A stretch of 64,000 bases of DNA, from the NCBI GenBank assembly GCA_049643885.1, contig JBARQV010000027.1, forward strand, positions 3,294 to 67,293, written 5' to 3'. Under the pieces are notes generated by a model. It had not been told where the DNA came from and made no database searches. It saw only the letters and a program-made list of their open reading frames with translations. Shown here piece after piece: positions 1-64,000 of the stretch; positions within the stretch are counted from its first letter, which is position 1, and each line of letters opens with the position of its first letter. The DNA is from Candidatus Omnitrophota bacterium. GTDB taxonomy: Bacteria > Omnitrophota > Gorgyraeia > Tantalellales > Tantalellaceae. The translations under genes and the position numbers were made by a program.

Positions 1-1070
1 GTTCCCAGAGGACATTGTTGAAGGACATACTGTCAAAGAGGCTATCTCTTCTTTTCGGCAATTTTGAGATCTTAGAAATAAACGGTTTCGATAACCAGAC
101 CGCCAGGTCGTTCCTTACGGAAAAAACGAAAGATATCATTTCGGCAGAGAACATCAAGAATTACATAATCCAGCTTTCCCAGGGCAGTCCCTTTTATCTT
201 GAAGTGTTGGCAGAGCATTTTTCCGAACAGGTAAAGGCAAGGGACGGGAAAAAGACCGAAAAAGAGTGCCTGTTGGATGCTTTCGCGGAACTTTTATATG
301 ATTCTAACGGTCTTCTTAATCAGTATTTCATGAACAGCATCAATTTCTTTCTGGAGAAAAAATCCAGGAAGAAATTCCTGCCCATTCTCGTTTCCCTGGC
401 CGCGGGGAACTGCACGATTAAAGCTATACAGAAAGACCTGGGCCGGAAAAGCAAAGACCTGGGCGAGCGGCTGGGCATGCTTCAACACATGGACCTCGTT
501 TATAAAAGCGGGGTGTTTTACAAGATATCAGACAAGCTTTTCGAGTTCTGGCTTAAAAACGTTTATACCCTCAAGACCAGGTCGGTAGTCGATGACCTTG
601 ATATTAAATACCTGGAGTTCAAGAGTTCTCTGGAAAAAGATTATGATGAGTACTGCGAGTTCGGTTCTCTCAGCCTGACGGAAGTCATATGTGATCTTTT
701 TGCGAGTTTTAAGAACGAGAAGGTCCAGATACGCCTTAACGAGCGCAGGATGCCCCAGTTCGAGTCCGTCAAGAGCCGCTACTTGTCCGGGAACATTTTT
801 GAAGTCACGGGTCATGCAGGGGGCAAGGCATGGGCCTGCCAGGTCAGGTTCAGCGGCGGGAGGGCTGGCGAGCAGGACATCTACTCGCTTATCGACGTTA
901 AGAGCGCGGATGACGGTAACGCAAGGATCACGAGAAAGATCTTTATTCCCGTGAAGGAGATAGATCACAACGCTTTCCTTTTGGCGAAAGAGAAGAACAT
1001 CTGGGTCTGGGACGTACAGCAGCTTAACGAGATACTTCGTCTATACGGAAAGCATGAGCTGGTATTATGA
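1..1070 (+). CDS. C-terminal part of an Arch_ATPase/DUF234-family ATP-binding protein; 5' end lies outside the window
   Basis: Reading frame is open to position 1. The motif QGSPFYLEVL resembles the conserved G-hPYYL motif of archaeal-type ATPases. The tail looks like a DUF234-like region. Confidence 0.45.
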   Translation, partial: SQRTLLKDILSKRLSLLFGNFEILEINGFDNQTARSFLTEKTKDIISAENIKNYIIQLSQGSPFYLEVLAEHFSEQVKARDGKKTEKECLLDAFAELLYDSNGLLNQYFMNSINFFLEKKSRKKFLPILVSLAAGNCTIKAIQKDLGRKSKDLGERLGMLQHMDLVYKSGVFYKISDKLFEFWLKNVYTLKTRSVVDDLDIKYLEFKSSLEKDYDEYCEFGSLSLTEVICDLFASFKNEKVQIRLNERRMPQFESVKSRYLSGNIFEVTGHAGGKAWACQVRFSGGRAGEQDIYSLIDVKSADDGNARITRKIFIPVKEIDHNAFLLAKEKNIWVWDVQQLNEILRLYGKHELVL

Positions 1071-1558
1071 AAATCGGGATCATAGCCGATACCCATATTC
1101 CTGTCAGTGCCCCAAAAATCCCCCCAAAAGTATTTGAGCATTTTAAAGATTGTGATCTTATCGTTCACGCGGGGGACCTCGTCGAAATGTCGGTCCTCGG
1201 GGACCTTGAGAAAATAGCCGAGACAAAGGCCGTCTGGGGAAATATGGACGGGGCAGACGTCAGGAAGAGCCTACCCGAGAAGATAGAATTTAAAGTCGAC
1301 AAGATAACGGTCGGTGTAGTGCACGGAAAGGGCTCTGCTTCTAAGATCGTCGATATGGTGAAGAAAACCTTCGATAAGAAGCCGGATATAATCATTTTCG
1401 GCCATTCTCACGCTCCATATAATAAGAATATCGACGGTACGCTGTATTTTAATCCCGGTAGTTCCACGGACAGGATATTTTCACCTTACAGGTCCATCGG
1501 TATCATAGAGATCGATGGCAACGACATACGCGCGGAAATAATAAGATTAGATGACTAG
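1067..1558 (+). CDS. metallophosphoesterase, YfcE/MJ0936 family
   Basis: The sequence MKIGIIADTHIP...VHAGDL...GNMDG...GHSHAPY carries the canonical calcineurin-like phosphoesterase motifs. The ATG overlaps the upstream stop codon (ATGA). Confidence 0.85.
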   Translation: MKIGIIADTHIPVSAPKIPPKVFEHFKDCDLIVHAGDLVEMSVLGDLEKIAETKAVWGNMDGADVRKSLPEKIEFKVDKITVGVVHGKGSASKIVDMVKKTFDKKPDIIIFGHSHAPYNKNIDGTLYFNPGSSTDRIFSPYRSIGIIEIDGNDIRAEIIRLDD

Positions 1559-1573
1559 TTTGCTCAAACAAAT

Positions 1574-1594
1574 GTCTGAAGTCTGAGGTCTGAT
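1574..1594. repeat. degenerate heptanucleotide tandem tract (gTCTGAa gTCTGAg gTCTGAt) immediately upstream of a start codon
   Basis: Three 7-nt units read directly. It shares the motif CTGAAGNCTGAGGTCTGA with 15051-15070 and with the reverse complement of 8341-8358. Confidence 0.5.
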
Positions 1595-1597
1595 ATT

Positions 1598-2572
1598 ATG
1601 GTCTGGTTAGAATTTGTCCTATGTTCATTCCTCATGATATTTTTTGCTTACCACCTTTGCAAGGAAGGTATAATACTGTCCCAAAAGGCCCACCTTGAAG
1701 AAGGTCTGATCGGGATGTTCTTTCTTGCCCTTGCTACCTCATTCCCGGAAGTAGCGACAGGTTCTTCCGCGGTATTCTTTTTAGGGAAAATAGGCCTGGG
1801 GTACGGTGATATCATGGGTTCCGTTATAGTGAATACCATGGTCCTTCTTTTTCTGGATTATTTTAAGGGAAAGGGAAGGATCTTGTCCGGGACCTCGCTT
1901 ATAAACCGTTTAACAGGGATCTTTGTCGTAGTTTTACTCCTTGTCGTCTTATCTTCAGCGGCGTTACGGCACATGAAATATCACATCTTCGCATATAGAG
2001 GGATCGGGCTGGAAAGCTTTTTGATCGCGTTATTATACATAGGATCTTTAGAGATCATACGCAGGACGAACAGAGGCGGGGAAGAGGAGATCTACAAGAC
2101 CAGAGAACCTTTTATCCGGATATGGTCCAAGTTCTTACTGCTCCTGCTGATAGTCACGCTGCTTAGTTTCTGGCTTGCGAAGACAGGCGAAAAGATCGCG
2201 GAAACGACGAATTTATCCCAGACTTTTACCGGAGCCCTGTTTCTTGGTCTTGCTACGTCCTTTCCTGAGATGATAGTTTCATTTACGGCCTTGCGTGCCG
2301 GGTCGGTGCAAATGGCGGTTGGGAACATAGTGGGGAGCAATCTTTTCGATGTCTTTATCCTGCCGATATTGGACGGGCTTACGAGAAGTCCCATCCTCGG
2401 CATGTTGACAACAGGGCAGATAGCAGTGACCGGGCTGGTCACGGTTCTTGCCGTTGCCACGGTGTTGAGCCTTTTCTGGAAAAAAAAGACTTCGAGCAGG
2501 ATAAATTGGGATACAGGCATACTTTTCGCTATAGGTTTCCTGGGGTTTGTGCTATTATACTTTATTAGGTAA
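1598..2572 (+). CDS. Ca2+/Na+ antiporter (CaCA/YrbG-like) membrane protein
   Basis: Polytopic hydrophobic protein with two alpha-repeat signatures, GLATSFPE(V/M), in the N- and C-halves. Confidence 0.7.
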   Translation: MVWLEFVLCSFLMIFFAYHLCKEGIILSQKAHLEEGLIGMFFLALATSFPEVATGSSAVFFLGKIGLGYGDIMGSVIVNTMVLLFLDYFKGKGRILSGTSLINRLTGIFVVVLLLVVLSSAALRHMKYHIFAYRGIGLESFLIALLYIGSLEIIRRTNRGGEEEIYKTREPFIRIWSKFLLLLLIVTLLSFWLAKTGEKIAETTNLSQTFTGALFLGLATSFPEMIVSFTALRAGSVQMAVGNIVGSNLFDVFILPILDGLTRSPILGMLTTGQIAVTGLVTVLAVATVLSLFWKKKTSSRINWDTGILFAIGFLGFVLLYFIR

Positions 2573-2583
2573 AACAATAGTGA

Positions 2584-2611
2584 ACTTAGAAGTTAGAAAT
2601 TAGTAGTTAGT
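2584..2611. repeat. heptanucleotide tandem tract (acTTAGa agTTAGa aaTTAGt agTTAGt)
   Basis: Four 7-nt units sit directly upstream of the dgt-like start codon. Confidence 0.45.
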
Positions 2612-2612
2612 G

Positions 2613-3776
2613 ATGATGGGAACGATTCTTACACGAGAAGAGCTCGAAAAACGGGAGAAGGAATGGCTTGCTCCATATGCCATGAAGAGCGCTGAAACAG
2701 GAGGGCGGGAGCATAAGGAGCAAGAACACCCTTACCGTTCGGTTTACCAGAGGGATAAAGATAGGATAATATATTCCACCGCTTTCAGACGGCTTGAATA
2801 TAAGACCCAGGTCTTCGTTAACCACGAAGGCGACTATTACCGCACCAGGCTTACCCACACACTGGAGGTGGCGCAGATCTCTAGGACTATCGCAAGAGCC
2901 CTCCGGATCAACGAAGAGCTTGTAGAGGCGACAGCCCTTGCCCACGACCTAGGACACACTCCTTTCGGGCATTCCGGGGAAGAGACCCTTGCGGAACTTA
3001 TGAAGGATCACGGTGGTTTTGACCATAATTCCCACGGTTTAAGGGTGGTGGATATCCTGGAGCAAAGATACCCTGGGTTCCCCGGACTTAACTTGACCCG
3101 CGAAGTAAGGTGCGGGATCATCCGCCATTCTACGCCTTTTGACTTGAAAAGAGCGGGGAAGGTCAAGATCGACTGCCCCCGCCTGCTTGAGATAGGGGTG
3201 GTTGATATTTCCGATGAAATCGCTTATGATAATCATGATCTGGATGACGGTCTGAAGAGCGGTTTTTTAAGCGAAGCTGACCTGAGGGGGATTCCTATAT
3301 GGGATGAGGCCGTATCAGAAGTCGAAAGGCATTACGGGGATATCGATCCCGAGACAAAAAGGTCCCAGGTCGTCCGCCATTTGATAAATCTTCAGGTTTC
3401 GGATATAATCCGGAACACCCTGGCCAGGATCGAAAAGATGGGCGTTAAAGGCGTGGGTGATCTTGACAGACAAAGAGAAAGAATAGCGGATTTCAGCGAT
3501 GAGATGAATATGAAACGCAAGTCTTTTAAGGAAGTCATGAACGAAAAGCTTTACAGGCATTACCGGGTTGTCTGCATGTCCAATAAGGCGTCGCGTTTTC
3601 TTAGACAGATGTTCAATGTTTACTCGGAAAACCCCGACCAGTTGCCGCCCCATGTCAGGGAAAAGATGGAAGAAAGAGGAAAATTCAGGGTGATCTGCGA
3701 CTATATCGCGGGTATGACCGACCGGTACGCACTGGATCAGTATAAAAGGTTTTTTGAACCCTTCGAGAGGGTATAA
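2613..3776 (+). CDS. dgt: dGTP triphosphohydrolase-like HD-domain phosphohydrolase
   Basis: The HD motif RLTHTLEVAQI...AHDLGHTPFGHSGE matches the deoxyguanosinetriphosphate triphosphohydrolase-like family. The track ORF starts at GTG 2610; the ATG at 2613 is preferred. Confidence 0.85.
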   Translation: MMGTILTREELEKREKEWLAPYAMKSAETGGREHKEQEHPYRSVYQRDKDRIIYSTAFRRLEYKTQVFVNHEGDYYRTRLTHTLEVAQISRTIARALRINEELVEATALAHDLGHTPFGHSGEETLAELMKDHGGFDHNSHGLRVVDILEQRYPGFPGLNLTREVRCGIIRHSTPFDLKRAGKVKIDCPRLLEIGVVDISDEIAYDNHDLDDGLKSGFLSEADLRGIPIWDEAVSEVERHYGDIDPETKRSQVVRHLINLQVSDIIRNTLARIEKMGVKGVGDLDRQRERIADFSDEMNMKRKSFKEVMNEKLYRHYRVVCMSNKASRFLRQMFNVYSENPDQLPPHVREKMEERGKFRVICDYIAGMTDRYALDQYKRFFEPFERV

Positions 3777-3802
3777 AGACGGCGAAGGAATAAAAGGCAT
3801 AT

Positions 3803-5293
3803 ATGGATAAATTGTTGCGGAAACTGAAAGGAAGCGTTGATCTGCGGCGCGAGATCGAGGCCTTCAGGAGATATATAAAGAATTTTGCCTGGATAATCTT
3901 CCCAAAAGTTCCCGGCAGCGTGGATGAATTAAAGAAGACCGAAGTCGGGAAATATGTGGCGAAAGAGCTTACCAGGAAGGAAGAGATCCGGAAGGGATTG
4001 GAGGATATCCTCGCGGCTCTCAAGAAATGCAAAAGGCAGAACAGTTTTGAACAGTTCCGTTACGGGAAAAGGCGGATGGGCGTATGTTACCCGCTTGTTT
4101 CCGAAGGTAAGACCTTCGGGTATATCGTTCTTTGCGGATTGAGAAGGGCGGTTCCCGAGACCCTGCAGGCGCTTTTTACTTCGTATACCGACGTGGTTGT
4201 CAGGGAGACCCAGAAAGAACTTGAGCTGGAGGAGCTTAATAAGACGGTCAGGCCCAGGGCCATTGCACTTTCCACTGTTCACACTGTTCACAGGCTGATG
4301 GGTGCCACCTTGAACATCAACGAGCTTCTTCCCCGCATAGCGCGTCTTTCGCTGCAGGTGATGAGAGCCAATCGCTGTTCGATAAAACTTGTGGACAGGA
4401 GAAGAAAGGTCCTTTTGCCCAAGACTACCATTGATCTGAGGAAGAAAAAAGCGAAACTCAAGAAGGTTACTATAGGCAAGTATGCTCCGGGAAGGGCGGT
4501 AAAACAAGCCAGGTCTATAAGAGGCAAGAACTATCTCGCCTCGCCCCTGATCGAAGAGGAGGTATTAGGGGTCATAACTCTTTACGACAAGATAGAAGGG
4601 TCGGAATTCACGGCCTTTGACGAAGAGATCATGAAGACCCTTTCGGAACAGGCTGTCATCGCCATAAAGAACGCGCAGCTTTTCCAGGAGCAGGAGGATC
4701 TTACCCTGAGCAGTATCAAATGTATAGCCCAGCTTCTCGAGACCCGCCCGAGCGGATTTCACAAGGCTGAGGCTTCTTTCCTGAAACTGCTCAGCATCAT
4801 CGGCAGGAAATTCAACATGAATGAAAGCGAGATCAAGATGCTGCAGTACGCCGCGATGCTTCACGATGCCGGACAGATAAGCATACCGGAACGAGTGCTT
4901 CTCAAGAAAGGAGACCTTACCGGAAAAGAGTACGACATAGTCAAGATGCATCCCCTGAAAGGCGCGGACATATTGTCGAAATTCAGGCCGCTGAAGCCCA
5001 TTGTTCCTATTATCCTGTACCATCACGAAAACTTTGACGGGAGCGGTTATCCCAGGGGTTTGAAAAAAGACAACATACCGTTGGCTGCCCGGATCCTCGC
5101 GGTGGTAGCGTCATTCGAGGCCATGATCACAGAGAAACCATATCGCAAGGCGCTTTCGATAAGTTCGGCGGTGAAAGAAGTCGGGAAAAATTCAGGGACA
5201 CAATTTGACCCTAAGATCGTTGAAGAGTTTTGTGAAGCCGTCGCCAGGAAAGACGTAAAAAGACTTTTGGAGAAAGAGCTTGGTATGTTATGA
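3803..5293 (+). CDS. GAF-domain / HD-GYP-domain protein (putative c-di-GMP phosphodiesterase)
   Basis: The C-terminal region HDAGQISIP...HHENFDGSGYPRGL is the HD-GYP signature. The central part looks GAF-like. Confidence 0.8.
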   Translation: MDKLLRKLKGSVDLRREIEAFRRYIKNFAWIIFPKVPGSVDELKKTEVGKYVAKELTRKEEIRKGLEDILAALKKCKRQNSFEQFRYGKRRMGVCYPLVSEGKTFGYIVLCGLRRAVPETLQALFTSYTDVVVRETQKELELEELNKTVRPRAIALSTVHTVHRLMGATLNINELLPRIARLSLQVMRANRCSIKLVDRRRKVLLPKTTIDLRKKKAKLKKVTIGKYAPGRAVKQARSIRGKNYLASPLIEEEVLGVITLYDKIEGSEFTAFDEEIMKTLSEQAVIAIKNAQLFQEQEDLTLSSIKCIAQLLETRPSGFHKAEASFLKLLSIIGRKFNMNESEIKMLQYAAMLHDAGQISIPERVLLKKGDLTGKEYDIVKMHPLKGADILSKFRPLKPIVPIILYHHENFDGSGYPRGLKKDNIPLAARILAVVASFEAMITEKPYRKALSISSAVKEVGKNSGTQFDPKIVEEFCEAVARKDVKRLLEKELGML

Positions 5294-5553
5294 AAGAGAA
5301 GATCGAAAAAGTCGTTAAAGATAAACTTAGCAGAGAGATACTGACTTTTTTCTATCAGAATCAGTCAAGCATCGATACTGTCAGCGGGATCTCAGCGTGG
5401 GTCCGCAGCGACCGTAAAGAAGTCAAAACGGCGCTTGATAAGCTTGTCCAGCTGGGCATCCTTGAGCAGGACAGCATGGGCTCCACAAGAGGCTACTGCT
5501 ATACCCGGGACCCGAAAACCATGAAGATCGTCCGGGAGCTGATGAAAGAATAA
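5290..5553 (+). CDS. small hypothetical protein (possible winged-helix fold)
   Basis: 87-aa ORF translationally coupled to the upstream gene by ATGA overlap. No recognisable catalytic motif. Confidence 0.4.
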   Translation: MKEKIEKVVKDKLSREILTFFYQNQSSIDTVSGISAWVRSDRKEVKTALDKLVQLGILEQDSMGSTRGYCYTRDPKTMKIVRELMKE

Positions 5554-6224
5554 TGCGTAAACTGGCATTTTTCCTTCCCGTTGCAATAATCCTCGCCTTG
5601 TTATCCTGTTTCTTTTTACTGGATAATATCATAGTTTTTTCAATCGGCGCTTTGTCCGATATTACGATCTCATACGAGGCCGATAAGGGCAATGTCCTTA
5701 CAGGTTCGGAAATAAAAGGGTTACAGATAAAGAACAAAAAAGGGGGCTTTAACCTCTTTGCCGAAAAAGCTTATTTAAAGGTCAAGTTAAGGCAATCCTT
5801 CAAAGAGAAGAGGCTCGTGCTTGAAAGCAGTATGCAGGCAGTGAGGTTCGAGACCAAAATTAAAAGCACGACAGGTTCTCCGTCAGAAGATAATGTCATG
5901 GCCGCTCCATTTTCAGGAGACCGGAAATACGAACAAATGGCATTTACCGCTTACATTGACAAAATGGCCGTCAAGATCAGCGGTTTCAAGGCTATGTCGC
6001 CTGACGTAAGGATGATGGGAAATTGTGTATTTTTCTGGGGAAAGGATGATATATCCCTGGACCTGAATATCTCGTTTTCGCCTGAAGCCGCGTCCGTCTT
6101 CCCGGAAGAGATCAAAAATGAGTTCCTTTCGCCGGATGAAAATGGTTGGTACAGCACTGTGATCAGCTATAAGGGAAATGCGCTTATGCTCATGGCCTTT
6201 TATTCACTTACCATGTCACCGTGA
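5553..6224 (+). CDS. hypothetical membrane-anchored protein
   Basis: N-terminal transmembrane segment FFLPVAIILALLSCFFLL. Good codon structure but no recognisable domain. Confidence 0.4.
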   Translation: MRKLAFFLPVAIILALLSCFFLLDNIIVFSIGALSDITISYEADKGNVLTGSEIKGLQIKNKKGGFNLFAEKAYLKVKLRQSFKEKRLVLESSMQAVRFETKIKSTTGSPSEDNVMAAPFSGDRKYEQMAFTAYIDKMAVKISGFKAMSPDVRMMGNCVFFWGKDDISLDLNISFSPEAASVFPEEIKNEFLSPDENGWYSTVISYKGNALMLMAFYSLTMSP

Positions 6225-6250
6225 CCCCCGGGGTATTTGGCCCCGCCCCC

Positions 6251-6278
6251 TTGATATTTGTAAATAATATGATACAAT
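6251..6278 (+). promoter_or_regulatory. sigma70-like promoter (TTGATA - 16 nt - TACAAT)
   Basis: -35 TTGATA at 6251 and -10 TACAAT at 6273, about 10 nt upstream of the SPOR-protein start. Confidence 0.35.
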
Positions 6279-6287
6279 ATAGCCCCT

Positions 6288-6905
6288 ATGAATAAGAAGT
6301 TTCAGAGTGACTTTTTCGGGGAAAATTATGCCGAAAAAAAGGCTAGAAGGCTGGAGTTCTCTCGCAAGTACTACAAACACAGGTTGTTACCAAATTTAAG
6401 GATACCCACCGAATACGCGTTCATAATCGCTATCGGGGGCCTTATATCGATGATAGTAGTTTATGCCATCGGGGTAGAAAGAGGAAAGCATATCCAGATC
6501 GAAAAGTTCGCGGGAGGCGCAGCCTTAAAAACGCATGTCCTTTTAAATAAAAGAGTTAACGCAACAACTCCGGTGGAGATACAAGAGTCGAAGCGGGAAA
6601 TCCAAAAACCGGAAGAGACCACGAAAGAGGAGACTGCCGGGGGCGAAGAAAAAGCGGAAAAAGAAGCCAGTCCCTCTTATGATATAACGGGGTATATGAT
6701 CCAGCTTGCGTCATTTAGAAATGAAAGCTCGGCGGAAAAGGAAGTAGAAAGGCTCAAAAGAATGGGGTATAACGCGGCATACAACAAGAGCGGGACCTGG
6801 TACCGGGTCTATGTTTCCGGTTACAATAAGATGAGGGAAGCCGCAAAAGCAAAAAGTGAACTTGCCGGGATCTACAAAGATTGTTATATAAGAAAGATCG
6901 ATTAA
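6288..6905 (+). CDS. SPOR-domain protein (peptidoglycan-binding, cell-division associated), N-terminally membrane-anchored
   Basis: The C-terminal ~75 aa (YMIQLASFRNESSAEKEVERLKRMGYNAAY...GTWYRVYVSGY...) is a typical SPOR domain. There is one transmembrane helix near the N-terminus. Confidence 0.75.
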   Translation: MNKKFQSDFFGENYAEKKARRLEFSRKYYKHRLLPNLRIPTEYAFIIAIGGLISMIVVYAIGVERGKHIQIEKFAGGAALKTHVLLNKRVNATTPVEIQESKREIQKPEETTKEETAGGEEKAEKEASPSYDITGYMIQLASFRNESSAEKEVERLKRMGYNAAYNKSGTWYRVYVSGYNKMREAAKAKSELAGIYKDCYIRKID

Positions 6906-6915
6906 GGAGGAGACA

Positions 6916-7254
6916 ATGACACAGCATTCAAGTTTGAAAAAGGGAGGCGAGAGTAAATTTAGATCGGTTCTGAAACGCTTTGAACGTTTGAAAGAACTGG
7001 CCGATAAGGAAAAGTGGTTCGAAGAGAAAGATTCGATCTATAAATTGCCTAAATTAAAGATCATCAAGTTCAAGGTCAAAAAAGTCAAGGCTGCGGAAGA
7101 AGAAGTTGCTCCTGCAGAAGCGGCAGCGGCAGGCGCTGAGGGAGCCGCTTCGGCAAAGAAAGCCGCTCCTGGTAAAGAGGCTCTGGGCAAAGGTGCAGCT
7201 CCCGCTGAAGGCGGCGCTCCGGCCGGCGAGAAGAAGCAAAAAGCGAAGAAATAG
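6916..7254 (+). CDS. hypothetical Lys/Ala/Glu-rich protein
   Basis: AGGAGG ribosome-binding site 7 nt upstream. Low-complexity A/E/K-rich C-terminus. Confidence 0.45.
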   Translation: MTQHSSLKKGGESKFRSVLKRFERLKELADKEKWFEEKDSIYKLPKLKIIKFKVKKVKAAEEEVAPAEAAAAGAEGAASAKKAAPGKEALGKGAAPAEGGAPAGEKKQKAKK

Positions 7255-7287
7255 TTGGTCGTCGGACCTTGGATATTGGAGGTATAG
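7253..7287. repeat. heptanucleotide tandem tract (agTTGGt cgTCGGa ccTTGGa taTTGGa ggtatag)
   Basis: 7-nt periodicity directly upstream of the ATG at 7288. It contains a GGAGG-like Shine-Dalgarno sequence. Confidence 0.4.
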
Positions 7288-7608
7288 ATGGTATCCTTTG
7301 AAGATTTTAAGAAGTTAGACCTCAAGATAGCGGAGATCTTGGATGTAAAAGACCATCCGAATGCCGATAAACTTTATGTTCTGAAGATCCTTGTGGGAGA
7401 GGAAACAAAACAGATCATTGCCGGCGTGCGTGGATCTTATGGCAAGGAAGATCTAAAAGGCAGAAAGATCGTTGTGATAAACAATCTTGAGCCGGTCACC
7501 ATCAGGGGCGAAGAGTCCAATGGCATGCTGCTTGCCGCGGATAATGCCGGCACACCCATCATCCTTGTCCCGGAAAGGGACGTACCGTCCGGTTCAGCGA
7601 TCAAGTAA
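7288..7608 (+). CDS. tRNA-binding protein (CsaA / Trbp111 / EMAP-like OB-fold domain)
   Basis: The sequence DLKIAEILDVKDHPNADKLYVLKILVGEE...IIAGVR...VVINNLEPVTIRGEESNGMLLAA is the Myf/tRNA_bind domain signature. Confidence 0.8.
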   Translation: MVSFEDFKKLDLKIAEILDVKDHPNADKLYVLKILVGEETKQIIAGVRGSYGKEDLKGRKIVVINNLEPVTIRGEESNGMLLAADNAGTPIILVPERDVPSGSAIK

Positions 7609-7664
7609 CCCCACACCACCGTGCGGGGAATAAATACTACAGGCGGAAGCCTGTAGACAAAACC

Positions 7665-8339
7665 ATGCGATATAAGGGCGTAACGGCGGCCCAGATGGCC
7701 GAGATCGACAGAAGGGCGCAGGAAGAGTACAATATACCCCAGATCGTCCTTATGGAAAATGCCGGCCGTTCCGTAGCCGAGATCATCCTTTCCGAGATAA
7801 AATCCATCGAGAATGAGAGAATAGCCGTTCTTTGCGGCAACGGAAACAACGGTGGAGACGGTTTTGTGATCGCCAGTCATCTGGCAGAAAGATCCCCGAG
7901 TCGTTTGACCATCTATGCCCCGCGCCCTGAAAAGATCAAAAAGGGAGCTGCTTTCGAGAACTTCGGGATCATGCAAAAAATGGGACTTGAGATCCTTCCG
8001 GTAGAAGAATTGATCTCATCCCCGGACATATTGGCCGAATACACCGTAAGCATCGACTCTATTTTCGGTACTGGTTTTAAAGGAGACCTACCCGAAGGTT
8101 ACGGCTTTATCGGTAAAGTCTTAAATGGCTCTGGTCTTAAGCGCTATGCAGTCGATATCCCCTCGGGGCTTGATTCAACAACCGGCAGGGCTGCGGAGAA
8201 TTGCCTGAAGGCCGATAAAACCATAACTTTCGGCCTTCCCAAGCGCGGGTTTTTCATCGGCGACGGCCCGGGGGTCTGCGGTAAGATCGTGGTCCGGAAC
8301 GTCGGCTTCCCCGAATCCCTCCTTCGTGAATATATGTAA
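7665..8339 (+). CDS. nnrE: NAD(P)H-hydrate epimerase (YjeF N-terminal domain)
   Basis: Contains MENAGRSVAE...VLCGNGNNGGDGFV...DSIFGTGFKG...VDIPSGLD. Confidence 0.8.
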   Translation: MRYKGVTAAQMAEIDRRAQEEYNIPQIVLMENAGRSVAEIILSEIKSIENERIAVLCGNGNNGGDGFVIASHLAERSPSRLTIYAPRPEKIKKGAAFENFGIMQKMGLEILPVEELISSPDILAEYTVSIDSIFGTGFKGDLPEGYGFIGKVLNGSGLKRYAVDIPSGLDSTTGRAAENCLKADKTITFGLPKRGFFIGDGPGVCGKIVVRNVGFPESLLREYM

Positions 8340-8340
8340 G

Positions 8341-8361
8341 CCTCAGACTTCAGACAACAGA
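8341..8361. repeat. heptanucleotide tandem tract (cctCAGA cttCAGA caaCAGA)
   Basis: Its reverse complement matches the CTGAAGTCTGAGG motif family seen at 1574 and 15051. Confidence 0.4.
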
Positions 8362-8365
8362 CGGT

Positions 8366-8812
8366 TTTTTATTGCCTGTCCATTCCTATCAGGATGTTCC
8401 ACTGCTTATTTAAAATGCTTGTTCTGCTTTTCCCGGGTAGATGATCAACCCTTCTTTAGCGGGGACGGTCAATTTCCCCGGCGAGGAAATTGTCCTCTAA
8501 AATTTTTTCACTCTCCCTCAAGACTTCGCCTTTCGGGATCCCTGCCCGCTCAAAAATTTAAAGCCCCGCTTCCGAAAGGTTAATCATCTACCCAGAACAA
8601 AAAATCCAAACTTTCTTCACTCAGATGTTCGACTTGTCAGGGTTACGGAAAGGTCCGGGGGTGTGTTCAGTGCGAGTTTCCAAAAAAAAAGCGATTTTAG
8701 GTCGCTTTTTTTTGGACTGTCTGAGCACGGAACACACCCCCGGGCCTTTTCAACATTCAGACAAGTCAAACATCTGATGAACGTTTAATAGGAACGGACA
8801 GGCAATAAAGAC
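8366..8812. repeat. large nested-palindrome non-coding element (possible MITE or structured RNA)
   Basis: Outer inverted repeat TTATTGCCTGTCCATTCCTAT (8369-8389) pairs with ATAGGAACGGACAGGCAATAA (8789-8809). Inner arms of ~60 nt (8622-8681 and 8714-8775) are ~75% identical in inverted orientation. The central hairpin is A9-GCGATTTTAGGTCGC-T8 (8682-8713). An additional inverted repeat GGGTAGATGATCAACC (8435-8450) pairs with GGTTAATCATCTACCC (8578-8593). Confidence 0.5.
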
Positions 8813-8886
8813 CACGCCCGTCGCCCGACGATTAGACCCCCCGATTTTTGCCTTTTCATGCTTTATGTGCTATATTTTACAACGAT

Positions 8887-9978
8887 ATGAAGAAGGTACG
8901 CTTAGACCTTGCCGGAAGAAGCTATAATATCCTGATCGGTTCCGGGACAGCCGCTGAGTTGCCCCGCCAGATCCATTCTATGGCTTTTCATGGTCCGGTC
9001 GTGATCATTACTGATAAAATAGTCATGTCTAAGACGAACCGGGTTGTAGCGCCGGTCTTCAAGACCATCGAAAATGAGGTCATACGTGTTGTTGTGCCGG
9101 GCGGTGAAAGATCAAAGTCCATAGAAGTTTTTCAGGATACTATCCATGAAATATGCAAGAAGACAAAAAAACACCACCCTTTAGTGGTCGCGCTTGGCGG
9201 AGGCGTGGTAGGCGATCTTGGGGGATTTGTCGCAGCGACTTATAGGAGGGGAGTGCCGCTCATACATCTGCCCACTACGCTCTTGGCGCAGGTTGATTCC
9301 GCCATAGGTGGGAAAGTAGGCGTAGACCTCCCGGAGGCAAAGAACCTTGTCGGTGCGTTCTATCAGCCGAAGGCAGTATTGATCGATACTGATTTTCTGC
9401 ATTCGCTCCCCCGCAGGCAGATAAAAAACGGCATGGCCGAGATAATCAAATACGCCATCATAAAAAGCCGGCCGCTTTTTGAGTTTCTTGAAGATAATAT
9501 GGAAAAAGTCCTGCAGCTGAAAAAACGGGCCATTGAAAGGGTGATCCATGAATGCGTGGCCATCAAGGCGCGGGTCGTTGAAAAGGACGAGCTGGACAGG
9601 AAAGACGTCAGGATCGCTCTCAACTTCGGCCACACCCTGGGACACGCGATAGAAGCGGCTTCCGGATATTCGGAATCGTACAATCACGGGGAAGCCGTGG
9701 CCTTGGGTATGATCCTGGCCGGAGCGATGGCTTTCCGCCTGGACATGCTGAAGGAGAAAGACCTCGAGAGGATAAAAGATCTGATCAAAAGCGCCGGCCT
9801 TCCGGTGAAGATCCGGGGCGTCACGGTAAGGGACATCATGAACACACACGTTTACGACAAAAAATTCGTCACCGGGTCCAATCGTTTTGTCCTGCCGAAG
9901 AGGATAGGTTCGGTAGAAGTCGTCGAAGGGATCCCGGAGCTTTTGGTAAAGACCGTGCTTAAGAATCATGTCGAGTAA
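8887..9978 (+). CDS. aroB: 3-dehydroquinate synthase
   Basis: Contains GGGVVGDLGGFVAATYRRGVPLIHLPTTLLAQVDSAIGGKVGVDL and the HTLGHAIE metal-binding motifs. An in-frame alternative start lies at 8848. Confidence 0.85.
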   Translation: MKKVRLDLAGRSYNILIGSGTAAELPRQIHSMAFHGPVVIITDKIVMSKTNRVVAPVFKTIENEVIRVVVPGGERSKSIEVFQDTIHEICKKTKKHHPLVVALGGGVVGDLGGFVAATYRRGVPLIHLPTTLLAQVDSAIGGKVGVDLPEAKNLVGAFYQPKAVLIDTDFLHSLPRRQIKNGMAEIIKYAIIKSRPLFEFLEDNMEKVLQLKKRAIERVIHECVAIKARVVEKDELDRKDVRIALNFGHTLGHAIEAASGYSESYNHGEAVALGMILAGAMAFRLDMLKEKDLERIKDLIKSAGLPVKIRGVTVRDIMNTHVYDKKFVTGSNRFVLPKRIGSVEVVEGIPELLVKTVLKNHVE

Positions 9979-10438
9979 GAACGTATCCACGCTGCGGGTT
10001 TCATCTGCCCGAAAAGTCCAGTTCATAGATATCACTTCCGATATTTCTGATTTTGTCCGGAAAAGCGGCGTGGCCGACGGTATTTGTTTCATACACGTGC
10101 CGCACACCACGGCCGGTGTTACTATAAATGAAAATGCCGATCCCGATGTGGTCGCGGACATGATCACGGCGCTTGAACATATCGTGCCGTCACATCGCGG
10201 CTATCTGCACGCAGAAGGAAATTCGCCGGCTCATGTCAAATCATCGCTTATCGGATGTTCCGAAAAGATATTCGTAAGCGCCGGCAAGCTTCTTCTTGGG
10301 ACTTGGCAGGGAATATATTTCTGCGAATTTGATGGACCCAGATCACGAAAGGCCCACCTAAAGATTGTGGAAGGTAGAAATATGTCATCCCGGACCCGCC
10401 GAAGGCGGGATCCGGGAACAAATAAGATTATTATGTGA
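9968..10438 (+). CDS. YjbQ/UPF0047-family protein (secondary thiamine-phosphate synthase-like), with an atypical 18-aa C-terminal tail encoded by a repeat element
   Basis: The core matches UPF0047 (ITSDISDFVRKSG...HTTAGVTINENADPDV...GTWQGIYFCEFDGPR). The paralog at 15462 ends ...QIIGE, whereas this ORF runs on through the 10382-10463 element. Confidence 0.8.
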   Translation: MSSKNVSTLRVSSARKVQFIDITSDISDFVRKSGVADGICFIHVPHTTAGVTINENADPDVVADMITALEHIVPSHRGYLHAEGNSPAHVKSSLIGCSEKIFVSAGKLLLGTWQGIYFCEFDGPRSRKAHLKIVEGRNMSSRTRRRRDPGTNKIIM

Positions 10439-10463
10439 TCCCCGCTTTCGCGGGGATGACATA
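10382..10463. repeat. copy 1 of a hairpin-rich ~85-nt repeat element flanked by inverted repeats ATGTCATCCC...GGGATGACAT
   Basis: Matches 25818-25911 in its 5' ~65 nt: ATGTCATCCCGGA(C/T)CCGCCG(A/T)AGGCGG(G/A)ATCCGGGA(A/T)CAAATAA(G/A)A(T/A)TATTATGTGATCCC. It contains two internal hairpins. Confidence 0.6.
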
Positions 10464-10484
10464 TATTCCCTAACTAATAGTACA

Positions 10485-10886
10485 ATGAATACAGAAAAAA
10501 TCGAAATAAGAGCGAGATATCAGGAAACAGACCAGATGGGCGTAGTTTATTATTCTAATTACCTTGTCTGGTTCGAGATCGCTCGGACCGATTATTTCCG
10601 TAAAAGAGGAGTTGTATACAAAGAGTTAGAAGAAAGAGATAAAATATATCTTCCCGTGGTTGAGGCCTGCTGCAGGTACAGAGCGCCCATTAGATACGAT
10701 GATCTGGTTACGGTTGAAACCAAACTTACCGAAGCGAGCAAATCGCGGTTGACTTTTGAATATGAGGTAAAAAAAGAAGCGAAAGTTACGACTACAGGCT
10801 ACACCAAACACGTCTTTGTGAACGGCAGCGGAAAACCCATCCCCATACCGGAAAACATCAAATCCTCACTCGTCGGTCGTCGGTAG
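10485..10886 (+). CDS. acyl-CoA thioesterase, YbgC/4HBT (hot-dog fold) family
   Basis: The sequence EIRARYQETDQMGVVYYSNYLVWFEIARTDYF matches the 4-hydroxybenzoyl-CoA thioesterase family N-terminus. The true ATG is at 10485; the track ORF starts earlier, inside the repeat element. Confidence 0.8.
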   Translation: MNTEKIEIRARYQETDQMGVVYYSNYLVWFEIARTDYFRKRGVVYKELEERDKIYLPVVEACCRYRAPIRYDDLVTVETKLTEASKSRLTFEYEVKKEAKVTTTGYTKHVFVNGSGKPIPIPENIKSSLVGRR

Positions 10887-10911
10887 TCGTTCGTCGATCG
10901 TGATTCGTGGA
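10870..10911. repeat. heptanucleotide tandem tract (TCGTCGG x2, TAGTCGT, TCGTCGA, TCGTGAT, TCGTGGA)
   Basis: Six 7-nt units span the stop codon of the thioesterase gene. Confidence 0.5.
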
Positions 10912-10924
10912 GCATCTAGCTTTG

Positions 10925-10995
10925 CGAAAACAATAAAATCTTTCCCAACCAAATTTTTTGGAAATGGGACCCTTTGATCTTATTGTTTTCGCAAT
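10925..10995. terminator. long perfect hairpin (16-bp stem TTGCGAAAACAATAAA/TTATTGTTTTCGCAA) with an internal CCAAATTTTTTGG palindrome; candidate bidirectional terminator between convergent genes
   Basis: The inverted repeat can be read directly. It lies in the ~440-nt gap between the + strand thioesterase and the - strand GspB-like gene. Confidence 0.45.
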
Positions 10996-11323
10996 GCCGA
11001 TTCCACAGAACAATTAAGTGTTGTATGCAATGCAACGCGTAGTCAGGAAAGGGTAAATATCTATGACGGCGAATGTACGCCTGACGGACCATTACAAAAA
11101 TTTAGCTTTTCCGGGCATTTTAAGCTGAAGTTGTCAGGGCTATTAAACATGTGTAGGCATGGCAACTGTCCGAGCCCCGAGTATTCCTGTAACGAGGGGC
11201 GAGTTTTGTCATGTCAGCTTAAAATGTCCCGAAAAGCGTTAAGAATTTTTGTCGGGACGGAAGGCATGCATTCGCCGTTTTAGTCCTTTAACATATAAGC
11301 GACGAGGAAATTATGAAGATGAA

Positions 11324-11959
11324 TCAGCGGAGCTTGAGCTCGTGCTCTGCGCCGTTCGAAGTGACTATGATCTTGTTGGCAAGGATCTTCTTTATCGTGT
11401 ATCCCCTGACGGTCTCCCCTTCGCTGACCATGTTCCCGTCCACGATCGCCTGCGGGTAGCTGGGGGAATACATGATACCGCTTAGCGTGGGCATGCCTGA
11501 AGGATGATCTTGGCCGTAGTACGCTTCTTTTACAGCTGGGGGCGATTTTACTTCTTCCAGCGGTAATTCCGTGCTCGCGGCCTTTTTGGTCTTAAGGACG
11601 GGATTGGTTGAAGTGATCTCTTTCACGGTTCTTTCAGGTGCTCTTTTTGGGGATGGGATCGTTTTTCCCTGAGCTGGAGTTTTTAAGGAAGCTGTTTCTT
11701 TGGTGATTTCGGGGCCGGATGTTAAGAAGTAAGATAGGGCAAAACCGGAGGTAGCCAGTAGTATCACTCCCAGGACTATCGAAACAAGCCTGGAAGTTTT
11801 TCGGGTCTTTTGTTTTTTAGATTGTTCGGTCACCAGCATTTGAGCGAGCATTTGATCGGTGTTCATATCGGCAGAAGGTATGCCGGCGGGATTTTCCGTG
11901 GTATTTTTCTTTAAGCGGTAAGCCTGCGCTTTTTTCAATGCGTCGGATATTATACTCAT
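11324..11959 (-). CDS. membrane-anchored GspB/ExeB-like protein (partner of the ExeA-like ATPase)
   Basis: Single transmembrane segment (LVSIVLGVILLATSGFALSYFL), Pro/Lys-rich linker and conserved C-terminal ~60 aa. Its start overlaps the stop of the upstream ExeA-like gene. Confidence 0.4.
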   Translation of the reverse strand: MSIISDALKKAQAYRLKKNTTENPAGIPSADMNTDQMLAQMLVTEQSKKQKTRKTSRLVSIVLGVILLATSGFALSYFLTSGPEITKETASLKTPAQGKTIPSPKRAPERTVKEITSTNPVLKTKKAASTELPLEEVKSPPAVKEAYYGQDHPSGMPTLSGIMYSPSYPQAIVDGNMVSEGETVRGYTIKKILANKIIVTSNGAEHELKLR

Positions 11960-12786
11960 GTTTCTACAAAACTGAATTGACCTTCGAGTTCATCTATGCT
12001 TTTCTGCACTATGTTCTGGCCTATAAAATAGCTTTCCTGGACATATCCCAAAAGAAGGGACTTGTCGCATAAAACGTTGATCAGGCGGGGAATGCCTCTG
12101 GAATACGAATAGATGAGGCTGATCGCGTCGGGCGGAAACACGATCTTGTCGGGAGCACCCGCGATTTTAAGGCGATGCTCGATGTATTCGGGGACTTCGT
12201 TGTTTCCGAGGGCTTTTATATGGAAACGTATACTTATCCTTTGGCGGAGCTGCACGAGGTCCGGCGAATTAAGTTTGTCCTTTAACTGGGGCTGGCCGAC
12301 AAGGACTATTTGAAGAAGTTTTTCTTTCTCGGTTTCCAGATTGGAAAGCATCCTTATGGTTTCCAGGGTAGAAAATCTGAGATTCTGGGCTTCGTCTATG
12401 ATCAGGACGGCATTATTGCCTCTTGCCAGTTGTTCCAGGAGGAACCTGTTCAGTTCGCGCAGGAAAGCCACCTTGCTGCGGCGCTCGGGCGTAAGGCCGA
12501 AGTCTTCAACGATCGCTTCAAGAAGCTGCATTTCCGGGAGATTTGAGTTTAAGATGAGAGAAGTCTTTGTTCTTTCGTCAAACCTGTTGATAAGAGCCCG
12601 GCAAAGGGTGGTTTTACCTGCTCCGATCTCACCTGTTATCTCGAGGAAGCCTCTTCTTTGTTCGATGCCGTACTGGAGGTGATCGAGGGCCTCTTTATGA
12701 GTCCGGCTCAGGTAAAGAAAACTGGGATCGCTGGTGACGTTAAAAGGGTTTTCTTTTAATCCATAAAATTCATGGTACATAGCCAA
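11956..12786 (-). CDS. ExeA/GspA/MshM-like AAA ATPase
   Basis: Walker A motif GEIGAGKTT and Walker B motif LIIDEAQNL. The N-terminus LKENPFNVTSDPSFLYLS is typical of ExeA-family proteins. Confidence 0.7.
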   Translation of the reverse strand: MAMYHEFYGLKENPFNVTSDPSFLYLSRTHKEALDHLQYGIEQRRGFLEITGEIGAGKTTLCRALINRFDERTKTSLILNSNLPEMQLLEAIVEDFGLTPERRSKVAFLRELNRFLLEQLARGNNAVLIIDEAQNLRFSTLETIRMLSNLETEKEKLLQIVLVGQPQLKDKLNSPDLVQLRQRISIRFHIKALGNNEVPEYIEHRLKIAGAPDKIVFPPDAISLIYSYSRGIPRLINVLCDKSLLLGYVQESYFIGQNIVQKSIDELEGQFSFVET

Positions 12787-12837
12787 AACATCCTTTTCTT
12801 TATTATACTAATAAAAAATTAAAAATCAACATTAGAC

Positions 12838-12866
12838 TTGCATTTAAATTTTAGGTAGTGTATATT
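12838..12866 (+). promoter_or_regulatory. sigma70-like promoter (TTGCAT - 17 nt - TATATT)
   Basis: AT-rich divergent region between the exeA-like (-) and pilZ (+) genes. The -10 element lies 11 nt upstream of the ATG at 12878. Confidence 0.3.
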
Positions 12867-12877
12867 ATAGGGCAATT

Positions 12878-13246
12878 ATGATGTGGGAAGGCATAAACAA
12901 GAGAAGATTTCCCAGAGTAAATTACAAATGCCTCATACGGATATCAAAAGACCGCCAGCAAGAAGAGGTAATTGATACATATACCGAGAATATTGGCGCG
13001 GGAGGCATCTGTGTAACCCTTGATAGGGGATATGATCTTTTTGAGAAAGTAAGCCTTGAGATACACCTTGGCGGTGATGAGCCCGTTCATTGCAGCGGGG
13101 CGATAGTATGGGTGGTCAAGGGTCATCCTGTACATAAGTGGGAAAAACCTATGTATGACACCGGGATAGAATTCGTGGATATCAATGAAAATGACAGGGA
13201 AAGGATATCCCGGCTTGTAGATGAATTAATGAAGGCTGAAGCTTGA
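12878..13246 (+). CDS. PilZ-domain protein (c-di-GMP receptor)
   Basis: Contains RRFPRVNY...ENIGAGGICVTL, i.e. the RxxxR and D/NxSxxG PilZ motifs. Confidence 0.75.
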   Translation: MMWEGINKRRFPRVNYKCLIRISKDRQQEEVIDTYTENIGAGGICVTLDRGYDLFEKVSLEIHLGGDEPVHCSGAIVWVVKGHPVHKWEKPMYDTGIEFVDINENDRERISRLVDELMKAEA

Positions 13247-13262
13247 CAACAAAAAAGTCACG

Positions 13263-13298
13263 TGATATACTTCACGTGATATTATATAATGCGTATAA
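13263..13298. promoter_or_regulatory. tandem TCACGTGATAT direct repeat (two CACGTG palindromes) overlapping a TATAAT -10 box
   Basis: The sequence gTCACGTGATATacttCACGTGATATtatATAATg lies directly upstream of the 13323 gene. It looks like an operator. Confidence 0.35.
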
Positions 13299-13322
13299 AA
13301 TAGAAGGAGGTGAAGGAGTATC

Positions 13323-13649
13323 ATGAAAACAGTAAAATTCTTAATGGTATGCTTAGTTATCGTGGCCATGGTGGGTATAACCACTCAGTGTTATGCTCAG
13401 GATCCTGCTAAAAAGTTGGGCAGAGGTCTTGCTAATGTGCTGACAGGTTGGGTGGAACTTCCCAAGAACATCTACGATACAAGCGTGGAAGAAAATATCC
13501 TTTCTGGTCTTACGATGGGGCTGGCAAAAGGTGTAGGGATGACGATCGTCAGAACAGGTGCTGGCATCTATGAAACAGTGACGTTCCCGTTCCCGATACC
13601 CGAAGATTATCAGCCGGTTCTGGAACCTGAGTTTGTCTTCAGCGAATAA
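13323..13649 (+). CDS. small secreted protein with G-(R/F)-x-N-x3-GW-x-E-x-PK motif (possibly the exosortase-associated TIGR04073-like family)
   Basis: Signal peptide MKTVKFLMVCLVIVAMVGITTQCYA. Paralogous to 18898-19281. Strong ribosome-binding site AAGGAGG. Confidence 0.55.
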   Translation: MKTVKFLMVCLVIVAMVGITTQCYAQDPAKKLGRGLANVLTGWVELPKNIYDTSVEENILSGLTMGLAKGVGMTIVRTGAGIYETVTFPFPIPEDYQPVLEPEFVFSE

Positions 13650-13680
13650 TTTCAGCGATGTTTTAAGTGGAACGACAGAA

Positions 13681-13716
13681 AAAGGGAGCGATTGGAAGAT
13701 CGCTCCCTTTTTTGTT
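13681..13716 (+). terminator. intrinsic terminator (AAAGGGAGCGAT-TGGAA-GATCGCTCCCTTTTTTG)
   Basis: Perfect 12-bp GC-rich stem followed by a T-tract. Confidence 0.7.
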
Positions 13717-13738
13717 TTGTAATGAAAACGGAGGAAAG

Positions 13739-14158
13739 ATGACGCCGAGCGAAGAACAGAACAAAAAAGAGGAAGAGGCGAAAGAGGTCGCGAAGCCGGA
13801 AGCGAAAGAAGAGGCTCCGAAAGAAGAGGCCCCGAAAGAAGAGGCCCCGAAAGAAGAGGCCCCGAAAGAGGAGGCTCCGAAAGAAGAGGCCCCGAAGGAG
13901 GAGGCTCCGAAAGAAGAGGCCCCCAAAGGGCGTACTCCTAAAAGCACCAAACCGCATAAACCTACCGAGTGTGCCGGTTGTGACAAGCCGCTAAGAAAGA
14001 AGCTGTGGTATTACAGGAACGATGCTTTCTATTGCACAAAGGCCTGCTTCGTGCGCAAGAAGGAAGAAGAGCGTAAAAAGGCCGAAGAAGACAGGAAGAA
14101 GGCCGAAGAAGAGGCGAAAAAAGCTGCCGAAGAAGCAAAACCAAAAGAAGCAGCGTAA
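13739..14158 (+). CDS. repeat protein: (EEAPK)x8 acidic tract followed by a TRASH/YHS-like 4-Cys zinc ribbon and a K/E-rich tail
   Basis: The motif CAGCDKPLRKKLWYYRNDAFYCTKAC fits the C-x2-C...YYFC-x2-C TRASH/YHS pattern. GGAGGA ribosome-binding site 7 nt upstream of the ATG at 13739. Confidence 0.6.
   Translation: MTPSEEQNKKEEEAKEVAKPEAKEEAPKEEAPKEEAPKEEAPKEEAPKEEAPKEEAPKEEAPKGRTPKSTKPHKPTECAGCDKPLRKKLWYYRNDAFYCTKACFVRKKEEERKKAEEDRKKAEEEAKKAAEEAKPKEAA
13808..13927. repeat. eight near-identical 15-nt tandem repeats (GAAGAGGC(C/T)CCGAAA) encoding EEAPK
   Basis: Read directly. Only third-position C/T variation is seen between units. Confidence 0.9.
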
Positions 14159-14173
14159 GGCTCACCCTTAGCC

Positions 14174-14650
14174 ATGCCTAAAGGAATTCTCGTAAGCAGT
14201 TGTCTCATCGGGAAAAATTGTTCATATGACGGCGGGGCGCGCACCGATATAAAAGTGTTCGGGCTTTGTGAGCGTTTTGATTGTGTGGATACATGCCCGG
14301 AGCTTGAAGGCGGCTTGGGATGCCCCAGGGAGATACACGAGATATCCGGCGGAAATGGTGACGACGTTCTTGAGGGCAGGGCTCGGGTGATGTCCTTCTC
14401 AGGGGCGGACAGGACAGGAAACTTTATCGAAGGAGCTGAATCTGCCCTGAAAAAAGCGCTGGAAAATCAAATATCCGTCGCGATCATGAAGTCCAAGAGT
14501 CCTTCTTGCGGAAAATATAAAATCTATTCCGGCAAATTCGATAAAACCCTGCGCGATGGCTGCGGGGTGACAACTGCCCTCCTGTGTCGGAACGGAATAA
14601 AGGTTTTCACTGAAAAAGAGATCAAAGCGGTCAGAGAAGAACTCCGTTGA
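14174..14650 (+). CDS. DUF523-family protein (TudS-like Fe-S enzyme family)
   Basis: The N-terminal ILVSSCLIGKNCSYDGG motif and later SPSCG cysteine motif are characteristic of DUF523. Confidence 0.7.
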   Translation: MPKGILVSSCLIGKNCSYDGGARTDIKVFGLCERFDCVDTCPELEGGLGCPREIHEISGGNGDDVLEGRARVMSFSGADRTGNFIEGAESALKKALENQISVAIMKSKSPSCGKYKIYSGKFDKTLRDGCGVTTALLCRNGIKVFTEKEIKAVREELR

Positions 14651-14683
14651 AAATACGCACCTATATGTTATAATGACACTATT

Positions 14684-15031
14684 GTGAGTAATAATTGTCT
14701 GTTCTGCAAGATCGCTAACAAGGAAATAGATACCGACGTCGTTTATGAAGACGACGAGATCATGGCCTTCAAGGACATCAATCCCAAGGCGCCCATCCAT
14801 TTTCTTTTCATTCCCAAACGCCACGTATCTACGCTGAACAGCGCAGGAGAGGGAGATATTGATATCCTCGGTAAAATTTTGATAAAAATCAAGGAAGCAG
14901 CTAAAGAACATGGTATAGCCGAAGACGGCTACCGTGTTGTGATCAATTGCAACAAAAACGCGGGGCAGGAAGTATTTCACATCCATGCTCATCTTCTGGG
15001 TGGAAGGCCTTTTGCCTGGCCGCCGGGTTAG
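14684..15031 (+). CDS. HIT-family (histidine triad) nucleotide hydrolase
   Basis: CLFCKI N-terminus and HIHAHLLGG histidine-triad motif. GTG start. Confidence 0.85.
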   Translation: MSNNCLFCKIANKEIDTDVVYEDDEIMAFKDINPKAPIHFLFIPKRHVSTLNSAGEGDIDILGKILIKIKEAAKEHGIAEDGYRVVINCNKNAGQEVFHIHAHLLGGRPFAWPPG

Positions 15032-15032
15032 T

Positions 15033-15074
15033 GACAGACAACAGACATCAGCCTGAAGACTGAGGTCTGAAATA
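15033..15074. repeat. heptanucleotide tandem tract (GACAGAC AACAGAC ATCAGCC TGAAGAC TGAGGTC TGAAATA) ending at a start codon
   Basis: Six 7-nt units. It includes the CTGAAGACTGAGGTCTGA motif shared with 1574-1594. Confidence 0.5.
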
Positions 15075-15448
15075 TGGAGGAGAAGATGGCTGAAAAAAAG
15101 GAACGCAGAAAGTATCCCCGGGTAAAAGATGATAACATAGCTATTAAACTTTCCGGGGACGGTTTTGATACGATTACCCAAAGCCTTGACGTAAGCGCTT
15201 CCGGGATCTATTGCAAAGTAAGCAAGCATATACCCTTGATGACAAGAGTCCGGCTGGTCCTTACCTTGCCGGGCAAGAATTCGGATTCCGATCCTGATAC
15301 GATGGATGTGGAGGGTATTGTGGTAAGAGGACATCCTGTAATACAGAATGGGAGGGTTCATCACTACGACCTTGCGATATTTTTCGACTCCCTTTTGCCG
15401 CGGCACAGAAAAAAATTGATCCATTATATCGGCCAGAAGTCAAAATAG
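15074..15448 (+). CDS. PilZ-domain protein
   Basis: Contains RRKYPRV...DVSASGIYCKV. Confidence 0.7.
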   Translation: MEEKMAEKKERRKYPRVKDDNIAIKLSGDGFDTITQSLDVSASGIYCKVSKHIPLMTRVRLVLTLPGKNSDSDPDTMDVEGIVVRGHPVIQNGRVHHYDLAIFFDSLLPRHRKKLIHYIGQKSK

Positions 15449-15461
15449 TGCTGCCTTGAAA

Positions 15462-15878
15462 ATGGTAATCACAAAATACCTCTCGATAGATACCAAGGGA
15501 TTCACCGATGTCATCGATATCACTTCTGAATGCCAGGACTTCATAGATTCATCGGGCTTAAAAAACGGCACCATTACTGTGTTTAACCCCGGATCTACAG
15601 GCGGCCTGACCACCATCGAATACGAACCGAATCTGGTGAAAGATCTGAAAGATGCCCTTGAGATCATTGCGCCGTCAGACAAAGCCTATGCGCATGGCCG
15701 GACATGGCACGATGACAACGGGTCAAGTCATATTCGCTCGTCACTGATGGGGCCATCCATATCTGTACCGTTCGTAAAAGGTGAACTGACCCTGGGGACC
15801 TGGCAGCAGATCGTATTGTGTGACTTTGATACCAGGGGGCGAAGGCGCAAACTTGTGGTGCAGATCATCGGAGAATGA
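15462..15878 (+). CDS. YjbQ/UPF0047-family protein (second paralog)
   Basis: Same motifs as 9968-10438 (ITSE...GSTGGLTTIEYEP...GTWQQIVLCDFD). The ATG at 15462 is preferred over the TTG at 15456. Confidence 0.8.
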   Translation: MVITKYLSIDTKGFTDVIDITSECQDFIDSSGLKNGTITVFNPGSTGGLTTIEYEPNLVKDLKDALEIIAPSDKAYAHGRTWHDDNGSSHIRSSLMGPSISVPFVKGELTLGTWQQIVLCDFDTRGRRRKLVVQIIGE

Positions 15879-15880
15879 TA

Positions 15881-16422
15881 GAATGGGTGTTCCAGTAGAA
15901 CAAAAACCGGTCAAGTTGATAGCCAGCATAATATTCAAGGATGAAGGCGATCTGTATCAGGCGGAAAGAAGGCTAAGGACGCTGTTCGGCCCTTTTGAAT
16001 CTTTGGAAAAGTCGGCGCCGTTCGGTTATACGGATTATTACCGTGAAGAGATGGGGCACCCGCTGAAGCGTAAGCTTATATGTTTCAAGAACCTTATCGA
16101 TCCCGAGAAAATGTACAAGGTCAAACTAAGGACAAACCGGATCGAATACAAGATAAGTGCGGACAGGAAGAGAAAAGTAAATATAGATCCCGGGTATGTC
16201 ACTGAAGCAAAGCTTGTCCTTTTGACCACAAAAGATTATACTCACAGGATCTATATCAGGGGCCGGATATTCGCGGAAACAACGTTATCTTACCAAGACG
16301 GCGGATTCAAACCCTGGCCGTGGACTTATCCGGATTACGCTTCAAAAGAGCTCAGGGATTACTTTGAAAAAGTACGCGAGATCTACATAAATGATATAAA
16401 AGGGATAAGCGACAATGCATAA
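15881..16422 (+). CDS. DUF4416-family protein
   Basis: Contains VKLIASIIF...FGPFES...FGYTDYYREEMG...NIDPGYV...KLVLLTTKDYTHRIY. The ATG at 15881 is preferred. Confidence 0.6.
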
Positions 16423-16431
16423 GAGGCCAGC

Positions 16432-16998
16432 ATGTTATTAAGAGGCAAACATTTTCTTGTTATTTTTTTCTCTTCGCTGATAATCCTGATAGTCCTGATC
16501 TCGACGATCATAGGCTACATTCTTTATGTCGAGTGGAAAAACAGCAATTTTATCGCCAGGTATAATCGTTCTATATCGAAGCTTACCGCGGAGATGTTCA
16601 GGGATGAAATACTCATCTCCAATGTGAATATCGGGATCGAAAAAAACGGGCCCTTTTCCGGGATGCCTTTTATTGAAGGGGGATTGAAGAATAATTCTCC
16701 AAAAGCCATAACCGCCATTCTGCTGGAATTATCGTTTCTTGATCCGGCCGGGGCTGTTACATATAAAGTCTGGCTGCATCCGGTTGGGGATGAGAGGTTC
16801 CATACGTCCACCCTTGCGGGGGTGGAACATACCAGGAACGTCCTCTTACCGGGCGACAGCATTGCTTTCAGGCACATGCTTCGGAACTGTCCCCCGGAGA
16901 TCGTTGAGCAGTTTTCCTCAAAATCAAAGTTCGCGAAAAGCAGTTCAAAAGATAAGGTAAAACTTGAATATAAAATAACAGGCATGACGGTGTTATGA
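16432..16998 (+). CDS. hypothetical membrane-anchored protein
   Basis: N-terminal transmembrane helix. No recognisable domain. Confidence 0.4.
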   Translation: MLLRGKHFLVIFFSSLIILIVLISTIIGYILYVEWKNSNFIARYNRSISKLTAEMFRDEILISNVNIGIEKNGPFSGMPFIEGGLKNNSPKAITAILLELSFLDPAGAVTYKVWLHPVGDERFHTSTLAGVEHTRNVLLPGDSIAFRHMLRNCPPEIVEQFSSKSKFAKSSSKDKVKLEYKITGMTVL

Positions 16999-18815
16999 AA
17001 AAATTAACGATAACGGTAGTGATCTCGATCATCTTCGTCATCATTCTTATTTCCCTCGCATTTTTGTATATCGATCTGACGGGGCATAAAAGCTTTTATT
17101 ATGACGTATTCGTCGGCGGACAGTTTTATGGCACGGTCGAGGTAGACAGGTACGTTACTGAAGATAGGGTCATCTACAAGACGAAGTCAGAGTATCCGCA
17201 TTCCCTGGAGTGCCCGGTGATTACGGGCAAACTGGTCTTAAAGAAAGGGAATATGCTGCCTCTTAAGTACACAAAAGAATCAACAGGGGTAAGGGGCGCC
17301 ACGAAGATAATACAGCTCGAGCAGAAGGTGGACAAGACAGATTTTCTTTTCCGCGGCTCGCCGGGGTACTTTACCATGAAGGATTTTGAAACCGGGCATA
17401 AGACCATGGTATTCTCGCCGTATGATGTTATGTTGTATATGCCTGTTATGGAAAAGTATAATTTTTGGAGAAAAGGGGCTCAATTCGTTGAAGTCGTGAT
17501 ACCGTTGGAAGAACCGGTGCCTGTTTTTCGGGATAAGCTCGAGGTCAAATACATGGCTGAAGAGTATATTCCCATAATGGGCCGGAAGGTCGAAGCGGGC
17601 CTTTATTCGGTAAAAGCGAAAGGACTTCCTGAGGCCAGGGTATACCTGTCAAAGTATACGCACAACATCTTGTCGCTGGAGATCCCGCTGAGGAAGATGA
17701 GGTTTGTCCTGACGGATATCGGGGGAACACGATCTATCATTCCGCAAAAGAAAAACCCGGCGAGATCGGTTAACGTGGTCCAGGCAGAGGGGCAGAGACA
17801 AAAGGAAGTGTTCTTTGAAAGTGAAGGCCGGATCATCTCTGCTTATCTCTGGGAGCCCGGCGGGAATGGGCCTTTTCCCTCGGTTATACTCGTTAATAAT
17901 GACGGTCCCATGACGACCGCGGAACGGATACTTTTCGAATCTTATGCCAAATCCCTGAGCGGATCAGGTTTTGCCGTTTTGACCTTCGATAAGCCCGAGC
18001 AGGGAAAGAGCCAGGGAGATCTAGCGGATCTGGACGATGCAAGAAGGGTCCGCAACATAGTCGACGCTTGTATATATTTGAAAAGCCTTCCTAAGATACG
18101 GAAAGACAGAGTAGTCCTGATCGGATACAAGGCAGGCGGTTATCTTTGCCTGAAGGCCTCCCAGGAGATCCCCGATTTGTTAGGGTGTGTTGTTATTGCC
18201 ATGCCTCTCGAGTCGTTCAAGGAGGTCGCCTTGGACGATTCGGCCGTAAAGGAGATCAAGGCGGCATTGATCAGGAATAAGATCGGGCCTTTTGATGATG
18301 TGTACATGGCAACTATAACTGGGATATTGCGCGAGCACATGGAAAAGGTGCTGAATTCCAAAGAGGAGGCCTCATTTTTCATGGGAGTGAAGGTCCCGCG
18401 CAAGGGATACCGGGATTATATCGTCCGCGCGCCTTATAAGGCAGTATTGTCATCGAACAAGCCGCTCTTGATGATCATCGGAAGAAAAGATGAAGAGTTT
18501 GATCCGCAGATAACCGAGAACCTGAGAAAGAGTTTGGCCGAGATCAAAAAAGAGAACGTGAAAATGGCGACCATCATGAACCTGGATGGCTATATGGGCA
18601 TGGGGATCGAGCCGGGTTGCACATGGAATTATAAGATCAACAGTGACGCGTTTAAGCTTATCCTGAACTGGTTGATAGGAGTCAACCAGACGGCCGAAGC
18701 CGCGCAGAAAAAAGCAGATACTAAAGCGGAAGCAGCAGTAGCGGCAGAAAAGCCCGGTACACTAACGGCAGGCACGGAAACGGCTGCGTCCGGGACTGGG
18801 ACAGGTAACTTATAG
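16995..18815 (+). CDS. membrane-anchored protein with a C-terminal alpha/beta-hydrolase-like (dienelactone hydrolase / S9-like) domain; nucleophile position apparently Lys (G-Y-K-A-G-G)
   Basis: N-terminal transmembrane helix. The sequence SVILVNNDGP...GFAVLTFDKPEQGKSQG...VVLIGYKAGGYL looks like an alpha/beta-hydrolase core, but the GxSxG serine is missing. Confidence 0.5.
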   Translation: MKKLTITVVISIIFVIILISLAFLYIDLTGHKSFYYDVFVGGQFYGTVEVDRYVTEDRVIYKTKSEYPHSLECPVITGKLVLKKGNMLPLKYTKESTGVRGATKIIQLEQKVDKTDFLFRGSPGYFTMKDFETGHKTMVFSPYDVMLYMPVMEKYNFWRKGAQFVEVVIPLEEPVPVFRDKLEVKYMAEEYIPIMGRKVEAGLYSVKAKGLPEARVYLSKYTHNILSLEIPLRKMRFVLTDIGGTRSIIPQKKNPARSVNVVQAEGQRQKEVFFESEGRIISAYLWEPGGNGPFPSVILVNNDGPMTTAERILFESYAKSLSGSGFAVLTFDKPEQGKSQGDLADLDDARRVRNIVDACIYLKSLPKIRKDRVVLIGYKAGGYLCLKASQEIPDLLGCVVIAMPLESFKEVALDDSAVKEIKAALIRNKIGPFDDVYMATITGILREHMEKVLNSKEEASFFMGVKVPRKGYRDYIVRAPYKAVLSSNKPLLMIIGRKDEEFDPQITENLRKSLAEIKKENVKMATIMNLDGYMGMGIEPGCTWNYKINSDAFKLILNWLIGVNQTAEAAQKKADTKAEAAVAAEKPGTLTAGTETAASGTGTGNL

Positions 18816-18897
18816 TTATATACTATATGCCGGAGGGTTGACTTTTACATTATATTATGCTATATTTCAAGCAATTATAACTTGGGGGGGGTAAAGT

Positions 18898-19281
18898 ATG
18901 AAAAAGCTTTTATTGGTTTTCTTTATTGTGGTTCTGGCGGTATCTTTCGCAACAGTTGCTATTGCAGCGGATATGCCCTCAATAAGAGGCGGAAGAGGAA
19001 GCCAGATGACCAAGACGCCTTCTGCTCATCCGGCAGGTCCTATTCAGAAAGCTGAAAGAGGGTTCATGAACACCGCTTTTGGCTGGACTGAAATCCCTAA
19101 AAGGGTCGTCGACAAGACAAAAGAGTACAACAACCCTTTTAAGGGTGTATTGTTAGGTGTCTGGCAGGGGACCTGTAAAGCCATAGCCCGGACAGCTTCC
19201 GGGGCGTTTGATCTGGCGACTTTCCCGATCGGAAGATATGATAAGCCCCGCATTCTGCCGGATATGCCTGCTGCTAAATAA
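18898..19281 (+). CDS. small secreted protein, paralog of 13323-13649 (GW-x-E-x-PK motif family)
   Basis: Signal peptide MKKLLLVFFIVVLAVSFATVAIAA. The motif ERGFMNTAFGWTEIPKRV...GVLLGVWQG is shared with the paralog. Confidence 0.55.
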   Translation: MKKLLLVFFIVVLAVSFATVAIAADMPSIRGGRGSQMTKTPSAHPAGPIQKAERGFMNTAFGWTEIPKRVVDKTKEYNNPFKGVLLGVWQGTCKAIARTASGAFDLATFPIGRYDKPRILPDMPAAK

Positions 19282-19301
19282 CTTATTTTAGATAAGATAC
19301 G

Positions 19302-19350
19302 AAAAAAGAGCGGTTTATTTCATCTTATCAGATGCGAACCGCTCTTTTTT
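19302..19350 (+). terminator. intrinsic terminator (AAAAAAGAGCGGTT ... AACCGCTCTTTTTT, bidirectional-looking)
   Basis: 9-bp GC-rich stem flanked by an A-tract and a T-tract. An inner GATAAGAT/ATCTTATC inverted repeat sits in the loop. Confidence 0.6.
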
Positions 19351-19384
19351 CTAATAGATTTAATAGATGGAGTAAGGCGGTAAA

Positions 19385-19756
19385 ATGAAACTAAAACTGC
19401 CGGAAAGAAGGCGGTACGTAAGGATCGAAGCGCCGCTGAAAGTTAAGTTGGCCAGCGGAGGAAAAAGCTACGAAGTCACCTCAAAAGATATTTCTCCTGT
19501 CGGTGTTCGCCTTGAGATAGGGGAAAAACTTAAAGAGGCGGAGGGGCTGAGCTTATCAGTGTCTCTGCCGGATGTGGCTAAGCCGGTAAGGATCAAGGGA
19601 AAACTTGTCTGGCAGGCCAAGACCAGTCTTGAAGATAAAGCCCCCTATGACGTCGGTGTCGAGATCGTCGAAGTCGATGATAAGGACAAGAGCAGTTTTT
19701 TAAAATACGTTTGTGACGTTTTGTATATTTCTGCAGAATACAGGCCGAGAGAGTGA
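19385..19756 (+). CDS. PilZ-domain protein
   Basis: Contains RRRYVRIEAP...DISPVGVRLEI. Confidence 0.7.
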   Translation: MKLKLPERRRYVRIEAPLKVKLASGGKSYEVTSKDISPVGVRLEIGEKLKEAEGLSLSVSLPDVAKPVRIKGKLVWQAKTSLEDKAPYDVGVEIVEVDDKDKSSFLKYVCDVLYISAEYRPRE

Positions 19757-19771
19757 CAGGCCCGGAGGTGA

Positions 19772-20149
19772 GTGTTGAAGAAAGATTTTTTCCTTTTTCT
19801 GTTGATCGTTTCCTTCCTTATTTCCGCGGGATGCGCGGATGTCGATCTGCCGAATACGGGACAGATCATAAAGAACCCCTTAGGCCCCGGGTCTGTTAAG
19901 ATCGGCATGTTAAAAGATAAGGTTGTCGACATATACGGTGAACCGGATATAAAGGGCACCGTAACCTCTGACAAGTGGATCGGCACGAGAGAAGAATGGA
20001 TATACTGGGCCGATCTTTCGACTCTTCCGGTAGGAGCGGGTTATCTGGGGCAAGATCTTTACATCTATTTCGACGGGGATAATGTTACGAACCTGAGCAA
20101 TGAACCTCTGGGAAAAGAGAGCAAAAATGCCGAAAAAACCTCTAGATGA
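19772..20149 (+). CDS. lipoprotein, BamE/SmpA-OmlA-like
   Basis: Lipobox LISAGC. Contains [17 protein letters not shown]...WIYW...[10 protein letters not shown]. Confidence 0.45.
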
Positions 20150-20912
20150 CGTCATCATCTCCAAGGCGATAATCGAAAGCTTTTCTGAGAAATTCATCAA
20201 AAACCTGAAAACCGATGTGGCCATAGTCGGTGCAGGCCCCGCGGGTTTGACTGCAGCCTATTACCTTTGTAAGAAAAAAATAAAGGTCGTCATATTCGAG
20301 AGAAAGCTCAGCATCGGCGGCGGCATGTGGGGCGGCGGGATAATGTTCAACGAGATAGTGGTCCAGGACGAGGGGAAAAAGATCCTCGGAGAAGTAGGCG
20401 TCCCCGTAAAGAAGTATAAGGATAATTATTATACGGCGGATTCCGTTCTGGCTGTGACAACTCTTTGCTCCAAGGCGGCATTGGCCGGAGCGAAGATATT
20501 CAATCTAATGGAGGTTGAAGATCTTGTGGTAAAGAACGGCGCCGTTAAGGGGCTTGTTATTAACTGGTCAGCGGTGAGCTTGTCAAATCTGCACGTAGAT
20601 CCGATAAGCACGGAATGCAGGTTCCTGATCGACGCCACGGGCCACCGCTGTGAAGTGGCGCATCTTTTGGAGAGGAAGGCTAAGATCAAGCTTTCCACTG
20701 AGACGGGGGGCGTCATGGGGGAAAAGCCCATGTGGGCCGAAATAGGAGAGAATGCCATGAAGGGCAATACCCGCGAGGTTTTTCCCAATGTTTATGTGGC
20801 CGGAATGGCAGGTAATGCTGTTTTCGGCAGCCCCAGGATGGGTCCGATCTTCGGCGGCATGCTTATATCAGGCAAAAAGGCGGCCGAGCTCATAATAAAA
20901 CGGATGAGGTAA
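20127..20912 (+). CDS. thiazole synthase (Thi4 family, sulfide-dependent ADP-thiazole synthase)
   Basis: Contains [18 protein letters not shown]...[18 protein letters not shown]. The ATG at 20127 is preferred over the track start at 20100. Confidence 0.8.
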
Positions 20913-20914
20913 TC

Positions 20915-21265
20915 ATGCTTCGAATAATGTGCAAATCTAAGATAAAGAACGGTTTTGTCACAGCCAAGGTTATGCGTTACGAAGGGAGCATAGGTATCGA
21001 TAAGAAGATCATGTACGCGGCGGATATCCTGCCCGGGGAACAGGTACATGTTCTTAACCTGAATAACGGGAAAAGGTTCACGACTTATGCCATCGAAGAA
21101 GAAGATTCGGGCAAGATCGTCCTTTATGGACCTGCCACGAGAAAAGGTGAAGTAGGCGACGAGCTTGTGATACTTTCCTACTGCATGGCCGAAACGACGG
21201 AAAGCCGAAGCCTTAAAATGAGCGCCATCGCGTTGGGCGAGGACAATAAATACCAGGGCAAGTAA
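20915..21265 (+). CDS. panD: aspartate 1-decarboxylase
   Basis: MLRIMCKSKIKNGFVTAKVMRYEGSIGID and the rest of the protein match PanD. Confidence 0.85.
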   Translation: MLRIMCKSKIKNGFVTAKVMRYEGSIGIDKKIMYAADILPGEQVHVLNLNNGKRFTTYAIEEEDSGKIVLYGPATRKGEVGDELVILSYCMAETTESRSLKMSAIALGEDNKYQGK

Positions 21266-21269
21266 AGAA

Positions 21270-21773
21270 ATGGATAAACTTGAGCTTAAAACTTATCCGG
21301 AATCCTGCCTCCGAACGAAGACCAATCCGGCCGAAAATTTTAAAAATAACTTACAAAAAACGCTGAAGGCTATGGCGGACGTCATGTACGTCAATAACGG
21401 GATAGGCCTGGCTGCTACACAGGTCGGCATAGACGCGAGTTTTATAGTTGTCGATGCAGGGGAAGGCCTGGAACCGTTCGTGAACCCGAAAGTGGTCGGC
21501 CGCTCAAAAAGAAAGATCCGCATGGAGGAGGGGTGTCTAAGCCTGCCCGGTATCGCCGTCGATGTTTCGCGCTCGGAGCAGATAACCGTAAAAGCCCAGG
21601 ATGAGAACGGGAACACTTTTATAAAGGATTATGCCGGGCTGATGGCCAGGGTAATTCTTCATGAGGTAGACCACCTTAACGGCAAACTTATAATAGATTA
21701 TCTTAACCCCTTTAGGCGTTTCATGGCGGTCAGGAGGCTTTCCGCGGAAAAGCGAAAGGTGAAAAAATGCTAG
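21270..21773 (+). CDS. def: peptide deformylase
   Basis: Motifs GIGLAATQVG, EGCLSLPG and HEVDHLNG. Confidence 0.9.
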   Translation: MDKLELKTYPESCLRTKTNPAENFKNNLQKTLKAMADVMYVNNGIGLAATQVGIDASFIVVDAGEGLEPFVNPKVVGRSKRKIRMEEGCLSLPGIAVDVSRSEQITVKAQDENGNTFIKDYAGLMARVILHEVDHLNGKLIIDYLNPFRRFMAVRRLSAEKRKVKKC

Positions 21774-22219
21774 AGAAAGATATAAGCCTATCATTGCAGC
21801 AGGCCTTGAAGGCCGGAGAAAAGATCAAGATATCGACCCTCCGGCTTCTTGTGAACGATATCAAGAACAGGAAAATAGCTGAAAGGACGGCTGAGCTTGA
21901 AGACCCGGCGGTGATAGGCATTATCCACAAGATGGTCAAGCAGCGCAGGGAATCGATCGAGCAGTTCAAGCAAGGCGGACGTGATGATCTTGTCGAGATA
22001 GAAGAGAACGAACTGGCGGTACTTGAATCGTATCTGCCGGAGCAGATCTCGGAGGGAGAACTGGAAGGGATCGTGGCTGAGGTCATATCCCAGACAGGCG
22101 CGACATCAATGAAGGAAATGGGCAAAGTGATGAAAGAAGTCATGAATAAAGTCCAGGGGCAGGCTGACGGGGTTGTTGTCAGCAATATGGTAAAGAAGAA
22201 ATTAAGCCAGAATCGGTAA
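21767..22219 (+). CDS. yqeY: GatB/YqeY-domain protein
   Basis: Typical YqeY sequence, LQQALKAGEK...ISEGELEGIV...MGKVMKEVMNKVQGQADG. Confidence 0.8.
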   Translation: MLEKDISLSLQQALKAGEKIKISTLRLLVNDIKNRKIAERTAELEDPAVIGIIHKMVKQRRESIEQFKQGGRDDLVEIEENELAVLESYLPEQISEGELEGIVAEVISQTGATSMKEMGKVMKEVMNKVQGQADGVVVSNMVKKKLSQNR

Positions 22220-22239
22220 GAAAAGAGAAAGGAAAAAAG

Positions 22240-22587
22240 ATGGGAACAAGGATGAGAACGATCATGGTTTTGGTGACGGTTTTGCTTTTTGCTTTTTCTT
22301 TGGTGGACCCCGCGTTTGCCGTGGAAAAGAAAAGGTCAGCGGTAGGGTATCCGGCATATCTTGTTGAAGAGTCGGTGAAGGTCGTAGGCGACGCCGGTAA
22401 GGGGTTTGTAGAGGCTATTGGCGGAACAGTCGAGTATGCAGGGCAAACCCTTGGCGGAGACACGAGCAAGGCCGGGAAAATAGTGACGCACCCGATAGAA
22501 AAAAGCGTTAAAACCACCACTAAAACGATAGAAGCGACTGCAGCGGCCCCGGTGAAAGCCGGTAAAGATGTTCGCTGGCAGTGGTAG
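22240..22587 (+). CDS. hypothetical secreted protein
   Basis: Signal peptide. No recognisable domain. Confidence 0.4.
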   Translation: MGTRMRTIMVLVTVLLFAFSLVDPAFAVEKKRSAVGYPAYLVEESVKVVGDAGKGFVEAIGGTVEYAGQTLGGDTSKAGKIVTHPIEKSVKTTTKTIEATAAAPVKAGKDVRWQW

Positions 22588-22627
22588 TACTTCATGCAAG
22601 CTGTTAAGTTTGTGGGTGTCTGAATAA

Positions 22628-23845
22628 GTGGATATTACCGTATTTATTATATTGCTGTTCGTGTCCGCTTTTTTCTCCGGATCAGAAACAGCTTTTCTCT
22701 CGCTTGGCAAGATAAAGCTCAGGCAGATAGAGACACTGCGGCATCCTGCGGCAAACAGAATAGTAAAACTTGTATCGGATACCCACAAACTCCTCATAAC
22801 TATACTTGTCGGAAACACCCTTGTGAATATAGCGGCCAGCTCCATATTCGCGGGGATCTTTTACAAGGCATTCGGCGAAAAAGGGGTCGGTCTTTCGATC
22901 GTCGCCATGATCCTGATCATACTTATCTTCGGGGAAGTCACTCCGAAGATGTATGCCTTGACTCACGCTGAAACGGTTTCTTTTCTCGCCTCACTGCCTC
23001 TCTTGTTCTTCAGGAAATTATTCGCCCCACTCAGGTGGATCCTGGGCGCCATCTCGCAGGCTATAGTAAGGAGTCTCGGGCTGAAGATCCCATCCAAGCG
23101 GGCTAAAATAACCGAGCAGGAAATAAAATCTCTTTTTTCGATCGGCAAGGAGAAGGGCATCGTCAAGGAAAAGGAAAGGGACATGATCTACAGCATCCTG
23201 GAGTTCAAAGACCTGAACGCCGCCGACATAATGACCCCGAGGATCGATATGGCGGCGCTGGATATGAACCTGAGCGGCGATGAGCTTGTCAAAAACACAA
23301 AGGAAGGGCAGTATTCCCGCCTGCCGGTCTATGTGCATACGTTTGATAACATTGTGGGGATCATCCATGCCAAGGATTTCCTTTTGAACCCGGATACCCC
23401 CATAAAGGATATTGTAAAGGAACCTTTCTTTGTTCCTGAAAGCATGAGGATCGATGACCTTTTGAACCAATTGCAGAAAAGACATATTCATATGGCGATC
23501 GTCACGGATGAATACGGCGTTACTTCCGGGCTGGTCACGATCGAAGACATACTTGAAGAGATCGTGGGAGAGATCAGGGATGAGCTTGATTTTGAGGCAC
23601 CCAAAATAAAGAAGATCGACCAAAAGACTTATGAAGTAAGCGGGCAGGCGCATATAAACGACGTGAACGAAAAACTCGGCCTGGCCATTGATACGGAGGA
23701 AGTGGATACCATCGGGGGATACGTGACATTGCTCATGGGGAAGATGCCCGTTTCAGGCGACCAGGTAAAGATAAACGGTCATGTTGCGGTCGTGGAAGAC
23801 GTTAGCAAGAACCGCATAACTCTGCTGACCATAAAAAAGGTTTAA
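22628..23845 (+). CDS. CNNM/DUF21-CBS-CorC_HlyC hemolysin-family (TlyC-like) membrane protein
   Basis: DUF21 transmembrane region, a CBS pair, and a C-terminal CorC/HlyC transporter-associated domain. Confidence 0.8.
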   Translation: MDITVFIILLFVSAFFSGSETAFLSLGKIKLRQIETLRHPAANRIVKLVSDTHKLLITILVGNTLVNIAASSIFAGIFYKAFGEKGVGLSIVAMILIILIFGEVTPKMYALTHAETVSFLASLPLLFFRKLFAPLRWILGAISQAIVRSLGLKIPSKRAKITEQEIKSLFSIGKEKGIVKEKERDMIYSILEFKDLNAADIMTPRIDMAALDMNLSGDELVKNTKEGQYSRLPVYVHTFDNIVGIIHAKDFLLNPDTPIKDIVKEPFFVPESMRIDDLLNQLQKRHIHMAIVTDEYGVTSGLVTIEDILEEIVGEIRDELDFEAPKIKKIDQKTYEVSGQAHINDVNEKLGLAIDTEEVDTIGGYVTLLMGKMPVSGDQVKINGHVAVVEDVSKNRITLLTIKKV

Positions 23846-23846
23846 C

Positions 23847-24833
23847 ATGATACCCATTTACACTATAGCGGTCATTTTGGCGTTGTTTTTTCAGGCCTTT
23901 TTCACGGCCTCCGAGATGGCGTTCACATCCGTAAGCAGGATCAAGCTGAAAGACCTGGTGAAAAAACGCGATCCACACGCGTTGAAACTTCATGATTTTT
24001 TGCACAAAAGGGGGTTCCTGGGGACCACCCTTGTAGGGACAAATATAGCCGTTGTTATAGCTTCGACGTTGACGACAAGGATATTTGCCGAGCATTTCGG
24101 CAAAGATATTTCAGCTCTTCTTACTACGGTCGTCCTTGTCCCTGTCACCCTGGTCTTTGCCGAGATAGTGCCCAAGATGATAGGCAGGCAATTCGCCACG
24201 CCGGTGGCCTTAAGGACGGTTTCTCCGCTTGAAAACTTCAGAAAAGTGTTTTCGCCCTTGATCGTGGCAGTGACTTCTGTAGCCAAACTGCTGCTTTTAC
24301 CTTTTGGCAAGCCGGCTACCCCCTGGGATATAACCTTTACCAAGAGCGACCTGAAAAGAATAGTCCTTTCCGGGCGCGAAGAGGGGGAAATGGAGCATGA
24401 CGAAGTGGAACTGATCCACAAGGTGCTGGATTTCGGGGCCAAGACAGCCCAGAGTATAATGGTGCCGCTTTATCGTGTATCTTCGATAAGTTTTGACGAT
24501 TCTGTGGAGAACCTGAAAAAGCTGGTGGCCGTTACGGGTTTTTCAAGGATACCCATTTACAAGAACAACAAAAACAATATAATCGGGATCGTCAACATTT
24601 ACGACATTCTTTTCGCGCCTGAAGAAGGCGAGAAGATGAGAGGACTGGAAGATTTCATAAGGGAACCCGTCAACATCAAAAGCACTGACGGCCTCGACAT
24701 AGCCCTTGCTCGCTTGCGTTATAAAAAGCAGCCTATGGGCATAGTAACCGATGAGACGCAACAGCCCGTGGGGATCGTGATAATAGAAGACATTCTTGAA
24801 GAGATCGTTGGTGAGATTGAAGACAGGGGGTAA
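23847..24833 (+). CDS. CNNM/DUF21 + CBS-pair membrane protein (paralog, lacks the CorC_HlyC tail)
   Basis: Same architecture as the upstream gene, truncated after the CBS pair. Confidence 0.75.
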   Translation: MIPIYTIAVILALFFQAFFTASEMAFTSVSRIKLKDLVKKRDPHALKLHDFLHKRGFLGTTLVGTNIAVVIASTLTTRIFAEHFGKDISALLTTVVLVPVTLVFAEIVPKMIGRQFATPVALRTVSPLENFRKVFSPLIVAVTSVAKLLLLPFGKPATPWDITFTKSDLKRIVLSGREEGEMEHDEVELIHKVLDFGAKTAQSIMVPLYRVSSISFDDSVENLKKLVAVTGFSRIPIYKNNKNNIIGIVNIYDILFAPEEGEKMRGLEDFIREPVNIKSTDGLDIALARLRYKKQPMGIVTDETQQPVGIVIIEDILEEIVGEIEDRG

Positions 24834-24838
24834 CGACC

Positions 24839-25531
24839 ATGTATCTTATTTACGCAATACCTGCCATATTTATAATCGTATTATCCGTTCTGATCGTGAA
24901 GATCGCAACGGTAGCCTTGAATTTGACCGGACTTGACCAGAAAAGGGCCTTTTTTCAGGCTTTATCCGCTTTTACAGGGACGGGCTTTACAACCGTGGAT
25001 TCAGAGCTTGTCGTCGCGAATGATATAAGGCGCAAGATAATCATGACCCTGATGATACTTGGGAATGCAGGGTTTATTTCCGTTATAACTACTCTTGTCC
25101 TGTCTTTCAAGGGAGTCGGGCTGACCTCGACGCTGATCAATATAACCATGATCCTTACGGCGATAGTCGTTCTTACAATGATACTTTCAAACAGGTACGT
25201 TGCCAAGAAGCTGACAAGGAAGATCCAGGAAAACCTGTCAAGAAGGCCGACTTTCACAAAGCGCCCCGTAACGGAAATATTGAGGCTTGCTGCCGGTTTT
25301 GGGATAGCCGAGATAACCCTGAACGAAGAATGTGATGATGTGGGAAAGACTTTAAGCAAGTCCTCCTTCAGGGAAAAGGACATACTCGTCCTGGCCATTG
25401 AAAGGGGCAGGAGCGTCATACCCACACCCCAGGCTTCCGAGGAGATACGCCGCAATGATACGATAATCTGTTACGGAAAGCTCGACAATATCGCTAAGCT
25501 CGGGAAGAAAGTGATGGAGTCAAAAACCTGA
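24839..25531 (+). CDS. membrane protein with a C-terminal TrkA-C (RCK_C) domain
   Basis: Three or four transmembrane helices, then ...LSKSSFREKDILVLAIERGRSVIPTPQASEEIRRNDTIICYGKLDNI, which is TrkA-C-like. Confidence 0.55.
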   Translation: MYLIYAIPAIFIIVLSVLIVKIATVALNLTGLDQKRAFFQALSAFTGTGFTTVDSELVVANDIRRKIIMTLMILGNAGFISVITTLVLSFKGVGLTSTLINITMILTAIVVLTMILSNRYVAKKLTRKIQENLSRRPTFTKRPVTEILRLAAGFGIAEITLNEECDDVGKTLSKSSFREKDILVLAIERGRSVIPTPQASEEIRRNDTIICYGKLDNIAKLGKKVMESKT

Positions 25532-25597
25532 ACGCACGATTGATTATTTGATCGATATATGGTAAATTGTGATTAGTTTAAGAGATGGGAGAGATAG

Positions 25598-25744
25598 ATG
25601 AATAAGGCACTGATATTTGTTTCTTTATTGCTTCTGATAGCTTTTATCGCGGGATGCGGAGAGACGATAAGGGGTGCGGCCAAGGACACGAATCGTATAG
25701 GCCAGGGCATCAGGAAGGTATTTGTATCCGATAGCACGAAATAG
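25598..25744 (+). CDS. entericidin EcnA/B-like small lipoprotein (48 aa; absent from the ORF track because shorter than 60 aa)
   Basis: MNKALIFVSLLLLIAFIAGCGETIRGAAKDTNRIGQGIRKVF has a lipobox plus the G-x-D-x4-G-x-I pattern of entericidins. Confidence 0.5.
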   Translation: MNKALIFVSLLLLIAFIAGCGETIRGAAKDTNRIGQGIRKVFVSDSTK

Positions 25745-25765
25745 GCAACGTTTATCCCATATACG

Positions 25766-25815
25766 GGCCGGAATTCAATGCCGAACAACCGGTAGTTCCG
25801 GCTCGTGTTGTTTTT
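25766..25815 (+). terminator. candidate intrinsic terminator (GGCCGGAA...TTCCGGC followed by a T-run)
   Basis: Hairpin plus T-tract after the entericidin-like ORF. Confidence 0.35.
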
Positions 25816-25817
25816 AA

Positions 25818-25911
25818 ATGTCATCCCGGATCCGCCGTAGGCGGAATCCGGGATCAAATAAAAATATTATGTGATCCCGGGTCTCGGCCTGCGGCCTCGC
25901 CCGGGATGACA
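25818..25911. repeat. copy 2 of the hairpin-rich repeat element (ATGTCATCCC...GGGATGACA)
   Basis: See 10382-10463. It ends 8 nt before the radical-SAM gene ATG. Confidence 0.6.
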
Positions 25912-25918
25912 AATTATC

Positions 25919-26857
25919 ATGACCAAGATAGACGCAATAGAGAAAGCCCTTCCGGAGCTCAAGAAGGCATATGAGCATTGTGAGCTTTGTGTGCGGAAGT
26001 GCGGAGTTAACCGGCTGGAAGGGGAAAAAGGTTATTGTTCGGCTTACGCGTGCCCGAAGATATACAATTTTATGCCTCACAAGGGGGAAGAGCCTCCGAT
26101 ATCCGGCGCCCGCGGTTCGGGTGTCATATTGTTCACCCATTGCAGCATGAACTGTGTTTACTGCCAGAATTACAGGTTCAGCCAGGAAGGCGAGGGAACG
26201 GAGATATCATGCAGGGAACTGGGCGGGCTTATGCTGAAACTGCGGGACGAAGGATGCCATAATATTAACCTCGTGAGCCCCACGCATTTTGTTCCCTCGA
26301 TAGTCGAAGCGCTGGATTATGCCTATAAAAAAGGCCTGGACATACCGGTAGTTTACAATACCGGTGGCTATGATTCTTTGTGGGCAATAAAGGCGCTGGA
26401 AGGAATTGTGGATATTTACCTCTTAGATATGAGATATTCCCTGGGAGAAATGGCGGAGCAGTATTCTAACGCTCCGGGGTATGTGGAGAATAACAGGGCG
26501 CTTGCGCTGGAGATGCACCGCCAGGCGGGCAGACTGGAGGTCTCCGGCGGTTTAGCGGTCAAAGGGCTTATTGTGCGCCTTTTGGCGCTTCCCGAGAACA
26601 TATCCGGGACGGTAGAGACGCTTAATTTCCTGGCGTCGAACATGGGGAAAGACGTGAGCTTAAGCGTCATGAGCCAGTATTACCCCGCGTATAAGGCCGG
26701 GCAATACAAGAAGTTATCCCAGAGGGTCAGGGAAGATGAATATTCGCTGATCCTCAAACAAATGGACGAACTAGGTATGAATGAGGGGTGGGTCCAGCCC
26801 TCCGGAGTGGATTTCGATGAAGAACTGGCCGGCGAGAATTTCCCGCGGTGTTTTTAA
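25919..26857 (+). CDS. radical SAM protein (PflA-like activase family)
   Basis: CxxxCxxC motif in HCSMNCVYCQNY. There is also an upstream Cys cluster, CELCVRKCGV...GYC. Confidence 0.7.
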   Translation: MTKIDAIEKALPELKKAYEHCELCVRKCGVNRLEGEKGYCSAYACPKIYNFMPHKGEEPPISGARGSGVILFTHCSMNCVYCQNYRFSQEGEGTEISCRELGGLMLKLRDEGCHNINLVSPTHFVPSIVEALDYAYKKGLDIPVVYNTGGYDSLWAIKALEGIVDIYLLDMRYSLGEMAEQYSNAPGYVENNRALALEMHRQAGRLEVSGGLAVKGLIVRLLALPENISGTVETLNFLASNMGKDVSLSVMSQYYPAYKAGQYKKLSQRVREDEYSLILKQMDELGMNEGWVQPSGVDFDEELAGENFPRCF

Positions 26858-26888
26858 TGAAAAAATATGATAAAATGTTTCAGAAGGA

Positions 26889-27743
26889 ATGAAGATGCAC
26901 AAGGTCGTGAGAGCTGAACAACTTAACCCGGAGATATGCCTGGTCGAATTTGAGGCTAAAGATATAGCCGCATCCGCCAAGGCCGGCCAATTTGTGATCC
27001 TCCGCGTCGATGAAAAGGGGGAACGTTTCCCCTTGACCATATATGATTCTGATAAGGAAAGAGGGACACTCATCGTGGTCTGCCAGGCCGTGGGCGTAAG
27101 CACGAAAAAGCTATGCGCCTTGGAAAAGGGAGGCTCTATCCTGGATGTTGTAGGGCCCCTGGGTCACGCGACAGAGACGAAAAATATCGGAAAAGTTATC
27201 TGTATAGGAGGGGGCGTAGGGACGGCCGAAGCCTATCCGATAGCGAAAGCCATGAAAAATGACGGGAATGACATCACGGTTATCATCGGCGCGAGGACCA
27301 AAGATCTTGTGATCTGCGAAGACGAAGTCAGGGAATTTTGCGACAAAATCCACGTGACGACGGACGATGGTTCTTACGGGCGCAAGGGGTTCGTGACGGA
27401 TGTCCTGAGCGAGCTTATCGAAAAAGAAAAGTATGATCTCGTATTTGCCATCGGCCCTATCCCCATGATGAAAAAAGTCGCGGAAGTAACCAAGCCAAAA
27501 GGACTTAAGACGCTTGTGTCTTTGAACTCGATCATGGTCGACGCGACAGGAATGTGCGGCTGCTGCCGGATAAATTACGGCGGAGAATCAAAATTTACCT
27601 GCGTGGATGGCCCTGAATTTGACGCGCATTTAGTTGATTTTGACGAACTTGTGCACAGGCAGGGAAGGTACAAAGACAAGGAAAAGCGATCACTTGACCA
27701 CTATGAACATAAGTGTAAAATAGGATTGAAGAAGAAGGGCTGA
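26889..27743 (+). CDS. nfnA: NfnA / SudB: PyrK-like FAD/[2Fe-2S] subunit of NADH-dependent reduced ferredoxin:NADP oxidoreductase
   Basis: PyrK-like fold with the C-terminal CGCCRINYGGESKFTCVDGPEFDAHLVDFDEL motif. Immediately followed by the GltD-like subunit. Confidence 0.8.
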   Translation: MKMHKVVRAEQLNPEICLVEFEAKDIAASAKAGQFVILRVDEKGERFPLTIYDSDKERGTLIVVCQAVGVSTKKLCALEKGGSILDVVGPLGHATETKNIGKVICIGGGVGTAEAYPIAKAMKNDGNDITVIIGARTKDLVICEDEVREFCDKIHVTTDDGSYGRKGFVTDVLSELIEKEKYDLVFAIGPIPMMKKVAEVTKPKGLKTLVSLNSIMVDATGMCGCCRINYGGESKFTCVDGPEFDAHLVDFDELVHRQGRYKDKEKRSLDHYEHKCKIGLKKKG

Positions 27744-27745
27744 CG

Positions 27746-29113
27746 GTGAGAGAACAGGATCCAAAAGAAAGAATAAAGAATTTCAAAGAAGTTCCGTACG
27801 GATATAGCGAAGAAGAAGCGGTCGCCGAGGCTGCAAGATGTCTTCAATGCCCGAACGCTCCATGCGTTCAAGGGTGCCCCGCGGAGATAGATATATCCGG
27901 TTTTATAAAAGCGATAAAAGAGCGGCGCTTTCCGGATGCACTTGCTATTATCAGGAAAACGAACAGCTTGCCTGCGGTCTGCGGCCGGGTATGTCCGCAG
28001 GAAGACCAGTGCGAACTTAAATGCGTCCTGATGAAAACCGGCAAGCCGATCAATATCGGATCATTAGAAAGATTTGCAGCGGATTTCGAAAAAACCCTGG
28101 ACCAGAAGGCAAAAACAACGCCTGCGGCCCGGAAGGGCAAAGAAAAGGTCGCGGTCACAGGTGCCGGCCCGGCCGGGCTTACGTGCGCCGCTGACCTGGT
28201 CAAAATGGGGTATCAAGTTACGATTTTCGAAGCCCTTCATAAGCCCGGCGGGGTTCTTGTCTACGGGATACCCGAGTTCCGTCTCCCGAAAGACATTGTA
28301 GGGGAAGAAGTTCGGGAAATAAAGGAACTAGGGGTGGAAGTCAAGCTTAACTACCTGATAGGGCGCACTAAGACGATCGACGACCTGCGCAAGGAAGGAT
28401 TTGAGGCTTTCTTTATCGCGTCCGGCGCCGGCCTGCCTTATTTTATGGGCATAGAGGGCGAGAACCTGAACGGCGTTTATTCAGCCAACGAGTTCCTCAC
28501 GAGGGTCAATCTCATGAAAGCCTACAGGTTTCCGGAATACGACACGCCCGTCAACGTTGGAAAGAAGGTGGCCGTGATCGGCGCCGGGAACGTGGCAATG
28601 GACTCCGCGCGAAGCGCCCTTCGCCTTGGAGCGCAAAAGGTCATGATAGTTTACAGGCGGACGAACAAGGAAATGCCGGCCAGGATCGATGAGATACATC
28701 ACGCTGAAGAAGAAGGTATCGAATTCCATCTACTTACAACTCCTGCGAAGATCATAGGCAACGAACAGGGAGACGTGGAAAAGATGGTATGCATAAAGAA
28801 CGAGCTGGGCGAGCCGGATGCAAGCGGGCGGAGACGGCCTGTGCCCATAGAAGGCTCTGAGTTCGAGATGGATGTCGATACGGTGATCGTGGCTATCGGC
28901 AACGGCCCTAACCCCTTACTATTAAACACGATAGAGGGTCTAAAGCTTAACAGAAAAGGTAATATCGAAGCCGGCGAAAACGGAAAGACGAGCGTCGGGG
29001 ATATTTTCGCAGGCGGGGATATTGTAACAGGTTCTGCGACGGTGATAGCCGCTATGGGGGCGGGGAAACAGGCCGCAAGATCCATAGATGAGTACCTGAG
29101 ATCCAAAAAGTAG
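27746..29113 (+). CDS. nfnB: NfnB / SudA: GltD-like (NADPH-dependent glutamate synthase beta-chain-like) subunit
   Basis: Two Cys clusters in CLQCPNAPCVQGCP...CGRVCPQEDQCELKC. FAD/NAD Rossmann motifs VAVTGAGPAGL and VAVIGAGNVAMD. Confidence 0.85.
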   Translation: MREQDPKERIKNFKEVPYGYSEEEAVAEAARCLQCPNAPCVQGCPAEIDISGFIKAIKERRFPDALAIIRKTNSLPAVCGRVCPQEDQCELKCVLMKTGKPINIGSLERFAADFEKTLDQKAKTTPAARKGKEKVAVTGAGPAGLTCAADLVKMGYQVTIFEALHKPGGVLVYGIPEFRLPKDIVGEEVREIKELGVEVKLNYLIGRTKTIDDLRKEGFEAFFIASGAGLPYFMGIEGENLNGVYSANEFLTRVNLMKAYRFPEYDTPVNVGKKVAVIGAGNVAMDSARSALRLGAQKVMIVYRRTNKEMPARIDEIHHAEEEGIEFHLLTTPAKIIGNEQGDVEKMVCIKNELGEPDASGRRRPVPIEGSEFEMDVDTVIVAIGNGPNPLLLNTIEGLKLNRKGNIEAGENGKTSVGDIFAGGDIVTGSATVIAAMGAGKQAARSIDEYLRSKK

Positions 29114-29167
29114 TTGCCCGATTTATCGGGCAAAGTTTATTGATGTAGTTGCCCAATTCATTGGGCA
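29114..29167. promoter_or_regulatory. two 20-bp perfect palindromes TTGCCCGATTTATCGGGCAA and TTGCCCAATTCATTGGGCAA, 34 bp centre-to-centre
   Basis: Read directly. They lie between the nfnB stop and the response-regulator start. They could be terminator hairpins, an operator pair, or both. Confidence 0.4.
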
Positions 29168-29187
29168 AAAACCGAAGGCGGGTAAAA

Positions 29188-29868
29188 ATGCCTAAACGGA
29201 TAACTGTGGTTGATGATGACCCCGATGTGTTGAGGGTCCTGTCGTTCCATCTTGACAGGGAAGGTTTTGCTGTCGAAGAATGCAGGAACGCCAAAAGCCT
29301 TTTTGAATCCATAAAAGACTTTAAGCCGAACCTGATCGTCCTGGATATCGGACTTCCGGACATGGACGGTTTCGAGGTATGCAAGAAGCTCAAGAAAGAC
29401 GAGAAATACGCTTCGATACCCGTTATAATGCTTACGGCAAAGGCGGAGGAAATGCACAAGGTCATGGGCCTCGAACTGGGCGCGGATGATTATGTCGTTA
29501 AGCCTTTTTCGACTAACGAATTCGTGGCGCGGGTAAAAGCTGTTTTAAGAAGGTTTGGCGAAGAGGGAAAGCCCAGGAAAGTGAAAGTGAACAACAAGAT
29601 CATTATTGACCAGGAAAAGCACGAGGTTTACGTGACGGGCAAAAAGGTAGAGCTTACGCCGGTCGAATTTAAGATCCTCGAAGTCCTGTCGTTGAACAAG
29701 GGTAACGTATTGACCAGGGAAAGGATCCTCGAATATCTCTGGGGCGATGAGAAGATAGTCGTTGAAAGGACGATCGACGTCCATATACGCCATTTGAGGG
29801 AAAAACTCGGAAAAACAGCAAATTTAATCAAAAATGTACGTGGAGTTGGGTATAAATTAGAAGTTTAA
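29188..29868 (+). CDS. OmpR/PhoB-family two-component response regulator (orphan; no kinase adjacent)
   Basis: Receiver domain (VVDDDPDV...LIVLDIGLPDMDGF...MLTAK) plus winged-helix DNA-binding domain (LTPVEFKILE...VRGVGYKL). Confidence 0.85.
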   Translation: MPKRITVVDDDPDVLRVLSFHLDREGFAVEECRNAKSLFESIKDFKPNLIVLDIGLPDMDGFEVCKKLKKDEKYASIPVIMLTAKAEEMHKVMGLELGADDYVVKPFSTNEFVARVKAVLRRFGEEGKPRKVKVNNKIIIDQEKHEVYVTGKKVELTPVEFKILEVLSLNKGNVLTRERILEYLWGDEKIVVERTIDVHIRHLREKLGKTANLIKNVRGVGYKLEV

Positions 29869-30107
29869 ATATCCAGATATCCCCAAAAAAAGCACAATTA
29901 AAAGTTTAATTAGCTAGATAGCGCCAAAAATCCCTCCATTTTTAATTAACCCAAATTTAATCAAATTCAAATAATTACTTAACGTGCATGCTATATACTT
30001 GAAGTGTATGGCGAATACATATATATATGTGTATTCGCTTGAAATACGTTGAAATGTTAGGTAAACTAAAAGAGTGTAGCAAAAGACGCTCTTTCTTCTT
30101 TGAAAAT

Positions 30108-30235
30108 TCGCGAAAGGCAAACCCCGTGAAAGCGGGGGGCGCAAAGCTTGAGAGCCTAAAGCCGTTGGCTATGGCAGTCAGTTGCCGAATGGGAAAAATT
30201 AAAAACCCATAGCTTCTCAGGCTATGGGTTTTTTG
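30108..30235 (+). promoter_or_regulatory. c-di-GMP-I (GEMM) riboswitch-like leader, copy 1, with terminator expression platform
   Basis: AAAGGCAAACC; P2 hairpin CCCCGUG-AAA-GCGGGG carrying a GAAA tetraloop; GGCGCAAAGC; tetraloop receptor CCUAAAG...CUAUGG. The arrangement is close to the Vibrio Vc2 class-I aptamer. A terminator follows at 30205-30235 (ACCCAUAGC-UUCUCAG-GCUAUGGGU-U6). Confidence 0.8.
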
Positions 30236-30248
30236 CTATATACGATGC

Positions 30249-33200
30249 ATGGTGAGGTTGGCAGAAATGAACAATAACAATTCTTTAAGAGTATGTATTA
30301 TTATCCTGGCAATGTTATTTGCCTGGACGAATTGTGTCTACTCTCTGCCGAAAGTCGACGAGGTCGTATCCGGCGAAGCAGAAGTAAAGATGGTCGATCC
30401 CAACACCATGCAGATCAATGCCACCGACAACACCATCATAAATTACCAATCATTTAACATCATGGAACACGAATCGGTTATCATCTCTCTCCCGAATTCA
30501 AGCAGCGAGATCCTTAACCGGGTGATAGGGCCTGACCGCAGCGACCTCTTTGGTAACCTGTCATGTAACGGGATATTTATCCTCGTGAACCAGAACGGGA
30601 TCTATGTGGGGCCGAACGCTAATATAGAAGCGGCAAGCGCGATCCTTTCGACAAGGGACATAACCGACTCCGATTTTATCGATGGGCAATATCTATTCCA
30701 GAAACTCTCCGATGAAGAGATGGACATGCTCCTCCTCAACGAGGGCACCATAAGGATCCAGGACGGCGGCTTCGGCGTCCTGATAGCCGGGGCGATAGAG
30801 AACAATGGTAAGATCATAGCCCCGTGCGGTAAGATAGTCCTGGCAGGGGGAGACGCCATAAAGCTTAACATGTCGGCGAATGGCCTGATCTCCGTCGCCA
30901 TCCTGGAGAAAACGGCTTCCAAAATATATGACCATGAAGGGAACCCCATACTTGACCAGATCAAGAATACCGGCGAACTTCGGGCGAACGGGGGCGCCGT
31001 TATTCTCAAGGCGGAAAGCGTAACCGATGTCTTTAGAAGCGCTATAAACCTGGAAGGGGTGGTCGAGGCCAACAGGGTAGAGGACAAAGACGGTGTTATA
31101 AGCATAGTGGCCGATAATGATGTAACGATAAACGCGGAAATGGCAGCAACTAGCATTGATATTAAGACTGAATATGATATTGACCTGGACGCTAATATCG
31201 TTGCTTCCGAAGGCGACATACTTCTTTTTGCCGATTATGACGGAGACGGGATCGGCAGCTTCAGGCAACACGGCGGCCTGATCGAGGCGACAGGTGAAGG
31301 GGATATTTATATCGAAGGCTCCGGGGAAATGGTCCTTGGGGCCGTCAAGACAGAGCTGGGTGCGATCAAGATAGGCACCCAAAGGGAGCCTTTTTCCATA
31401 ACGGGCGAACCTCATTATATCCATTCAAAGGGAGATTTTGAGATCACCGCGATGGATGAGGGCGAGGAGGTGACCACCCTCCATACCAGCCGGGGAGATG
31501 TCCTGAAATACAACACCACCGGCAAGGTGATCCTTGAGGCGGCGGACGGCAGGATCGAACAGCTGATCCAGGAGCCGTTGCCGGCGGGATATCTGGAACT
31601 GAAGGCCAGGACATTTGACGTTAATTCAGAAGCAGATGTTACAGTTATCAATGATATTGATAGTAATATTTATATTGAAAAGCTGATAGAGATCTCGGAA
31701 GATGTAGTTTCCCTGGAAGGCGAAACGACCGGCAGGGTCACGTATCTTATCTCGAATGATATTGTCCTCCAGACCCCTCATGACGTGGACACTGCCCCCG
31801 GGGTTATTATCCCGGGAGATAATGTCAAGATAACCGCCAGAAGAATAGGGTCAAACGACTCACCTGTGGGTATTTCTGCCAACCTCACCTATATCCATAG
31901 GATCCAGGGAGACATCGTCATCTCCGAGATCTGGGGTCTCGGGACAACAATATGCATCAGGGGTCCTGACCCGGATACGAACCCGGATAGCTGGGGAGCG
32001 ATTAATTTAAATAAAAATACAGACCTTATATTGGAGGCCTCTCAAGGAGGTCTTTTTATATCTGAAAATTGTGCTCTTCAAGCACAAAATCTCACATTAA
32101 TCGCAAGCCAGGGCATAGAAAATTACGGCTCTTTATTGGTCGAGAACGGAACCCTCACCCTTACGGCGGAAGGCGCCGTAATAAGCCTTGGCTCCTTAAG
32201 GGCCGAGACCCTTATAGAGGAGGGCGCCTCTTTTGTGGTCGGAGGAGAATATATAGTAGGCTACGCAACCGCCCGGAACGCAGATAACGCTGTAACACTT
32301 TATACGGGAAACTATTCAGGAGAAACCAGCGATACAGGCGACATTGCTGTCAAAAATAACAACATTATAACCCTGGTGGGAGACACTATATTCCGCGCTG
32401 ACAGCGACCAGAATGGGGTCGGGGGTTTTAAGCCTCAAGTTGGCTCCAGCATTGTAGGAGGGGGATATAATCTTTGGATATATGGTTCCGAGAGCTCAAC
32501 CCTTCGGCAGATAACAGGCGTCGGGACTCTTTCGCTATATAGATCCTACGCAAGCTCAAATCCCTATTATATTGATTATAGTGCCTGGAGCGTGGGGAAT
32601 TTGATCATTGGCGCAGGTATTTCGTTAGATATCCAAGGTGTGGGTTTAACATTAAGTGGAAATTTTACAAATAACGGCACATTTGTGTCAAATAACGCCG
32701 TCATATTCAGCGGCGCCGGTACGTCAAATATTACAGGAAATATCACATTTAACAATCTTACCTGTACTACCGCCGGCAAGATCCTGAAATTCAAAGAAGG
32801 CCAGACTTTTACCATAAACGGGACCCTTGCCCTGACAGGAACATCCGGCAATGAGATCGTTCTCGACAGCCAGAACGGTTCAACGCAATTTACGTTTAAA
32901 GTGGCCAGCGCCCAGAGCGTCAGCTACATAGTTGTCGCAAACTCTAATGTCGACGATACTTCAGGCGGCAATATAACCGCCTCTAACTCTTATAATGACG
33001 GCAATAACGATACCGGACCCACGGGACGTTACTGGGCAGGGCTTCCCGCGGCAACATATTCTGTTTACGGGGCAGTATATTCCGACCAGGGTTCTACGCT
33101 GATGGGCGCGGGTGTGAATATAGTTCTGGCGAGAAACGGAGTGGTCACGGCCAACACAAATACGCTTGCGAGCGGCCAGTACGCTTTTCACGGACGAGCT

Positions 33201-36200
33201 TTCTCAGCCAATGATGTGGTTTTGATCTACATAAACAATAGTACCACAAACGGTAATGTGGTAGTAATTGTAGATGCTGCCAGGATAACCGGGGCGGATA
33301 TATACGGGAACACTGCTATCGCCAGGCACCAGACGGCGGGACCCGTCACGAACGCGACATTTTCTACAGCTAAAGGCTCCATGACGGATACGGATATAAT
33401 CTATTCGGTGTCCGGTTCCAACTTGGAACTGAATGAGGGAGTGAGCTTTGTGGTATGGACAGGCGATACATATACTCCGGGTGGAAATCTTTATTGCAAC
33501 GATGTTGTCGTGCAGTCAAGCGCTATATTCAATGCCGCCGCGGGCTCTACAATAAGCGCCTCAGGCGATTGGGCGAACAGCGGCACGTTCAATCCCAGCA
33601 CATCGACCGTTATCCTTACCGGCGGAAGCGTGCAAACGCTGACTTCAGGGGGGTCTTCGTTCAACAACCTTACGATTGCGGGCGTAGGCACGTACAGGCT
33701 TCAGGATGCCCTGAATGTTACCGGCACCCTTGCTATATCAGGGTATTCCTACAAAAAAGCGATCGTTATAGATAATACAAAAGTAAACGCTGATCTGACG
33801 AATTTTCCGGTCCTTTTCAGCGTTACCGACAGCGATCTGGCGGTGACAGGCAGCGGCGGATATGTAACGAGTTCCAACGGTTGTGACATTATCTTTACCG
33901 ATCACGCCGGGGTCCAGCTGGACCATGAGGTCGAGTCATACAACCCGGCGACCGGACAGATCATCGCATGGGTGAAGGTGCCGAGCCTGTCAAATTCCAC
34001 AGACACGACGATCTACGTCCATTACGGTAACAGCGATATCATAACCTCGCAGGAGAACCCGACAGGCGTATGGAGCAACGGTTTTGCCGCGGTCTGGCAT
34101 CTTGGTTCATCCATAAATGATTCGACAAGCAACGGCATCACAGGCACAAATAACGGGACAACGGAAGAGACGACTATCGTAAAGGTGGGCACAAGCACTT
34201 ATTTTAACGGTTCAGAATCCGATTATATCAATTATGGCGAGCCGAGCGCGCTCGATATAAGTGGGAACAACCCGATCACCATCGAAACCTGGGTATACTT
34301 TAACTCGGTCGCTGCAAACTATCAGGATTTCTTCTCAAAAGGTGACACGCAATACCACTTACAGAAAAATAACGCAGATCCCGGGGTAATACAATTTGTT
34401 ATTTATGACGGAGACTGGCAGCTTGTCCAGGCGGACAGCAATGTTTCAACAGGAACCTGGTATCATGTTGTAGGGACATATAATGGAGTAAGCGGCGGGG
34501 CACTGGAGCTTTATATAAATGGCTCCAAGCAGACAGGCAGCGACACAGCTGCATCGATCAACAATACGGCTTATAGTGTCTATATGGGCGAGAACAGCCA
34601 GTCAACCGGCCGCTACCTGGACGGATATATGGACGAAGCCCGCATATGCAACGCCTACAGGACTGGTGGCTGGATACAGACCGAGCACAATAACCAATCC
34701 TCTCCTTCGACGTTTTATCCTAATTACACTTCGGAAGCACGGACCACCGGTGACAGTGCGACGCTTTGTCTGAATGGCAAGAACCTCTCTACCGCAACAC
34801 TCAATAATACCGGGACCCTGAGGCTCCTGGGGGCAGAAACGGTAAGCATAACCACGATGGATACAGATTCAGGACTGGTTGATTATTATGGAGACGGTTC
34901 ATATACGGGACTGGCGGCGGGGGACAGCTACTTCGACCTTACGTTTTCGGGGACCGGGGTCTATACCCTTGATGCCGATCTGGACATAAACGGTGATCTT
35001 TCCTTTACGCCTACATTCCAGTACAGGAAGGAAATAACCATTTACGCCTCACAGGTGGATGCGGACGTGACCGATTTTCCGGTCCTTTTCAGCGTTACCG
35101 ATGCTGACCTGATCGATAACCTGATGCACGACGCGAATTACACTATCAAGTTCACCAACGCGACCGGGACCGAGCTGCCATATGAAGTAGAGTATTACAA
35201 TAACGCAACAGGCCAGCTGATAGCATGGGTCAAGGCCGATTCATTATCCTCGAGCACCAATACAACGCTGTGGCTGTATTACGGCTCGCTGGAAGCCGAC
35301 TCCACGGAAGCAGCGACCAGCGTGTGGAGCAACAATTATTCGGCCGTGTGGCACATGAGTGAAGCGTCGGGGACTATCTATAATTCAACATCTTATCCCA
35401 ACAACGGGACCGCCGCCGGGGGCATTACTTACGGCGCAGCCGGAAAAATAGACGGATCTGTCAGCCTTGACGGCGTTGATGATCGGATAAACTGCGGGTG
35501 GGATCCAAGCCTGTCGCCCTCGAATGCGATCACCGTTTCCCTTTGGACGCAGAATGCCGTATCTCCGGCGCAATATGACGGCATCCTCGGCAAGACAAGC
35601 AGCTTTAAATGGGACGACGGGTACGGCATGTTTTACAACAGCTCAACCGAGGTCCGTTTTTATGTATCAAATTACAGCGCGAATGTCGCTTACGCGTCCT
35701 TGACGCCCACGAACATGAATTATATTGTCGGCACGTTTGACGGTTCGAATGTGCGGATATATGTAAATGGCGTAGAGGGCACGGCAGATCCGTATGCAGG
35801 CACCATATCATCAACGGCAGCCATGTTAGTGCTGGGCCAGTTATCGGGAACTGCATACAATATCAACGGCAAGCTGGATGAAGTCCGCGTTGCCGGCACA
35901 TGGCGTCCGTCCGGCTGGATCTCAACAGAATTCAAAAACCAGAATTCTCCCGGCACGTTTTTCGGCACCGGAAGCGAGATCAGCGGCGGCGCTACCATAA
36001 ACGCAGGAAGCTATGACATCAACAGTGCAGGCGATTTTGATCTTACAAGCGGCATATTTGATGCCGGTACGGGCACGGTTATATTTGACGGGGTATCCAC
36101 CCAGACCCTGACCACGGCCTCATATGATTTTTACGGTTTGACCGTCTCCAACGCCTCCTCAAACGGTGTTCAGCTTGCAGATGCCCTTACCGTTACGAAC

Positions 36201-39200
36201 GCTCTCACCATATCGACGAATGGCGTTTTTGATCTCCAGGATAATAATATGACGGCAACAGGAGCTGTCTTTTCGAACGACGGCACGCTCAGGCTCGTCG
36301 GATCGCAGGCGATAACGGGCCTTGTTATGGACACCGATTCGGGCACGGTGGAATATACCGGCGACGGTGATGCGACTCAGGAGACCTTTACGATCAAGGA
36401 TTTCGGCGCTATCGACTATTATCACCTTTTGATAAATGACACTAATGCCACGACCGCCAACCGGGACATTATTTCCGTAGGCGTGGGAACAAACCTGAAC
36501 GTCGACGGGGATCTTACAGTTTCCGGGGGAACGTTGAATATTAACGGGCAAAGCGTCAACATCGCCGGGAATTTCAGCGTGAGCGCGAGCCCGGACGCGA
36601 GATATCAGCAGGGCGGCGGCAGCGATAATACCTTCGATGGCAGCGGTAATGCCACCATTGATACCGGGGGAACAGATGACGACCACGATCTTACCCGCTT
36701 CATCGTGGACAAGTCCGGCGGAGCCGTTCTTACCGTGATAAACAATGGCGTGGATATAAATGAGAGCCTTACGATCACCAACGGTGTTCTTAGCTTGAAT
36801 GGCCAGAATATCACAACGACCACCACATTTTCAAATTCCGGAACCCTGCGTCTTCAGGGGAATGAGAGCGTGTCTTGGACCACGAACGACACTGATTCAG
36901 GCAAATGGGAGTATGTTGGTGATGGCGATTCCCTGGCGGACACATACACGATCAAGGATTTCGGGACCCCGGATTATTATAATCTGACCATCAATTCTAC
37001 TGACGGCGTGACCGACACATTCCAGCTCGGCGCCGCATTGGATGTTGACAGAAACCTCACCATTACTTCCGGCCGGCTGGATGCCAATAGCCAGAACATC
37101 AATCTTGCCGGCAACTGGATCAAAACCGGCGGGACCTTTGACAGCGGAACTAATACCGTTACATTTGACGGGGGGAGCGCGCAGACCATGAATTCCGGCG
37201 GCACGGATACAGGAAGCGATTTTAACAACATCACCGTATCCGGCTCAACGGTCCAGTTAATAGATAACGCGGTCGATATCGACGGCACTTTGACCATAAA
37301 TTCAGGCAAGGTCTTTGACCTTAACGGCCAGGACTTCACCCTCGCGACACTTGATAACAGCGGTACCTTGCAGCTCGAGGGGACGGAGACGGTCGCGATA
37401 ACCACGATGGATACCGACTCAGGAGAGGTTCTCTATACCGGATCGGGTTCTTATACAGGCCTTGCGGCGGGGGATAACTATTACGATCTTACATTTGCCG
37501 GGATCGGGAGTTATGCTCTGGATGCCGCTTTAGACGTAAACGGCTCTCTTGCAATATCAGGTTATTCCTATAAAAAAGCGATCGTATTGGAAAGCGACCA
37601 GGTAAGCGGCACTGCCGACCTGACGGATTTTCCCGTGCTATTTAGCGTTACGGATACCGATTTGAGGACAACGGGCAACGGTGGGCAGGTAACGGATCCC
37701 AACGGTTACGATATTATCTTTGTGGATTCCAACGGGGACCAGCTCGACCACGAGGTCGAAGCGTACAACGCCGCAACCGGGCAATTGATCGCGTGGGTAA
37801 AGGTTTCCGCGCTGGATTATAATGATGACACGACAATCTATATTTATTACGGCAACAGCAACATTACAAGTTCCCGGGAGAATGCTTCCGGCGTGTGGAG
37901 TAATTCTTACGCGGCTGTATATCACCTTGGCGAAGCCGGCACCGGAACGGCAGGCGATTACCAGGATTCCACTTCAAACAGTAATGATAGCGTGAGCACG
38001 AGCAACCAGCCTTCACAGACAACCGGCAAAATCGACGACTACGGCCAGTATTTTGACGGGTCTGAGGCGATACGCATTGCCGATGCTTCTTCGCTTGAGC
38101 CGACATCCATGACCATTTCATGCTGGTTCAAAAGAGACGGAGCCCAAAAGGACTGGACCAAGATCGTGCATAAGGGGCAGGGGAATAGCCCGTTCGGTTC
38201 TTATATACTGCAATTGAGCGCGGATGAGACGGAAGCAGAGTTCCAGGTAGCCAAGACGACCCCGGACTATGCAAAGGCAAGCAGCGGGACCGGGGCTGTC
38301 GCGGATGATACCTGGTACTATCTGGTAGGGACCTACGACGGGACCACCTACGACGGGATTTTATATATTAACTCCGCAAATATCGATAGTTTTAACGATA
38401 CCGCCCCTCTTTATTATGAAACCACCGGGCTTGGGATCGGAGGGCCCGGTTATAACGCTTATAATGATGCGGCAATCGGAGTTGTAGACGAAGTCAGGAT
38501 ATCGAGTGCCGTCCGCACCCAGGGCTGGATCACCACTGAATACAACAACCAGAATACTCCCTCAGCGCTTTATCCGACTTATACGTCAGGGAGCGGCCAG
38601 ACTGCCGGCAGTGCCGGAACGCTGGACGCAGCCGGATATAACATGAACATCGGCGGCAGCTGGACGAACTCAGGGACGTTCACGCACAACAATAATACGG
38701 TCATATTTGACGCGAACGATGCCGATAATACCATTACTTCCGGCGGCTCTTCCTTTAATAATGTCACGATCTCGAGCGGCACCTATGCCATGCAGGATGC
38801 CATGGTCATAGACGGCAATCTTACCACATGTCCCTGGGCGGATGAGTATTCTTACAGGAAGACGATAACAATAGAATCGGATTACGTCGACGCGGATGTG
38901 AGCGACTTCCCGATGCTCTTCAGTGTCACCGACACGGATTTGATAGACAACGTGATGAGCGGTTCGAACTACACGATCAAGTTCACCAATTCAACCGGGA
39001 CAGAGCTTCCTTATGAAGTTGAATACTACAATAACGGGACAGGCCAGCTTATCGCCTGGGTGAAGGCGGATTCCCTGTCAGGCAGCACCGATACGACCCT
39101 TTATCTTCACTACGGCTCGAGCGGCACTGCTTCTACGGAAAACCCGAGTGGAGTATGGAGCAATGGATATGAGGCGGTTTGGCATTTAACGGATGCGGCC

Positions 39201-42200
39201 GACTCGACCGGCGCGGGAAACGATCTCACCAACACCAACGTTACATTTGCCGGGGCCGATCCTAAGATAGGTGATTACGCGTTGTTTGATGGAGACGGTG
39301 ATCAATTAGAAGACGGAGACGGCGAGTCCTATATCAACGGATTGTCGGCAATAACCGTTTCCATGTGGGTCAATTCGGATATCACCGGAACCGACAGGGG
39401 ATTTTTTGATACCGAAGCGCCTGACGGGAATGATGACGTTACAAACCTAAGATATGATGACGCGGGCGCAAGCGGAGGAGCGGATGATTGCCTCAAAGTA
39501 AGCATTAACGCCACTACCGGTGAACAGCAGGCGTTGGAGAGTTCTGCGCTTAGCCAGACAACCAGCTGGCAGTATATCGTCCTTACATGGTCATCCGGGG
39601 TTGATGTTGCGCTATATCTGGACGGTTCGCCGGATACGCCTTCTTACTTGGAGGCTGGCGCTAGCAGCGGCACCTTGCAGAACGCCACTACCGTTTTAGT
39701 GGGTAAAGGCCCTAAAGACGGCGCGGCGCAGAGTTGGGACGGGCTGATCGATGAGGTGCGTGTTTCCAGCATAGCCCGGCCCTCCGGATGGATATCTACG
39801 GAACACAACAACCAGGACAACCCTTCGGCGTTTCACTCGACCGGGAGTGAGGGTTCGTCAGCTCCTGTTCTTGACTTGAGCGGGCAGAACCTCACCGTGA
39901 CCGGCACATTAGATAATTGCGGAACTATTAAGCTCGAGGGCGGCGAGACAGTGAACCTTACCATGGACACCGATTCAGGGCTGGTGGAATATTACGGAGC
40001 CGGCTCTTACGCAGGCCTTGTCGCCGGCGATGAGTATTATGATGTTAAGTTTTCCGGCAGCGGCAATTTTGACCTGGACGCGAACCTGCAAATAAACGGC
40101 GATCTTAATATCACGGGCTCCGTGACAGGGGACGCCGCGGGATATTCTTATTATAAAACAGTGACTATAAATTATAACTATGTAGACGATGATCTGACCA
40201 ACTTCCCGATGCTTTTTATTGTCGCCGACAGCGATCTGGCGACCGTAGTGAATGGCGGAAACGTGAACAGCTCGAGCGGCTACGATATAATCTTCACCGA
40301 CACAAGCGGAAATCAGCTTGACCACGAGATCGAGAAATATGATCCGGAGACAGGCGAAGTAGTGGCATGGGTCAGGATCCCCTCACTGTCCGGTTCAGTT
40401 AACACGGCCATTAATGTACATTATGGTAACGGTTCAGTGACCGCTTCCCAGGAAAATGTCAGCGGTGTTTGGGGAACTATCTATGACGGAGTTTGGCACC
40501 TGAATGACGACTTGCAGGATTCCTCGTCCACCGCCAATAACGGCACAAACAACGGATCAGCTGACGCGACCGGCAAGATAGCCGATGGGCAGTCTTTTAA
40601 CGACGCGGAGAGCGACTATATCGCGGTAGGGTCCGACCTTAGCCAGTGGCTGGGCAGCGACGGGTATGTATCCTTATGGATCAATACGACACAGACAGGC
40701 AATGATACGATGTGGCAGGCGCCCGGTGTGACCGGCGTGGAGCAATCAGGAGGCGCTAATGACATTTTCTACGGGTGGATAGATGCTTCCGGCCAGATAG
40801 GCGTCCAGGCAGGGAACACCGCCGGAGCGAAGAGCGCTGCAGACATAAATGACGGCGCGTGGCATTACATAGCCATGACGCGGAACGCGACTACAGGCGA
40901 AGTAAATATGTATGTAGATGACAACACGGTTGTTACGGCCACTTCGGAGACGGGGGCAAAAACAAATGCATTTTACAGTTTCGGGAGGATAGAGGACACA
41001 GGGGGCACCCCGGTCTATTTTAACGGCACGCTTGATGAGATCCGCGTTACGGATTCCATAAGACCGGCCGAGTGGATATCGACCGAATACAATAACCAGT
41101 TTTCCCCGGGAACGTTTTTCGGGACCGGAGGAGAGACAAGGAACGCCCCGGTCCTCAATGCCGGTAGCTATAACATCAATATAGCCGGCAATTACTCGCA
41201 GGACGAAGGGACTTTTGTCGCCCCGTCAAGCGTTCTCGGTCTTACAGGCAATTTCGACCTCACGGGAGGCACGTTCAACCACAACAGCGGCACTATCGCT
41301 TTCAACGCGACCGATACGGACAACACGCTCAACTTGAACGGCACCGCTTTCAATAACGTGAGGTTTGTTAACACTGCCACATATGCGCTGAACAGCGACC
41401 TCGATGTCGACGGCACGCTTACTTTCGCGCAGGAATCAGGATACGGAAAAGAAAAGACCATAACGATAGACCATGATCTGGTCGCGGAGGACCTGACCGA
41501 TTTTCCGATCCTTTTCAGCGTAACAGACGGCGACCTGGCCACGGTCGCCAACGGCGGTGACGTCGCTAACGCCAACGGCTACGACATCATATTCACCGAC
41601 GCGAACGGCACGCGGCTTGACCATGAGATAGAGAGCTACGATCCCGTTTCCGGCCAGATAGTCGCCTGGATAAAGGTTCCCGCGGTCTCTGCTGGCGCGG
41701 ACACGGTCATATACATGAAATACGGCAATGATGACATAACTACCTCCCAGGAGAACATCTCAGGTGTTTGGGACTCAAGTTTTGTAGGTGTGTGGCACAT
41801 GGATGAGACTTCCGGACTTGTATATGATTCTACATCCTACAATAATGACGGCACTGTATTTGCTTTTGCGCTCGGGGAAGTGAACAGGAGCGAGACCGGA
41901 AAGATAGACGGGGCCAATGATCTTGATCTTGCAAGCTATCCGAACGATCCCGCATATATTTTAATGACTGATTCCGGCAGCTTGGACATCACGGGAGAAC
42001 TCACGATATCGGCCTGGATAAATGCCGATGACCTTACGAACAGCAGGACGATCGTAGCGAAAGGTGCTTCGCTGACAAGCGTGAACTACGCTTTAAGCAC
42101 GAACGGCACGGAAGCTCAGTTCGGTTTCTATAACGGCGGAAATCGAACGTATGTTACCTCGAGTGCGGGGATTTCGACAGGCACCTGGTATTATGTTGCT

Positions 42201-44420
42201 GCCACGTACGATGACGCAGCGAACAGTGTGAAAGTTTATGTCAATGATACCAACAAGCTCGATACTTCTTCGACGTATTCACTGATAGCCGATAACGGCA
42301 ATTTGAATGTAAGCACTTATACATATGCTCCGGCTGGTGTATACGGTTTTAAGGGTTCGATAGATGAAGTTCGCATATCTAATACGGACAGGAGCGCCGG
42401 GTGGCTGGAGACAGAATTCAATAACCAGACAAGCCCCGCGATATTCCACAGCCAGGGAGGCGAAACGGTACCATTGACGACAATAGTTCTCAACAATAAC
42501 GATATCATTGCCGCGAGAGATTTTCACGGCAAAGGCGTTACGCTTTCCGGGGCAGGCGGCGTGGTATTGGATGGATCGAGCACTCAGAGTTTTGACCCGG
42601 GTTCGGTGAGTCTTTATAATCTGACGATCTCCAACAGCTCAACCAACGGCGTTCAGGTCAGCGACAGCCTGACGGTTACAAATGCATTGACAATATCTTC
42701 GAACGGCGTTCTCGACCTTCAGGACCAGGACCTTACTGCTACCGGCGCTTCTTTCTCCAATGACGGGACCCTTAGGCTTGTCGGAGGGCAGACGATAACC
42801 GGTCTTACAATGGATACCAATTCCGGGACAGTGGAATATTACGGGAATGGCTCCTACACCGGTCTTGCGGCGGGGAACAACTATTATAATCTTTATTTTT
42901 CCGGCGACGGTTCTTATGCGCTTACCGGAGACCTGGACGTGAATAACGATCTGACGTTCGCAAGCTACACATGGTACGATGCCAACTGGTTGAGCAGGAT
43001 AAAGATCACCGTTTCAAGCTCTCAGGTCGGTGAAAACCTGGCCGACTTCCCGGTTTACGTGGACCTTTCGGACCTGGGCTCGTCTTTCTTCAGCACCGTA
43101 AAAACAGATGGGTCTGACATACTTGTAACGGAAATTGATGGCACGACGGTTCTCAAGAGAGAAGTCGTTGACATAGACACGACCGGGGAGACAGGCGAGC
43201 TCTGGTTCAAAGCATCAAGCCTGAGCTCGTCAACAGACACGTCTTTCTATATCTATTACGGGAACTCAAACGCTTCCCTGGGCAATGATACGGATGTCTG
43301 GAGTAACAGCTATCTCAGCGCGTGGCATCTTGAAGACGCTAACTCCGACTCGACGCCGAACAACCATGATCTTACTGACAACAGTACTTCAAGTGTGGCA
43401 GGCAAGATCGGCGGCGGGCAGGACTTCACGGCCGGCGCGTATTTGGAAGATTCGAACGCTGAAATTTATATCAACGGCCTGAACGCGTTCACTTTGAGTT
43501 TGTGGGCCAATGCCGACGCGATAGGAAACGACCACGGCCTTGTAGTTTCAAAGACTCCGGATAATGCGGATGATGACGGGATCAACCTCAGGTATGACAG
43601 CGCGGGAAGCGACGGAAGCGGTACTAATCTTATCAAGGGGTCAGCAGGAACTTTCGGATGGCCCAGCAGTAATCCATTCAGGTACGAAAGTTCATCTGAC
43701 ACGCAGTCTGCCGACTGGCAATATCTTACTCTTGCATGGTCCAGTGGAAGTCAGATGGCGCTTTATGTGGATGGCGCGGCTGACACTCCAGATTATAACA
43801 GCACAGCCAGGACTACGACCATTACCGGTGCGACTACATTTATCATAGGAAAGGGCACCCAGGATACGACAGGCGGATGGGAAGGGCTTATTGACGAAGT
43901 GTGTTTATCCAACGTCGCCCGCTCCGCGGGATGGATATCCACCGAATACAATAACCAGAATTCCCCGTCTTCGTTCTACGCGACCGGCGGGAGTTCGAAT
44001 ATAAACATAAACACCCAGGGTTACAATATCACTGTTGGCGGAAGTTTCGAGAACCCGGAAAATGTCGGCTCTTTGAGCGGCTCGGGGACGGTGATATTTG
44101 ACGACGCGACTAAAGCATCGAACATCCTTGGCGACACGATCTTCTATAATTTTAGCTGCGCTACTGCCGGGAAACAACTCTTCTTTGAAGCAAGCTCGAC
44201 TACGACTATACAAGGCACGCTGACCCTTATCGGCGGGTCGGGAAACCCGATCATTTTAAGAAGCACCTCGCCGAACACGGCATGGAACATCGATCCGCAG
44301 GGGGCAAGAAGCGTTTCTTACGTTGACGTCCAGGATTCCACGAACCTTGACGTTACAGACATCATCGCCACAAGCTCCGCCGATTCCGGCCGCAACACCG
44401 GCTGGGCCATCACCCCGTAA
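30249..44420 (+). CDS. giant TpsA-family exoprotein (4723 aa): N-terminal TPS domain followed by seven [DUF2341 + LamG/concanavalin-like] modules and beta-helix-like spacers
   Basis: TPS-domain N-terminus (LPKVDEVVSGEAEV...NATDNTIINYQSFNI...LVNQNGIYVGPNANI). Recurring Y-S-Y-K-K-x-I-x-I...L-T-(N/D)-F-P-(V/M)-L-F-S-V...Y-(Y/H)-G-N module heads lie at nt ~33741, 35020, 37561, 38846, 40141, 41441 and 42970. Each is followed by a LamG-like domain ending ...L-D-E-V-R-(I/V)-S....G-W-I-x-T-E-(Y/H)-N-N-Q-x-S-P. Confidence 0.85.
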   Translation: MVRLAEMNNNNSLRVCIIILAMLFAWTNCVYSLPKVDEVVSGEAEVKMVDPNTMQINATDNTIINYQSFNIMEHESVIISLPNSSSEILNRVIGPDRSDLFGNLSCNGIFILVNQNGIYVGPNANIEAASAILSTRDITDSDFIDGQYLFQKLSDEEMDMLLLNEGTIRIQDGGFGVLIAGAIENNGKIIAPCGKIVLAGGDAIKLNMSANGLISVAILEKTASKIYDHEGNPILDQIKNTGELRANGGAVILKAESVTDVFRSAINLEGVVEANRVEDKDGVISIVADNDVTINAEMAATSIDIKTEYDIDLDANIVASEGDILLFADYDGDGIGSFRQHGGLIEATGEGDIYIEGSGEMVLGAVKTELGAIKIGTQREPFSITGEPHYIHSKGDFEITAMDEGEEVTTLHTSRGDVLKYNTTGKVILEAADGRIEQLIQEPLPAGYLELKARTFDVNSEADVTVINDIDSNIYIEKLIEISEDVVSLEGETTGRVTYLISNDIVLQTPHDVDTAPGVIIPGDNVKITARRIGSNDSPVGISANLTYIHRIQGDIVISEIWGLGTTICIRGPDPDTNPDSWGAINLNKNTDLILEASQGGLFISENCALQAQNLTLIASQGIENYGSLLVENGTLTLTAEGAVISLGSLRAETLIEEGASFVVGGEYIVGYATARNADNAVTLYTGNYSGETSDTGDIAVKNNNIITLVGDTIFRADSDQNGVGGFKPQVGSSIVGGGYNLWIYGSESSTLRQITGVGTLSLYRSYASSNPYYIDYSAWSVGNLIIGAGISLDIQGVGLTLSGNFTNNGTFVSNNAVIFSGAGTSNITGNITFNNLTCTTAGKILKFKEGQTFTINGTLALTGTSGNEIVLDSQNGSTQFTFKVASAQSVSYIVVANSNVDDTSGGNITASNSYNDGNNDTGPTGRYWAGLPAATYSVYGAVYSDQGSTLMGAGVNIVLARNGVVTANTNTLASGQYAFHGRAFSANDVVLIYINNSTTNGNVVVIVDAARITGADIYGNTAIARHQTAGPVTNATFSTAKGSMTDTDIIYSVSGSNLELNEGVSFVVWTGDTYTPGGNLYCNDVVVQSSAIFNAAAGSTISASGDWANSGTFNPSTSTVILTGGSVQTLTSGGSSFNNLTIAGVGTYRLQDALNVTGTLAISGYSYKKAIVIDNTKVNADLTNFPVLFSVTDSDLAVTGSGGYVTSSNGCDIIFTDHAGVQLDHEVESYNPATGQIIAWVKVPSLSNSTDTTIYVHYGNSDIITSQENPTGVWSNGFAAVWHLGSSINDSTSNGITGTNNGTTEETTIVKVGTSTYFNGSESDYINYGEPSALDISGNNPITIETWVYFNSVAANYQDFFSKGDTQYHLQKNNADPGVIQFVIYDGDWQLVQADSNVSTGTWYHVVGTYNGVSGGALELYINGSKQTGSDTAASINNTAYSVYMGENSQSTGRYLDGYMDEARICNAYRTGGWIQTEHNNQSSPSTFYPNYTSEARTTGDSATLCLNGKNLSTATLNNTGTLRLLGAETVSITTMDTDSGLVDYYGDGSYTGLAAGDSYFDLTFSGTGVYTLDADLDINGDLSFTPTFQYRKEITIYASQVDADVTDFPVLFSVTDADLIDNLMHDANYTIKFTNATGTELPYEVEYYNNATGQLIAWVKADSLSSSTNTTLWLYYGSLEADSTEAATSVWSNNYSAVWHMSEASGTIYNSTSYPNNGTAAGGITYGAAGKIDGSVSLDGVDDRINCGWDPSLSPSNAITVSLWTQNAVSPAQYDGILGKTSSFKWDDGYGMFYNSSTEVRFYVSNYSANVAYASLTPTNMNYIVGTFDGSNVRIYVNGVEGTADPYAGTISSTAAMLVLGQLSGTAYNINGKLDEVRVAGTWRPSGWISTEFKNQNSPGTFFGTGSEISGGATINAGSYDINSAGDFDLTSGIFDAGTGTVIFDGVSTQTLTTASYDFYGLTVSNASSNGVQLADALTVTNALTISTNGVFDLQDNNMTATGAVFSNDGTLRLVGSQAITGLVMDTDSGTVEYTGDGDATQETFTIKDFGAIDYYHLLINDTNATTANRDIISVGVGTNLNVDGDLTVSGGTLNINGQSVNIAGNFSVSASPDARYQQGGGSDNTFDGSGNATIDTGGTDDDHDLTRFIVDKSGGAVLTVINNGVDINESLTITNGVLSLNGQNITTTTTFSNSGTLRLQGNESVSWTTNDTDSGKWEYVGDGDSLADTYTIKDFGTPDYYNLTINSTDGVTDTFQLGAALDVDRNLTITSGRLDANSQNINLAGNWIKTGGTFDSGTNTVTFDGGSAQTMNSGGTDTGSDFNNITVSGSTVQLIDNAVDIDGTLTINSGKVFDLNGQDFTLATLDNSGTLQLEGTETVAITTMDTDSGEVLYTGSGSYTGLAAGDNYYDLTFAGIGSYALDAALDVNGSLAISGYSYKKAIVLESDQVSGTADLTDFPVLFSVTDTDLRTTGNGGQVTDPNGYDIIFVDSNGDQLDHEVEAYNAATGQLIAWVKVSALDYNDDTTIYIYYGNSNITSSRENASGVWSNSYAAVYHLGEAGTGTAGDYQDSTSNSNDSVSTSNQPSQTTGKIDDYGQYFDGSEAIRIADASSLEPTSMTISCWFKRDGAQKDWTKIVHKGQGNSPFGSYILQLSADETEAEFQVAKTTPDYAKASSGTGAVADDTWYYLVGTYDGTTYDGILYINSANIDSFNDTAPLYYETTGLGIGGPGYNAYNDAAIGVVDEVRISSAVRTQGWITTEYNNQNTPSALYPTYTSGSGQTAGSAGTLDAAGYNMNIGGSWTNSGTFTHNNNTVIFDANDADNTITSGGSSFNNVTISSGTYAMQDAMVIDGNLTTCPWADEYSYRKTITIESDYVDADVSDFPMLFSVTDTDLIDNVMSGSNYTIKFTNSTGTELPYEVEYYNNGTGQLIAWVKADSLSGSTDTTLYLHYGSSGTASTENPSGVWSNGYEAVWHLTDAADSTGAGNDLTNTNVTFAGADPKIGDYALFDGDGDQLEDGDGESYINGLSAITVSMWVNSDITGTDRGFFDTEAPDGNDDVTNLRYDDAGASGGADDCLKVSINATTGEQQALESSALSQTTSWQYIVLTWSSGVDVALYLDGSPDTPSYLEAGASSGTLQNATTVLVGKGPKDGAAQSWDGLIDEVRVSSIARPSGWISTEHNNQDNPSAFHSTGSEGSSAPVLDLSGQNLTVTGTLDNCGTIKLEGGETVNLTMDTDSGLVEYYGAGSYAGLVAGDEYYDVKFSGSGNFDLDANLQINGDLNITGSVTGDAAGYSYYKTVTINYNYVDDDLTNFPMLFIVADSDLATVVNGGNVNSSSGYDIIFTDTSGNQLDHEIEKYDPETGEVVAWVRIPSLSGSVNTAINVHYGNGSVTASQENVSGVWGTIYDGVWHLNDDLQDSSSTANNGTNNGSADATGKIADGQSFNDAESDYIAVGSDLSQWLGSDGYVSLWINTTQTGNDTMWQAPGVTGVEQSGGANDIFYGWIDASGQIGVQAGNTAGAKSAADINDGAWHYIAMTRNATTGEVNMYVDDNTVVTATSETGAKTNAFYSFGRIEDTGGTPVYFNGTLDEIRVTDSIRPAEWISTEYNNQFSPGTFFGTGGETRNAPVLNAGSYNINIAGNYSQDEGTFVAPSSVLGLTGNFDLTGGTFNHNSGTIAFNATDTDNTLNLNGTAFNNVRFVNTATYALNSDLDVDGTLTFAQESGYGKEKTITIDHDLVAEDLTDFPILFSVTDGDLATVANGGDVANANGYDIIFTDANGTRLDHEIESYDPVSGQIVAWIKVPAVSAGADTVIYMKYGNDDITTSQENISGVWDSSFVGVWHMDETSGLVYDSTSYNNDGTVFAFALGEVNRSETGKIDGANDLDLASYPNDPAYILMTDSGSLDITGELTISAWINADDLTNSRTIVAKGASLTSVNYALSTNGTEAQFGFYNGGNRTYVTSSAGISTGTWYYVAATYDDAANSVKVYVNDTNKLDTSSTYSLIADNGNLNVSTYTYAPAGVYGFKGSIDEVRISNTDRSAGWLETEFNNQTSPAIFHSQGGETVPLTTIVLNNNDIIAARDFHGKGVTLSGAGGVVLDGSSTQSFDPGSVSLYNLTISNSSTNGVQVSDSLTVTNALTISSNGVLDLQDQDLTATGASFSNDGTLRLVGGQTITGLTMDTNSGTVEYYGNGSYTGLAAGNNYYNLYFSGDGSYALTGDLDVNNDLTFASYTWYDANWLSRIKITVSSSQVGENLADFPVYVDLSDLGSSFFSTVKTDGSDILVTEIDGTTVLKREVVDIDTTGETGELWFKASSLSSSTDTSFYIYYGNSNASLGNDTDVWSNSYLSAWHLEDANSDSTPNNHDLTDNSTSSVAGKIGGGQDFTAGAYLEDSNAEIYINGLNAFTLSLWANADAIGNDHGLVVSKTPDNADDDGINLRYDSAGSDGSGTNLIKGSAGTFGWPSSNPFRYESSSDTQSADWQYLTLAWSSGSQMALYVDGAADTPDYNSTARTTTITGATTFIIGKGTQDTTGGWEGLIDEVCLSNVARSAGWISTEYNNQNSPSSFYATGGSSNININTQGYNITVGGSFENPENVGSLSGSGTVIFDDATKASNILGDTIFYNFSCATAGKQLFFEASSTTTIQGTLTLIGGSGNPIILRSTSPNTAWNIDPQGARSVSYVDVQDSTNLDVTDIIATSSADSGRNTGWAITP

Positions 44421-44434
44421 TCGGGTCATCGGGT

Positions 44435-47400
44435 TTATATAAGGCCCCTTGCTACCAATACCTCCAGAGCGCCATTCCGGATATGATCATCTTTCATCAA
44501 TTTTTTAAGTCCCGCGCCTGTCAATCCCTGCTCAAGTTCGTCCATGTTCTCAAAGGGTATCCGCAGGACGTCGCTGCCTTTTTGCATATCGATATGGATA
44601 TGGGGCCTATCCACGACACTAAGACTTTCTCTGGCTTTTATAATGACGTTTGTTTCCTGCCCGGCAACTTTTGTCTTGATGGTCGGGATGTTCGTTCTTG
44701 CTTTTCCGCTATCTTTTATTGAATCCACAACGGCCTTGTCGGATTCGGAGAGGGCATCATAGGCCTTGCTGGTTTTTTTAATATTCTCTGATTTTGAACC
44801 GGCCTTGGAAGCATCTGATGCATCGTCCGCTTTATCCGCGGCTTTTGCCGTGTCAGCCGCGTCTTCCGCCTTATCCGCGGCTTTCGCGGCGTCAGCTGCA
44901 TCTTCTGCTTTCGCTGCCGCTTTCGCGGCGTCAGCTGCATCTTCTGCTTTCGCCGCAGCTTTAGCAGCATCCGCCGCCTCGTCTGCTTTAGACAGAGCTT
45001 TGACCGCATCTACTACCTCGTCGGCCTTCGAAGCGCCCCTTACGATCCCTCCATTGATAAAGATCCCGACAACAGGTAAGGCCGCGACGAAAGATATTGC
45101 TCTTTGCCAAAGCGGCAGGTCCTTTTCTCCGGTAATGGGATCTTCCCCGAAAAGGGCAGCCTGCATGTCTTGGCCATCGCCCACGCCCGGAACAAAACCC
45201 GTTCCGGCGCTTCCAAGTATTTTTTGTTCGTCGGGGACAAGCCATCTTGCTAATGCATTATATGCAGGGTAGGCGATGGCCCCGAAAATTGCGGACCCGC
45301 CGAAGCATATTGCGCCTGGCCAGCCCCCGGCGGCAAGAAAGCCGGTACATACAGGGGTCATTGTGGCTGTCATGCCGACTGAGCCGCTGATCGCTTCTTT
45401 TGCCAAAGGCGAGAGTTCGCTGTCGCTTCTAAGATGATCACAGGCTTCCGGGACATAAGTGCTATGGGTATCGCAGTTCAGTGTATTCATATCGGGTATT
45501 ATGCCCTCAGCCTGAAGATCTCCAGGGTCGATCTCGATATCTATGTTATCAGCCTGGGATTCTACATAAAAATCATCTAAATTAAGATCTGATAGAGGGA
45601 ATGATCCATCAAGCGTGCATACAGCCAGGTCCGGTTCGATCGTATCCGGCGCTGCGCTTACGCCCGGCAAAAGGCCCAAGCCCGGGGAAGAGACCAGCTC
45701 TACATATCTATTAAATACGTTTCCGATGCCGCTGAAAGTCTCCGAGGCGGAATTTTTCATTTCGTCCAGCTTGTTCGAAGCGTAGTCTTTAAATTCTTCA
45801 AATTTATTTAAAACAGTTTCTTTGGCGGATTCAGCCTTGTCCGAAATAAATTCTCTTGCGGCTTCGGCCTTGTCGGAGATGAATATATTGGCGGCCTCGA
45901 CCTTGTTGGCGACATAAGCATTGGCTTGATCGATCTTGTTGAAGATGAAGGTTTTGGCCTGCTCGGCCTTTTCCGAAACTACGGTTTTGGCCTGCTCAAC
46001 TTTCTCCGAAACGTAATTAACTACGGCATCTTTGACAGTAGTGACTTTATCCTTTGCTTTTTCAGCGGCGTTTGCGAGGGCATCTTTCGCCTTGGAAGCT
46101 GCTTCGCTGACAGCATTTACTACTTTTGCGGCAGTGTTCTTGACGGAATTACTTACGCTCGAGACCGCTCTACTGACAGTATTCTTAGCGCTCGAAACGG
46201 CCTTGCTCACGGTTTTTGAGACGGTTTTAACCGCGCTTGATACGGCTTTGCTTACTGTTTTAGCCGCGCTTGATACGGTCTTGCTCACGGTCTTTGCAGC
46301 CGTGCTTACGGCCTTGGAGACGCTTTTGGCAACGCTTTTAGCGGCGCTGCTTACTTTGCTGACAGCTCTGCTGACAGCGCTTCTTATGCTACTGAAAAGG
46401 CCGGCGCCGAAAATATTTTTCATTTCACTTTCGCTTAAGGCGGCGCCGCCTTCCACGGCGCTGAGCAGAAGGGCATTGCCGGTAAAAAATTGACCGAAGT
46501 CTTGCAGGCTTGCCACCTGGTCGCTTCCGGGAGCGGGGTCAAAATATGTAACTTGTCCGTCCTCTATCTTTTTGACGAGGACGTAATGGTTGCCGTTGAC
46601 GTGGGCGATAAAGGGGGAGTTTGTGTTTTCAAGAGCGCCTTCGGATATGTTTTGCCCGTGCAAGGTCACGCCGTTCGCTTCCGCTGCCTGTTTAAGGGCG
46701 AACAGGGAAAGTTTAAGCTCGCCTGTCGTGTCTTTATTGATAGCGCCGCTGAAGATATCGCTGAGGATCGCCTCTTCGGCGAGCGTGCTTCCGGATACGC
46801 TTTTTCCGATCTGTTCGAATAATCCGCCCAGGGCTATTATGCCGCACGAGACCAGCGGGAGAGGGAGGGTCGTAAGATAACTCATGGCTCCCTTTATAGA
46901 CTCGCTGACGAAGCTTTTATCCTGGAGGCGCATTACGATGTTCAGGAGAAGGTTGCCTTGCGATCCCTGTTCGACGTCGCCGGGATCTATCGCTGAATCT
47001 TCCGCGTCCAGTTTCTGGTCTTCCGTGGCCTTAAGATTTTTATCACTTATTCGTTTAAGTATCTCAAAGAGTCTTATCGCGGGCATCTTGGCTCTTGAGA
47101 TGATATCGACAAAAGCATTGAGCATCTTTTCGGTCGGTTCTTTCCCGAAGACCTTGCTGTAGCTTTCTCTCAGTGAGCGCCTGACGGTCTCCGTCCTGTT
47201 TATTTCGTCTAAAACTGTTCTGCCGTCAGCCAGAATGGCGCCGTCGCTTATCGCGAGAAGAATATCATTGATCTGGTCTTCGGTCAGGACGACGGTTTGC
47301 CCGCCGGTTTCGTGAAAAATCCCGACTTGGTCCTCCTGTTGTATGGTGAGGGATGGTTCCAGTATGATCGCTAACAGGGCGGATTGGAGCTTTTTATCCT

Positions 47401-48688
47401 GATCTTTAAGGGAGCTGATGAGACCGCTCATGGATTCAAGAGCTTCTTCGTAGAGACTTTTAGTCACTCTTTCGTTCTCAACGGCCGCTTTGAAATCCTG
47501 AAGCTTCTCGTTCGTTCCCGATTCCTCCAGTGCCTGTTCGACGCTGGTAAACGCAAGGCCTAACAATGTTTCAATGTCGGCTTTTTTAAAATTGAGCCTG
47601 TCCAGCGATTCCTCCAGCGAGCTCATCATGCTGTCGAGATAATCGTAACGCGAAGTTTCCGCGGCGATCTCTTCGTCAAGCGTGTCTATTTCAAGTTCCA
47701 AAAGTTTTATTGTTTCATAGTCGGACAAGAGATCGGTCTCACATTGGGTTATCTCGGCTTCCGCGGCGTCTATGGCGCTCAGTTTGTTTTCATACGCGGA
47801 TAACGCGATCTGGTACGCTGTCTGGGCAGCGGTGTATTCCGGCATGAAGGAGTCGTAAGCGGCAAGCTTATCGTTATAAAGTATCTGCAGCGCGGCATAT
47901 TCGGATTCTTTTTGCGCTTTTTCTACCGGATCCTCCGTCGCTTCGATCTCTTCCAGTTTTGTGTCGAGGCCGCTTTGAATAACATCAAGCTCGGCCTCCA
48001 TGGCTTCTTTCTGAAAAGTTTTTTCATCGAGCAGGGCTTCGGCGGCGTCCAGGTCGTTTTTGCGGACGGCCTTTTCATCATTCAGCTGGGACAAAACGGT
48101 TTCAAGGTCGTTTATATCCGATTCAAGGGCCGTTGCTTCCGACAGTTTGCTTTGGACGGAAGAACTTTTTGAAGCCACCCTGTTTTCCAGTTCCTGGATG
48201 GATGTCTGTGTTTCTTCCTTGTCCTGTTCGACGTCGTTAAGCTTCTGTTCGACGCTTCCGATCTGAAGGTTTATGCTGTTGAGCGAAGAGGTCAGGTAGT
48301 CCAGCTGGTTGAAATAGTCCTCGAGAAGCGCTCTCTGATTGACAAAATCCTGCCAGGCGGCTTCTTTTTCGGCGACGCTTGAGATGTATTCGTTTTCCAG
48401 CTGCTTAAGGACAGTGAAATCCAGAGGGTTGATAAGACCATAAAGGAAAGCGATTATCTCTTCTTCCGTCTGCAGGGGAGTGCCGGTTGAGACGTTATGT
48501 TGTTCGATAAGCGTGTTTTTTATGTCGGAAAATCTTTGCAGCTGTTCCGGGGCGAGATACTGGCTCTGGTCCTGATTTTCGTTGAAGGGTATGTATTGCT
48601 GGTCCTGGGGCCACCCAGTCTGGGTGATAAAAAAGATCAAGGCTACCGCTACCGAAATTACTTGAAAAAGAGGTTTTTTGGTTCTCAT
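44435..48688 (-). CDS. large secreted coiled-coil protein with a papain-like C39-family peptidase-like domain, two 11-residue amphipathic repeat arrays, a Cys/Gly-rich hydrophobic region and a (DAAKAAAKAEDAA)n tract
   Basis: Signal peptide MRTKKPLFQVISVAVALIFFITQTGWPQ (start at 48688 preferred over 48715). About 550 aa of heptad-rich coiled coil. C39-like catalytic Cys motif PLVSCGIIALGGL...IG and His motif NGNHYVLVKKIEDGQVTYFDP. 11-mer repeats (VSKAVSTAAKT / VSKTVSSAAKT ... and SEKVEQAKTVV / SEKAEQAKTFI / ANKVEAANIFI / SDKAEAAREFI ...). Confidence 0.6.
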   Translation of the reverse strand: MRTKKPLFQVISVAVALIFFITQTGWPQDQQYIPFNENQDQSQYLAPEQLQRFSDIKNTLIEQHNVSTGTPLQTEEEIIAFLYGLINPLDFTVLKQLENEYISSVAEKEAAWQDFVNQRALLEDYFNQLDYLTSSLNSINLQIGSVEQKLNDVEQDKEETQTSIQELENRVASKSSSVQSKLSEATALESDINDLETVLSQLNDEKAVRKNDLDAAEALLDEKTFQKEAMEAELDVIQSGLDTKLEEIEATEDPVEKAQKESEYAALQILYNDKLAAYDSFMPEYTAAQTAYQIALSAYENKLSAIDAAEAEITQCETDLLSDYETIKLLELEIDTLDEEIAAETSRYDYLDSMMSSLEESLDRLNFKKADIETLLGLAFTSVEQALEESGTNEKLQDFKAAVENERVTKSLYEEALESMSGLISSLKDQDKKLQSALLAIILEPSLTIQQEDQVGIFHETGGQTVVLTEDQINDILLAISDGAILADGRTVLDEINRTETVRRSLRESYSKVFGKEPTEKMLNAFVDIISRAKMPAIRLFEILKRISDKNLKATEDQKLDAEDSAIDPGDVEQGSQGNLLLNIVMRLQDKSFVSESIKGAMSYLTTLPLPLVSCGIIALGGLFEQIGKSVSGSTLAEEAILSDIFSGAINKDTTGELKLSLFALKQAAEANGVTLHGQNISEGALENTNSPFIAHVNGNHYVLVKKIEDGQVTYFDPAPGSDQVASLQDFGQFFTGNALLLSAVEGGAALSESEMKNIFGAGLFSSIRSAVSRAVSKVSSAAKSVAKSVSKAVSTAAKTVSKTVSSAAKTVSKAVSSAVKTVSKTVSKAVSSAKNTVSRAVSSVSNSVKNTAAKVVNAVSEAASKAKDALANAAEKAKDKVTTVKDAVVNYVSEKVEQAKTVVSEKAEQAKTFIFNKIDQANAYVANKVEAANIFISDKAEAAREFISDKAESAKETVLNKFEEFKDYASNKLDEMKNSASETFSGIGNVFNRYVELVSSPGLGLLPGVSAAPDTIEPDLAVCTLDGSFPLSDLNLDDFYVESQADNIDIEIDPGDLQAEGIIPDMNTLNCDTHSTYVPEACDHLRSDSELSPLAKEAISGSVGMTATMTPVCTGFLAAGGWPGAICFGGSAIFGAIAYPAYNALARWLVPDEQKILGSAGTGFVPGVGDGQDMQAALFGEDPITGEKDLPLWQRAISFVAALPVVGIFINGGIVRGASKADEVVDAVKALSKADEAADAAKAAAKAEDAADAAKAAAKAEDAADAAKAADKAEDAADTAKAADKADDASDASKAGSKSENIKKTSKAYDALSESDKAVVDSIKDSGKARTNIPTIKTKVAGQETNVIIKARESLSVVDRPHIHIDMQKGSDVLRIPFENMDELEQGLTGAGLKKLMKDDHIRNGALEVLVARGLI

Positions 48689-48967
48689 CGGAACCTCCTT
48701 TATTTGGCATGCCAAGCGAGACAGGGTTAAAGAAAATAAAGAGCAATTTTATATTGTTAATATATCACTTCTAAGCGGTTTTTGCAATGAGATTTACAAG
48801 AATGCCTTCGGGGCGAGAGACCCAGAAAGGTGTTCTGTGGGGGGGGCGAAGAAGAAAATGTTAAAAAAACAAAAGGCAGTAGAGGTTTTCTTATAATATT
48901 ACTTACCATGTGCTATACTTTAACTGGAGCTACATATACGCGTTCTTTGGGATATTTGTATAAGTAA

Positions 48968-49095
48968 CGATAAAGGCAAACCTTGCGAAAGCAGGGGACG
49001 CAAAGCTCAAGAGCCTAAAGCCGGGAGGCTATGGTAGTCAGTTGCCGAAACCGAGAATCCGTGACCCATAGTCTGTCCAGGCTATGGGTTTTTTA
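48968..49095 (+). promoter_or_regulatory. c-di-GMP-I (GEMM) riboswitch-like leader, copy 2, with terminator expression platform
   Basis: AAAGGCAAACC; P2 CCUUGCG-AAA-GCAGGG, which differs from copy 1 by compensatory changes (C-G to U-A, and U.G to C-G); GGACGCAAAGC; CCUAAAG...CUAUGG. Terminator ACCCAUAG-UCUGUCCAG-GCUAUGGGU-U6 at 49064-49095. Confidence 0.8.
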
Positions 49096-49120
49096 TTTTA
49101 GAGGTAGATAGGTGCCTGAA

Positions 49121-52100
49121 ATGAAAAGCAAAGCCGTAACGACAATCATATTCTCGGTATGTGCAATATTTTTTGCAGGGGTGGCGTGTGTCCATCCTCT
49201 TCCTGAGGTGGACGAAGTCGTTTCCGGCGAAGCCGAAATAAAAATAACCGACTCCCAGACAATGAACATCGATGCGGCAAATCATACGATCATCAATTAC
49301 ACATCGTTTAATATAAATGAAAATGAAAAAGTATACATCAACCTTCCTTCCAGGGACAGCGACATACTCAACAGGGTGACCGGGAAAACCCCAAGTTATA
49401 TTTTAGGCGATCTGTATTGCAACGGTGTCTGCATCCTCGTGAATGCGTCAGGGATCTATGTAGGACAGAACGCGAACATCGACGCGGCGGGTCTTGTTCT
49501 TTCAACTCGGGACATAACCGATTCAGATTTTATTTCCGGGAACTATGTGTTCAAAAAACTTTCCGATGAACAACTTGACATGCTTTTGTTGAACGAGGGA
49601 ACGATAAAGATCCATGACGGCGGTTTTGGTGTCTTGATCGCGGGCGCTGTTGAAAACAGGGGAACAATAATTTGTCCCGCGGGAAAGATCGTCCTGGCGG
49701 GAGGCGACGCGATAAAACTTGATATCGCGGGCAACGGATTAATTTCTGTCGCGATACTTGAAGAGACCGCGTCAAAAATCCTGGATTACGAAGGAAATCC
49801 GATAACGGACCAGATAAAAAATTCCGGGCGCCTGGAAGCGAATGGCGGAACAGTTATTTTAAAAGCGGAAAGTGTCACGGATATTTTTCAGTGCGCGATA
49901 AATCTTGAAGGCTTTGTCATGGCAAACAAAGTGGAAGAGAAAGACGGAAAGATCTGTTTGGTTGCTGATAGCGAAGTAAAACTTAACGCGGAAATGCAAG
50001 CGACACAAATCGAGATATCCGCGGGAAAAATTTCAGGCGCACCTGATCGTGTCCACGCAAAAGGTGATTATCTGAAAGTCGAAGCACCCGAAATAAACAT
50101 TCATTCAGAAGCTATAACAACTCATATTATTGACACCGACAGTGGCATAAATATTAAAGAACTTATTGAAATACCCGAAAGTAATTTAATTAAACTTATA
50201 GGCGAAGATACCGGAGAAGTAACATACATAAAAACACATAACATCACTTTAGAAACTCCCAGGGGCGATGTAAATACCGCGCCTGGCGTGGTCATACCCG
50301 GTAATGAGGTCAAAGTGTCCGCGCGGCGGATAGGCTCGCGCGACAATCCTGTTAATATTGATGCCAACCTCACCTATATTAACAGGATACAAGGCGACAT
50401 CATTGTCTCCGATATGTGGGGACTTGGGTCGACCATCTCTATCAGGGGTCCTGACCCGCACCCGGATAGTTGGGGCGCTGTTGTTTATAACGGCGGTTCT
50501 GACCTCGTTCTTGAAGCGGAAAATGTCGTTCTCTCGGGTAATGAACCTGTCCATTTATATGGAAATATTACCTTCCATAATCTCAGCTGTACCGTTCCGG
50601 GGAAAGAAATATATTTTGAAGCCGGGAAAACCTGCACCATATTGGGCGATCTGAAGATGCAGGGTGCCGATGCTCAGCACATTAAACTGCTCTCGTCCGA
50701 GGAAGGGAGTTACTGGTTTATAGACGCGCGCGGGGGCAGGGACCTTACCTATACCTGGGTCGAAGATTCCTATAATCTTGCCCCCGATGAGGTCATGATG
50801 ACGGAATCCACCAATAGGGGCGGGTGCTTCGGGTGGGATCCAACAGCCACCTGGACGGGGGCTGTGGATAACCTCTGGTCCGAGCCGGGCAACTGGATCG
50901 GTCTTGGCGGAGGGGTTATACCGGGAGCCGGGGATGATGTGGTGTTCGATGTTACCAGCAGCGCTGATTCTACCATAGACCAGGCCTTCACGATCGCTTC
51001 TTTAACGATAGATGCCGCGTATGGGGGGACCATAACACAGAGCGGTAATTTGGCCGTCTCGGGCGATTACGCGCAGTCCGGCGGGACGTTAAGCTGCACG
51101 GATCCGGCGGCACATTCTTTTACGGTCGGCGGGAGCTTCAATCTAACAGGCGGCGCGTTCAACCGCTTCACCGGGACAGGAACAAGCGGCGATCCGTTCT
51201 TAGTTAGGGATATATATGACCTTCAGGCGATAGACCTCCGTTTATACAGCTACTATAGCCTTAATAATAATGTTGATGCCGCCGTTACACAGAGTTGGAA
51301 TTCAGATGGCGCGGGTGGCTATTACGGGTTCAACCCGATAGGGAGCAGTTCCACCTGGTTCAGCGCCGTCTTCGACGGCCGGAACAACACGATATCGAAT
51401 CTTTACATTAACAGGCCTGCCGAGACCCATATCGGCCTGTTTGCCCGCACCCGCGGGGGCGGACAGGGGATACGTAACGTCGGGCTGGTCGGAGGCAGTG
51501 TCACCGGAGGCGACAGGACAGGAAGTCTTGTCGGTTACGTTGAGTATTCCGTAATAGAGAACTGTTATGCTACAACCGATGTGACAGGCACATACCGTAT
51601 GGTTGGAGGACTGGTCGGATCAGCCAGCGGTAATGGCAGGATCACCGGTTCATACGCGGAAGGAACTGTGGCGGGTGCCGGCAGCAATGTCGGGGGGCTG
51701 GTAGGGCAGGCCGGTAATAATTTTACCATCGAGAATTCTTACGCCACGGGTGCTGTAACGAATAGTTCATACAATACCGGTGGTCTGGTAGGTAATGTAA
51801 ATAACTGTACTATTACCGGCTCATATGCCACAGGTGATGTATCGAGCACAGGCAGCGGTGAAGCTACCGGCGGCTTGGTAGGTTATTTTATTTCAGGAAC
51901 CATCACTGATTGCTATGCCACTGGAAATATAATAAGTAATGCTAATCTGAGTGGTGGTCTGGTCGGTTACAGCCAGGGCACGATCAGCGGTTGTTATGCT
52001 ACCGGAGAAGTTACCGGTGCTATGAATGGCGGAGGCCTTGTCGGCGGTGTTTATCCGGGTGGTATTGTTGAGAACTCCTATGCTATGGGCGATATAATAT

Positions 52101-55100
52101 CGACTTCCGTGAATGTAGGGGGGCTTATCGGTTATTCATGGAGCGCGACGGTCAGCAATTGTTATTCCGCGGGGGTGCCGAGCGGAACGTTTAACGTGGG
52201 AGGGTTGATCGGCAGTGACAGCGGCGGTACTTACACGGCCAATTACTGGGACACGCAGACATCGGGGACGACGGATGGAGTGGGAAGTGTAGATCCCGAC
52301 CCGGCGGGCGTAACGGGCAAGACCACGGCCGAGATGAAACAGCAGGCGACGTTCAGCGGATGGGATTTTAGTAATACCTGGATAATAGATGAAGGAAGCT
52401 CATATCCGCTTCTCCAGTGGCAGCTGTATATATGGGACGCGGGCGGCGACGGCACTTCGTGGACGGATCCATTGAACTGGAACAGGGATTCAGGTTATCC
52501 GGATGACGCGGATGACAGGGTATTAATAAATACAGGTAGTGCTACTATAGTGACGCCGTTCGGCGCGTCCTTGACGATAGGATATTTGAACCTTGGAAGC
52601 GGCTTCGCGGGGACGCTGCAGATCGCTAACGCGCTGACGCTGGACAATACCGGCCAGTGGCAGGGAGGCATGGGAATAGCCGCGGGGACTCTTCAGCAGA
52701 ACGCGGACATCGCTATCTCAGGCGATTACGCCCAGTCGGGAGGAACGTTTACCTGCACCACAGGAGATGTCACCATAGGGGGCACTTTTACTCAATCAGC
52801 AGGCGAATTCAACGCTCCGGCAGGGAACCTGTATGTAAAAGGTGATTTCAGCCGCACGGGCGGAACGTTCAACCACAACTCGGGTACAATCATCTTTGAC
52901 GGAACCACCGGCATCTCGGGTTCAAGCACCAATTCCTTTAATAATGTAACGATAACAGGAGCCCTTACCGCGCCTAATGCCAATATGAATGTGGCAGGCG
53001 ACTGGACGAACAGTGGTACTTTTAACGCAGGCACAGGCACGGTGACGTTTAACGGCACCGCATCGGGCAAAGAGATCACAAACGGCACAGGTAATTCGTT
53101 CAATAATGTGCAATTCACCGGGGCCGGCGGGGAGTGGACCCTTCAGGACGACATGGGGGTGACCGGCCAATTCAAAGTAACGGACGGCGTATTTATATCA
53201 GGCACAAATGCAGTGACGCTCCAGGGGGCATCTGCGACATATTTGGCTGCGGATGTAAACAGTGCGAATACAGACTGGACCGGCGGCACATTGATCATAC
53301 TTTCAGATATGGATCAGACACTTCCTTCCAGTGAGACATATAATAATTTGCAGCTCGGCAGGGATGCCGGGACGGGTACTACTGTCTATGACATCTTGGA
53401 TACAGGCAGTACAATAAACGGCACCTGGACGATAGATGCTGACGCCAGGGTTCTTCTTGCCGCAAACGCGACCGGAGTGAACAAGGTATACGACGATACC
53501 ACGGATGCTGCTGTGACGCTTTCTGATAATCGTATGGCCGGTTGGTACGATAATTTTACTACCAGTTATTTCAGCGCTGATTTTAGCGATCAGAACGTGG
53601 GTGTCGGCAAGGCTGTCAGCGTGAATGGTATATCACTTAGCGGGTCAGACGCCGGCAAATATCAGCTCAGTTCGACAACGGCTTCAACAACAGCTGATAT
53701 TACAGCTAAACCCTTGACCATAACCGCGCAGCCCAACACAAAGGTCTACGATGACGGTGTGACCGCGGCGGCAGTGCCTTTGGTCAGCGGCCTTGAAGGA
53801 AACGATACGGTAACCGGACTTAGTGAAGTCTATGACACGCAACACGCGGGGACGGGCAAGACCCTGTCGGTTGACACATACACAGTGAATGACGGTAACA
53901 GCGGCAATAACTACTCGGTAAGTCTGGTAAGCGACACGACCGGCGAGGTTACCACAAGGCCGATAACTGTGACCGCCTTGACGGATACAAAGGTGTGCGA
54001 CGGGACAACAAGTTCGGCCGAAGTGCCTGTGATAACAGTAGGAAGTCTTGCCGGGGATGATACAGCGGACTGGACCCAGACGTTTGATACTATGAAAGCC
54101 GGCACAGACAAAGTGTTAACCCCGTCCGGCACAGTGAACGATGGGAATGGAGGCCTGAATTACGCTGTTACATTTATCACGGATGATACCGGTGTGATCC
54201 TGCCGGCAGCGGTGAGTTATTTGTTATTCATCGATCAACCTCCTGCACATGAGGCGGCTGGGGCAGTTATAACGCCGGCTATAACAGTAAACGCTTATGA
54301 CGGATATGACAACCTCTGCACGAATGACAGTTCCACGGTAATAGACATGGCGATAGACAATAATCCCGGAGGAGGAATACTATCAGGCGATACGGATAAA
54401 GTTCTTGTTAACGGTGTGGCGACATTTAATGATCTAAGCATAGATCAAAAAGGTGTAGGATATACACTGGTAACTTCCTCCGGTGCCGCGCAGCAGGATA
54501 CGTCCAATAGCTTCAATATCGGTATAGCGGTATGGGATGGCAGCGAATCGACAGCTTGGAACACTCCGGGCAACTGGGACATAGGCGACACACCTCCGGC
54601 CAGCTACGATGTGCAGATACCCGTTACCCCGAACGATCCGGTTCTTTCCGGGCCGACTACAGTAGACAACCTGACGATCAATTCCGGGGCTCAGCTTTCA
54701 GCTGGAAGTAACACCCTTACTGTTAACGGTAACTGGACAAATAACGGCACTTTCGATGCCGGCGCTTCCACCGTGATCTTCAGCGGCGGCGGGGACGCTG
54801 TTATTTCAGGATCCAATACCTTCAATAATTTACGATCCCCGGCAGGCGCGAAGCAAAGTCTTACGTTTGAAAACGGAGAGACCCAGATTATAGAGGGCAC
54901 CTTGTTCTTAAGGGGAATTGGAGAAAGCGACCTGCTGATCCTGCAAAGCGGAACGCCGGGGCAGGAGTGGTTCATAGAAAATCCAAGCGATAATAATGAT
55001 ATGGAATTCCTGGATGTGAGAGATTCCCATAACCTGGGCAGTCTCTTGATCGCTCCGGGCAGTACTCTTACTGATTGTATCGGCTGGGCGACAGCTCCGC

Positions 55101-55366
55101 CGTCACCTCCAGCGCCGCAGCCGGGGATAGCAGCGAATGAGGATGAGATTAACAATGCCGTTTACGCGAGCGACAGGATTTTCGGTGATGTAAGGAATTC
55201 GATCCAACGGGAAGAAGTAGCACGCGCTGTCCAGATAACTGGGCGGGAATTGACGGTCATGAGCTGGGAGGCAGTGGATATGATCAATATCCCTCCGGGA
55301 GATATAGGAACCGGAATAGAACGCGCGTTCGCGATAGGGGAAGAAGTTTTCAGAGTGGTGCCATGA
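49121..55366 (+). CDS. TpsA-family exoprotein (2084 aa): TPS domain + GLUG-motif repeats + MBG/YDG-type repeats
   Basis: The N-terminal ~330 aa are paralogous to TpsA-1 (LPEVDEVVSGEAEI...). The middle has GGLVG-containing GLUG repeats (SYATGxV...GGLVG). After that come repeats of the form KPLTITA..KVYDG(T/V)T.A. The ATG at 49121 is preferred over the GTG at 49112. Confidence 0.85.
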   Translation: MKSKAVTTIIFSVCAIFFAGVACVHPLPEVDEVVSGEAEIKITDSQTMNIDAANHTIINYTSFNINENEKVYINLPSRDSDILNRVTGKTPSYILGDLYCNGVCILVNASGIYVGQNANIDAAGLVLSTRDITDSDFISGNYVFKKLSDEQLDMLLLNEGTIKIHDGGFGVLIAGAVENRGTIICPAGKIVLAGGDAIKLDIAGNGLISVAILEETASKILDYEGNPITDQIKNSGRLEANGGTVILKAESVTDIFQCAINLEGFVMANKVEEKDGKICLVADSEVKLNAEMQATQIEISAGKISGAPDRVHAKGDYLKVEAPEINIHSEAITTHIIDTDSGINIKELIEIPESNLIKLIGEDTGEVTYIKTHNITLETPRGDVNTAPGVVIPGNEVKVSARRIGSRDNPVNIDANLTYINRIQGDIIVSDMWGLGSTISIRGPDPHPDSWGAVVYNGGSDLVLEAENVVLSGNEPVHLYGNITFHNLSCTVPGKEIYFEAGKTCTILGDLKMQGADAQHIKLLSSEEGSYWFIDARGGRDLTYTWVEDSYNLAPDEVMMTESTNRGGCFGWDPTATWTGAVDNLWSEPGNWIGLGGGVIPGAGDDVVFDVTSSADSTIDQAFTIASLTIDAAYGGTITQSGNLAVSGDYAQSGGTLSCTDPAAHSFTVGGSFNLTGGAFNRFTGTGTSGDPFLVRDIYDLQAIDLRLYSYYSLNNNVDAAVTQSWNSDGAGGYYGFNPIGSSSTWFSAVFDGRNNTISNLYINRPAETHIGLFARTRGGGQGIRNVGLVGGSVTGGDRTGSLVGYVEYSVIENCYATTDVTGTYRMVGGLVGSASGNGRITGSYAEGTVAGAGSNVGGLVGQAGNNFTIENSYATGAVTNSSYNTGGLVGNVNNCTITGSYATGDVSSTGSGEATGGLVGYFISGTITDCYATGNIISNANLSGGLVGYSQGTISGCYATGEVTGAMNGGGLVGGVYPGGIVENSYAMGDIISTSVNVGGLIGYSWSATVSNCYSAGVPSGTFNVGGLIGSDSGGTYTANYWDTQTSGTTDGVGSVDPDPAGVTGKTTAEMKQQATFSGWDFSNTWIIDEGSSYPLLQWQLYIWDAGGDGTSWTDPLNWNRDSGYPDDADDRVLINTGSATIVTPFGASLTIGYLNLGSGFAGTLQIANALTLDNTGQWQGGMGIAAGTLQQNADIAISGDYAQSGGTFTCTTGDVTIGGTFTQSAGEFNAPAGNLYVKGDFSRTGGTFNHNSGTIIFDGTTGISGSSTNSFNNVTITGALTAPNANMNVAGDWTNSGTFNAGTGTVTFNGTASGKEITNGTGNSFNNVQFTGAGGEWTLQDDMGVTGQFKVTDGVFISGTNAVTLQGASATYLAADVNSANTDWTGGTLIILSDMDQTLPSSETYNNLQLGRDAGTGTTVYDILDTGSTINGTWTIDADARVLLAANATGVNKVYDDTTDAAVTLSDNRMAGWYDNFTTSYFSADFSDQNVGVGKAVSVNGISLSGSDAGKYQLSSTTASTTADITAKPLTITAQPNTKVYDDGVTAAAVPLVSGLEGNDTVTGLSEVYDTQHAGTGKTLSVDTYTVNDGNSGNNYSVSLVSDTTGEVTTRPITVTALTDTKVCDGTTSSAEVPVITVGSLAGDDTADWTQTFDTMKAGTDKVLTPSGTVNDGNGGLNYAVTFITDDTGVILPAAVSYLLFIDQPPAHEAAGAVITPAITVNAYDGYDNLCTNDSSTVIDMAIDNNPGGGILSGDTDKVLVNGVATFNDLSIDQKGVGYTLVTSSGAAQQDTSNSFNIGIAVWDGSESTAWNTPGNWDIGDTPPASYDVQIPVTPNDPVLSGPTTVDNLTINSGAQLSAGSNTLTVNGNWTNNGTFDAGASTVIFSGGGDAVISGSNTFNNLRSPAGAKQSLTFENGETQIIEGTLFLRGIGESDLLILQSGTPGQEWFIENPSDNNDMEFLDVRDSHNLGSLLIAPGSTLTDCIGWATAPPSPPAPQPGIAANEDEINNAVYASDRIFGDVRNSIQREEVARAVQITGRELTVMSWEAVDMINIPPGDIGTGIERAFAIGEEVFRVVP

Positions 55367-57067
55367 TCAATATTTAAGATCGATCGAGACATGCAGCCGG
55401 CCGGGAGCCGTTTGCGTGATAGGCCTGTTGCCGACGGGAAAACCCCATTCTAATCTTACTATGCCGAATTTCATTGCCCTTATCCTTAAGCCCACACCTA
55501 CGCCTGCCAGGCTGTCGTCCGGTCTTTCGGTTTGGCTTTTCCCGCGTTTTTGACCGTAGCCGTAGTCAAAAAACACTACACCGGTTATGTCGTCCTTGAA
55601 CGGCCTGTCATCGAAAGGAAGTTTTATCTCCTCGGGGATGAAGTAGGCAGGGATCAGGATCTCAAAATTCACCTGGAAAGCGTTGTCCGCCAGGAAATCG
55701 CCTGAGGGATAACCCCGCACGGAATTTATGCCTCCAAGGCTGAATTCTTCCTGGGGAGGCAATATCTCTGAGGCGATCTGACCTTTAAATTTTGCAACGG
55801 CTCTCAAATCAAAAACCGGGAGAGATCTGGTATGGTTGATGTTCAGGTTGAAAATGGAAAACGTATTTGACGCCTGCCTTGAGGACAGGGGAGACCTGCT
55901 GCGAGCGCCGAAACCGTTTATCCCCTGTGTAAATTCCGGGTTCATGTACGTGACCGCTCCGGGATATTCATGGATCATGTTACTGCCGAAGGTCAGTATC
56001 CTCAACCTGTCCCTGTTGATCGCCCCCTGGTATATGTCGGTATTCTTGTCCTTGGCTTCGAATCCCGTGTAGATCTCTCCCCTGTAAGAGCCGTTCTGAA
56101 AAACATCCTGGTGGACGAAGAAACTGGTGGTCCGGGCTTCGGATTCAAGACCAAAGGAACCGAACTCCTTCTTGGGAGAAGACTGGCTATAACTGTACCC
56201 GTACATTATTGAAGTCCCGAAGTTCGTTATCGGGACCGAATGATAGCCGTAGATGCCCAGGAAATGTTTTCCGAAAGAGTAACCAAGGAGCAGGATATCG
56301 TCCACGAACAAAAAGTTATTATGTCTTAACCCGACACCCCATCTCGCTATTCCTGACGAAACCGTTCCTTCGTTGTCAAAAGAGCCCGTCGGGTGGATAG
56401 GGAAGCGGGTGTCCACATCGAGAGTGACGTCGGTAGTTCTGGGTTTATCCCCGGCATGAAGAGTCGCCTTTACGGTGCGGTCGGCGTTCTTATTCATAAG
56501 ATACAGGCTTTTGGACATCTTGTCATAACGAAGGATCTGGTTTTGTTTGATCGTCCAGTAGAACTTGACCATATCTTTATCAAAATACTTGTGGTCGTTG
56601 ACGTGCAAAGAGCCCATTTTTGCTTCTACCACTTGCAGTTTGACGACACCGTCCCTGATCTCCTGTGGAGGGACAAAACAGGCAGTGATTATTCCTCTCC
56701 GCAAGTATTCTCGTTCTATTTCATCTGAAAGGATGCTCAAGTCGTTTATGCTGATCTTTTTATTTTCATACTTTTCAATAAGAGACCTGAACTCTTCAGG
56801 AGGGAAGCTCTCGGTGCCTTCCAGGAGTATTTTTTTAGCGAAAAAAGTGACAGCAGGGGCTTCCGGCTTTTTCTCTTCTTCTTCGACTATCTTGGGTTTC
56901 TCAGGAGGGGCTTGCATTTCCTTTTGCGCTTCCTCGCGGAAAGGACGGTCGACTTCTTTGGTGATCTGGCCTATATCCGGCGGTTGAGCAAACGCGGCAG
57001 GCATAAGCCCGGCAAGGAAAGCGACGCAAGGCAATATAACGAAATATGTTACCTTCTTAATATTCAT
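55367..57067 (-). CDS. TpsB transporter (ShlB/FhaC/HecB family Omp85-type outer-membrane protein)
   Basis: Signal peptide. POTRA domain (ILLEGTESFPPEEFRSLIEKYENKKISINDL...LRRGIITACFVP). Conserved L6-loop VRGY motif (GGINSVRGYPSGDF). The C-terminus ends in aromatic residues (SIDLKY). Confidence 0.85.
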   Translation of the reverse strand: MNIKKVTYFVILPCVAFLAGLMPAAFAQPPDIGQITKEVDRPFREEAQKEMQAPPEKPKIVEEEEKKPEAPAVTFFAKKILLEGTESFPPEEFRSLIEKYENKKISINDLSILSDEIEREYLRRGIITACFVPPQEIRDGVVKLQVVEAKMGSLHVNDHKYFDKDMVKFYWTIKQNQILRYDKMSKSLYLMNKNADRTVKATLHAGDKPRTTDVTLDVDTRFPIHPTGSFDNEGTVSSGIARWGVGLRHNNFLFVDDILLLGYSFGKHFLGIYGYHSVPITNFGTSIMYGYSYSQSSPKKEFGSFGLESEARTTSFFVHQDVFQNGSYRGEIYTGFEAKDKNTDIYQGAINRDRLRILTFGSNMIHEYPGAVTYMNPEFTQGINGFGARSRSPLSSRQASNTFSIFNLNINHTRSLPVFDLRAVAKFKGQIASEILPPQEEFSLGGINSVRGYPSGDFLADNAFQVNFEILIPAYFIPEEIKLPFDDRPFKDDITGVVFFDYGYGQKRGKSQTERPDDSLAGVGVGLRIRAMKFGIVRLEWGFPVGNRPITQTAPGRLHVSIDLKY

Positions 57068-57197
57068 GAATGCCCTAAGTTATCTTTACTAAGTTTACAT
57101 TATACAAAACCGTTTTTCAAATAGAAGTTGAATTTTTATTGATAATGAATATAATAAGGGTGGTAAAAAGCATAAACCCACCAACAAAGGAGATGTT

Positions 57198-60443
<3,246 letters not shown>

Positions 60444-60453
60444 AAGGTGTTTG

Positions 60454-61848
60454 ATGTTTGCTGACAAGAAAGAATACTGCGGCGTGTTCGGTATTTTCGG
60501 ACACGAGCAAGCCATAGACTTGACGTATCTCGGTCTTTACTCCCTCCAGCACAGGGGCGAGGAATCCTGCGGCATAGCCGTTTTTGACGGCCGGCGCGTT
60601 CGCCAGATAACGGGCATGGGCCTTGTTTCCGAAGTCCTTAGCAGGGACAAGCTCAAAGGCTTAAAGGGAAAAACGGTCATAGGGCATGTCCGTTATTCCA
60701 CCACAGGTTCGAGTATTTTAAGGAACGCCCAGCCGTTCATGATCCGCCATCACAAATTCTCCGTTTCCATAGCGCATAACGGGAACCTTATCAACGCCAT
60801 TAAGCTCCGCAGAAAATTGGAAGAAAAAGGCGCTATTTTCCAGACTACGATGGATTCGGAGATAGTCCTTCATCTTCTTGTGCGTTCCGACAGGGGATCG
60901 ATCGAAGACAGGCTGGTCGATGCCTTGGGGCAGTGCGAAGGAGCTTATACCATGCTGTTTCTCTCCGAGGATAAGATGATCGGCGTCCGTGATCCTTACG
61001 GTTTTCGGCCATTGTGTCTTGGAAAGAAAGACGGGTCATATGTTCTCGCGAGCGAGACCTGTTCACTCGACCTTTTAGACGCTGAATTCATAAGAGAGGT
61101 CGAGCCAGGGGAGATGGTAATAATCACGGAAAAAGGCATAGAATCGAAAAAGCCGTTTCAAGAGGTGAAAAGGGCCAGTTGTATTTTCGAATTTATATAT
61201 TTCGCCCGGCCTGATAGTCGCATATTCGGACAAAGTGTCTACGAAGTAAGGAAAAGACTGGGAATGCAGCTTGCCAGGGAGTACCCGGCGGAAGCTGATA
61301 TAGTCATGTCTATACCGGATTCCGGCAATTACGCCGCCCTTGGATATTCAGAAGAAAGCGGCATCCCTTTCGAATTCGGCATGATAAGGAACCACTACAT
61401 AGGGAGGACTTTCATCCAGCCTTCCCAGAAAAGGCGCAGGCACGGCGTTAAGATCAAACTGAATCCCATAAAAGACGTCCTGAAGGGCAAAAAAATAGTA
61501 GTAGTGGAAGACTCGATCGTAAGGGGAACTACGACAAGCAGCAGGATAAAAGCCATAAGAGAGACGGGAGTAAAGGAAATACACATGCGGATCAGCTGCC
61601 CGCCGATCGTGTTCCCGTGTTTTTACGGTATCGATTTTCCCAGCCGAAAAGAGCTTATCGCCAACGAGCTTTCAGTGGAAGAGATCGGTAAGTTTATAGG
61701 TGTTGACAGTTTGAAATATTTGAGCCATGATGGTATGCTTAAAGCCGCCGGCTCAGGCGGCAACGGTTTCTGTACCGCTTGTTTCAGCGGCGGTTACCCG
61801 ACAAAGGTCCACAAAACCGCGATCAAAACGCCTTTTGAAAAGAGTTAA
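60454..61848 (+). CDS. purF: amidophosphoribosyltransferase
   Basis: Contains CGVFGIFGH, the Ntn glutaminase domain, a PRTase motif (VVVVEDSIVRGTT) and a C-terminal Cys cluster. The ATG at 60454 is preferred. Confidence 0.9.
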   Translation: MFADKKEYCGVFGIFGHEQAIDLTYLGLYSLQHRGEESCGIAVFDGRRVRQITGMGLVSEVLSRDKLKGLKGKTVIGHVRYSTTGSSILRNAQPFMIRHHKFSVSIAHNGNLINAIKLRRKLEEKGAIFQTTMDSEIVLHLLVRSDRGSIEDRLVDALGQCEGAYTMLFLSEDKMIGVRDPYGFRPLCLGKKDGSYVLASETCSLDLLDAEFIREVEPGEMVIITEKGIESKKPFQEVKRASCIFEFIYFARPDSRIFGQSVYEVRKRLGMQLAREYPAEADIVMSIPDSGNYAALGYSEESGIPFEFGMIRNHYIGRTFIQPSQKRRRHGVKIKLNPIKDVLKGKKIVVVEDSIVRGTTTSSRIKAIRETGVKEIHMRISCPPIVFPCFYGIDFPSRKELIANELSVEEIGKFIGVDSLKYLSHDGMLKAAGSGGNGFCTACFSGGYPTKVHKTAIKTPFEKS

Positions 61849-61859
61849 AGGAGATATAA

Positions 61860-62033
61860 ATGTCTCTTGAATGGTGGGAATATTACGAGATAAACCATAG
61901 AGTGAGGAACTTGAAAGAAGATATCGAGCGGCTGGAAAAAGAGATCAAAAGTCTGCATGCGGAGGTCGAAACACTCAAAGGAACTAAAGCAAAGAGATCC
62001 ATTTGGGGACGTTTAGCAGGCCCTGGGGAATAG
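61860..62033 (+). CDS. small coiled-coil ORF (57 aa), overlapping the annotated 5' end of the downstream gene
   Basis: ATG at 61860 is 11 nt after the purF stop. Contains LKEDIERLEKEIKSLHAEVETLKG. It may instead mean the downstream gene starts later than the track start. Confidence 0.25.
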   Translation: MSLEWWEYYEINHRVRNLKEDIERLEKEIKSLHAEVETLKGTKAKRSIWGRLAGPGE

Positions 62034-63259
62034 GAGAAGGTCAAGTGGATACGAATAAAGCGATAGAAAAGGCGAAAGATCATTTTGCTGAAGTGATCCG
62101 TGAGCAGCTTGAACGTGTCGAACGCATGAAGAAGGGCGAGGAGTGGACCGACTACAGATCACTTAAACCCATAATAATAGGGGTCTGCTGGGGAGACGGG
62201 ATAGGGAAGATAATATCAAAACACGCCTCGCATGTTCTTGAACAGTTCCTTAAGGACGAGGTGTCTGCCGGAAACGTTGAATTCAGGCAGATATCGGGTC
62301 TTACGATAGAGAACCGCGCTAAACACATGAAAGCCATCCCGGATGACGTCCTTAAAGAGATAAAAGGCTGCCATGTCATATTGAAAGGGCCTACGACCAC
62401 TCCCCAGGTAGGTGATGAATGGCCGAATATTGAAAGCGCGAACGTAGCCATGAGAAGAGAGCTGGATCTCTTCGCGAACGTCCGCCCCGTAAAAGTCCCT
62501 TCCGAGGGGATCGACTGGACGTTCTTCAGGGAAAATACCGAAGGTGCCTACATTCTCGGCTCAAAAGGGCTGGACGTGACGGAAGACTTGAGTATAGACT
62601 TTAAAGTGATAACCGAACAGGGCGCGGAAAGAATAATACGCATGGCCTTTGAGTACGCTAAGGACAACGGGCTCAAAAGGGTCACCGCCGTCACAAAAGC
62701 TAACGTGATGAAGGCCACCGACGGGAGGTTTTCCAGAATAGCGAAAAGGATGGCGGAAGAATATAAAAAGTTCGGGATAGAGCAGGATGAATGGTATATA
62801 GATATCATGACCGCTAAACTCATAGATCCCGCAAGGCGCAGGGATTTTCAGGTCATGGTCCTGCCGAATCTTTACGGGGACATACTTACGGATGAGGCCG
62901 CCCAGCTGCAGGGCGGTGTCGGCACGGCAGGGAGCGCTAATATCGGCAAACGCTGGGCTATGTTCGAGGCCATACACGGCAGTGCCCCTCGTATGGTAAA
63001 GGAAGGCCGCGATATATACGCCGATCCGTCGTCCATGATACGCGCCGCCGCGATGCTTTTGAGGCATATAGGCTACCCTGACAGGGCGAAGCGCCTGGAT
63101 ATGGCGCTGGAAGTCTGCGTCCAGTTCGAGAAAAAGCTGGTTATAACAGGCCGCGACACGGGCGCGACAGGCGAAGAATTCACGAATTACCTTCTTAAAT
63201 GGTGTGACAACCCGGATCTCGAAAAGACTTGGAAAAAATATGCAACCAGCGGTGAATGA
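62003..63259 (+). CDS. isocitrate/isopropylmalate dehydrogenase-family protein (start codon uncertain)
   Basis: Contains IIIGVCWGDGIGK and NLYGDILTDEAAQLQGGVGTAGSANIG. The long N-terminal extension in the track ORF suggests the real start may be an internal start codon (e.g. the ATG at 62126) rather than 62003. Confidence 0.75.
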   Translation: MGTFSRPWGIGEGQVDTNKAIEKAKDHFAEVIREQLERVERMKKGEEWTDYRSLKPIIIGVCWGDGIGKIISKHASHVLEQFLKDEVSAGNVEFRQISGLTIENRAKHMKAIPDDVLKEIKGCHVILKGPTTTPQVGDEWPNIESANVAMRRELDLFANVRPVKVPSEGIDWTFFRENTEGAYILGSKGLDVTEDLSIDFKVITEQGAERIIRMAFEYAKDNGLKRVTAVTKANVMKATDGRFSRIAKRMAEEYKKFGIEQDEWYIDIMTAKLIDPARRRDFQVMVLPNLYGDILTDEAAQLQGGVGTAGSANIGKRWAMFEAIHGSAPRMVKEGRDIYADPSSMIRAAAMLLRHIGYPDRAKRLDMALEVCVQFEKKLVITGRDTGATGEEFTNYLLKWCDNPDLEKTWKKYATSGE

Positions 63260-63262
63260 GGG

Positions 63263-63297
63263 ATGACTGTTGGATGTTGGATACTCGGTGTTCGATC
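63263..63297. repeat. heptanucleotide tandem tract (GATGACT GTTGGAT GTTGGAT ACTCGGT GTTCGAT)
   Basis: Five 7-nt units immediately after the stop codon at 63257-63259. Confidence 0.45.
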
Positions 63298-63437
63298 GAA
63301 GAAGGGCAGTAAGTTCCCGTACAGGGAGGATCTACCCTACCGGGCACAGGCACACCGGCCGGAGGGGCCCTGGTAGCGAATATACTGCACTTCTCAATCC
63401 GCAAGAGCATAGCGCAAAATGCAAAGAGCGATAAATC

Positions 63438-64000
63438 ATGGAGAAAAAAGCGCCGGAAGGCATACTGATAATCGATTTTGGCTCCCAATACGTCCAGCTT
63501 ATCGCCAGGCGTATAAGGGAGAATCGCGTCCGGTCACTGGTAGGATCGCCAAAAATAACTCCCGCTAAAGTAAAGAAGATAAATCCCTGCGGTATGATCC
63601 TTTCCGGCGGACCGTCAAGCGTCTACGATAAGCTCTCCCCGGGACTTGACCCGAAGATACTGGAGCTCGGTGTCCCGGTTCTCGGTATATGCTACGGCAT
63701 GCAGCTTCTCGGAAAGATGATGGGAGGGAAGATCGCGAAAAGCGGCAAAAGGGAATACGGGCACACGGTAGTCTATTTCGACAGGAAGAACGGACTTTTC
63801 AAAGGCCTGCCCCAAAAAGGCGTTACCTGGATGAGCCATCGCGACAAGGTGGCTAAGCTTCCGAAAGGTTTTAGATCCATCGCTTCAAGCGGCAATACGA
63901 GGAACGCTTCGTTCGCGGACCCGGCAAGGAAGATATACGGCGTCCAGTTCCATCCGGAAGTCGTCCATACTGAAAACGGCGGAAAGATCCTGAAGAACTT
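63438..64000 (+). CDS. guaA: GMP synthase (glutamine-hydrolysing), N-terminal GATase domain; 3' end lies outside the window
   Basis: Contains ILIIDFGSQYVQLIARRIRE...GICYGMQLL...VQFHPEV. Confidence 0.9.
   Translation, partial: MEKKAPEGILIIDFGSQYVQLIARRIRENRVRSLVGSPKITPAKVKKINPCGMILSGGPSSVYDKLSPGLDPKILELGVPVLGICYGMQLLGKMMGGKIAKSGKREYGHTVVYFDRKNGLFKGLPQKGVTWMSHRDKVAKLPKGFRSIASSGNTRNASFADPARKIYGVQFHPEVVHTENGGKILKN

Follow-up and report, generated by a model that had tools for sequence, protein, structure and literature searches.

Several gene junctions of an uncultured Omnitrophota bacterium carry short tandem runs of 7-nt units, whose sequences differ from one junction to the next. Are these runs real repeats and, if so, do they serve the adjoining genes or do they record the way in which its non-coding DNA mutates? 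The question was raised by a 64,000-nt stretch of contig JBARQV010000027.1 (assembly GCA_049643885.1; hereafter the window), for which a preliminary description from the sequence alone had listed such runs and proposed several explanations for them.

Heptanucleotide tracts in the window

All seven of the tracts listed in the preliminary description were found at their coordinates when the sequence was read directly. The description had spoken of at least eight junctions; the eighth, at 63401–63435, is only a candidate. The spacer at about 15033–15073, which had been described as six direct units, does contain a tract, but this consists of two inverted GTCTGNN arms. The tracts and the genes next to them are as follows.

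1574–1594, + strand: (GTCTGAN)x3, 12 of 14 lag-7 matches, in the 39-nt spacer between a Metallophos_2 (calcineurin-like phosphoesterase) gene and a Na/Ca-exchanger gene
1556–1558: stop of the Metallophos_2 gene, upstream of the 1574 tract
1598 (ATG) to 2570–2572 (stop): Na/Ca-exchanger gene, with GAGG at 1585–1588, 9 nt before the ATG
2582–2611, + strand: (GAAGTTA)x4, alternatively read as NTTAGNN, 19 of 23 lag-7 matches, occupying the spacer after the Na/Ca-exchanger stop
2613 or 2616: ATG of an HD (phosphohydrolase) gene, into whose start the 2582 tract extends
7255–7282, + strand: (NTTGGNN)x4, weak, 13 of 21 lag-7 matches (P ~1e-3), in a 33-nt spacer before a tRNA_bind gene
7288: ATG of the tRNA_bind gene; the final unit of the 7255 tract, TTGGAGG, holds a GGAGG Shine-Dalgarno (7278–7282)
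8337–8339: TAA stop of a YjeF_N gene
8341–8362, − strand: (GTCTGNN)x3 in reversed orientation, 12 of 15 lag-7 matches, containing the 13-nt core CTGAAGTCTGAGG and beginning 1 nt after the YjeF_N stop
10870–10911, + strand: (TCGTCGN)x6, decaying toward its 3' end, 26 of 35 lag-7 matches
15033–15050, − strand: left arm of an inverted pair, (GTCTGNN)x2.5, beginning 1 nt past the stop of a HIT gene (15029–15031)
15051–15070, + strand: right arm of the pair, GCCTGAA GACTGAG GTCTGA, with the core CTGAAGACTGAGG, upstream of a PilZ gene
15074, or 15086 according to gene callers: ATG of the PilZ gene; the 15086 start has its own GGAGGAG upstream
63257–63259: stop of an isocitrate-dehydrogenase gene
63263–63297, + strand: (TGTTGGA)x2 perfect plus three degenerate units, 17 of 28 lag-7 matches (P ~3e-4), beginning 3 nt after the isocitrate-dehydrogenase stop
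63401–63435, + strand: weak candidate eighth tract of NANNNGC type, 14 of 21 lag-7 matches, adjoining a GMP-synthase-type ATG at 63438

The fraction of lag-7 matches was 0.86 in the 1574 tract, 0.83 at 2582, 0.80 at 8341, 0.74 at 10870, 0.68 at 15033, 0.62 at 7255 and 0.61 at 63263, against a baseline of ~0.28 in intergenic DNA overall. Tandem Repeats Finder independently reported period 7 at four tracts: 1574–1593 (2.9 copies, 92% matches), 2582–2610 (4.1 copies), 10870–10901 (4.6 copies) and 63268–63282 (2.1 copies). By the same program the arrays are imperfect, with 81–92% matches. The repeat at 44421–44434 was rejected as a heptamer tract, its period being 8.

The genes flanking the tracts all have Pfam matches except for a 112-aa ORF (6916–7254), which has none but is called in near-identical assemblies. 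Since the neighbouring ORFs are genuine genes, the tracts truly sit at gene junctions. One of them reaches into a gene: the TAG stop of a thioesterase gene (10884–10886) is the start of the third unit in the 10870 array, so that the array encodes the final ~5 thioesterase codons.

Strength and specificity of the 7-nt periodicity

According to a curated gene map, 3.5 kb of the window (5.6%) is intergenic. In this DNA the excess of lag-7 matches over shuffled sequences amounts to z = 6.6–6.8, reaching z = 7.8 within the 45 nt adjoining genes. Lag 14 shows the harmonic of this signal, and among the remaining lags above 2 none is enriched in intergenic DNA of the window. It is absent from the coding DNA of the window, where we found just the usual 3-nt periodicity. 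As a control, the first 50 kb of E. coli K-12 were treated identically, and gave z = 0.0 at lag 7.

We also scanned the window without using the annotation, with a threshold of at least 11 of 14 lag-k matches. Seven tracts were detected at lag 7: five lie in intergenic DNA, one across a stop codon and one in coding DNA. At each of the lags 4, 5, 8, 10, 11 and 13 the same threshold gave 0–3 tracts. After masking the seven tracts, a residual lag-7 excess of z = 4.3 persisted, and therefore further, decayed remnants exist; a candidate for these is the tract at 63401–63435. The enrichment of lag-7 periodicity at gene boundaries over shuffled controls, on which the preliminary description had staked its proposal, is thus present in the window scan.

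It is hardly credible that the pattern reflects chance, base composition or assembly. The tracts at 7255 and 63263 are indeed weak if judged singly. Against such an artefact, however, stand an excess of z = 6.8 over shuffles that is specific to lag 7 and its harmonic, the flat E. coli control, the identity of the tract sequences across independent ENA, NCBI and Logan assemblies, and the far stronger signals in relatives described below. The artefact reading is already refuted; the intergenic heptamer repeats are real, and far beyond chance.

Distribution among Omnitrophota and turnover at gene junctions

The nearest named relatives of the window genome are Candidatus Omnitrophota MAGs, and we found no relative closer than species at 84–86% CarB identity. 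We analyzed nine other Omnitrophota lineages (designated here by L numbers), taking ~20 kb from each around homologues of two window genes. The density of lag-7 tracts per 10 kb was 6.8 in L130, 6.2 in L008, 2.4 in L009, 2.0 in L132, 1.7 in L352, 1.1 in the window and 0 in L007, L131, L353 and L354, compared with 0.2 in E. coli and with a background of 0.1–0.6 at other lags not multiples of 3. The trait is patchy across the ten Omnitrophota lineages, with syntenic relatives at both extremes (0 to 6.8 per 10 kb), and the window is a mild case of it.

The repeat-rich relatives show the trait in a more developed form. The intergenic lag-7 excess is z = 17.1 in L130 and z = 6.9 in L132, and coding DNA is again flat at this lag. 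L130 has 15 arrays in 22 kb, all 15 of them non-coding or at gene ends, and in its 850-nt spacer before carB, arrays with differing units and of both orientations form a mosaic. In L008 we found a (TAACTGA) array of ~10 units with an inverted partner 45 nt off. Inverted pairs stand in this genome at 1004–1051 with 1101–1135 and at 4631–4669 with 4715–4784, and inverted pairs of one unit family occur in L130 and L132 as well.

Within the species the tracts are stable. Six tracts have the same sequence in each of 3 to 6 independent near-identical assemblies from ENA, NCBI and Logan: those at 1574 and 2582 in six assemblies, and the 15033 pair in three further assemblies. No copy-number polymorphism was found within the species at these six tracts. 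They are no hypervariable contingency repeats.

Between lineages, the same junctions differ. At the phosphoesterase–exchanger junction, the TAA is directly followed by the ATG in L007, and L008 has 21 nt and no tract. At the exchanger–HD junction, L008 carries a different unit, (TGAACAG)x2.5, and L007 has no tract. DHODB and Fer4_20 stand 2 nt apart in the window, whereas L130 has three arrays there in a spacer of 134 nt and L132 two arrays in one of 79 nt. Between IDH and guaA the window carries a tract, and L130 has none in a spacer of 10 nt. Finally, the leader of a small conserved lipoprotein gene contains, in L130 and L132, an ATTTGTN-type array between a promoter-like site and the Shine-Dalgarno. 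L132 has 62 nt more of this array than L130, with flanks that align with few mismatches; the window has at most a vestige of it, and L131 has none.

Unit families

The preliminary description had reported a core of ~18 nt shared by three tracts. The part common to all three is 13 nt long (CTGAAGNCTGAGG), and the full 18 nt occur in the two + strand copies only. The 13-nt core is found exactly at 1576 (+), 8341 (−) and 15053 (+), three copies against 0.17 expected, and the copy at 8341 is inverted, as had been noted. The GTCTGAR family thus recurs at three unlinked spacers of the window, among at least five distinct units. Relatives have recurring families of their own: AAGGATA-type arrays occur five times in L130 and AGTTCGT-type arrays four times in L008.

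Otherwise the units differ from locus to locus. Their relatedness is not significant once the GTCTGA duplicates are collapsed (P = 0.11), and a common consensus GTYNGAN for all window units was rejected on this result. We also considered a design in which three copies of a stop-holding heptamer would close all three frames. Units with a stop codon show no enrichment (20/39 on the + strand versus a null of 0.45; 26/39 on either strand versus 0.63), and therefore this design is ruled out.

A metagenome scan for (GTCTGAN)x3 returned at least 120 matches, on contigs of 34–72% G+C. In viral contigs, permuted control heptamers were equally or more common (GCTTGAN at least 120 matches, GTGTCAN 57, versus 38 for GTCTGAN), so we rejected GTCTGAN as a special cross-phylum family; its abundance shows just that heptamer arrays are generally common. 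Among the matches listed, at least 12 of 96 metagenomic GTCTGAN arrays had an inverted partner within 160 nt, and three a separate direct partner. The orientation relative to the downstream ORF start, for 116 arrays among the matches listed, was 40 versus 27, with noisy ORF calls on high-GC contigs.

Position relative to genes and expression signals

Arrays lie nearer to gene ends than random placement within spacers would give (mean normalised distance 0.28 versus 0.5; KS P = 0.002), and 9 of the 21 arrays straddle a gene end or lie within 0–8 nt of it. In the window, the tracts at 1574, 2582, 7255 and 15051 end 0–5 nt before a start codon and have one orientation. Three others (8341, 10870 and 63263) follow stops and are far from any start, and one tract is reversed.

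The suggestion that tracts supply Shine-Dalgarno sequences is plausible at 1585–1588 and at 7278–7282, and doubtful at 15062: the GAGGT there need not be the Shine-Dalgarno of the PilZ gene, because the called start at 15086 has its own. The 2582 spacer is without a canonical Shine-Dalgarno sequence. Array units supply other signals as well, namely the stop at 10884 in the window, stops in L130 and L132, and a called start codon in L130. For annotation this means that start codons, ribosome-binding sites and stop codons can come from tracts, and called gene ends may therefore shift (10884 in the window; 7590 and 7736 in L130).

RNA folding was compared with that of shuffled sequences. The 1574 spacer is less stable than its shuffles (z = +1.0), and the 2582 spacer is the least structured of the spacers (z = +1.9). 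The RNA of 8335–8400 is unstructured (z = +0.95). That of 15025–15095 forms an ordinary hairpin with a stability of z = −0.3, and its centroid fold pairs CAGAC with GUCUG. A terminator function was rejected, since the tracts coincide with no sense-strand terminator-like site, and Rfam gave no family at any tract.

The HutP-type RNA site consists of three UAG triplets at 7-nt spacing, (UAG-N4)x3, which are bound by HutP. The 2582 tract reads UAG at period 7, and UAG is absent from the other tracts. We did not find a HutP-like protein among the 40 window proteins scanned, nor did any of these have a transposase, a RAYT-like gene or an RNA-binding protein domain as its match.

Origin of the repeats

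We lean, with some reserve, towards the view that the tracts are heptanucleotide simple-sequence repeats (SSRs), short and partly decayed, which slippage produced and which can survive only outside reading frames. That slippage generated them is suggested by the observed pattern and by the published reading of this class. The periodicity, the restriction to non-coding DNA, the patchiness across lineages, the turnover at junctions and the length change between relatives were observed here, and among the readings offered in the preliminary description the last four of these best fit a lineage-specific mutational signature. That description had also held that simple slippage would not produce units of variable sequence in a fixed 7-nt register. 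Published surveys contradict this, attributing heptamers with varied units to slippage; a link between such slippage and the polymerase footprint has been put forward for heptamer SSRs (Mrazek 2007, as reported in PMC4679880 and PMC4692102).

By such a process, slipped-strand mispairing in replication would duplicate a 7-nt segment of a non-coding spacer, and the resulting arrays would gain or lose whole units and collect point changes, with inverted pairs arising by template switching. As a 7-nt indel shifts the frame, arrays would persist just outside reading frames or at their very ends. They would abut genes because the sole tolerant DNA of a compact genome lies just after stops or before ribosome-binding sites. 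Some units may have been co-opted opportunistically as a Shine-Dalgarno (1585, 7278), a stop codon (10884) or an unstructured leader. Imperfect and stable arrays are as expected for repeats that are old, short and interrupted.

On this view the arrays are not conserved regulatory elements. Both orientations occur next to genes. Translational coupling or reinitiation, another of the earlier proposals, is unsupported: the same gene pairs are separated in relatives by spacers of 0–21 nt without a tract, and a spacer that is 2 nt long in the window holds 134 nt of arrays in a relative.

Slippage, however, does not account for everything. It leaves unexplained why 7 nt should be preferred over 4, 5, 8, 10 or 11 nt, and it does not disperse units, yet GTCTGAR stands at three unlinked spacers and AAGGATA-type and AGTTCGT-type units recur in relatives. 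The skew toward gene ends could mean function rather than tolerance, and, with no within-species copy-number polymorphism seen at six tracts, ongoing slippage in the window itself is conjectural. Because the period-7 preference, the recurrence of units and the boundary skew are unaccounted for, translational or RNA-binding roles, palindromic elements and a register read on the DNA stay alive as explanations.

A post-transcriptional role is conceivable, if fairly unlikely: tracts in 5' leaders and operon spacers would offer an unstructured or multivalent site to the ribosome (protein S1) or to an RNA-binding protein, tuning initiation. It would suit the four tracts that end 0–5 nt before a start in one orientation, the two such spacers that fold worse than shuffles (although any direct repeat trivially has low structure), the missing canonical Shine-Dalgarno at 2582 and its presence in the final units at 1585 and 7278, the crowding of arrays at gene boundaries with recurrence of one unit family, and the array between the promoter-like site and the Shine-Dalgarno of the lipoprotein gene in L130 and L132. 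In Beggiatoaceae and Nostoc, heptamers close to start codons have been proposed to act in this way (PMC4679880; bioRxiv 10.1101/2022.06.06.494920). It is difficult to reconcile with the orthologous genes that have no tract or a different unit in relatives, with the occurrence of both orientations before start codons (for instance L130 5565–5594, the reverse complement of the AAGGATA family, before a start codon), with the 8341, 10870 and 63263 tracts that follow stops far from starts, and with the weak orientation bias of metagenomic GTCTGAN arrays; moreover, no candidate RNA-binding protein was seen among the 40 window proteins scanned.

We regard it as quite unlikely that the tracts are arms of small dispersed palindromic elements of REP/MITE type, with hairpins acting as terminators or mRNA stabilisers, the window retaining mostly solo or decayed arms. 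The short-loop inverted pairs of one unit family at 15033/15051 and in L008, L130 and L132 would fit such elements, as would the excess of inverted over direct partners among the listed metagenomic arrays (at least 12 of 96 versus three) and the presence of one unit family at several unlinked loci per genome. Most window tracts, however, are solo direct arrays without a partner, and copies at different loci have just the unit in common, with no defined ends or flanks. The 15025–15095 RNA is no stabler than its shuffles, no tract coincides with a sense-strand terminator-like site, and the 40 window proteins scanned include no transposase or RAYT-like gene. Very improbable, in our judgement, is a role as DNA-level binding sites whose 7-bp register is recognised by a regulator or nucleoid protein, the 21 bp of three units making two helical turns. 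Such sites would agree with a period that is fixed while the sequence varies and with the recurrence of GTCTGAR, as well as with positions 1, 3, 4 and 5, which on direct reading are invariant in 11 GTCTGNN units; for a repeat-recognising protein in general, one can point to the recurrence of one unit family and to the arrays crowding gene ends. But neither orientation nor sequence conservation supports such a protein, orthologous promoters and junctions show no conservation, the tracts lie in operon spacers or after stops and not at promoter-like sites, and many unrelated units coexist in one genome.

A further, tentative reading, which we think unlikely but worth stating, is that a heptamer-specific factor present in some lineages and missing from others creates or maintains the arrays, and that a factor of the same kind underlies the STRRs of cyanobacteria and the TAACTGA repeats discussed below too. 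A protein that binds repeats in a 7-nt register would be one possibility, and a variant component of replication or repair another. If true, this would explain why the period is fixed, why one unit recurs within a genome and why the trait is on or off among syntenic relatives. Such a candidate could be found by comparing gene presence and absence with heptamer density; the contrast between repeat-rich and repeat-free syntenic relatives is a practical handle here, and a comparison of complete genomes could point to the gene or genes responsible.

Comparison with known heptanucleotide repeats

Intergenic heptanucleotide repeats have been known since about 1990. The name STRR (short tandemly repeated repetitive) reportedly comes from Mazel et al. 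in that year, with the units CCCCAGT, TTGGTCA and CAACAGT. Three tandemly repeated heptanucleotides are described from Calothrix PCC7601 (as cited in PMC4692102). The STRRs of heterocystous cyanobacteria (Calothrix, Nostoc) resemble the tracts reported here in being tandem 7-nt repeats, of unrelated families within a genome, intergenic and in both orientations; they differ in phylum and in their units, and the window arrays are shorter (3–6 units) and more degenerate. More generally, most bacterial genomes have heptanucleotides as their most abundant long SSRs; the units vary, the phylogenetic distribution is sporadic, and long SSRs (5–11 nt) are likewise excluded from coding DNA if their unit is not a multiple of three (Mrazek 2007, as reported in PMC4679880 and PMC4692102). 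That survey predates Omnitrophota genomes, and the tracts described here are likely below its threshold for "long" repeats.

Similar too are the TAACTGA repeats of marine Beggiatoaceae, found also in some Cyanobacteria and Bacteroidetes (MacGregor 2015, PMC4679880). They likewise consist of 2–6 tandem heptamers with one dominant unit family per genome and occasional inverted sets. They stand mostly a few nt upstream of starts, a position that four of the window tracts have, and often replace the canonical ribosome-binding site (PMC4679880). When rotated, their unit resembles that of the window (AACTGAT versus GTCTGAT). In contrast to them, the window units are varied, and half of the window tracts follow stops instead of preceding starts. 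We did not find TAACTGA in the window, in tandem or otherwise, except for a single TCAGTTA, whereas the unit itself occurs as the ~10-unit array in the Omnitrophota relative L008.

Other heptamer SSRs are intergenic as well, with length variation between species: GGGAATC in Xanthomonas and GGGGA(T/C)T in Nostoc (Rehm 2015, PMC4692102). Some of these form inverted pairs, as here, but such G-rich heptamers can form G-quadruplexes and the window units have no G runs. A regulatory role has been suggested, not shown, for those heptamer repeats of Nostoc that lie up to 30 nt from a start codon (bioRxiv 10.1101/2022.06.06.494920). Contingency loci, such as the heptanucleotides in the H. influenzae hmw1A promoter, are also tandem heptamers upstream of genes (PMC8262952). 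These repeats are perfect, long and polymorphic between isolates, while the window tracts are interrupted, invariant and flank housekeeping genes; the copy-number polymorphism among close strains that marks a phase-variation locus is absent at the six tracts compared.

The tracts do have several features of the intergenic heptanucleotide class (STRR or long SSR). They are head-to-tail 7-nt units in ~3 or more copies, concentrated in non-coding DNA and kept out of reading frames; several unit families occur per genome at many loci, as seen in the 64 kb examined; and length and sequence vary at the same junction between related genomes. Published surveys describe a heptanucleotide class with the same properties (PMC4679880; PMC4692102). 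Our literature search found no paper connecting Omnitrophota with heptamer repeats. The repeats of this uncultured Omnitrophota bacterium belong to the intergenic heptanucleotide class known from giant sulfur bacteria and cyanobacteria, and the finding adds Omnitrophota to the phyla that carry them.

Start of the Na/Ca-exchanger gene

The Na/Ca-exchanger ORF opens with ATG GTCTGG TTAGAA (window 1598-1614). GTCTGG resembles GTCTGAN, the unit of the heptamer array immediately 5'. The array at the opposite end of the gene (2582-2611) has a unit that TTAGAA matches. The start sequence could be the seed of the flanking arrays, or the resemblance could be a coincidence. ATGGTCTGG of this gene is kept in L007-L009, homologous stretches from other Omnitrophota lineages.

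Other tandem repeats

Two tandem repeats of the window lie in frame within coding sequence:

13803-13928: 8.4 copies of a 15-nt unit, within ORF 13667-14158
44810-44991: units of 39/78 nt, within the 1426-aa ORF on the minus strand

The convergent giant ORFs are separated by a spacer of 14 nt (window 44421-44434), TCGGGT CA TCGGGT; its repeat period is 8, which rules it out as a period-7 tract. A few period-8 arrays, e.g. GGTGCTCT, are also found in the homologous stretch L130. In L352, taken from the complete Omnitrophota genome CP070807.1, about 6 units of (AGTTTTG) form an array (5833-5877) that falls within a Pterin_bind gene as called on the minus strand (5121-6338). Either this array is a coding exception or the gene is miscalled.

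Insertion and palindromes

An insertion of 173 bp, enclosed by the inverted repeat TTGCGAAAACAATAAAATC ... GATCTTATTGTTTTCGCAA, is present at about 14263-14435 in L002, a stretch from one assembly near-identical to the window (GCA_049644745.1), but not in the window itself (~10959); the inserted DNA is possibly a small mobile element. GC-rich, REP-like palindromes with the pattern TGTCATCCCGG...CCGGGATGACA sit in two spacers, and the palindrome TTGCCCGATTTATCGGGCAA is common to the window and L130, at different loci. The palindromes of these two kinds are at:

Window 10383-10461
Window 25819-25911
Window 29114-29135
L130 5544-5559

Leaders in related lineages

A conserved leader was found in three of the homologous stretches, 5' of DHODB-type and GMP-synthase-type genes:

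L130 6545-6746
L132 7257-7458
L131 2120-2249
L131 16940-17105

It carries a promoter-like TTGAC...GATAAT, next a hairpin, GATACG...CGTATC, and after that ACAAAGGCGTTC...GAACGCCTTTTTTTT, and may be an attenuator or riboswitch of nucleotide-biosynthesis genes. The corresponding DHODB-type and GMP-synthase-type junctions of the window lack this leader.

A small lipoprotein-like ORF of the window (25598-25744; 49 codons, MNKALIFVSLLLLIAFIAGCGE...) has counterparts of 45-47 aa in L130, L131, L132 and L354, and in L130 and L132 the leader 5' of this ORF contains a long heptamer array.

Giant-ORF block and c-di-GMP riboswitches

At about 29.9-57.1 kb the window carries a block of two giant ORFs, the 1426-aa ORF of the minus strand and a transporter of the ShlB/FhaC type. 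A c-di-GMP-I riboswitch aptamer (RF01051) lies a short distance 5' of each giant ORF:

30106-30189, + strand: aptamer, 75 bits; followed by giant ORF 30249-44420 (4723 aa)
48965-49049, + strand: aptamer, 80 bits; followed by giant ORF 49112-55366 (2084 aa)

Three PilZ ORFs are also present in the window, at 12878, 15086 and 19385.

The giant-ORF/ShlB block is missing from the syntenic stretches L130 (9149-10000) and L132 (9806-10000), where carB comes directly after the Fer4_20 gene. In L131 and L353, a ShlB gene and a large ORF occupy the corresponding place. The block of the window looks like a variable island.

Follow-up and report, generated by a model that had tools for sequence, protein, structure and literature searches.

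In this Omnitrophota genome, nnrE and aroB are separated by a spacer that contains a block of strongly folding non-coding DNA (approximately 8346-8830 of the window, the whole stretch of 64,000 nucleotides that was analyzed). The block is probably a nested mosaic of palindromic repeat modules, non-autonomous and of BIME/MITE-like character. Comparison with related loci indicates that the block is a lineage-specific insertion. The block adds a new case to a familiar type of bacterial repeat, in a phylum for which no description of inverted or palindromic repeats was found in the literature. Proteobacteria, Firmicutes and cyanobacteria are well known to carry palindromic repeats of the interspersed kind (REP, BIME, MITE); the Omnitrophota are an uncultured phylum known almost solely from metagenome bins.

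The AroB protein encoded in the window is 100% identical to NCBI proteins annotated as uncultured Candidatus Omnitrophota, the next-best match being 73%, and the block was found in several assemblies of the same species at 99.4-100% identity. Using other assemblies, the same genome was extended past the window (L094 leftward, L098 rightward) to 79 kb, only ~3% of the genome, which was analyzed by self-comparison and targeted searches. From the stop codon of nnrE to the ATG of aroB there are 547 nt of non-coding sequence, where the first-pass annotation had given 475 nt. The features of the locus are as follows.

7665-8339, plus strand: nnrE (YjeF_N domain), the upstream flanking gene (Pfam, gene call)
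8346-8362, minus strand: possible outward extension of outer repeat P1, pairing with 8815-8829 on the minus strand only (minus-strand minimum-energy fold; tentative, single sequence)
8363-8389, unstranded: left arm of P1 (core 8368-8389, TTTATTGCCTGTCCATTCCTAT), from the inverted-repeat search, with a related arm at L094 5704-5739
8413-8607, minus strand: hairpin A, a copy of the M2 repeat element (inverted repeats, fold energy, terminal repeat common to copy c3)
8454-8573, minus strand: M2 core, copy c1, a 120-nt three-way junction (covariance model, 130.7 bits; BLAST)
8616-8781, unstranded: hairpin B, a 166-nt near-palindrome with three helices and two internal loops (inverted repeats, fold)
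8679-8716, unstranded: apical hairpin TCC-A9-GCGA-TTTTAGG-TCGC-T8-GGA, weak, terminator-like and readable both ways (sequence, fold)
8788-8823, unstranded: right arm of P1 (8788-8813) with ~10 nt of conserved right flank (inverted-repeat search; similarity to L094)
8848-8876, plus strand: aroB promoter, TTGCCT, 17 nt, TATATT, with an upstream TG (promoter scan; conserved in relatives)
8887-9978, plus strand: aroB (3-dehydroquinate synthase), the downstream flanking gene (protein match)

All of the inverted repeats claimed in the first-pass annotation were present, with small coordinate corrections for P1, the 37-nt repeat of hairpin A, the 53-nt arms of hairpin B and the A9/T8 center. Their arrangement had been described as three nested systems, which was not borne out: hairpins A and B are adjacent, both within P1, so that the whole forms a three-way junction, and only the A9/T8 apical hairpin is nested, inside hairpin B. 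RNA folding of 8340-8830, proposed earlier as a check, gave -203.7 kcal/mol on the plus strand (z -13.7) and -239.5 kcal/mol on the minus strand (z -13.9).

P1 is a 22-nt inverted repeat (8368-8389 / 8788-8809) with one mismatch (95% complementary); by eye from the sequence, and with one bulge, it reaches GGT at 8363 and ACC at 8813. Its 21-mer TTATTGCCTGTCCRTTCCTAT matches 8369-8389 (plus) and 8788-8808 (minus) and, allowing up to three mismatches, had no further match in the window, nor was any obtained in 100 shuffles. The left side of the putative outward extension consists of three CAGAC heptad repeats, and in the alignment of the extended arms six mismatches are of the kind that would pair as G:U on the minus strand versus one on the plus strand.

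Hairpin A is bounded by the terminal repeats AAATGCTTGTTCT (8413-8425) and CAGAACAA... (8593-8607) and contains a 37-nt repeat (8428-8464 / 8564-8600, 78% complementary), the core of which is the 16-nt repeat reported earlier. Within it lies an extra stem of 21-24 bp (~8432-8452 / 8575-8595) that is lacking in copy c3. The fold is more stable on the minus strand (-81.7 vs -57.4 kcal/mol on the plus), with seven G:U pairs versus none. Hairpin B, which makes up about one third of the block, has arms of 53 nt (8621-8673 / 8725-8777) that are 81% complementary; over the whole of 8616-8781 the value is 76% in 171 aligned columns, and the predicted energies are -98.6 (plus) and -90.7 kcal/mol (minus). 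Its mismatches are concentrated in two internal loops that have no complementarity at all and that separate near-perfect helices. No second copy of hairpin B was found within the 79 kb of the same genome, and outside the outer repeat hairpins A and B showed no significant similarity to each other.

Seven other Omnitrophota (L009, L010, L012 and L014-L017), whose AroB proteins are 61-73% identical to that of the window, preserve the gene order SPOR gene, 112-aa gene, tRNA_bind, YjeF_N, AroB, YjbQ, 4HBT. In all seven the nnrE-aroB spacer is only 44-163 nt long and the block is absent. The same aroB promoter was recognized in all eight genomes, mostly ending ~10 bases before the ATG; in L010 and L012 the called start is ~80 nt further downstream. 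The short spacers, together with a promoter common to all, place the extra sequence after the stop codon of nnrE and before an intact aroB promoter, which lies outside and downstream of the block and marks the right limit of the insertion. The spacer comparison set by the first-pass annotation thus came out in favor of an insertion, the boundaries of which are approximate and not at base resolution since the relatives are distant (nearest AroB 73%). The block had no match in 80 AroB-centered loci of other species searched with BLAST or nhmmer. Long foldbacks unrelated to it occur near aroB in other Omnitrophota: one at L020 3640-4007 (370 nt, nested, z -16 to -17), and others in L025 and L034.

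Within the same genome the core of hairpin A is a repeat. Four copies of this M2 core were found in the 79 kb, two on each strand, with BLAST E-values down to 1e-38 and covariance model scores of 51-141 bits. Besides c1 in the window these are, from BLAST and the model:

L094 5555-5670, minus strand: c4, partly degraded
L094 5730-5849, plus strand: c2
L098 8470-8590, plus strand: c3, in the guaA-purL spacer

The copies fall into two pairs, c2-c3 (93% identical) and c1-c4 (88%), with ~72% identity between the pairs; by BLAST the window core is 88%, 74% and 72% identical to the others. Copy c3 is a clean 151-nt hairpin (L098 8454-8604) bounded by AAATGTTTGTTCT in inverted orientation, a terminal repeat which it has in common with the window copy (8413-8425), the latter adding a stem of ~24 bp. 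The window copy has the terminal repeat AAATGYTTGTTCT at its left end and a partial match to it at its right end, whereas c3 has it at both ends. M2 can accordingly be described as an element of ~150-190 nt with a conserved core of 120 nt and 13-nt terminal repeats of its own.

RNAalifold on three M2 copies gave 33 pairs, six of them with compensatory changes. The covariance model built from that alignment recovered just the four copies in 311 kb, including 27 loci of other Omnitrophota, in which nothing significant was found; the repeat families are therefore known from one species only. In the four-copy alignment, which comprises four sequences from two subfamilies and was fitted to the model, 95.9% of the cells are paired and eight pairs have changed on both sides, a result reached by none of 500 shuffles; sliding the partner by 1-3 columns as a control left 27-66% paired. 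Of the covariation search in related genomes proposed earlier, then, the part that succeeded concerns the M2 core, through copies in the same genome; other Omnitrophota yielded no counterpart. Unpaired segments (GAGCGGGCA, UUUUAGAG and the loop UCGCYGG) are also conserved across subfamilies only ~72% identical. The invariant U:G pairs, like the much lower minus-strand energy of hairpin A, identify one particular strand as the folding strand. Judged from these alignments, single-strand folding of the M2 module is maintained.

P1 likewise has a second locus. The proposed search for other copies of the terminal repeat found none elsewhere in the window and one in L094, at 5704-5739 / 5839-5874, where arms of 36 nt contain CTTATTGCCTGGTCTGTTCC. 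Window 8789-8823 and L094 5845-5880 are 86% identical over 36 nt, a similarity that reaches past the repeat into the right flank. P1 encloses an M2 core at both known loci; in L094 it directly encloses c2, which belongs to a different M2 subfamily from c1 and is oppositely oriented relative to the P1 flanks. The exact P1 20-mer was absent from 185,579 representative genomes by exact matching, a set that does not include this species (best AroB there 67%). One exact match in a JGI metagenome sits inside a coding gene and was dismissed as chance.

A third family, M1, is REP-like and based on inverted ATGT[CG]ATCCCGG 12-mers, with 12 matches at five loci in the 79 kb. Two of the loci are in the window:

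10378-10462: M1, at the yjbQ/4HBT junction
25818-25912: M1

The modules are combined differently from place to place. In the window mosaic (8346-8830) P1 surrounds M2 c1 and hairpin B, and a mosaic in L094 (5420-5880), located 3' of a tRNA-Gly gene and a perfect bidirectional terminator, consists of M1, a 40-nt module, M2 c4, and P1 around M2 c2. The 40-nt module is common to a second hairpin block in the window, at 10887-11323 (~440 nt, fold z -10.2), which had no Rfam match and corresponds to 0-15 nt in relatives. In four assemblies of the same species the second block includes an additional pair of hairpins, 170 nt in all, that is lacking in the window and in L007. The indel, bordered by TTT on either side, lies exactly at the midpoint of a small palindrome that itself forms part of the loop of a 22-bp hairpin, and the filled block consists of a 22-bp outer repeat around two adjacent hairpins, the same architecture as that of the nnrE-aroB block. 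This polymorphism between strains shows directly that hairpin modules are gained and lost in this genome.

Searches for a known gene, RNA or mobile element gave little. The earlier verdict that no convincing open reading frame is present was upheld: neither the 85-aa nor the 50-aa ORF in the block had a Pfam domain, and for the 85-aa ORF no homologue was obtained among 5.8 billion protein clusters or 1.84 billion representatives (two protein matches were rejected as chance, low-complexity similarity). An ORF running through the L094 mosaic had no match in a protein search. No Rfam family reached the gathering score in the block; a permissive E-value search of 8200-9000, like Rfam on the other M2 loci, returned only sub-threshold noise. 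A tRNA/tmRNA scan of the window was empty. The block matched nothing in phage and plasmid collections (BLAST), and two M2 core patterns had 0 matches in viral contigs. A Pfam scan of 27 window proteins and the gene lists of the flanks revealed no transposase, RAYT or integrase. Exact matching of the P1 20-mer, in collections that do not include this species, led to no parent insertion sequence whose terminal repeats match. By eye, the ends of P1, M2 and hairpin B show no target-site duplication: P1 is flanked as …CAGAC / GGT … ACC / ACGCC, and P1, c3 and hairpin B have no direct repeat beyond a possible 2-nt AC. Several classes were considered and rejected. A retron msr-msd was discarded on account of its neighbors, nnrE and aroB, and of the lack of a reverse transcriptase among the scanned proteins; hammerhead and twister ribozymes, RNase P (resemblance of GGAAAGGTCCGGG), parS and dif each lacked either an Rfam match, the defining motif or the partner gene; and an inverton was set aside as a class, six spanning assemblies having one orientation and the scanned proteins including no recombinase.

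The defining features of REP/BIME, MITE and SPRITE elements were taken from a review (PMC3184786). Like the REP/BIME/REPIN elements of Proteobacteria, which are mobilized by RAYT (the TnpA_REP transposase), the modules are non-coding extragenic palindromes present in several copies, in both orientations and in intergenic mosaics, without target-site duplication, with hairpin folding kept on a single strand, and used as insertion targets by other elements (PMC3184786). In the 79 kb such interspersed palindromes occur in both orientations and in mosaic clusters, both mosaics holding M2, and the inverted ATGT[CG]ATCCCGG pairs of M1 resemble a REP doublet. The M2 element differs in being 150-190 nt long with a branched core, compared with a simple REP hairpin of 20-40 nt; moreover, no RAYT gene was seen among the scanned window proteins or in the gene lists of the flanks, and the host phylum is Omnitrophota. 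MITEs (Correia elements, Nezha, Chunjie, RPE, ERIC) are comparable in size (~100-450 bp), in having terminal inverted repeats and no transposase, in forming long, very stable stem-loops, in their intergenic location and in the occurrence of filled and empty sites among related genomes (PMC3184786). Terminal inverted repeats around a short non-coding core were found here for both P1 and M2, and seven relatives have an empty homologous site, with approximate boundaries. In contrast to a MITE, the block has no direct-repeat target-site duplication and is a composite of modules rather than one bounded element; the exact P1 20-mer led to no parent insertion sequence in the collections searched. The SPRITE of Streptococcus pneumoniae, a rho-independent-terminator-like repeat, and other repeats that carry terminators have in common with the block a repeat-derived U-tract hairpin downstream of an operon that could terminate transcription (PMC3184786); the terminator-like hairpin of the block, however, is the tip of a 166-nt palindrome, single-copy in 79 kb, with a four-pair G/C stem.

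The suggestion in the first-pass annotation of a MITE or foldback element was thus correct in part. The insertion itself and the repetition of P1 and the hairpin A core (four copies of the M2 core and two P1 loci in the 79 kb) agree with it, M2 and P1 being repeated in the same genome while the block is absent from relatives. Against it, the block is not a single element, no target-site duplication and, among the proteins scanned, no transposase was found, and hairpin B has just the one copy in the 79 kb. Under the preferred reading, a mosaic of palindromic repeats, insertion or recombinational copying probably brought the modules into a short nnrE-aroB spacer upstream of the aroB promoter, and the modules would be, or once have been, mobile; the nested appearance would result from insertion into the center of an existing palindrome. 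The absence of target-site duplications, a strand-specific fold tolerating G:T(U) and variable outer stems around a conserved core weakly favor mobilization of the REP/RAYT or IS200/IS605 kind, in which a hairpin is recognized on a single strand, this fitting slightly better than a cut-and-paste MITE.

The compensatory changes and conserved loops of the M2 core could equally mean a function as RNA. It is conceivable, if unlikely, that this core, with its conserved loops, variable apical segment and compensatory stem changes, represents an undescribed structured element of Omnitrophota which has been copied around the genome, either as a new family of small-RNA genes or as the recognition hairpin of an uncharacterized HUH-type single-strand mobilization system inserting into palindrome centers and so building nested foldbacks such as the window block, 10887-11323 and that of L020. 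The narrower proposal that the M2 core is a multi-copy small-RNA gene family, each copy being transcribed from its own sense strand (the minus strand of the window for c1) and the palindromes being incidental, is doubtful. It would account for a fold conserved with eight compensatory pairs and with G:U pairs kept on one strand, for the 24 kcal/mol by which the minus-strand fold of hairpin A, with seven G:U pairs versus none, is the more stable, and for the conservation of the unpaired segments between subfamilies. Hairpin-recognizing transposases, however, likewise select for single-strand folding, and no copy of M2 has a convincing promoter or terminator, an Rfam match or a counterpart in the other Omnitrophota loci; c4 is degraded, and the copies, with their terminal inverted repeats, differing outer stems and mosaic settings, behave as mobile DNA. 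Extending an RNA function to the entire block (~8346-8830), as one structured RNA of ~480 nt with P1 closing the three-way junction and acting for example as an antisense or scaffold RNA, is very improbable, so that the large structured RNA raised in the first-pass annotation is not upheld as a single unit. Its attractions are z-scores of about -14 on both strands, the -239.5 kcal/mol of the minus strand and a P1 extension confined to that strand with 5-6 G:U pairs. The block is nevertheless absent from seven of the seven syntenic relatives and from Rfam, and its modules are independent, its parts being found separately and in other combinations elsewhere in the genome, in both orientations to the neighboring genes. 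The strand bias of G:U pairs also changes from helix to helix, P1 and hairpin A favoring the minus strand by 10:1 and hairpin B the plus strand by 4:2 (12:5 over all helices, not significant), an inconsistency which argues against one RNA across the whole block. Perfect helices of 23-26 bp, which the block contains, are unusual for functional bacterial RNA.

A local inverted duplication may have been the origin of hairpin B. The broader claim that hairpin B, and possibly P1, were produced by template switching during replication, have since decayed and were never mobile is quite improbable. Hairpin B is indeed single-copy in the 79 kb and without target-site duplication, and unrelated long foldbacks are found at comparable positions in other Omnitrophota (L020, z -16 to -17; L025; L034). 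The mismatches of hairpin B, though, are clustered in two loops rather than scattered; P1 has a second locus, and the single copy of hairpin B refers to a sample of only ~3% of the genome. That the block is an inverton, in which either the tip of hairpin B or the stretch enclosed by the P1 arms flips and alters transcription near aroB, is extremely improbable. The inverted repeats of 22-27 bp around a 398-bp segment, the M2 cores of the two P1 loci, which face opposite ways with respect to the conserved P1 flanks, and the several assemblies that break within hairpin B might suggest it, but the six spanning assemblies (window, L003, L004, L007, L094, L095) have the same orientation at 99.4-100% identity. 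Furthermore, the two cores enclosed by P1 come from different subfamilies (~72%) and hence are not flipped copies of each other, no recombinase gene was found nearby among the proteins scanned, the aroB promoter is outside the segment, and the contig breaks could equally come from repeats or from poor sequencing of strong hairpins.

The apical hairpin consists of A9 (8682-8690), GCGA (8691-8694), the loop TTTTAGG (8695-8701), TCGC (8702-8705) and T8 (8706-8713). The short form has an energy of -9.5 kcal/mol, and with the A and T runs paired the values are -16.8 (plus) and -15.0 kcal/mol (minus). It had been put forward as a bidirectional terminator. That is plausible; the candidate is a weak one, though, with just four G/C-type pairs in the stem (the remainder A:U) and no listing in the consensus terminator scan, probably on account of the pairing between its A and T runs. 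Transcripts leaving nnrE would meet ~450 nt of very stable hairpins, the U-tract hairpin included, and read-through from nnrE may be stopped or processed ahead of the aroB promoter. Such terminator or insulator action after nnrE is probably incidental, as is any other present role of the block.

Ends of contigs from other assemblies were located within the modules, at window positions 8488, 8634, 8647, 8703, 8725, 8734 and 10959 and at L094 5642 and 5845; five of them (8634, 8647, 8703, 8725 and 8734) are inside hairpin B. Repeats, population heterogeneity and strong hairpins would all cause such breaks, and the presence of several repeat families is the likely reason for the recurrent contig breaks at these positions in this species. 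For annotation, ORFs extended through the repeats should be regarded as artefacts, for example the call of a 329-aa "thioredoxin" in L094; the 20-aa tail of YjbQ is probably another. Strain typing can also draw on the repeats for markers, the 170-nt indel being one. The M2 core with its compensatory changes offers a small, testable candidate for either a hairpin-recognizing transposition system or a small RNA family, and neither outcome would alter how bacterial genomes are thought to work.

A few further observations concern the rest of the window. No switch in GC skew indicative of a replication origin or terminus was seen along it. An intact gene for a 465-aa amidotransferase lies within 60444-62002, and two c-di-GMP-I riboswitches were identified at the Rfam gathering score in parts of the window away from the block.

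The aroB-yjbQ-4HBT operon is bracketed by two hairpin-rich intergenic blocks, the one between nnrE and aroB and a second at 10887-11323, flanked by the 4HBT thioesterase gene on one side and by a 211-aa gene on the minus strand on the other. The second block folded with a z-score of -10.2, an Rfam search of it gave no match, and the spacer at this position in the relatives is 0-15 nt. The following inverted repeats were identified in it.

Inverted repeats of the block at 10887-11323
10919-10940 and 10976-10997
11054-11082 and 11262-11290
11105-11128 and 11214-11237

The end of 4HBT is spanned by 4.6 tandem copies of the heptamer TCGTCGG (10870-10901). A motif, TCGTCGATCGTG, is found directly past the stop codons of both 4HBT (10891-10902) and guaA (about 64991-65002, corresponding to 8423-8434 of L098, a same-species locus which extends the window to the right), and at both sites it is immediately followed by a palindromic module.

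A strain-polymorphic segment of 170 nt (2227-2396 in the same-species locus L006) consists of a perfect 18-bp hairpin and a 125-nt hairpin. Its site corresponds to window positions of about 10957-10959, in the middle of the mini-palindrome CCAAATTT^TTTGG, and TTT flanks it on either side. Four assemblies of the species carry the segment (L003, L005, L006 and L095), and neither the window nor L007 has it; an ENA scaffold ends at exactly this site. No further copies were found in 79 kb of this genome (the window plus its flanking extensions).

Five loci of M1, a REP-like family in which inverted ATGT[CG]ATCCCGG units surround small G+C-rich hairpins, were identified in the same 79 kb, three of them in L094, the locus extending the window to the left.

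M1 loci
Window 10378-10462, overlapping the 3' end of yjbQ
Window 25818-25912
L094, about 505-610
L094, about 1205-1305
L094, about 5420-5560

YjbQ is 156 aa long here versus 136 aa in the relatives L009 and L012, and the 20-aa C-terminal extension was probably supplied by the M1 copy at 10378-10462. A mosaic about 740 nt long occupies an intergenic region some 3-4 kb beyond the left edge of the window (L094 5136-5945); it combines M1, a 40-nt module in common with window 10891-10930, a degraded copy of M2 (the core repeat of hairpin A in the nnrE-aroB block) and the outer inverted repeat P1 around another M2 copy. The mosaic is preceded by a tRNA-Gly(CCC) gene and by a perfect bidirectional terminator at 5245-5278. 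The thioredoxin-like ORF downstream of it is 329 aa in L094 versus 206 aa in L095, the greater length being the gene caller's extension through the mosaic repeats.

Contigs of other assemblies of the species (NCBI MAGs, ENA and Logan) stop within hairpin or repeat modules, at window positions 8488, 8634, 8647, 8703, 8725, 8734 and 10959 and at L094 positions 5642 and 5845. Extra repeat copies, heterogeneity of the population or poor sequencing of strong hairpins could each account for these ends. Only three strain SNPs were found in the nnrE-aroB block, too few to inform on structure.

Strain SNPs in the nnrE-aroB block
T8532G, at a loop position
C8733T, changing a G-C pair of hairpin B to G-T on the plus strand (L004 and L005)
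T8806G, disrupting an A-T pair in the outer repeat

The aroB promoter, TTTTTGCCTTTT ... TATGCTATATTT(T/C)AC, is strongly conserved between the window (8838-8886) and seven syntenic relatives (L009, L010, L012 and L014-L017). In most genomes its end lies about 8-10 nt 5' of the aroB ATG, a spacing which suggests that the aroB mRNA in this clade is leaderless or nearly so. The exceptions are L010 and L012, where a hairpin separates the promoter from the called start.

Repeats and foldbacks were also observed in other Omnitrophota. A nested foldback of 370 nt, unrelated to the nnrE-aroB block, lies directly 5' of aroB in the distant L020 (3640-4007; AroB identity 46%). Its arms are of 41 nt (80% complementary) and 30 nt (100% complementary), its fold z-score is -16 to -17, and the outer arms overlap the stop codon of the upstream gene and the aroB start codon. 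Three intergenic sites of Candidatus Aadella gelida (L016), all in a 9-kb stretch (5484-5640, 6180-6334 and 7388-7569), carry palindromic elements built from runs of GACYATTGAC-type octamers. In the single-cell genome L019, three 56-nt units in tandem (7520-7690) each contain the hairpin AACCCCACC...GGTGGGGTT; the array is a plain tandem repeat rather than a CRISPR.

Two c-di-GMP-I riboswitches (scores of 75-80 bits) were identified in the window, each followed by a giant ORF.

Riboswitches and associated genes
30106-30189, riboswitch
30249-44420, giant ORF of 4723 aa
48965-49049, riboswitch
49112-55366, giant ORF of 2084 aa; domains in the precomputed list are TPS, Glug and YDG
55367-57067, minus strand, ShlB/FhaC-type transporter gene

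Each riboswitch, together with the 5' part of its giant gene, is paralogous to the other, with 68% identity between 30113-31150 and 48972-50004.

Follow-up and report, generated by a model that had tools for sequence, protein, structure and literature searches.

The 64,000-nt stretch of Omnitrophota DNA analysed here (the window) contains two copies of a short palindromic repeat, both read on the plus strand and both, as the original prediction had it, directly 5' of a gene start. Copy 1 (10382-10462) interrupts the boundary between a yjbQ gene (ORF 9968-10438) and a thioesterase gene (ATG at 10485). Copy 2 (25818-25912) directly follows a gene for a 48-aa lipoprotein-like product (25598-25744) and a conserved hairpin with a T tract, and ends 6 nt ahead of a radical-SAM gene (ATG at 25919). 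The two copies share 87% identity across 69 nt, with no such match expected by chance, which bears out the nearly identical 5' segment of about 65 nt that had been predicted. A 33-nt core pattern matches the window at these two copies alone (expected number 0.00, from 100 shuffles) and, when a covariance model was run over the 64 kb with filters off, four units were recovered, equivalent to two pairs, together with zero degraded extras. The other predicted components are likewise present, namely the hairpin TCCCGGA(C/T)CCGCC-GAA/GTA-GGCGG(G/A)-A-TCCGGGA, the AT-rich stretch and second GC hairpin that follow it, and the inverted termini ATGTCATCCC...GGGATGACA.

Each copy is composed of two palindromic hairpin units that are inverted relative to each other, the TGTC tags on the outside and an AT-rich spacer in between (Table 1). 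Read on its own strand, a unit starts with a 5' half of the form AAATA-TGTC-ATCCCGGR, continues into a variable inner stem and a GNA loop, and closes with a 3' half that consists of the return arm of the inner stem, a bulged A and YCCGGGAT-CAnAT (CA(A/C)AT). The alpha unit of each pair lies on the plus strand and the beta unit on the minus strand; the covariance model assigns 61-64 bits to the proper strand, with the exception of the shortened beta unit of copy 1, and 16-25 bits to the opposite one. In the alpha unit of copy 1, an A-TGTC tag leads into an outer stem of 8 bp, ATCCCGGA/TCCGGGA(a), within which are found the inner stem CCCGCC/GGCGGG, a GAA loop and the bulged A, and the unit ends in the tail CAAAT. 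The alpha unit of copy 2 has the same bulged A and the same tail, with TCCGCC/GGCGGA as its inner stem and GTA as its loop. On the minus strand, the beta units read ATGTCATCCCCGC-GAAA-GCGGGGATCACAT in copy 1 and tTGTCATCCCGGG-CGA-GGCC-GCA-GGCC-GAGA-CCCGGGATCACAT in copy 2, the latter having near-identical counterparts at four of the related loci (L012, L014, L015, L054). The second hairpin, which had been taken for copy-specific, is therefore nothing of the kind: copy 2 has the standard second unit of the family, and copy 1 a shortened version of it.

On the tag strand, the loops take the form C-GAA-G, C-GTA-G or C-GCA-G, and in some units tandem G-A mismatches flank a GCGAAGC core. C-GNA-G triloops of these types and GCGAAGC cores are unusually stable DNA mini-hairpins. 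The box ATGT[C/G]ATCCC occurs four times in each window copy, twice forward and twice inverted, so that a copy has two possible folds, a pair of hairpins and a single long one. For copy 2 the single long hairpin has the lowest energy (-63.4 kcal/mol, z -8.8), and copy 1 folds at -48.7 kcal/mol (z -7.4); the reverse complements of both copies fold about as well as the plus strands.

Table 1. Repeat units and adjoining features in the window and on scaffold L054 of the same species (positions on L054 are those of the scaffold; R1, model score)
Feature	Position	Strand	Basis
Copy 1, alpha unit	10382..10423	+	sequence, fold; R1 61.5 bits on +, 15.9 on -
Copy 1, AT-rich spacer between the inverted units, AAGATTATT	10424..10432	.	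sequence
Copy 1, beta unit, inverted, shortened	10433..10462	-	R1 40.2 bits on -; fold
TGA ending the YjbQ frame, at the foot of the beta hairpin	10436-10438	+	ORF; tail RNMSSRTRRRRDPGTNKIIM
22 nt between repeat and thioesterase ATG, ATATTCCCTAACTAATAGTACA	10463..10484	+	sequence, sister-species comparison
Conserved hairpin and T-rich tract, outside the repeat	25767..25815	+	L052/L053 alignment
Copy 2, alpha unit	25818..25859	+	sequence; R1 63.2 bits on +
Copy 2, spacer, AAAAATATT	25860..25868	.	sequence
Copy 2, beta unit, conserved second unit of the family	25869..25912	-	R1 64.5 bits on -
L054, pair	506-607		
L054, lone beta unit	1215-1258		
L054, pair, alpha loop with 30-nt insert	5427-5553		

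Dispersal of the repeat among related Omnitrophota

When 185,579 species genomes were scanned with a two-box pattern, five exact matches came from one other Omnitrophota MAG, JBAROI01. The contigs of this MAG share synteny with the window, and its YjbQ is 74% identical; the sister species has six pairs. Scaffold L054 from ENA, which belongs to the window's own species, adds three more sites in the approximately 9 kb upstream of the window start, bringing that species to five sites in about 74 kb, all of them intergenic or overlapping ORF ends. In the JGI metagenomes the strict two-box pattern produced zero matches, and only a relaxed pattern uncovered relatives, namely about 25 pairs in a third species (contigs with the prefixes Ga0163203_ and Ga0208325_), where the sites are likewise intergenic or overlap ORF ends. 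Over most genes the proteins of these contigs are approximately 50-86% identical to those of the window, L054 and JBAROI, and gene order is conserved on three of the contigs (L057, L071 and L118). Altogether, 35 distinct pairs, along with singletons and half-units, were collected from three related Omnitrophota species, and in all 35 the tags point outward. The number of copies had been proposed as a check on the original prediction, and in the contigs covered the outcome is a repeat dispersed over many sites. Searches elsewhere returned little: viral contigs searched with the pattern gave zero matches, translations of the repeat used as protein queries gave 100 candidates of which none scored, and a literature search with the sequence string retrieved primers only.

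The spacer is 9 nt long in eight pairs, from the window and the sister-species loci, that were divided into their units (consensus AAAAtTATT), and it is longer, albeit still AT-rich, in the third species. In the flanks of the 35 pairs, AAATA is conserved before each TGTC. Truncated alpha half-units all end at GAAGGCA; one locus (L015) carries three such halves with a period of 33 nt, and 33-nt tandem copies are present at another (L014) as well. A left-flank target motif of the form GAAG...AAATA, suggested by eight copies at first, was abandoned when, with more copies, only AAATA proved general, and the GAAGGCA cases turned out to be the truncated half-units themselves. Heptamer arrays, (GTATTGN)n, were considered as a third module and are treated here as a separate repeat, because 12 of the 20 arrays lie far from any unit. 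The sites are co-oriented with transcription in nine of ten cases checked by hand; the automatic gene calls on metagenome contigs being unreliable, we claim no orientation bias. Beyond the Omnitrophota, units recovered by the genome scan from soil Alphaproteobacteria and from a Planctomycetia MAG share the scaffold (TGTC foot, ATCCCGGA stem, bulged A and GNA loop) and score 26-51 bits with the Omnitrophota covariance model, a resemblance that is inflated by the choice of these loci for containing the 11-nt box.

Occupied and empty junctions, and the tail of YjbQ

Multiple orthologous junctions can be compared between the syntenic species, and different ones are occupied in each. The yjbQ/thioesterase junction, filled in the window's species, is empty in the sister species (L048-L051), where a single nucleotide separates the two genes (GGT TAG G ATG). 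The site upstream of the radical-SAM gene, filled in the window, is empty in both L052 and L053, although the small lipoprotein gene is retained in both and the hairpin with its T tract in L052; a simple terminator scan made no call at this hairpin and tract. Furthermore, the Asp23/SIS and SIS/CTP_transf junctions are filled in L054 and empty in L057, the CTP_transf/ThiD2 junction is filled in L057 and empty in L054, and two junctions at 13.6-14.2 kb of the window, empty there, are filled in L071. Such differences indicate that copies have been gained or lost as discrete pieces of DNA and, given that the orthologous junctions of relatives lack the repeat, the two window copies are best explained by insertion. 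The species with empty sites stand at 63-74% protein identity, so the insertion junctions are not exactly reconstructable and loss at a single site in relatives is possible. The notion of a small mobile or recombining element, with which the prediction had closed, was right in substance.

At the first of these junctions, copy 1 occupies the position of the relatives' single nucleotide; the yjbQ stop codon is gone, and the frame is extended by 20 codons, across the alpha hairpin and as far as a TGA within the repeat. The resulting protein has 156 aa, of which the complete UPF0047 domain takes up residues 21-133. Among the matches listed, YjbQ homologues have 118-141 aa, the one exception being a 272-aa fusion of YjbQ and thioesterase; the closest of them (60-75% identity) mostly have 136 aa, and the paralogue encoded in the window (15456-15878) has 140 aa and lacks the tail. 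The exact 156-aa form is on record only from the window's species (Omnitrophota MAGs). In three NCBI MAG assemblies the sequence at the site is identical, and a fourth MAG contig and the independent ENA scaffold encode the same 156-aa product with the same two units; this agreement between assemblies shows that the tail is not an assembly slip. Judged from these comparisons, the 20-aa tail of YjbQ is derived and element-encoded. This is what the original prediction had supposed when it noted the tail missing from the paralogue and proposed the C-termini of orthologues as a check, and the extension is indeed not ancestral; its length had been given as 18 aa. Where the sister species reads GGT TAG G ATG, the window reads GGT AGA AAT ATG (TCA...), and since a plain insertion would leave the T of TAG in place, one further base change is needed to account for the loss of the stop. 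The 22 nt that separate the repeat from the thioesterase start are absent from the sister species' junction and probably either came in together with the repeat or built up afterwards.

Stem covariation and the nature of the repeat

In a set of 14 hand-picked units, 87.6% of the cells are paired and 7 of the 15 base pairs have changed on both sides, a result that 0 of 500 shuffles equalled. In a larger set of 58 distinct units, the alignment of which was fitted to the covariance model, 91.1% of the cells are paired (slid controls, at most 56%) and double changes affect 9 of the 15 pairs. This set contains 126 cells with double changes vs 5 with G-U, and the number of pairs varying on one side only is zero. 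Folded with DNA parameters, each unit is as stable on one strand as on the other, and this equality, together with the scarcity of G-U (G-T) intermediates, points to a palindrome at the level of DNA as opposed to selection on one transcript. The hairpins are kept as true DNA palindromes, since changes in the stems preserve pairing on both strands.

Several features of the repeat are also those expected of a classic MITE, that is, an internally deleted IS whose ATGTCATCCC terminal inverted repeats are recognised by a DDE transposase with duplication of a TA target. The Correia elements of Neisseria, which are MITEs, are intergenic, bounded by terminal inverted repeats, co-transcribed with their neighbours and able to alter gene ends. 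Similarly, the Omnitrophota repeat is of comparable size (about 80-135 bp) and intergenic, has terminal inverted repeats in every copy, can alter a gene end, as at yjbQ, and is present or absent depending on the species; moreover, a flanking dinucleotide is shared in 11 of the 35 pairs, TA being the commonest flank and standing at both ends in that number of pairs. However, direct flanking repeats of at least 3 nt are found in none of the 35 pairs, and TA is self-complementary and, with the AAATA foot conserved at both ends, fits equally well as an extension of the inverted repeat. Furthermore, the repeat is modular: in place of IS ends it has two autonomous palindromic units, and single units and half-units occur alone. 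The co-variation of the internal stems, by which they stay paired, would not be expected from random decay of a dead IS, and neither a transposase-like ORF nor a longer element with the same ends was found in the window and related loci. A classic MITE is accordingly an improbable reading. What stands of the 'MITE-like' label in the original prediction is the small size, the inverted termini and the many sites; against it are the lack of a target duplication of 3 nt or more, the lack of a parent IS, and an architecture that is that of a REP dimer.

We regard it as very unlikely that the repeat is a functional RNA, whether a cis-regulatory leader, an attenuator or an sRNA, or, in one variant, a device that combines alternative box pairings with a leader peptide of 18 codons rich in Arg (MSSRtRRRR...). 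In its favour, the window copies are in the sense orientation with a start codon 6-22 nt beyond their ends, the four boxes permit two alternative folds, and the 18-codon ATG...TGA frame is open in both copies. Nevertheless, a search of the copies against Rfam gave no match at the gathering or E-value threshold, the best sub-threshold score being 20 bits vs thresholds of 35-114, and a scan for Rho-independent terminators called none at either copy (flanks ATATTCC and AATTATC). A role as terminator or promoter was rejected for want of consensus sites at the copies. The genes downstream of the repeats are unrelated, encoding a thioesterase, a radical-SAM protein, SIS, thioredoxin, exonuclease III and others, and the orthologous genes of relatives do without the repeat. 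As for the peptide, it is not conserved, because units of 42, 44 and 49 nt do not keep the same frame; on this ground and that of the unrelated downstream genes, the leader-peptide or attenuator variant was rejected. The 'sRNA-like' alternative offered in the original prediction is likewise unsupported: both strands fold equally well, the stem changes are of the Watson-Crick type on both strands with almost no G-U, and Rfam provides no match.

Finally, the repeat could be a target of site-specific recombination that does not spread by itself, either attC-like as in integrons or a phage/IS110 target comparable to Neisseria dRS3, repeats that belong to the CGTC-1 class and serve as sites of integration. 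The imperfection of the palindrome, its conserved extra-helical base and its situation between gene 'cassettes' would agree with this, yet the flanking genes are syntenic housekeeping genes and not cassettes, inspection of the window copies revealed no attC core sites (RYYYAAC / GTTRRRY), no integrase or IS110-like ORF was noticed among the ORFs listed for the window and for L015, with six window ORFs scanned against Pfam, and viral contigs lack matches, all of which makes a recombination target a highly improbable interpretation.

Given the architecture, the dispersal and the occupancy of the repeat, we consider it probable that the two window copies are members of a family of REP-type repeats that form head-head dimers and vary in occupancy among at least three related Omnitrophota species.

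Possible mode of spread and comparison with known REP repeats

With respect to how REP-type units of this kind might move, we propose a scheme by analogy with REP/REPIN and IS200-type systems, which as a whole we advance tentatively, as possible rather than probable. The units would probably act as single-stranded DNA hairpins, characterised by the C-GNA-G triloops, the bulged A and the 5' AAATA-TGTC foot, and a trans-acting protein would probably recognise these hairpins and copy the units into A-rich intergenic DNA. Hairpin-induced slippage or recombination would then probably generate the half-units and singletons. The single-strand transposition step is an analogy only, inasmuch as CGTC-type REPs are reported without an associated transposase. 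Once inserted in an operon, a pair would probably be co-transcribed, and the structure of the RNA (-49 to -63 kcal/mol) would probably uncouple or dampen translation and decay of the flanking genes, an effect that we would see as a side effect and not as that of a designed regulator. In the case of yjbQ and the thioesterase gene, which once abutted, the RNA structure of copy 1 may have uncoupled the two. In E. coli, the upstream gene is expressed less when a REP lies no more than about 15 nt from its stop codon; by this analogy, the new stop at the foot of the beta hairpin suggests that YjbQ output may be reduced.

A further conjecture, which we consider unlikely, is that TGTC/CGTC units are copied by a hairpin-specific DNA enzyme, not yet recognised, that is shared or transferred across phyla. 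Such an enzyme would fit the shared scaffold and, in the Omnitrophota, the Watson-Crick double substitutions and the half-units that break at GAAGGCA. If the conjecture were true, the small Omnitrophota genomes could reveal the enzyme by gene co-occurrence. More generally, no mobilising enzyme is known for the large class of TGTC/CGTC REPs, and these compact genomes, with an active-looking family, appear to be a reasonable place to look. The three syntenic species with different junctions occupied furnish a clean comparative set. The present findings also have implications for annotation, as the repeat explains the spurious-looking 20-aa tail of YjbQ and similar ORF extensions, and for assembly, as REP-type repeats could contribute to the fragmentation of MAGs.

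Among known repeats, the canonical RAYT-associated REPs have a 5' GT[AG]G foot (Bertels and Rainey, 2011, PMC3116915; Quentin et al., 2018, PMC6006769). Like REPINs and BIMEs, the Omnitrophota repeats consist of two inverted REP units that can be folded into one long hairpin, their singletons resemble remnants of pairs, and both show lineage-specific families and differences among relatives in the sites that are occupied. In contrast to the RAYT-linked REPs, the foot of the Omnitrophota units is TGTC, and no HUH/Y1 (RAYT-like) ORF motif was found in the window and approximately 250 kb of related loci, although this search, at the level of regular expressions, is a weak test.

A closer counterpart is available in the CGTC class, one of the two REP superfamilies described by Di Nocera, De Gregorio and Rocco (2013, BMC Genomics 14:522; PMC3733652), which is reported from five phyla, Omnitrophota not among them, and to which the dRS3 repeats of Neisseria and the RPE-4/RPE-6 repeats of Rickettsia belong. 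A 2025 survey of REPs does not mention Omnitrophota either. The class is defined by a short stem-loop with an unpaired terminal tetranucleotide, CGTC or its variants TGTC and CCTC, at one end (PMC3733652); in the Omnitrophota, the tetranucleotide immediately ahead of the stem is TGTC in 74 of the 75 units listed and CGTC in the remaining one (L075). The stems of the class comprise 8-9 bp, with complementary A and T at the first and second positions (PMC3733652), and the Omnitrophota outer stem, ATCCCGGR/YCCGGGAT, has 8 bp and is AT-first, its pair 7-90 being U-A in all 57 units and its pair 6-91 A-U in 39 of 57. Opposite the tag, the class has a short unpaired tail with the consensus CCA (PMC3733652), for which the Omnitrophota units have CAA(AT), CAC(AT) or CCC(AAT) in the same position, that is, a variant sequence. 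Members of the class mostly form head-head dimers with conserved spacers and also cluster in tandem, they are intergenic between co-directional genes, and some overlap ORF ends, adding 20-30 residues (PMC3733652). The same traits are common to the Omnitrophota repeats, with spacers between units whose tags lie on the outside in every pair, intergenic sites, overlap of ORF ends, and tandem or clustered partial copies. CGTC-type REPs are reported to have no associated transposase and not to flank genes for tyrosine transposases.

The two differ in the loop, in the tag and in the sequence ahead of it. The loop has 4 nt in CGTC-1 and 5 nt in CGTC-2 to CGTC-4 (PMC3733652), whereas the corresponding 'loop' of the Omnitrophota units spans 16-70 nt and harbours a variable second stem of 5-7 bp, a GNA triloop and the bulged A; in addition, the conserved AAATA before the tag, and a tag that is TGTC with a single exception, distinguish them from the CGTC families described. 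With a structured insert of this size, the Omnitrophota repeats do not belong to CGTC-1 to CGTC-4 and would constitute a further family of the superfamily. Thus, the repeat is an ordinary one, a new family in a new host phylum within the CGTC/TGTC-tagged REP class and not a new kind of system, through which this class is extended to the Omnitrophota, very small and mostly uncultured cells.

REP insertions and truncated alpha units

YjbQ and the 4HBT thioesterase form a single 272-aa fusion protein in some relatives (P0015, a relative of window 9968-10886), and their genes are 1 nt apart in the sister species; therefore, the insertion in the window of the REP pair, two inverted hairpin units (alpha on the plus strand, beta on the minus strand) with outward TGTC tags, splits a gene pair that is tightly coupled or fused elsewhere. 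Alpha units also occur as truncated tandem halves at two loci (L014 and L015), where the sequence of every copy stops at GAAGGCA and resumes with AAAATA-TGTC. The breakpoint is fixed and is seen again at independent loci, and it could represent a cleavage or template-switch point.

Heptamer arrays and a putative tRNA gene 3' end

The (GTATTGN)n arrays number 20 in 103 kb, and 8 of them lie at most 15 nt from a REP unit; the remaining arrays are isolated and, in at least one case (L058), are located directly 5' of a GGAGG-like stretch. At the sites in the window's species, one CGCAATAC copy is located between the REP pair and the GAGGG preceding the following gene. Furthermore, on L054, an ENA scaffold of the window's own species that reaches ~9 kb upstream of the window start, the last ~13 nt of a putative tRNA gene recur further along as two partial copies (~5380 and ~5600) that flank the REP pair d5 on either side and resemble the scars of earlier integration events at this putative tRNA gene.

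Other repeats, a small gene and riboswitches

The 442-nt element is found in every assembly of the window's species; in the sister species (L048), the yjeF_N-aroB spacer is just 95 nt long. It contains two long hairpins, one nested within the other, that enclose a bidirectional terminator-like A8-GCGA...TCGC-T8 core, and its RNA fold reaches -200 kcal/mol (z -15); comparison of the element with Rfam yielded no match. The 15-nt tandem repeat encodes an (EEAPK)n stretch.

The 48-aa lipoprotein-like gene, which is below the size of the ORF listing and whose product has no match in Pfam, is retained in L052 and L053, two relatives' loci that lack the REP pair upstream of the radical-SAM gene. It is followed on the 3' side by a hairpin and a T tract (25767-25815), both of which are also present in L052.

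A giant ORF begins ~60 nt downstream of each of the two c-di-GMP-I aptamers: 30249-44420 (4723 aa) after the first and 49112-55366 (2084 aa) after the second. The two ORFs have repeated segments in common.

Features of the window and of related loci
Feature	Location	Details
c-di-GMP-I riboswitch aptamer	window 30106-30189	75 bits
c-di-GMP-I riboswitch aptamer	window 48965-49049	80 bits
(GTATTGN)n 7-nt repeat arrays, third species	L057, L058, L062, L074, L078, L080, L098, L110	
GTATTGN-type heptamer sites, window's species	L054 610-640 and 1260-1290	
442-nt element	window 8368-8809	yjeF_N-aroB spacer; 22-nt terminal inverted repeats (95% complementary)
15-nt tandem repeat	window 13773-13952	at least 9 copies; within ORF 13667-14158
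33-nt tandem copies, 5' half of REP alpha unit	L015 1032-1260; L014 99-225	
48-aa lipoprotein-like gene	window 25598-25744	MNKALIFVSLLLLIAFIAGCGE...
Putative tRNA gene 3' end and terminator	L054 5160-5620	...GGTTCGATTCCCTTCACTCGCTCCA; ~3.5 kb upstream of window start; from reading of the sequence

Follow-up and report, generated by a model that had tools for sequence, protein, structure and literature searches.

The window analysed here is a 64,000-nucleotide stretch of contig JBARQV010000027.1 from a Candidatus Omnitrophota bacterium. It contained two large genes for exoproteins of two-partner secretion (tpsA1 and tpsA2), one gene for the outer-membrane partner (tpsB) and, directly in front of each tpsA gene, a structured leader. 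The features to which the text refers were as follows, with positions counted from the first letter of the window.

30011..30038, no strand assigned: 28-nt palindrome, GCGAATACATATAT/ATATGTGTATTCGC, an inverted repeat with 14-nt arms that are 93% complementary
30106..30189, + strand: c-di-GMP-I aptamer, copy 1 (RF01051, 75.2 bits, E=5.9e-13, model positions 1-87)
30167..30174, + strand: P1b 3' strand of copy 1, GGCUAUGG, one half of the tetraloop receptor and predicted alternative partner of the terminator 5' strand
30201..30234, + strand: intrinsic terminator of copy 1, a hairpin of -16.0 kcal/mol followed by UUUUUU
30267..44420, + strand: tpsA1, an ORF of 4723 aa with a TPS domain, seven Laminin_G_3 and seven DUF2341 domains (Pfam TPS E=2e-23, Laminin_G_3 E=5e-90, DUF2341 E=6e-64)
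44435-48715, - strand: ORF of 1426 aa with the Pfam domains Peptidase_C39 and pre-toxin PT-TG and an apolipoprotein-like helical region
48965..49049, + strand: c-di-GMP-I aptamer, copy 2 (RF01051, 79.8 bits, E=4.5e-14, full model)
49026..49039, + strand: P1b 3' strand of copy 2, AGGCUAUGGUAGUC, predicted antiterminator partner of the terminator 5' strand
49063..49094, + strand: intrinsic terminator of copy 2, found by terminator scan (12 pairs, -17.0 kcal/mol)
49121..55366, + strand: tpsA2, an ORF of 2084 aa with a TPS domain and GLUG and YDG repeats (Pfam TPS E=1e-25, Glug E=4e-27, YDG E=2e-21)
55367..57067, - strand: tpsB, the outer-membrane partner, with POTRA_2 and ShlB domains (Pfam ShlB E=9e-32, POTRA_2 E=2e-17)

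The assignment to two-partner secretion was based on PF05860, present in both large ORFs, and on PF03865 and PF08479 in the ORF at 55367-57067. The likely start codon of tpsA1 was the ATG at 30267, which was preceded by GGUGAGG and followed by a signal-peptide-like N-terminus, and the mechanical ORF start at 30249 was considered less likely. Similarly, the ATG at 49121 was followed by a signal-peptide-like N-terminus and was preferred for tpsA2 over the mechanical start at 49112. Two tpsA genes were accompanied by a single tpsB gene, which was convergent with tpsA2 and abutted its stop codon. The 1426-aa ORF between both tpsA genes faced tpsA1 in convergent orientation, pointed away from the tpsA2 leader and may encode a polymorphic-toxin-like protein. 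The flanking genes were the housekeeping genes carB, purF and icd and a gene for an OmpR-type response regulator. The best relatives of the PurF protein (up to 83% identity) and nearly all TPS relatives that bore a name were labelled Candidatus Omnitrophota. In ENA, the TpsB protein was found on the metagenome scaffold ZINK19-1_SAMN08473120 scaffold_28.

The palindrome predicted upstream of copy 1 was real and longer than described originally. Its arms (30011-30024 and 30025-30038) preceded aptamer 1 by about 68 nt, and the OmpR-type regulator gene (29149-29868) ended 240 nt upstream. Pairwise alignment of the two upstream regions gave no counterpart of the palindrome region in front of copy 2, and the search with the arm GCGAATACA returned 21 matches with at most one mismatch against 13.9 expected, with no sign of a regulon. 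The palindrome may serve as an operator, or it may form a hairpin where the leader begins; together with the OmpR-type regulator it could add a second level of control that is specific to tpsA1. An element common to both upstream regions, CATG(n)CTATA(TA)CTT (29989-29999 and 48911-48919), resembled a -10 promoter element of the extended type (TGnTATACT). Transcription of copy 1 from this element would place the palindrome at the leader's 5' end.

The Rfam scan of the whole window gave exactly two matches above gathering score, both of them to RF01051 (c-di-GMP-I) on the + strand and both in front of the tpsA genes. The scores of 75.2 and 79.8 bits, with the gathering threshold at 35, established the family membership proposed for both leaders. 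The two leaders had been placed at 30108-30235 and 48968-49095; both were real, but the aptamers started at 30106 and 48965, which was 2-3 bases earlier. The tpsB gene carried no riboswitch in the same scan, and the leaders would thus control the cargo proteins but not their transporter. A covariance model built from the two window aptamers scored 108.9 bits for copy 1 and 110.6 bits for copy 2. The same model gave a weak match at 10411-10471 on the minus strand (21.5 bits), which consisted of a GNRA hairpin alone, had no Rfam match and was treated as chance.

Reading of both leaders showed the expected elements of the class. Both copies carried GGCAAACC, followed by the P1a hairpin (termed P2 in the original prediction) with its GAAA cap: CCCCGU-GAAA-GCGGGG at 30122-30137 in copy 1, with the tetraloop at 30128-30131, and CCUUGC-GAAA-GCAGGG in copy 2. 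The tetraloop receptor CCUAAAG...UAUGG was found within P1b (formerly P3) in both copies. P1 was short: it had 5 pairs in copy 1, whereas copy 2 had just the two canonical pairs CG:CG. The motif GGACGCAAAGC had been claimed for both leaders and was present in copy 2, but the sequence of copy 1 is GGGCGCAAAGC, in which position 30139 is G and the consensus has A. The differences between the two P1a hairpins had been described as compensatory. All three kept the pairing, but only one was two-sided (C:G to U:A); the remaining two were one-sided and involved a G:U wobble (C:G to U:G, and U:G to C:G).

The ligand contacts were located through alignment columns 11, 38 and 81, which correspond to G20, A47 and C92 in Vc2 numbering; the same mapping (G11/A38/C81) was given for Bc1 (PMC11218506), and the ligand contacts of G20 and C92 have been described (PMC5888326). 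The equivalents were G 30116, A 30143 and C 30185 in copy 1, and G 48975, A 49002 and C 49045 in copy 2. Since G, A and C occupied the contact positions in both window copies, sensing of c-di-GMP was predicted for both. Copy 2 had the canonical GAC bulge in P1a, and the G at 30139 of copy 1 replaced the Rfam-conserved A of this bulge (A43, Vc2 numbering). Assignment of copy 1 to the Rfam variant 'c-di-GMP-I-GGC', read as A47G, was ruled out because the changed base was A43. The numbering equals alignment column + 9, which puts A47 at the first A of GC-AAA-GC, a position occupied by A in 47/47 sequences.

Metagenome contigs were scanned with an alignment of the TPS domain, and 80 loci were obtained. 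According to our own covariance model, an aptamer lay upstream of the TPS ORF, on the coding strand and 15-300 nt from the TPS match, in about 55 of the 80 loci, and in 51 of the 57 closest loci (42% identity or more). The 25 loci without an aptamer remained negative with the filters off; they were mostly more distant homologues, plus L003, L009 and L017. A scan of genome contigs with the TpsA1 N-terminus gave one locus, L001 (Alphaproteobacteria MAG, 54% identity), which was without a riboswitch. On contig Ga0180432_10001600, two TPS genes (L009 and L012) were located about 10 kb apart with a riboswitch only at L012, which was also the closest match to the window copies (104.8 bits). When 20 relatives were re-tested against Rfam, all 20 were confirmed, 18 as RF01051 and two (L056 and L023) as the clan member RF03167 (c-di-GMP-I-GGC, gathering 59), which was the best match for L056:936-1031 (67.2 bits) and L023:739-833 (60.8 bits).

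Among 47 distinct leaders, the consensus structure was paired in 98.5% of the alignment cells, and two-sided changes were found in 15 of the 20 pairs. None of 500 shuffles reached the observed values, and sliding the partners by 1-3 columns left only 23-44% of the cells paired; the alignment was fitted to the model and thereby favoured the structure, but the margin was very large. The C of the P1a bulge and the G of the AG bulge were invariant across all 47 relatives. At bulge position A43, G was found in 25 leaders, A in 21 and U in 1, with the flanking G and C invariant.

The original prediction also placed a strong intrinsic terminator after each aptamer, and this was borne out by hairpins of -16 and -17 kcal/mol with U-runs. 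In copy 1 the hairpin was AAAAACCCAUAGC-UUCUCAG-GCUAUGGGUUUUU (30201-30233), with the 5' strand CCCAUAGC at 30206-30213, the 3' strand GCUAUGGG at 30221-30228 and the U-run at 30229-30234. In the terminator scan this hairpin was listed under the minus strand, an effect of the A-run and the U-run, which lengthen the stem. In copy 2 the hairpin GACCCAUAGUCUGUCCAGGCUAUGGGUU occupied 49063-49090, with the 5' strand at 49063-49074, the 3' strand at 49079-49090 and the U-run at 49089-49094. Aptamer and terminator were separated by 13-14 nt in both copies without overlap, so that both folds can coexist, and the predicted minimum-energy fold of copy 1 was aptamer and terminator together.

The proposed complementarity between the terminator and the receptor was likewise present, with CCCAUAGC (30206-30213) facing GCUAUGG (30168-30174). 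The terminator 5' strands, CCCAUAGCU in copy 1 and CCCAUAGUCU in copy 2, were complementary to the P1b 3' strand, the target being GGCUAUGG in copy 1 and AGGCUAUGG plus GUC in copy 2. The strength of this pairing was evaluated by folding energies, computed for RNA free of tertiary contacts and of ligand. The antiterminator duplex of copy 2 (-15.3 kcal/mol) beat all 48 swapped aptamers and all 50 shuffles. In the nascent RNA of copy 2, before the terminator 3' strand, the minimum-energy fold was the antiterminator, 9.9 kcal/mol below the aptamer fold, and the pair probability of P1b dropped to 0.00 when the terminator 5' strand and loop were transcribed. The extended alternative duplex of copy 2 also joined the terminator 3' strand to the P1b 5' strand, up to the U-run, and could itself promote some termination. 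The antiterminator duplex of copy 1 comprised 8 pairs (-12.0 kcal/mol); it was matched by 0 of 50 shuffles and equalled or beaten by 10 of 48 swapped aptamers, a rank of 10th in that control. In the nascent RNA of copy 1 the enforced antiterminator was 4.0 kcal/mol more stable than the enforced aptamer, but in the unconstrained ensemble P1a and P1b were retained after the terminator 5' strand was added (0.60 to 0.67), which suggested that copy 1 may terminate by default. P1 was also considered as the switching helix of the window copies and was rejected, as it had 5 and 2 pairs only and the platform held no conserved segment complementary to it; L035 is an example of the relatives that do use P1.

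A terminator within 130 nt of the aptamer was found in 41 of the 47 related leaders. In these 41 leaders, the terminator 5' strand paired with its own aptamer with a mean energy of -11.5 kcal/mol, compared with -8.3 kcal/mol for shuffled strands (Wilcoxon p=2e-7) and -10.3 kcal/mol for swapped aptamers (p=0.0016). The mean aptamer pair probability was 0.62 before the terminator 5' strand, dropped to 0.43 on addition of this strand plus the loop and came to 0.57 for the full leader; shuffling of the added segment likewise gave 0.57 (p between 1e-9 and 1e-6). As the leaders are related by descent, all these p-values overstate independence, and the reuse of different helices appeared to be the stronger argument. 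The P1b receptor strand was targeted in the window copies and in their nearest relatives L012, L002 and L029. P1a was targeted in many relatives, in which CCCAUUCUUUC faced GAAAGGAUGGG (the P1a 3' strand and tetraloop), and the P1b 5' strand in L070, L022 and L028. In L037, L057 and L073, matching changes were found on both sides of the terminator-aptamer pairing.

Relatives without such a terminator showed different designs. An extended P1 of 7-10 pairs (e.g. AUCUCUU/AAGAGAU), followed directly by UUUUUU, was found in L035:1033-1155, L036, L019, L038, L048 and L047, and here the closing helix of the aptamer looks like the stem of the terminator. The tpsA start codon of L035 and L038 was 15 nt after the aptamer, and the P1 3' strand may double as ribosome-binding site. 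In L005:1076-1145, L034:889-958 and L006:1020-1146, the tpsA start codon lay 1-2 nt past the aptamer 3' end. The same three loci had a tandem arrangement, with a second, partial or weaker aptamer match upstream (L005:991-1059, L034:804-872, L006:398-493). Among the leaders with separate terminators, two serial ones, 25-40 nt apart, were observed in L010, L011, L014, L004, L021, L032, L028 and L043, with CCCAU...AUGGG-type stems in both terminators in most of these loci. All the platform designs of the relatives would repress expression when the aptamer is stabilised.

The family match, the binding-site bases and the covariation show that both leaders belong to class I (GEMM-I, type 1). Together with the terminators and the conserved complementarity, they lead us to infer that both leaders bind c-di-GMP and probably control transcription termination, being OFF at high c-di-GMP. 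In the proposed mechanism, RNA polymerase would transcribe the aptamer before the platform. With c-di-GMP bound, the P1a/P1b fold would be locked by the ligand and the tetraloop-receptor contact, and the terminator 5' strand would be left with the terminator's own 3' strand as its sole partner. The terminator hairpin would then form ahead of the U-run, and transcription would end before tpsA. In the ligand-free leader, the terminator 5' strand (CCCAUAGYY) would invade P1b and pair with the receptor strand GGCUAUGG; the antiterminator would be formed, and the polymerase would read into tpsA. High c-di-GMP would in this way lead to less of both TpsA exoproteins.

The layout was compared with characterised members of the class. 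Cd1 of Clostridioides difficile is a c-di-GMP-I transcriptional OFF switch in which the aptamer and the terminator coexist and compete with an antiterminator (PMC9262584). Cd1 and the window leaders are alike in the separate terminator after the aptamer, in the coexistence of the two folds and, clearly for copy 2 but less so for copy 1, in a predicted antiterminator that would compete in the ligand-free state; this likeness concerns the arrangement of folds. The switching strand of the window leaders would pair with the P1b receptor strand, and that of many relatives with P1a. The linker of the window leaders is much shorter (13-14 nt), and the regulated genes encode TpsA exoproteins, whereas Cd1 controls a flagellar operon. 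With Vc2 of Vibrio cholerae, the window aptamers share the full covariance-model match, the P1a GAAA tetraloop, the P1b CCUAA.../UAUGG receptor and the equivalents of G20/A47/C92. They differ from Vc2 in having terminators, while Vc2 is thought to act on translation, and also in the short P1, the G in the GAC bulge of copy 1 and the host, Candidatus Omnitrophota. The Cd1-type architecture together with the conserved complementarity favoured the OFF polarity. OFF at high c-di-GMP had been put forward originally as the simplest reading; it fits the comparative evidence (the 41 related leaders, the Cd1 layout and the other platforms) and is, in silico, the best-supported and a fairly probable polarity, with clear support in copy 2 and less in copy 1.

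It is also conceivable, but unlikely, that the aptamers are real and that termination in one or both leaders depends little on the ligand, the leaders being locked-OFF attenuators that would be relieved only via another factor, such as a palindrome-bound protein or the neighbouring response regulator. The unconstrained folds of copy 1, which consisted of the aptamer helices and the terminator, and its antiterminator of only 8 pairs are consistent with such an arrangement, as are the 28-nt palindrome and the OmpR-type regulator gene just upstream of this copy. A precedent is Bc1 of Bacillus thuringiensis, whose long platform has a dual terminator and which was reported to be locked OFF in vivo irrespective of c-di-GMP (PMC11218506). 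Bc1 shares with the window leaders the c-di-GMP-I aptamer and terminators downstream, and several relatives also have two terminators in series; the window copies themselves differ from it by a single terminator and a short platform. Bc1 cautions that termination might be the default in leaders like copy 1 as well. Against locked termination stand the strong and specific antiterminator of copy 2, the clear purifying selection on the aptamer core and the terminator-aptamer complementarity, which is conserved family-wide and would not persist if unused.

The opposite polarity, in which the ligand would block termination and raise TpsA, would agree better with the physiological expectation. c-di-GMP usually promotes adhesion, and an OFF switch in front of presumed adhesins runs counter to this. 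The CdrA/CdrB system of Pseudomonas aeruginosa resembles the loci studied here in that a two-partner-secretion exoprotein is under c-di-GMP control; the TpsA adhesin CdrA is induced by c-di-GMP through transcriptional, protein-mediated control, which is positive, while the Omnitrophota leaders are RNA switches predicted to act negatively. Bc2, a c-di-GMP-I riboswitch located before a collagen adhesin, works as an ON switch. In copy 1, moreover, the linker AUGGG (30189-30193) could pair with the CCCAU of the terminator, but this candidate antiterminator of an ON logic was rejected as it is missing from copy 2. In ON switches such as pilM the aptamer and the terminator must be mutually exclusive (PMC9262584), whereas in the window leaders they do not overlap, and the ligand-bound aptamer cannot sequester the terminator. 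As the OFF logic also recurred in all four platform types of the relatives, ON switching was considered quite improbable.

The ligand itself may vary among the relatives. The binding-site triplet was G/A/C in 32 of the 47 leaders, and A was found at position 20 (column 11) in 14 (L015, L008, L052, L070, L022, L019, L040, L016, L045, L050, L062, L025, L027 and L031). A at position 20 is typical of 3',3'-cGAMP-responsive GEMM-I variants (PMC9481103), which suggests that some Omnitrophota tpsA paralogues may respond to this other dinucleotide. That the window aptamers, too, recognise another cyclic dinucleotide, for instance 3',3'-cGAMP, as these 14 leaders and the G in the bulge of copy 1 might indicate, is very improbable, because both copies have the c-di-GMP pattern of G at 20 and C at 92 and the bulge varies freely between A and G (21 and 25 leaders) with its invariant neighbours kept.

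The riboswitch class, which commonly controls surface proteins, and the platform type are already known, and the window copies add members with a lineage-specific gene association. As class and mechanism are textbook, the understanding of riboswitches is left unchanged, and the value of the finding lies in the biology of the host. In the searchable literature, no paper was found that links a c-di-GMP-I riboswitch to two-partner secretion genes or to Omnitrophota; the near-universal association of aptamer and TpsA in Omnitrophota and the mixture of G20 and A20 among the leaders appear undescribed there. The roughly 50 related leaders constitute a natural experiment in platform design, in which one aptamer is wired to terminators via different helices and the binding sites seem to fall into a c-di-GMP type and a cGAMP type.

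For Omnitrophota, an uncultivated phylum, the leaders provide a direct and testable regulatory handle on giant secreted proteins, which our results suggest are made at low c-di-GMP. A wider reading, which we hold tentatively and with doubt slightly outweighing belief, is that the TpsA family across Candidatus Omnitrophota forms a cyclic-dinucleotide riboswitch regulon. Most close homologues would then be controlled by GEMM-I aptamers with OFF logic in at least four designs (antiterminator against P1b, antiterminator against P1a, P1 used as the terminator or as a stem that sequesters the SD, and a start codon placed right next to the aptamer), and the G20A change in about 30% of them would predict cGAMP as the ligand. 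If this is true, two dinucleotide signals would be used on paralogous genes, and low levels of cyclic dinucleotides would be the specific condition under which these little-known nanobacteria, which may depend on hosts, bring out their giant surface or attack proteins.
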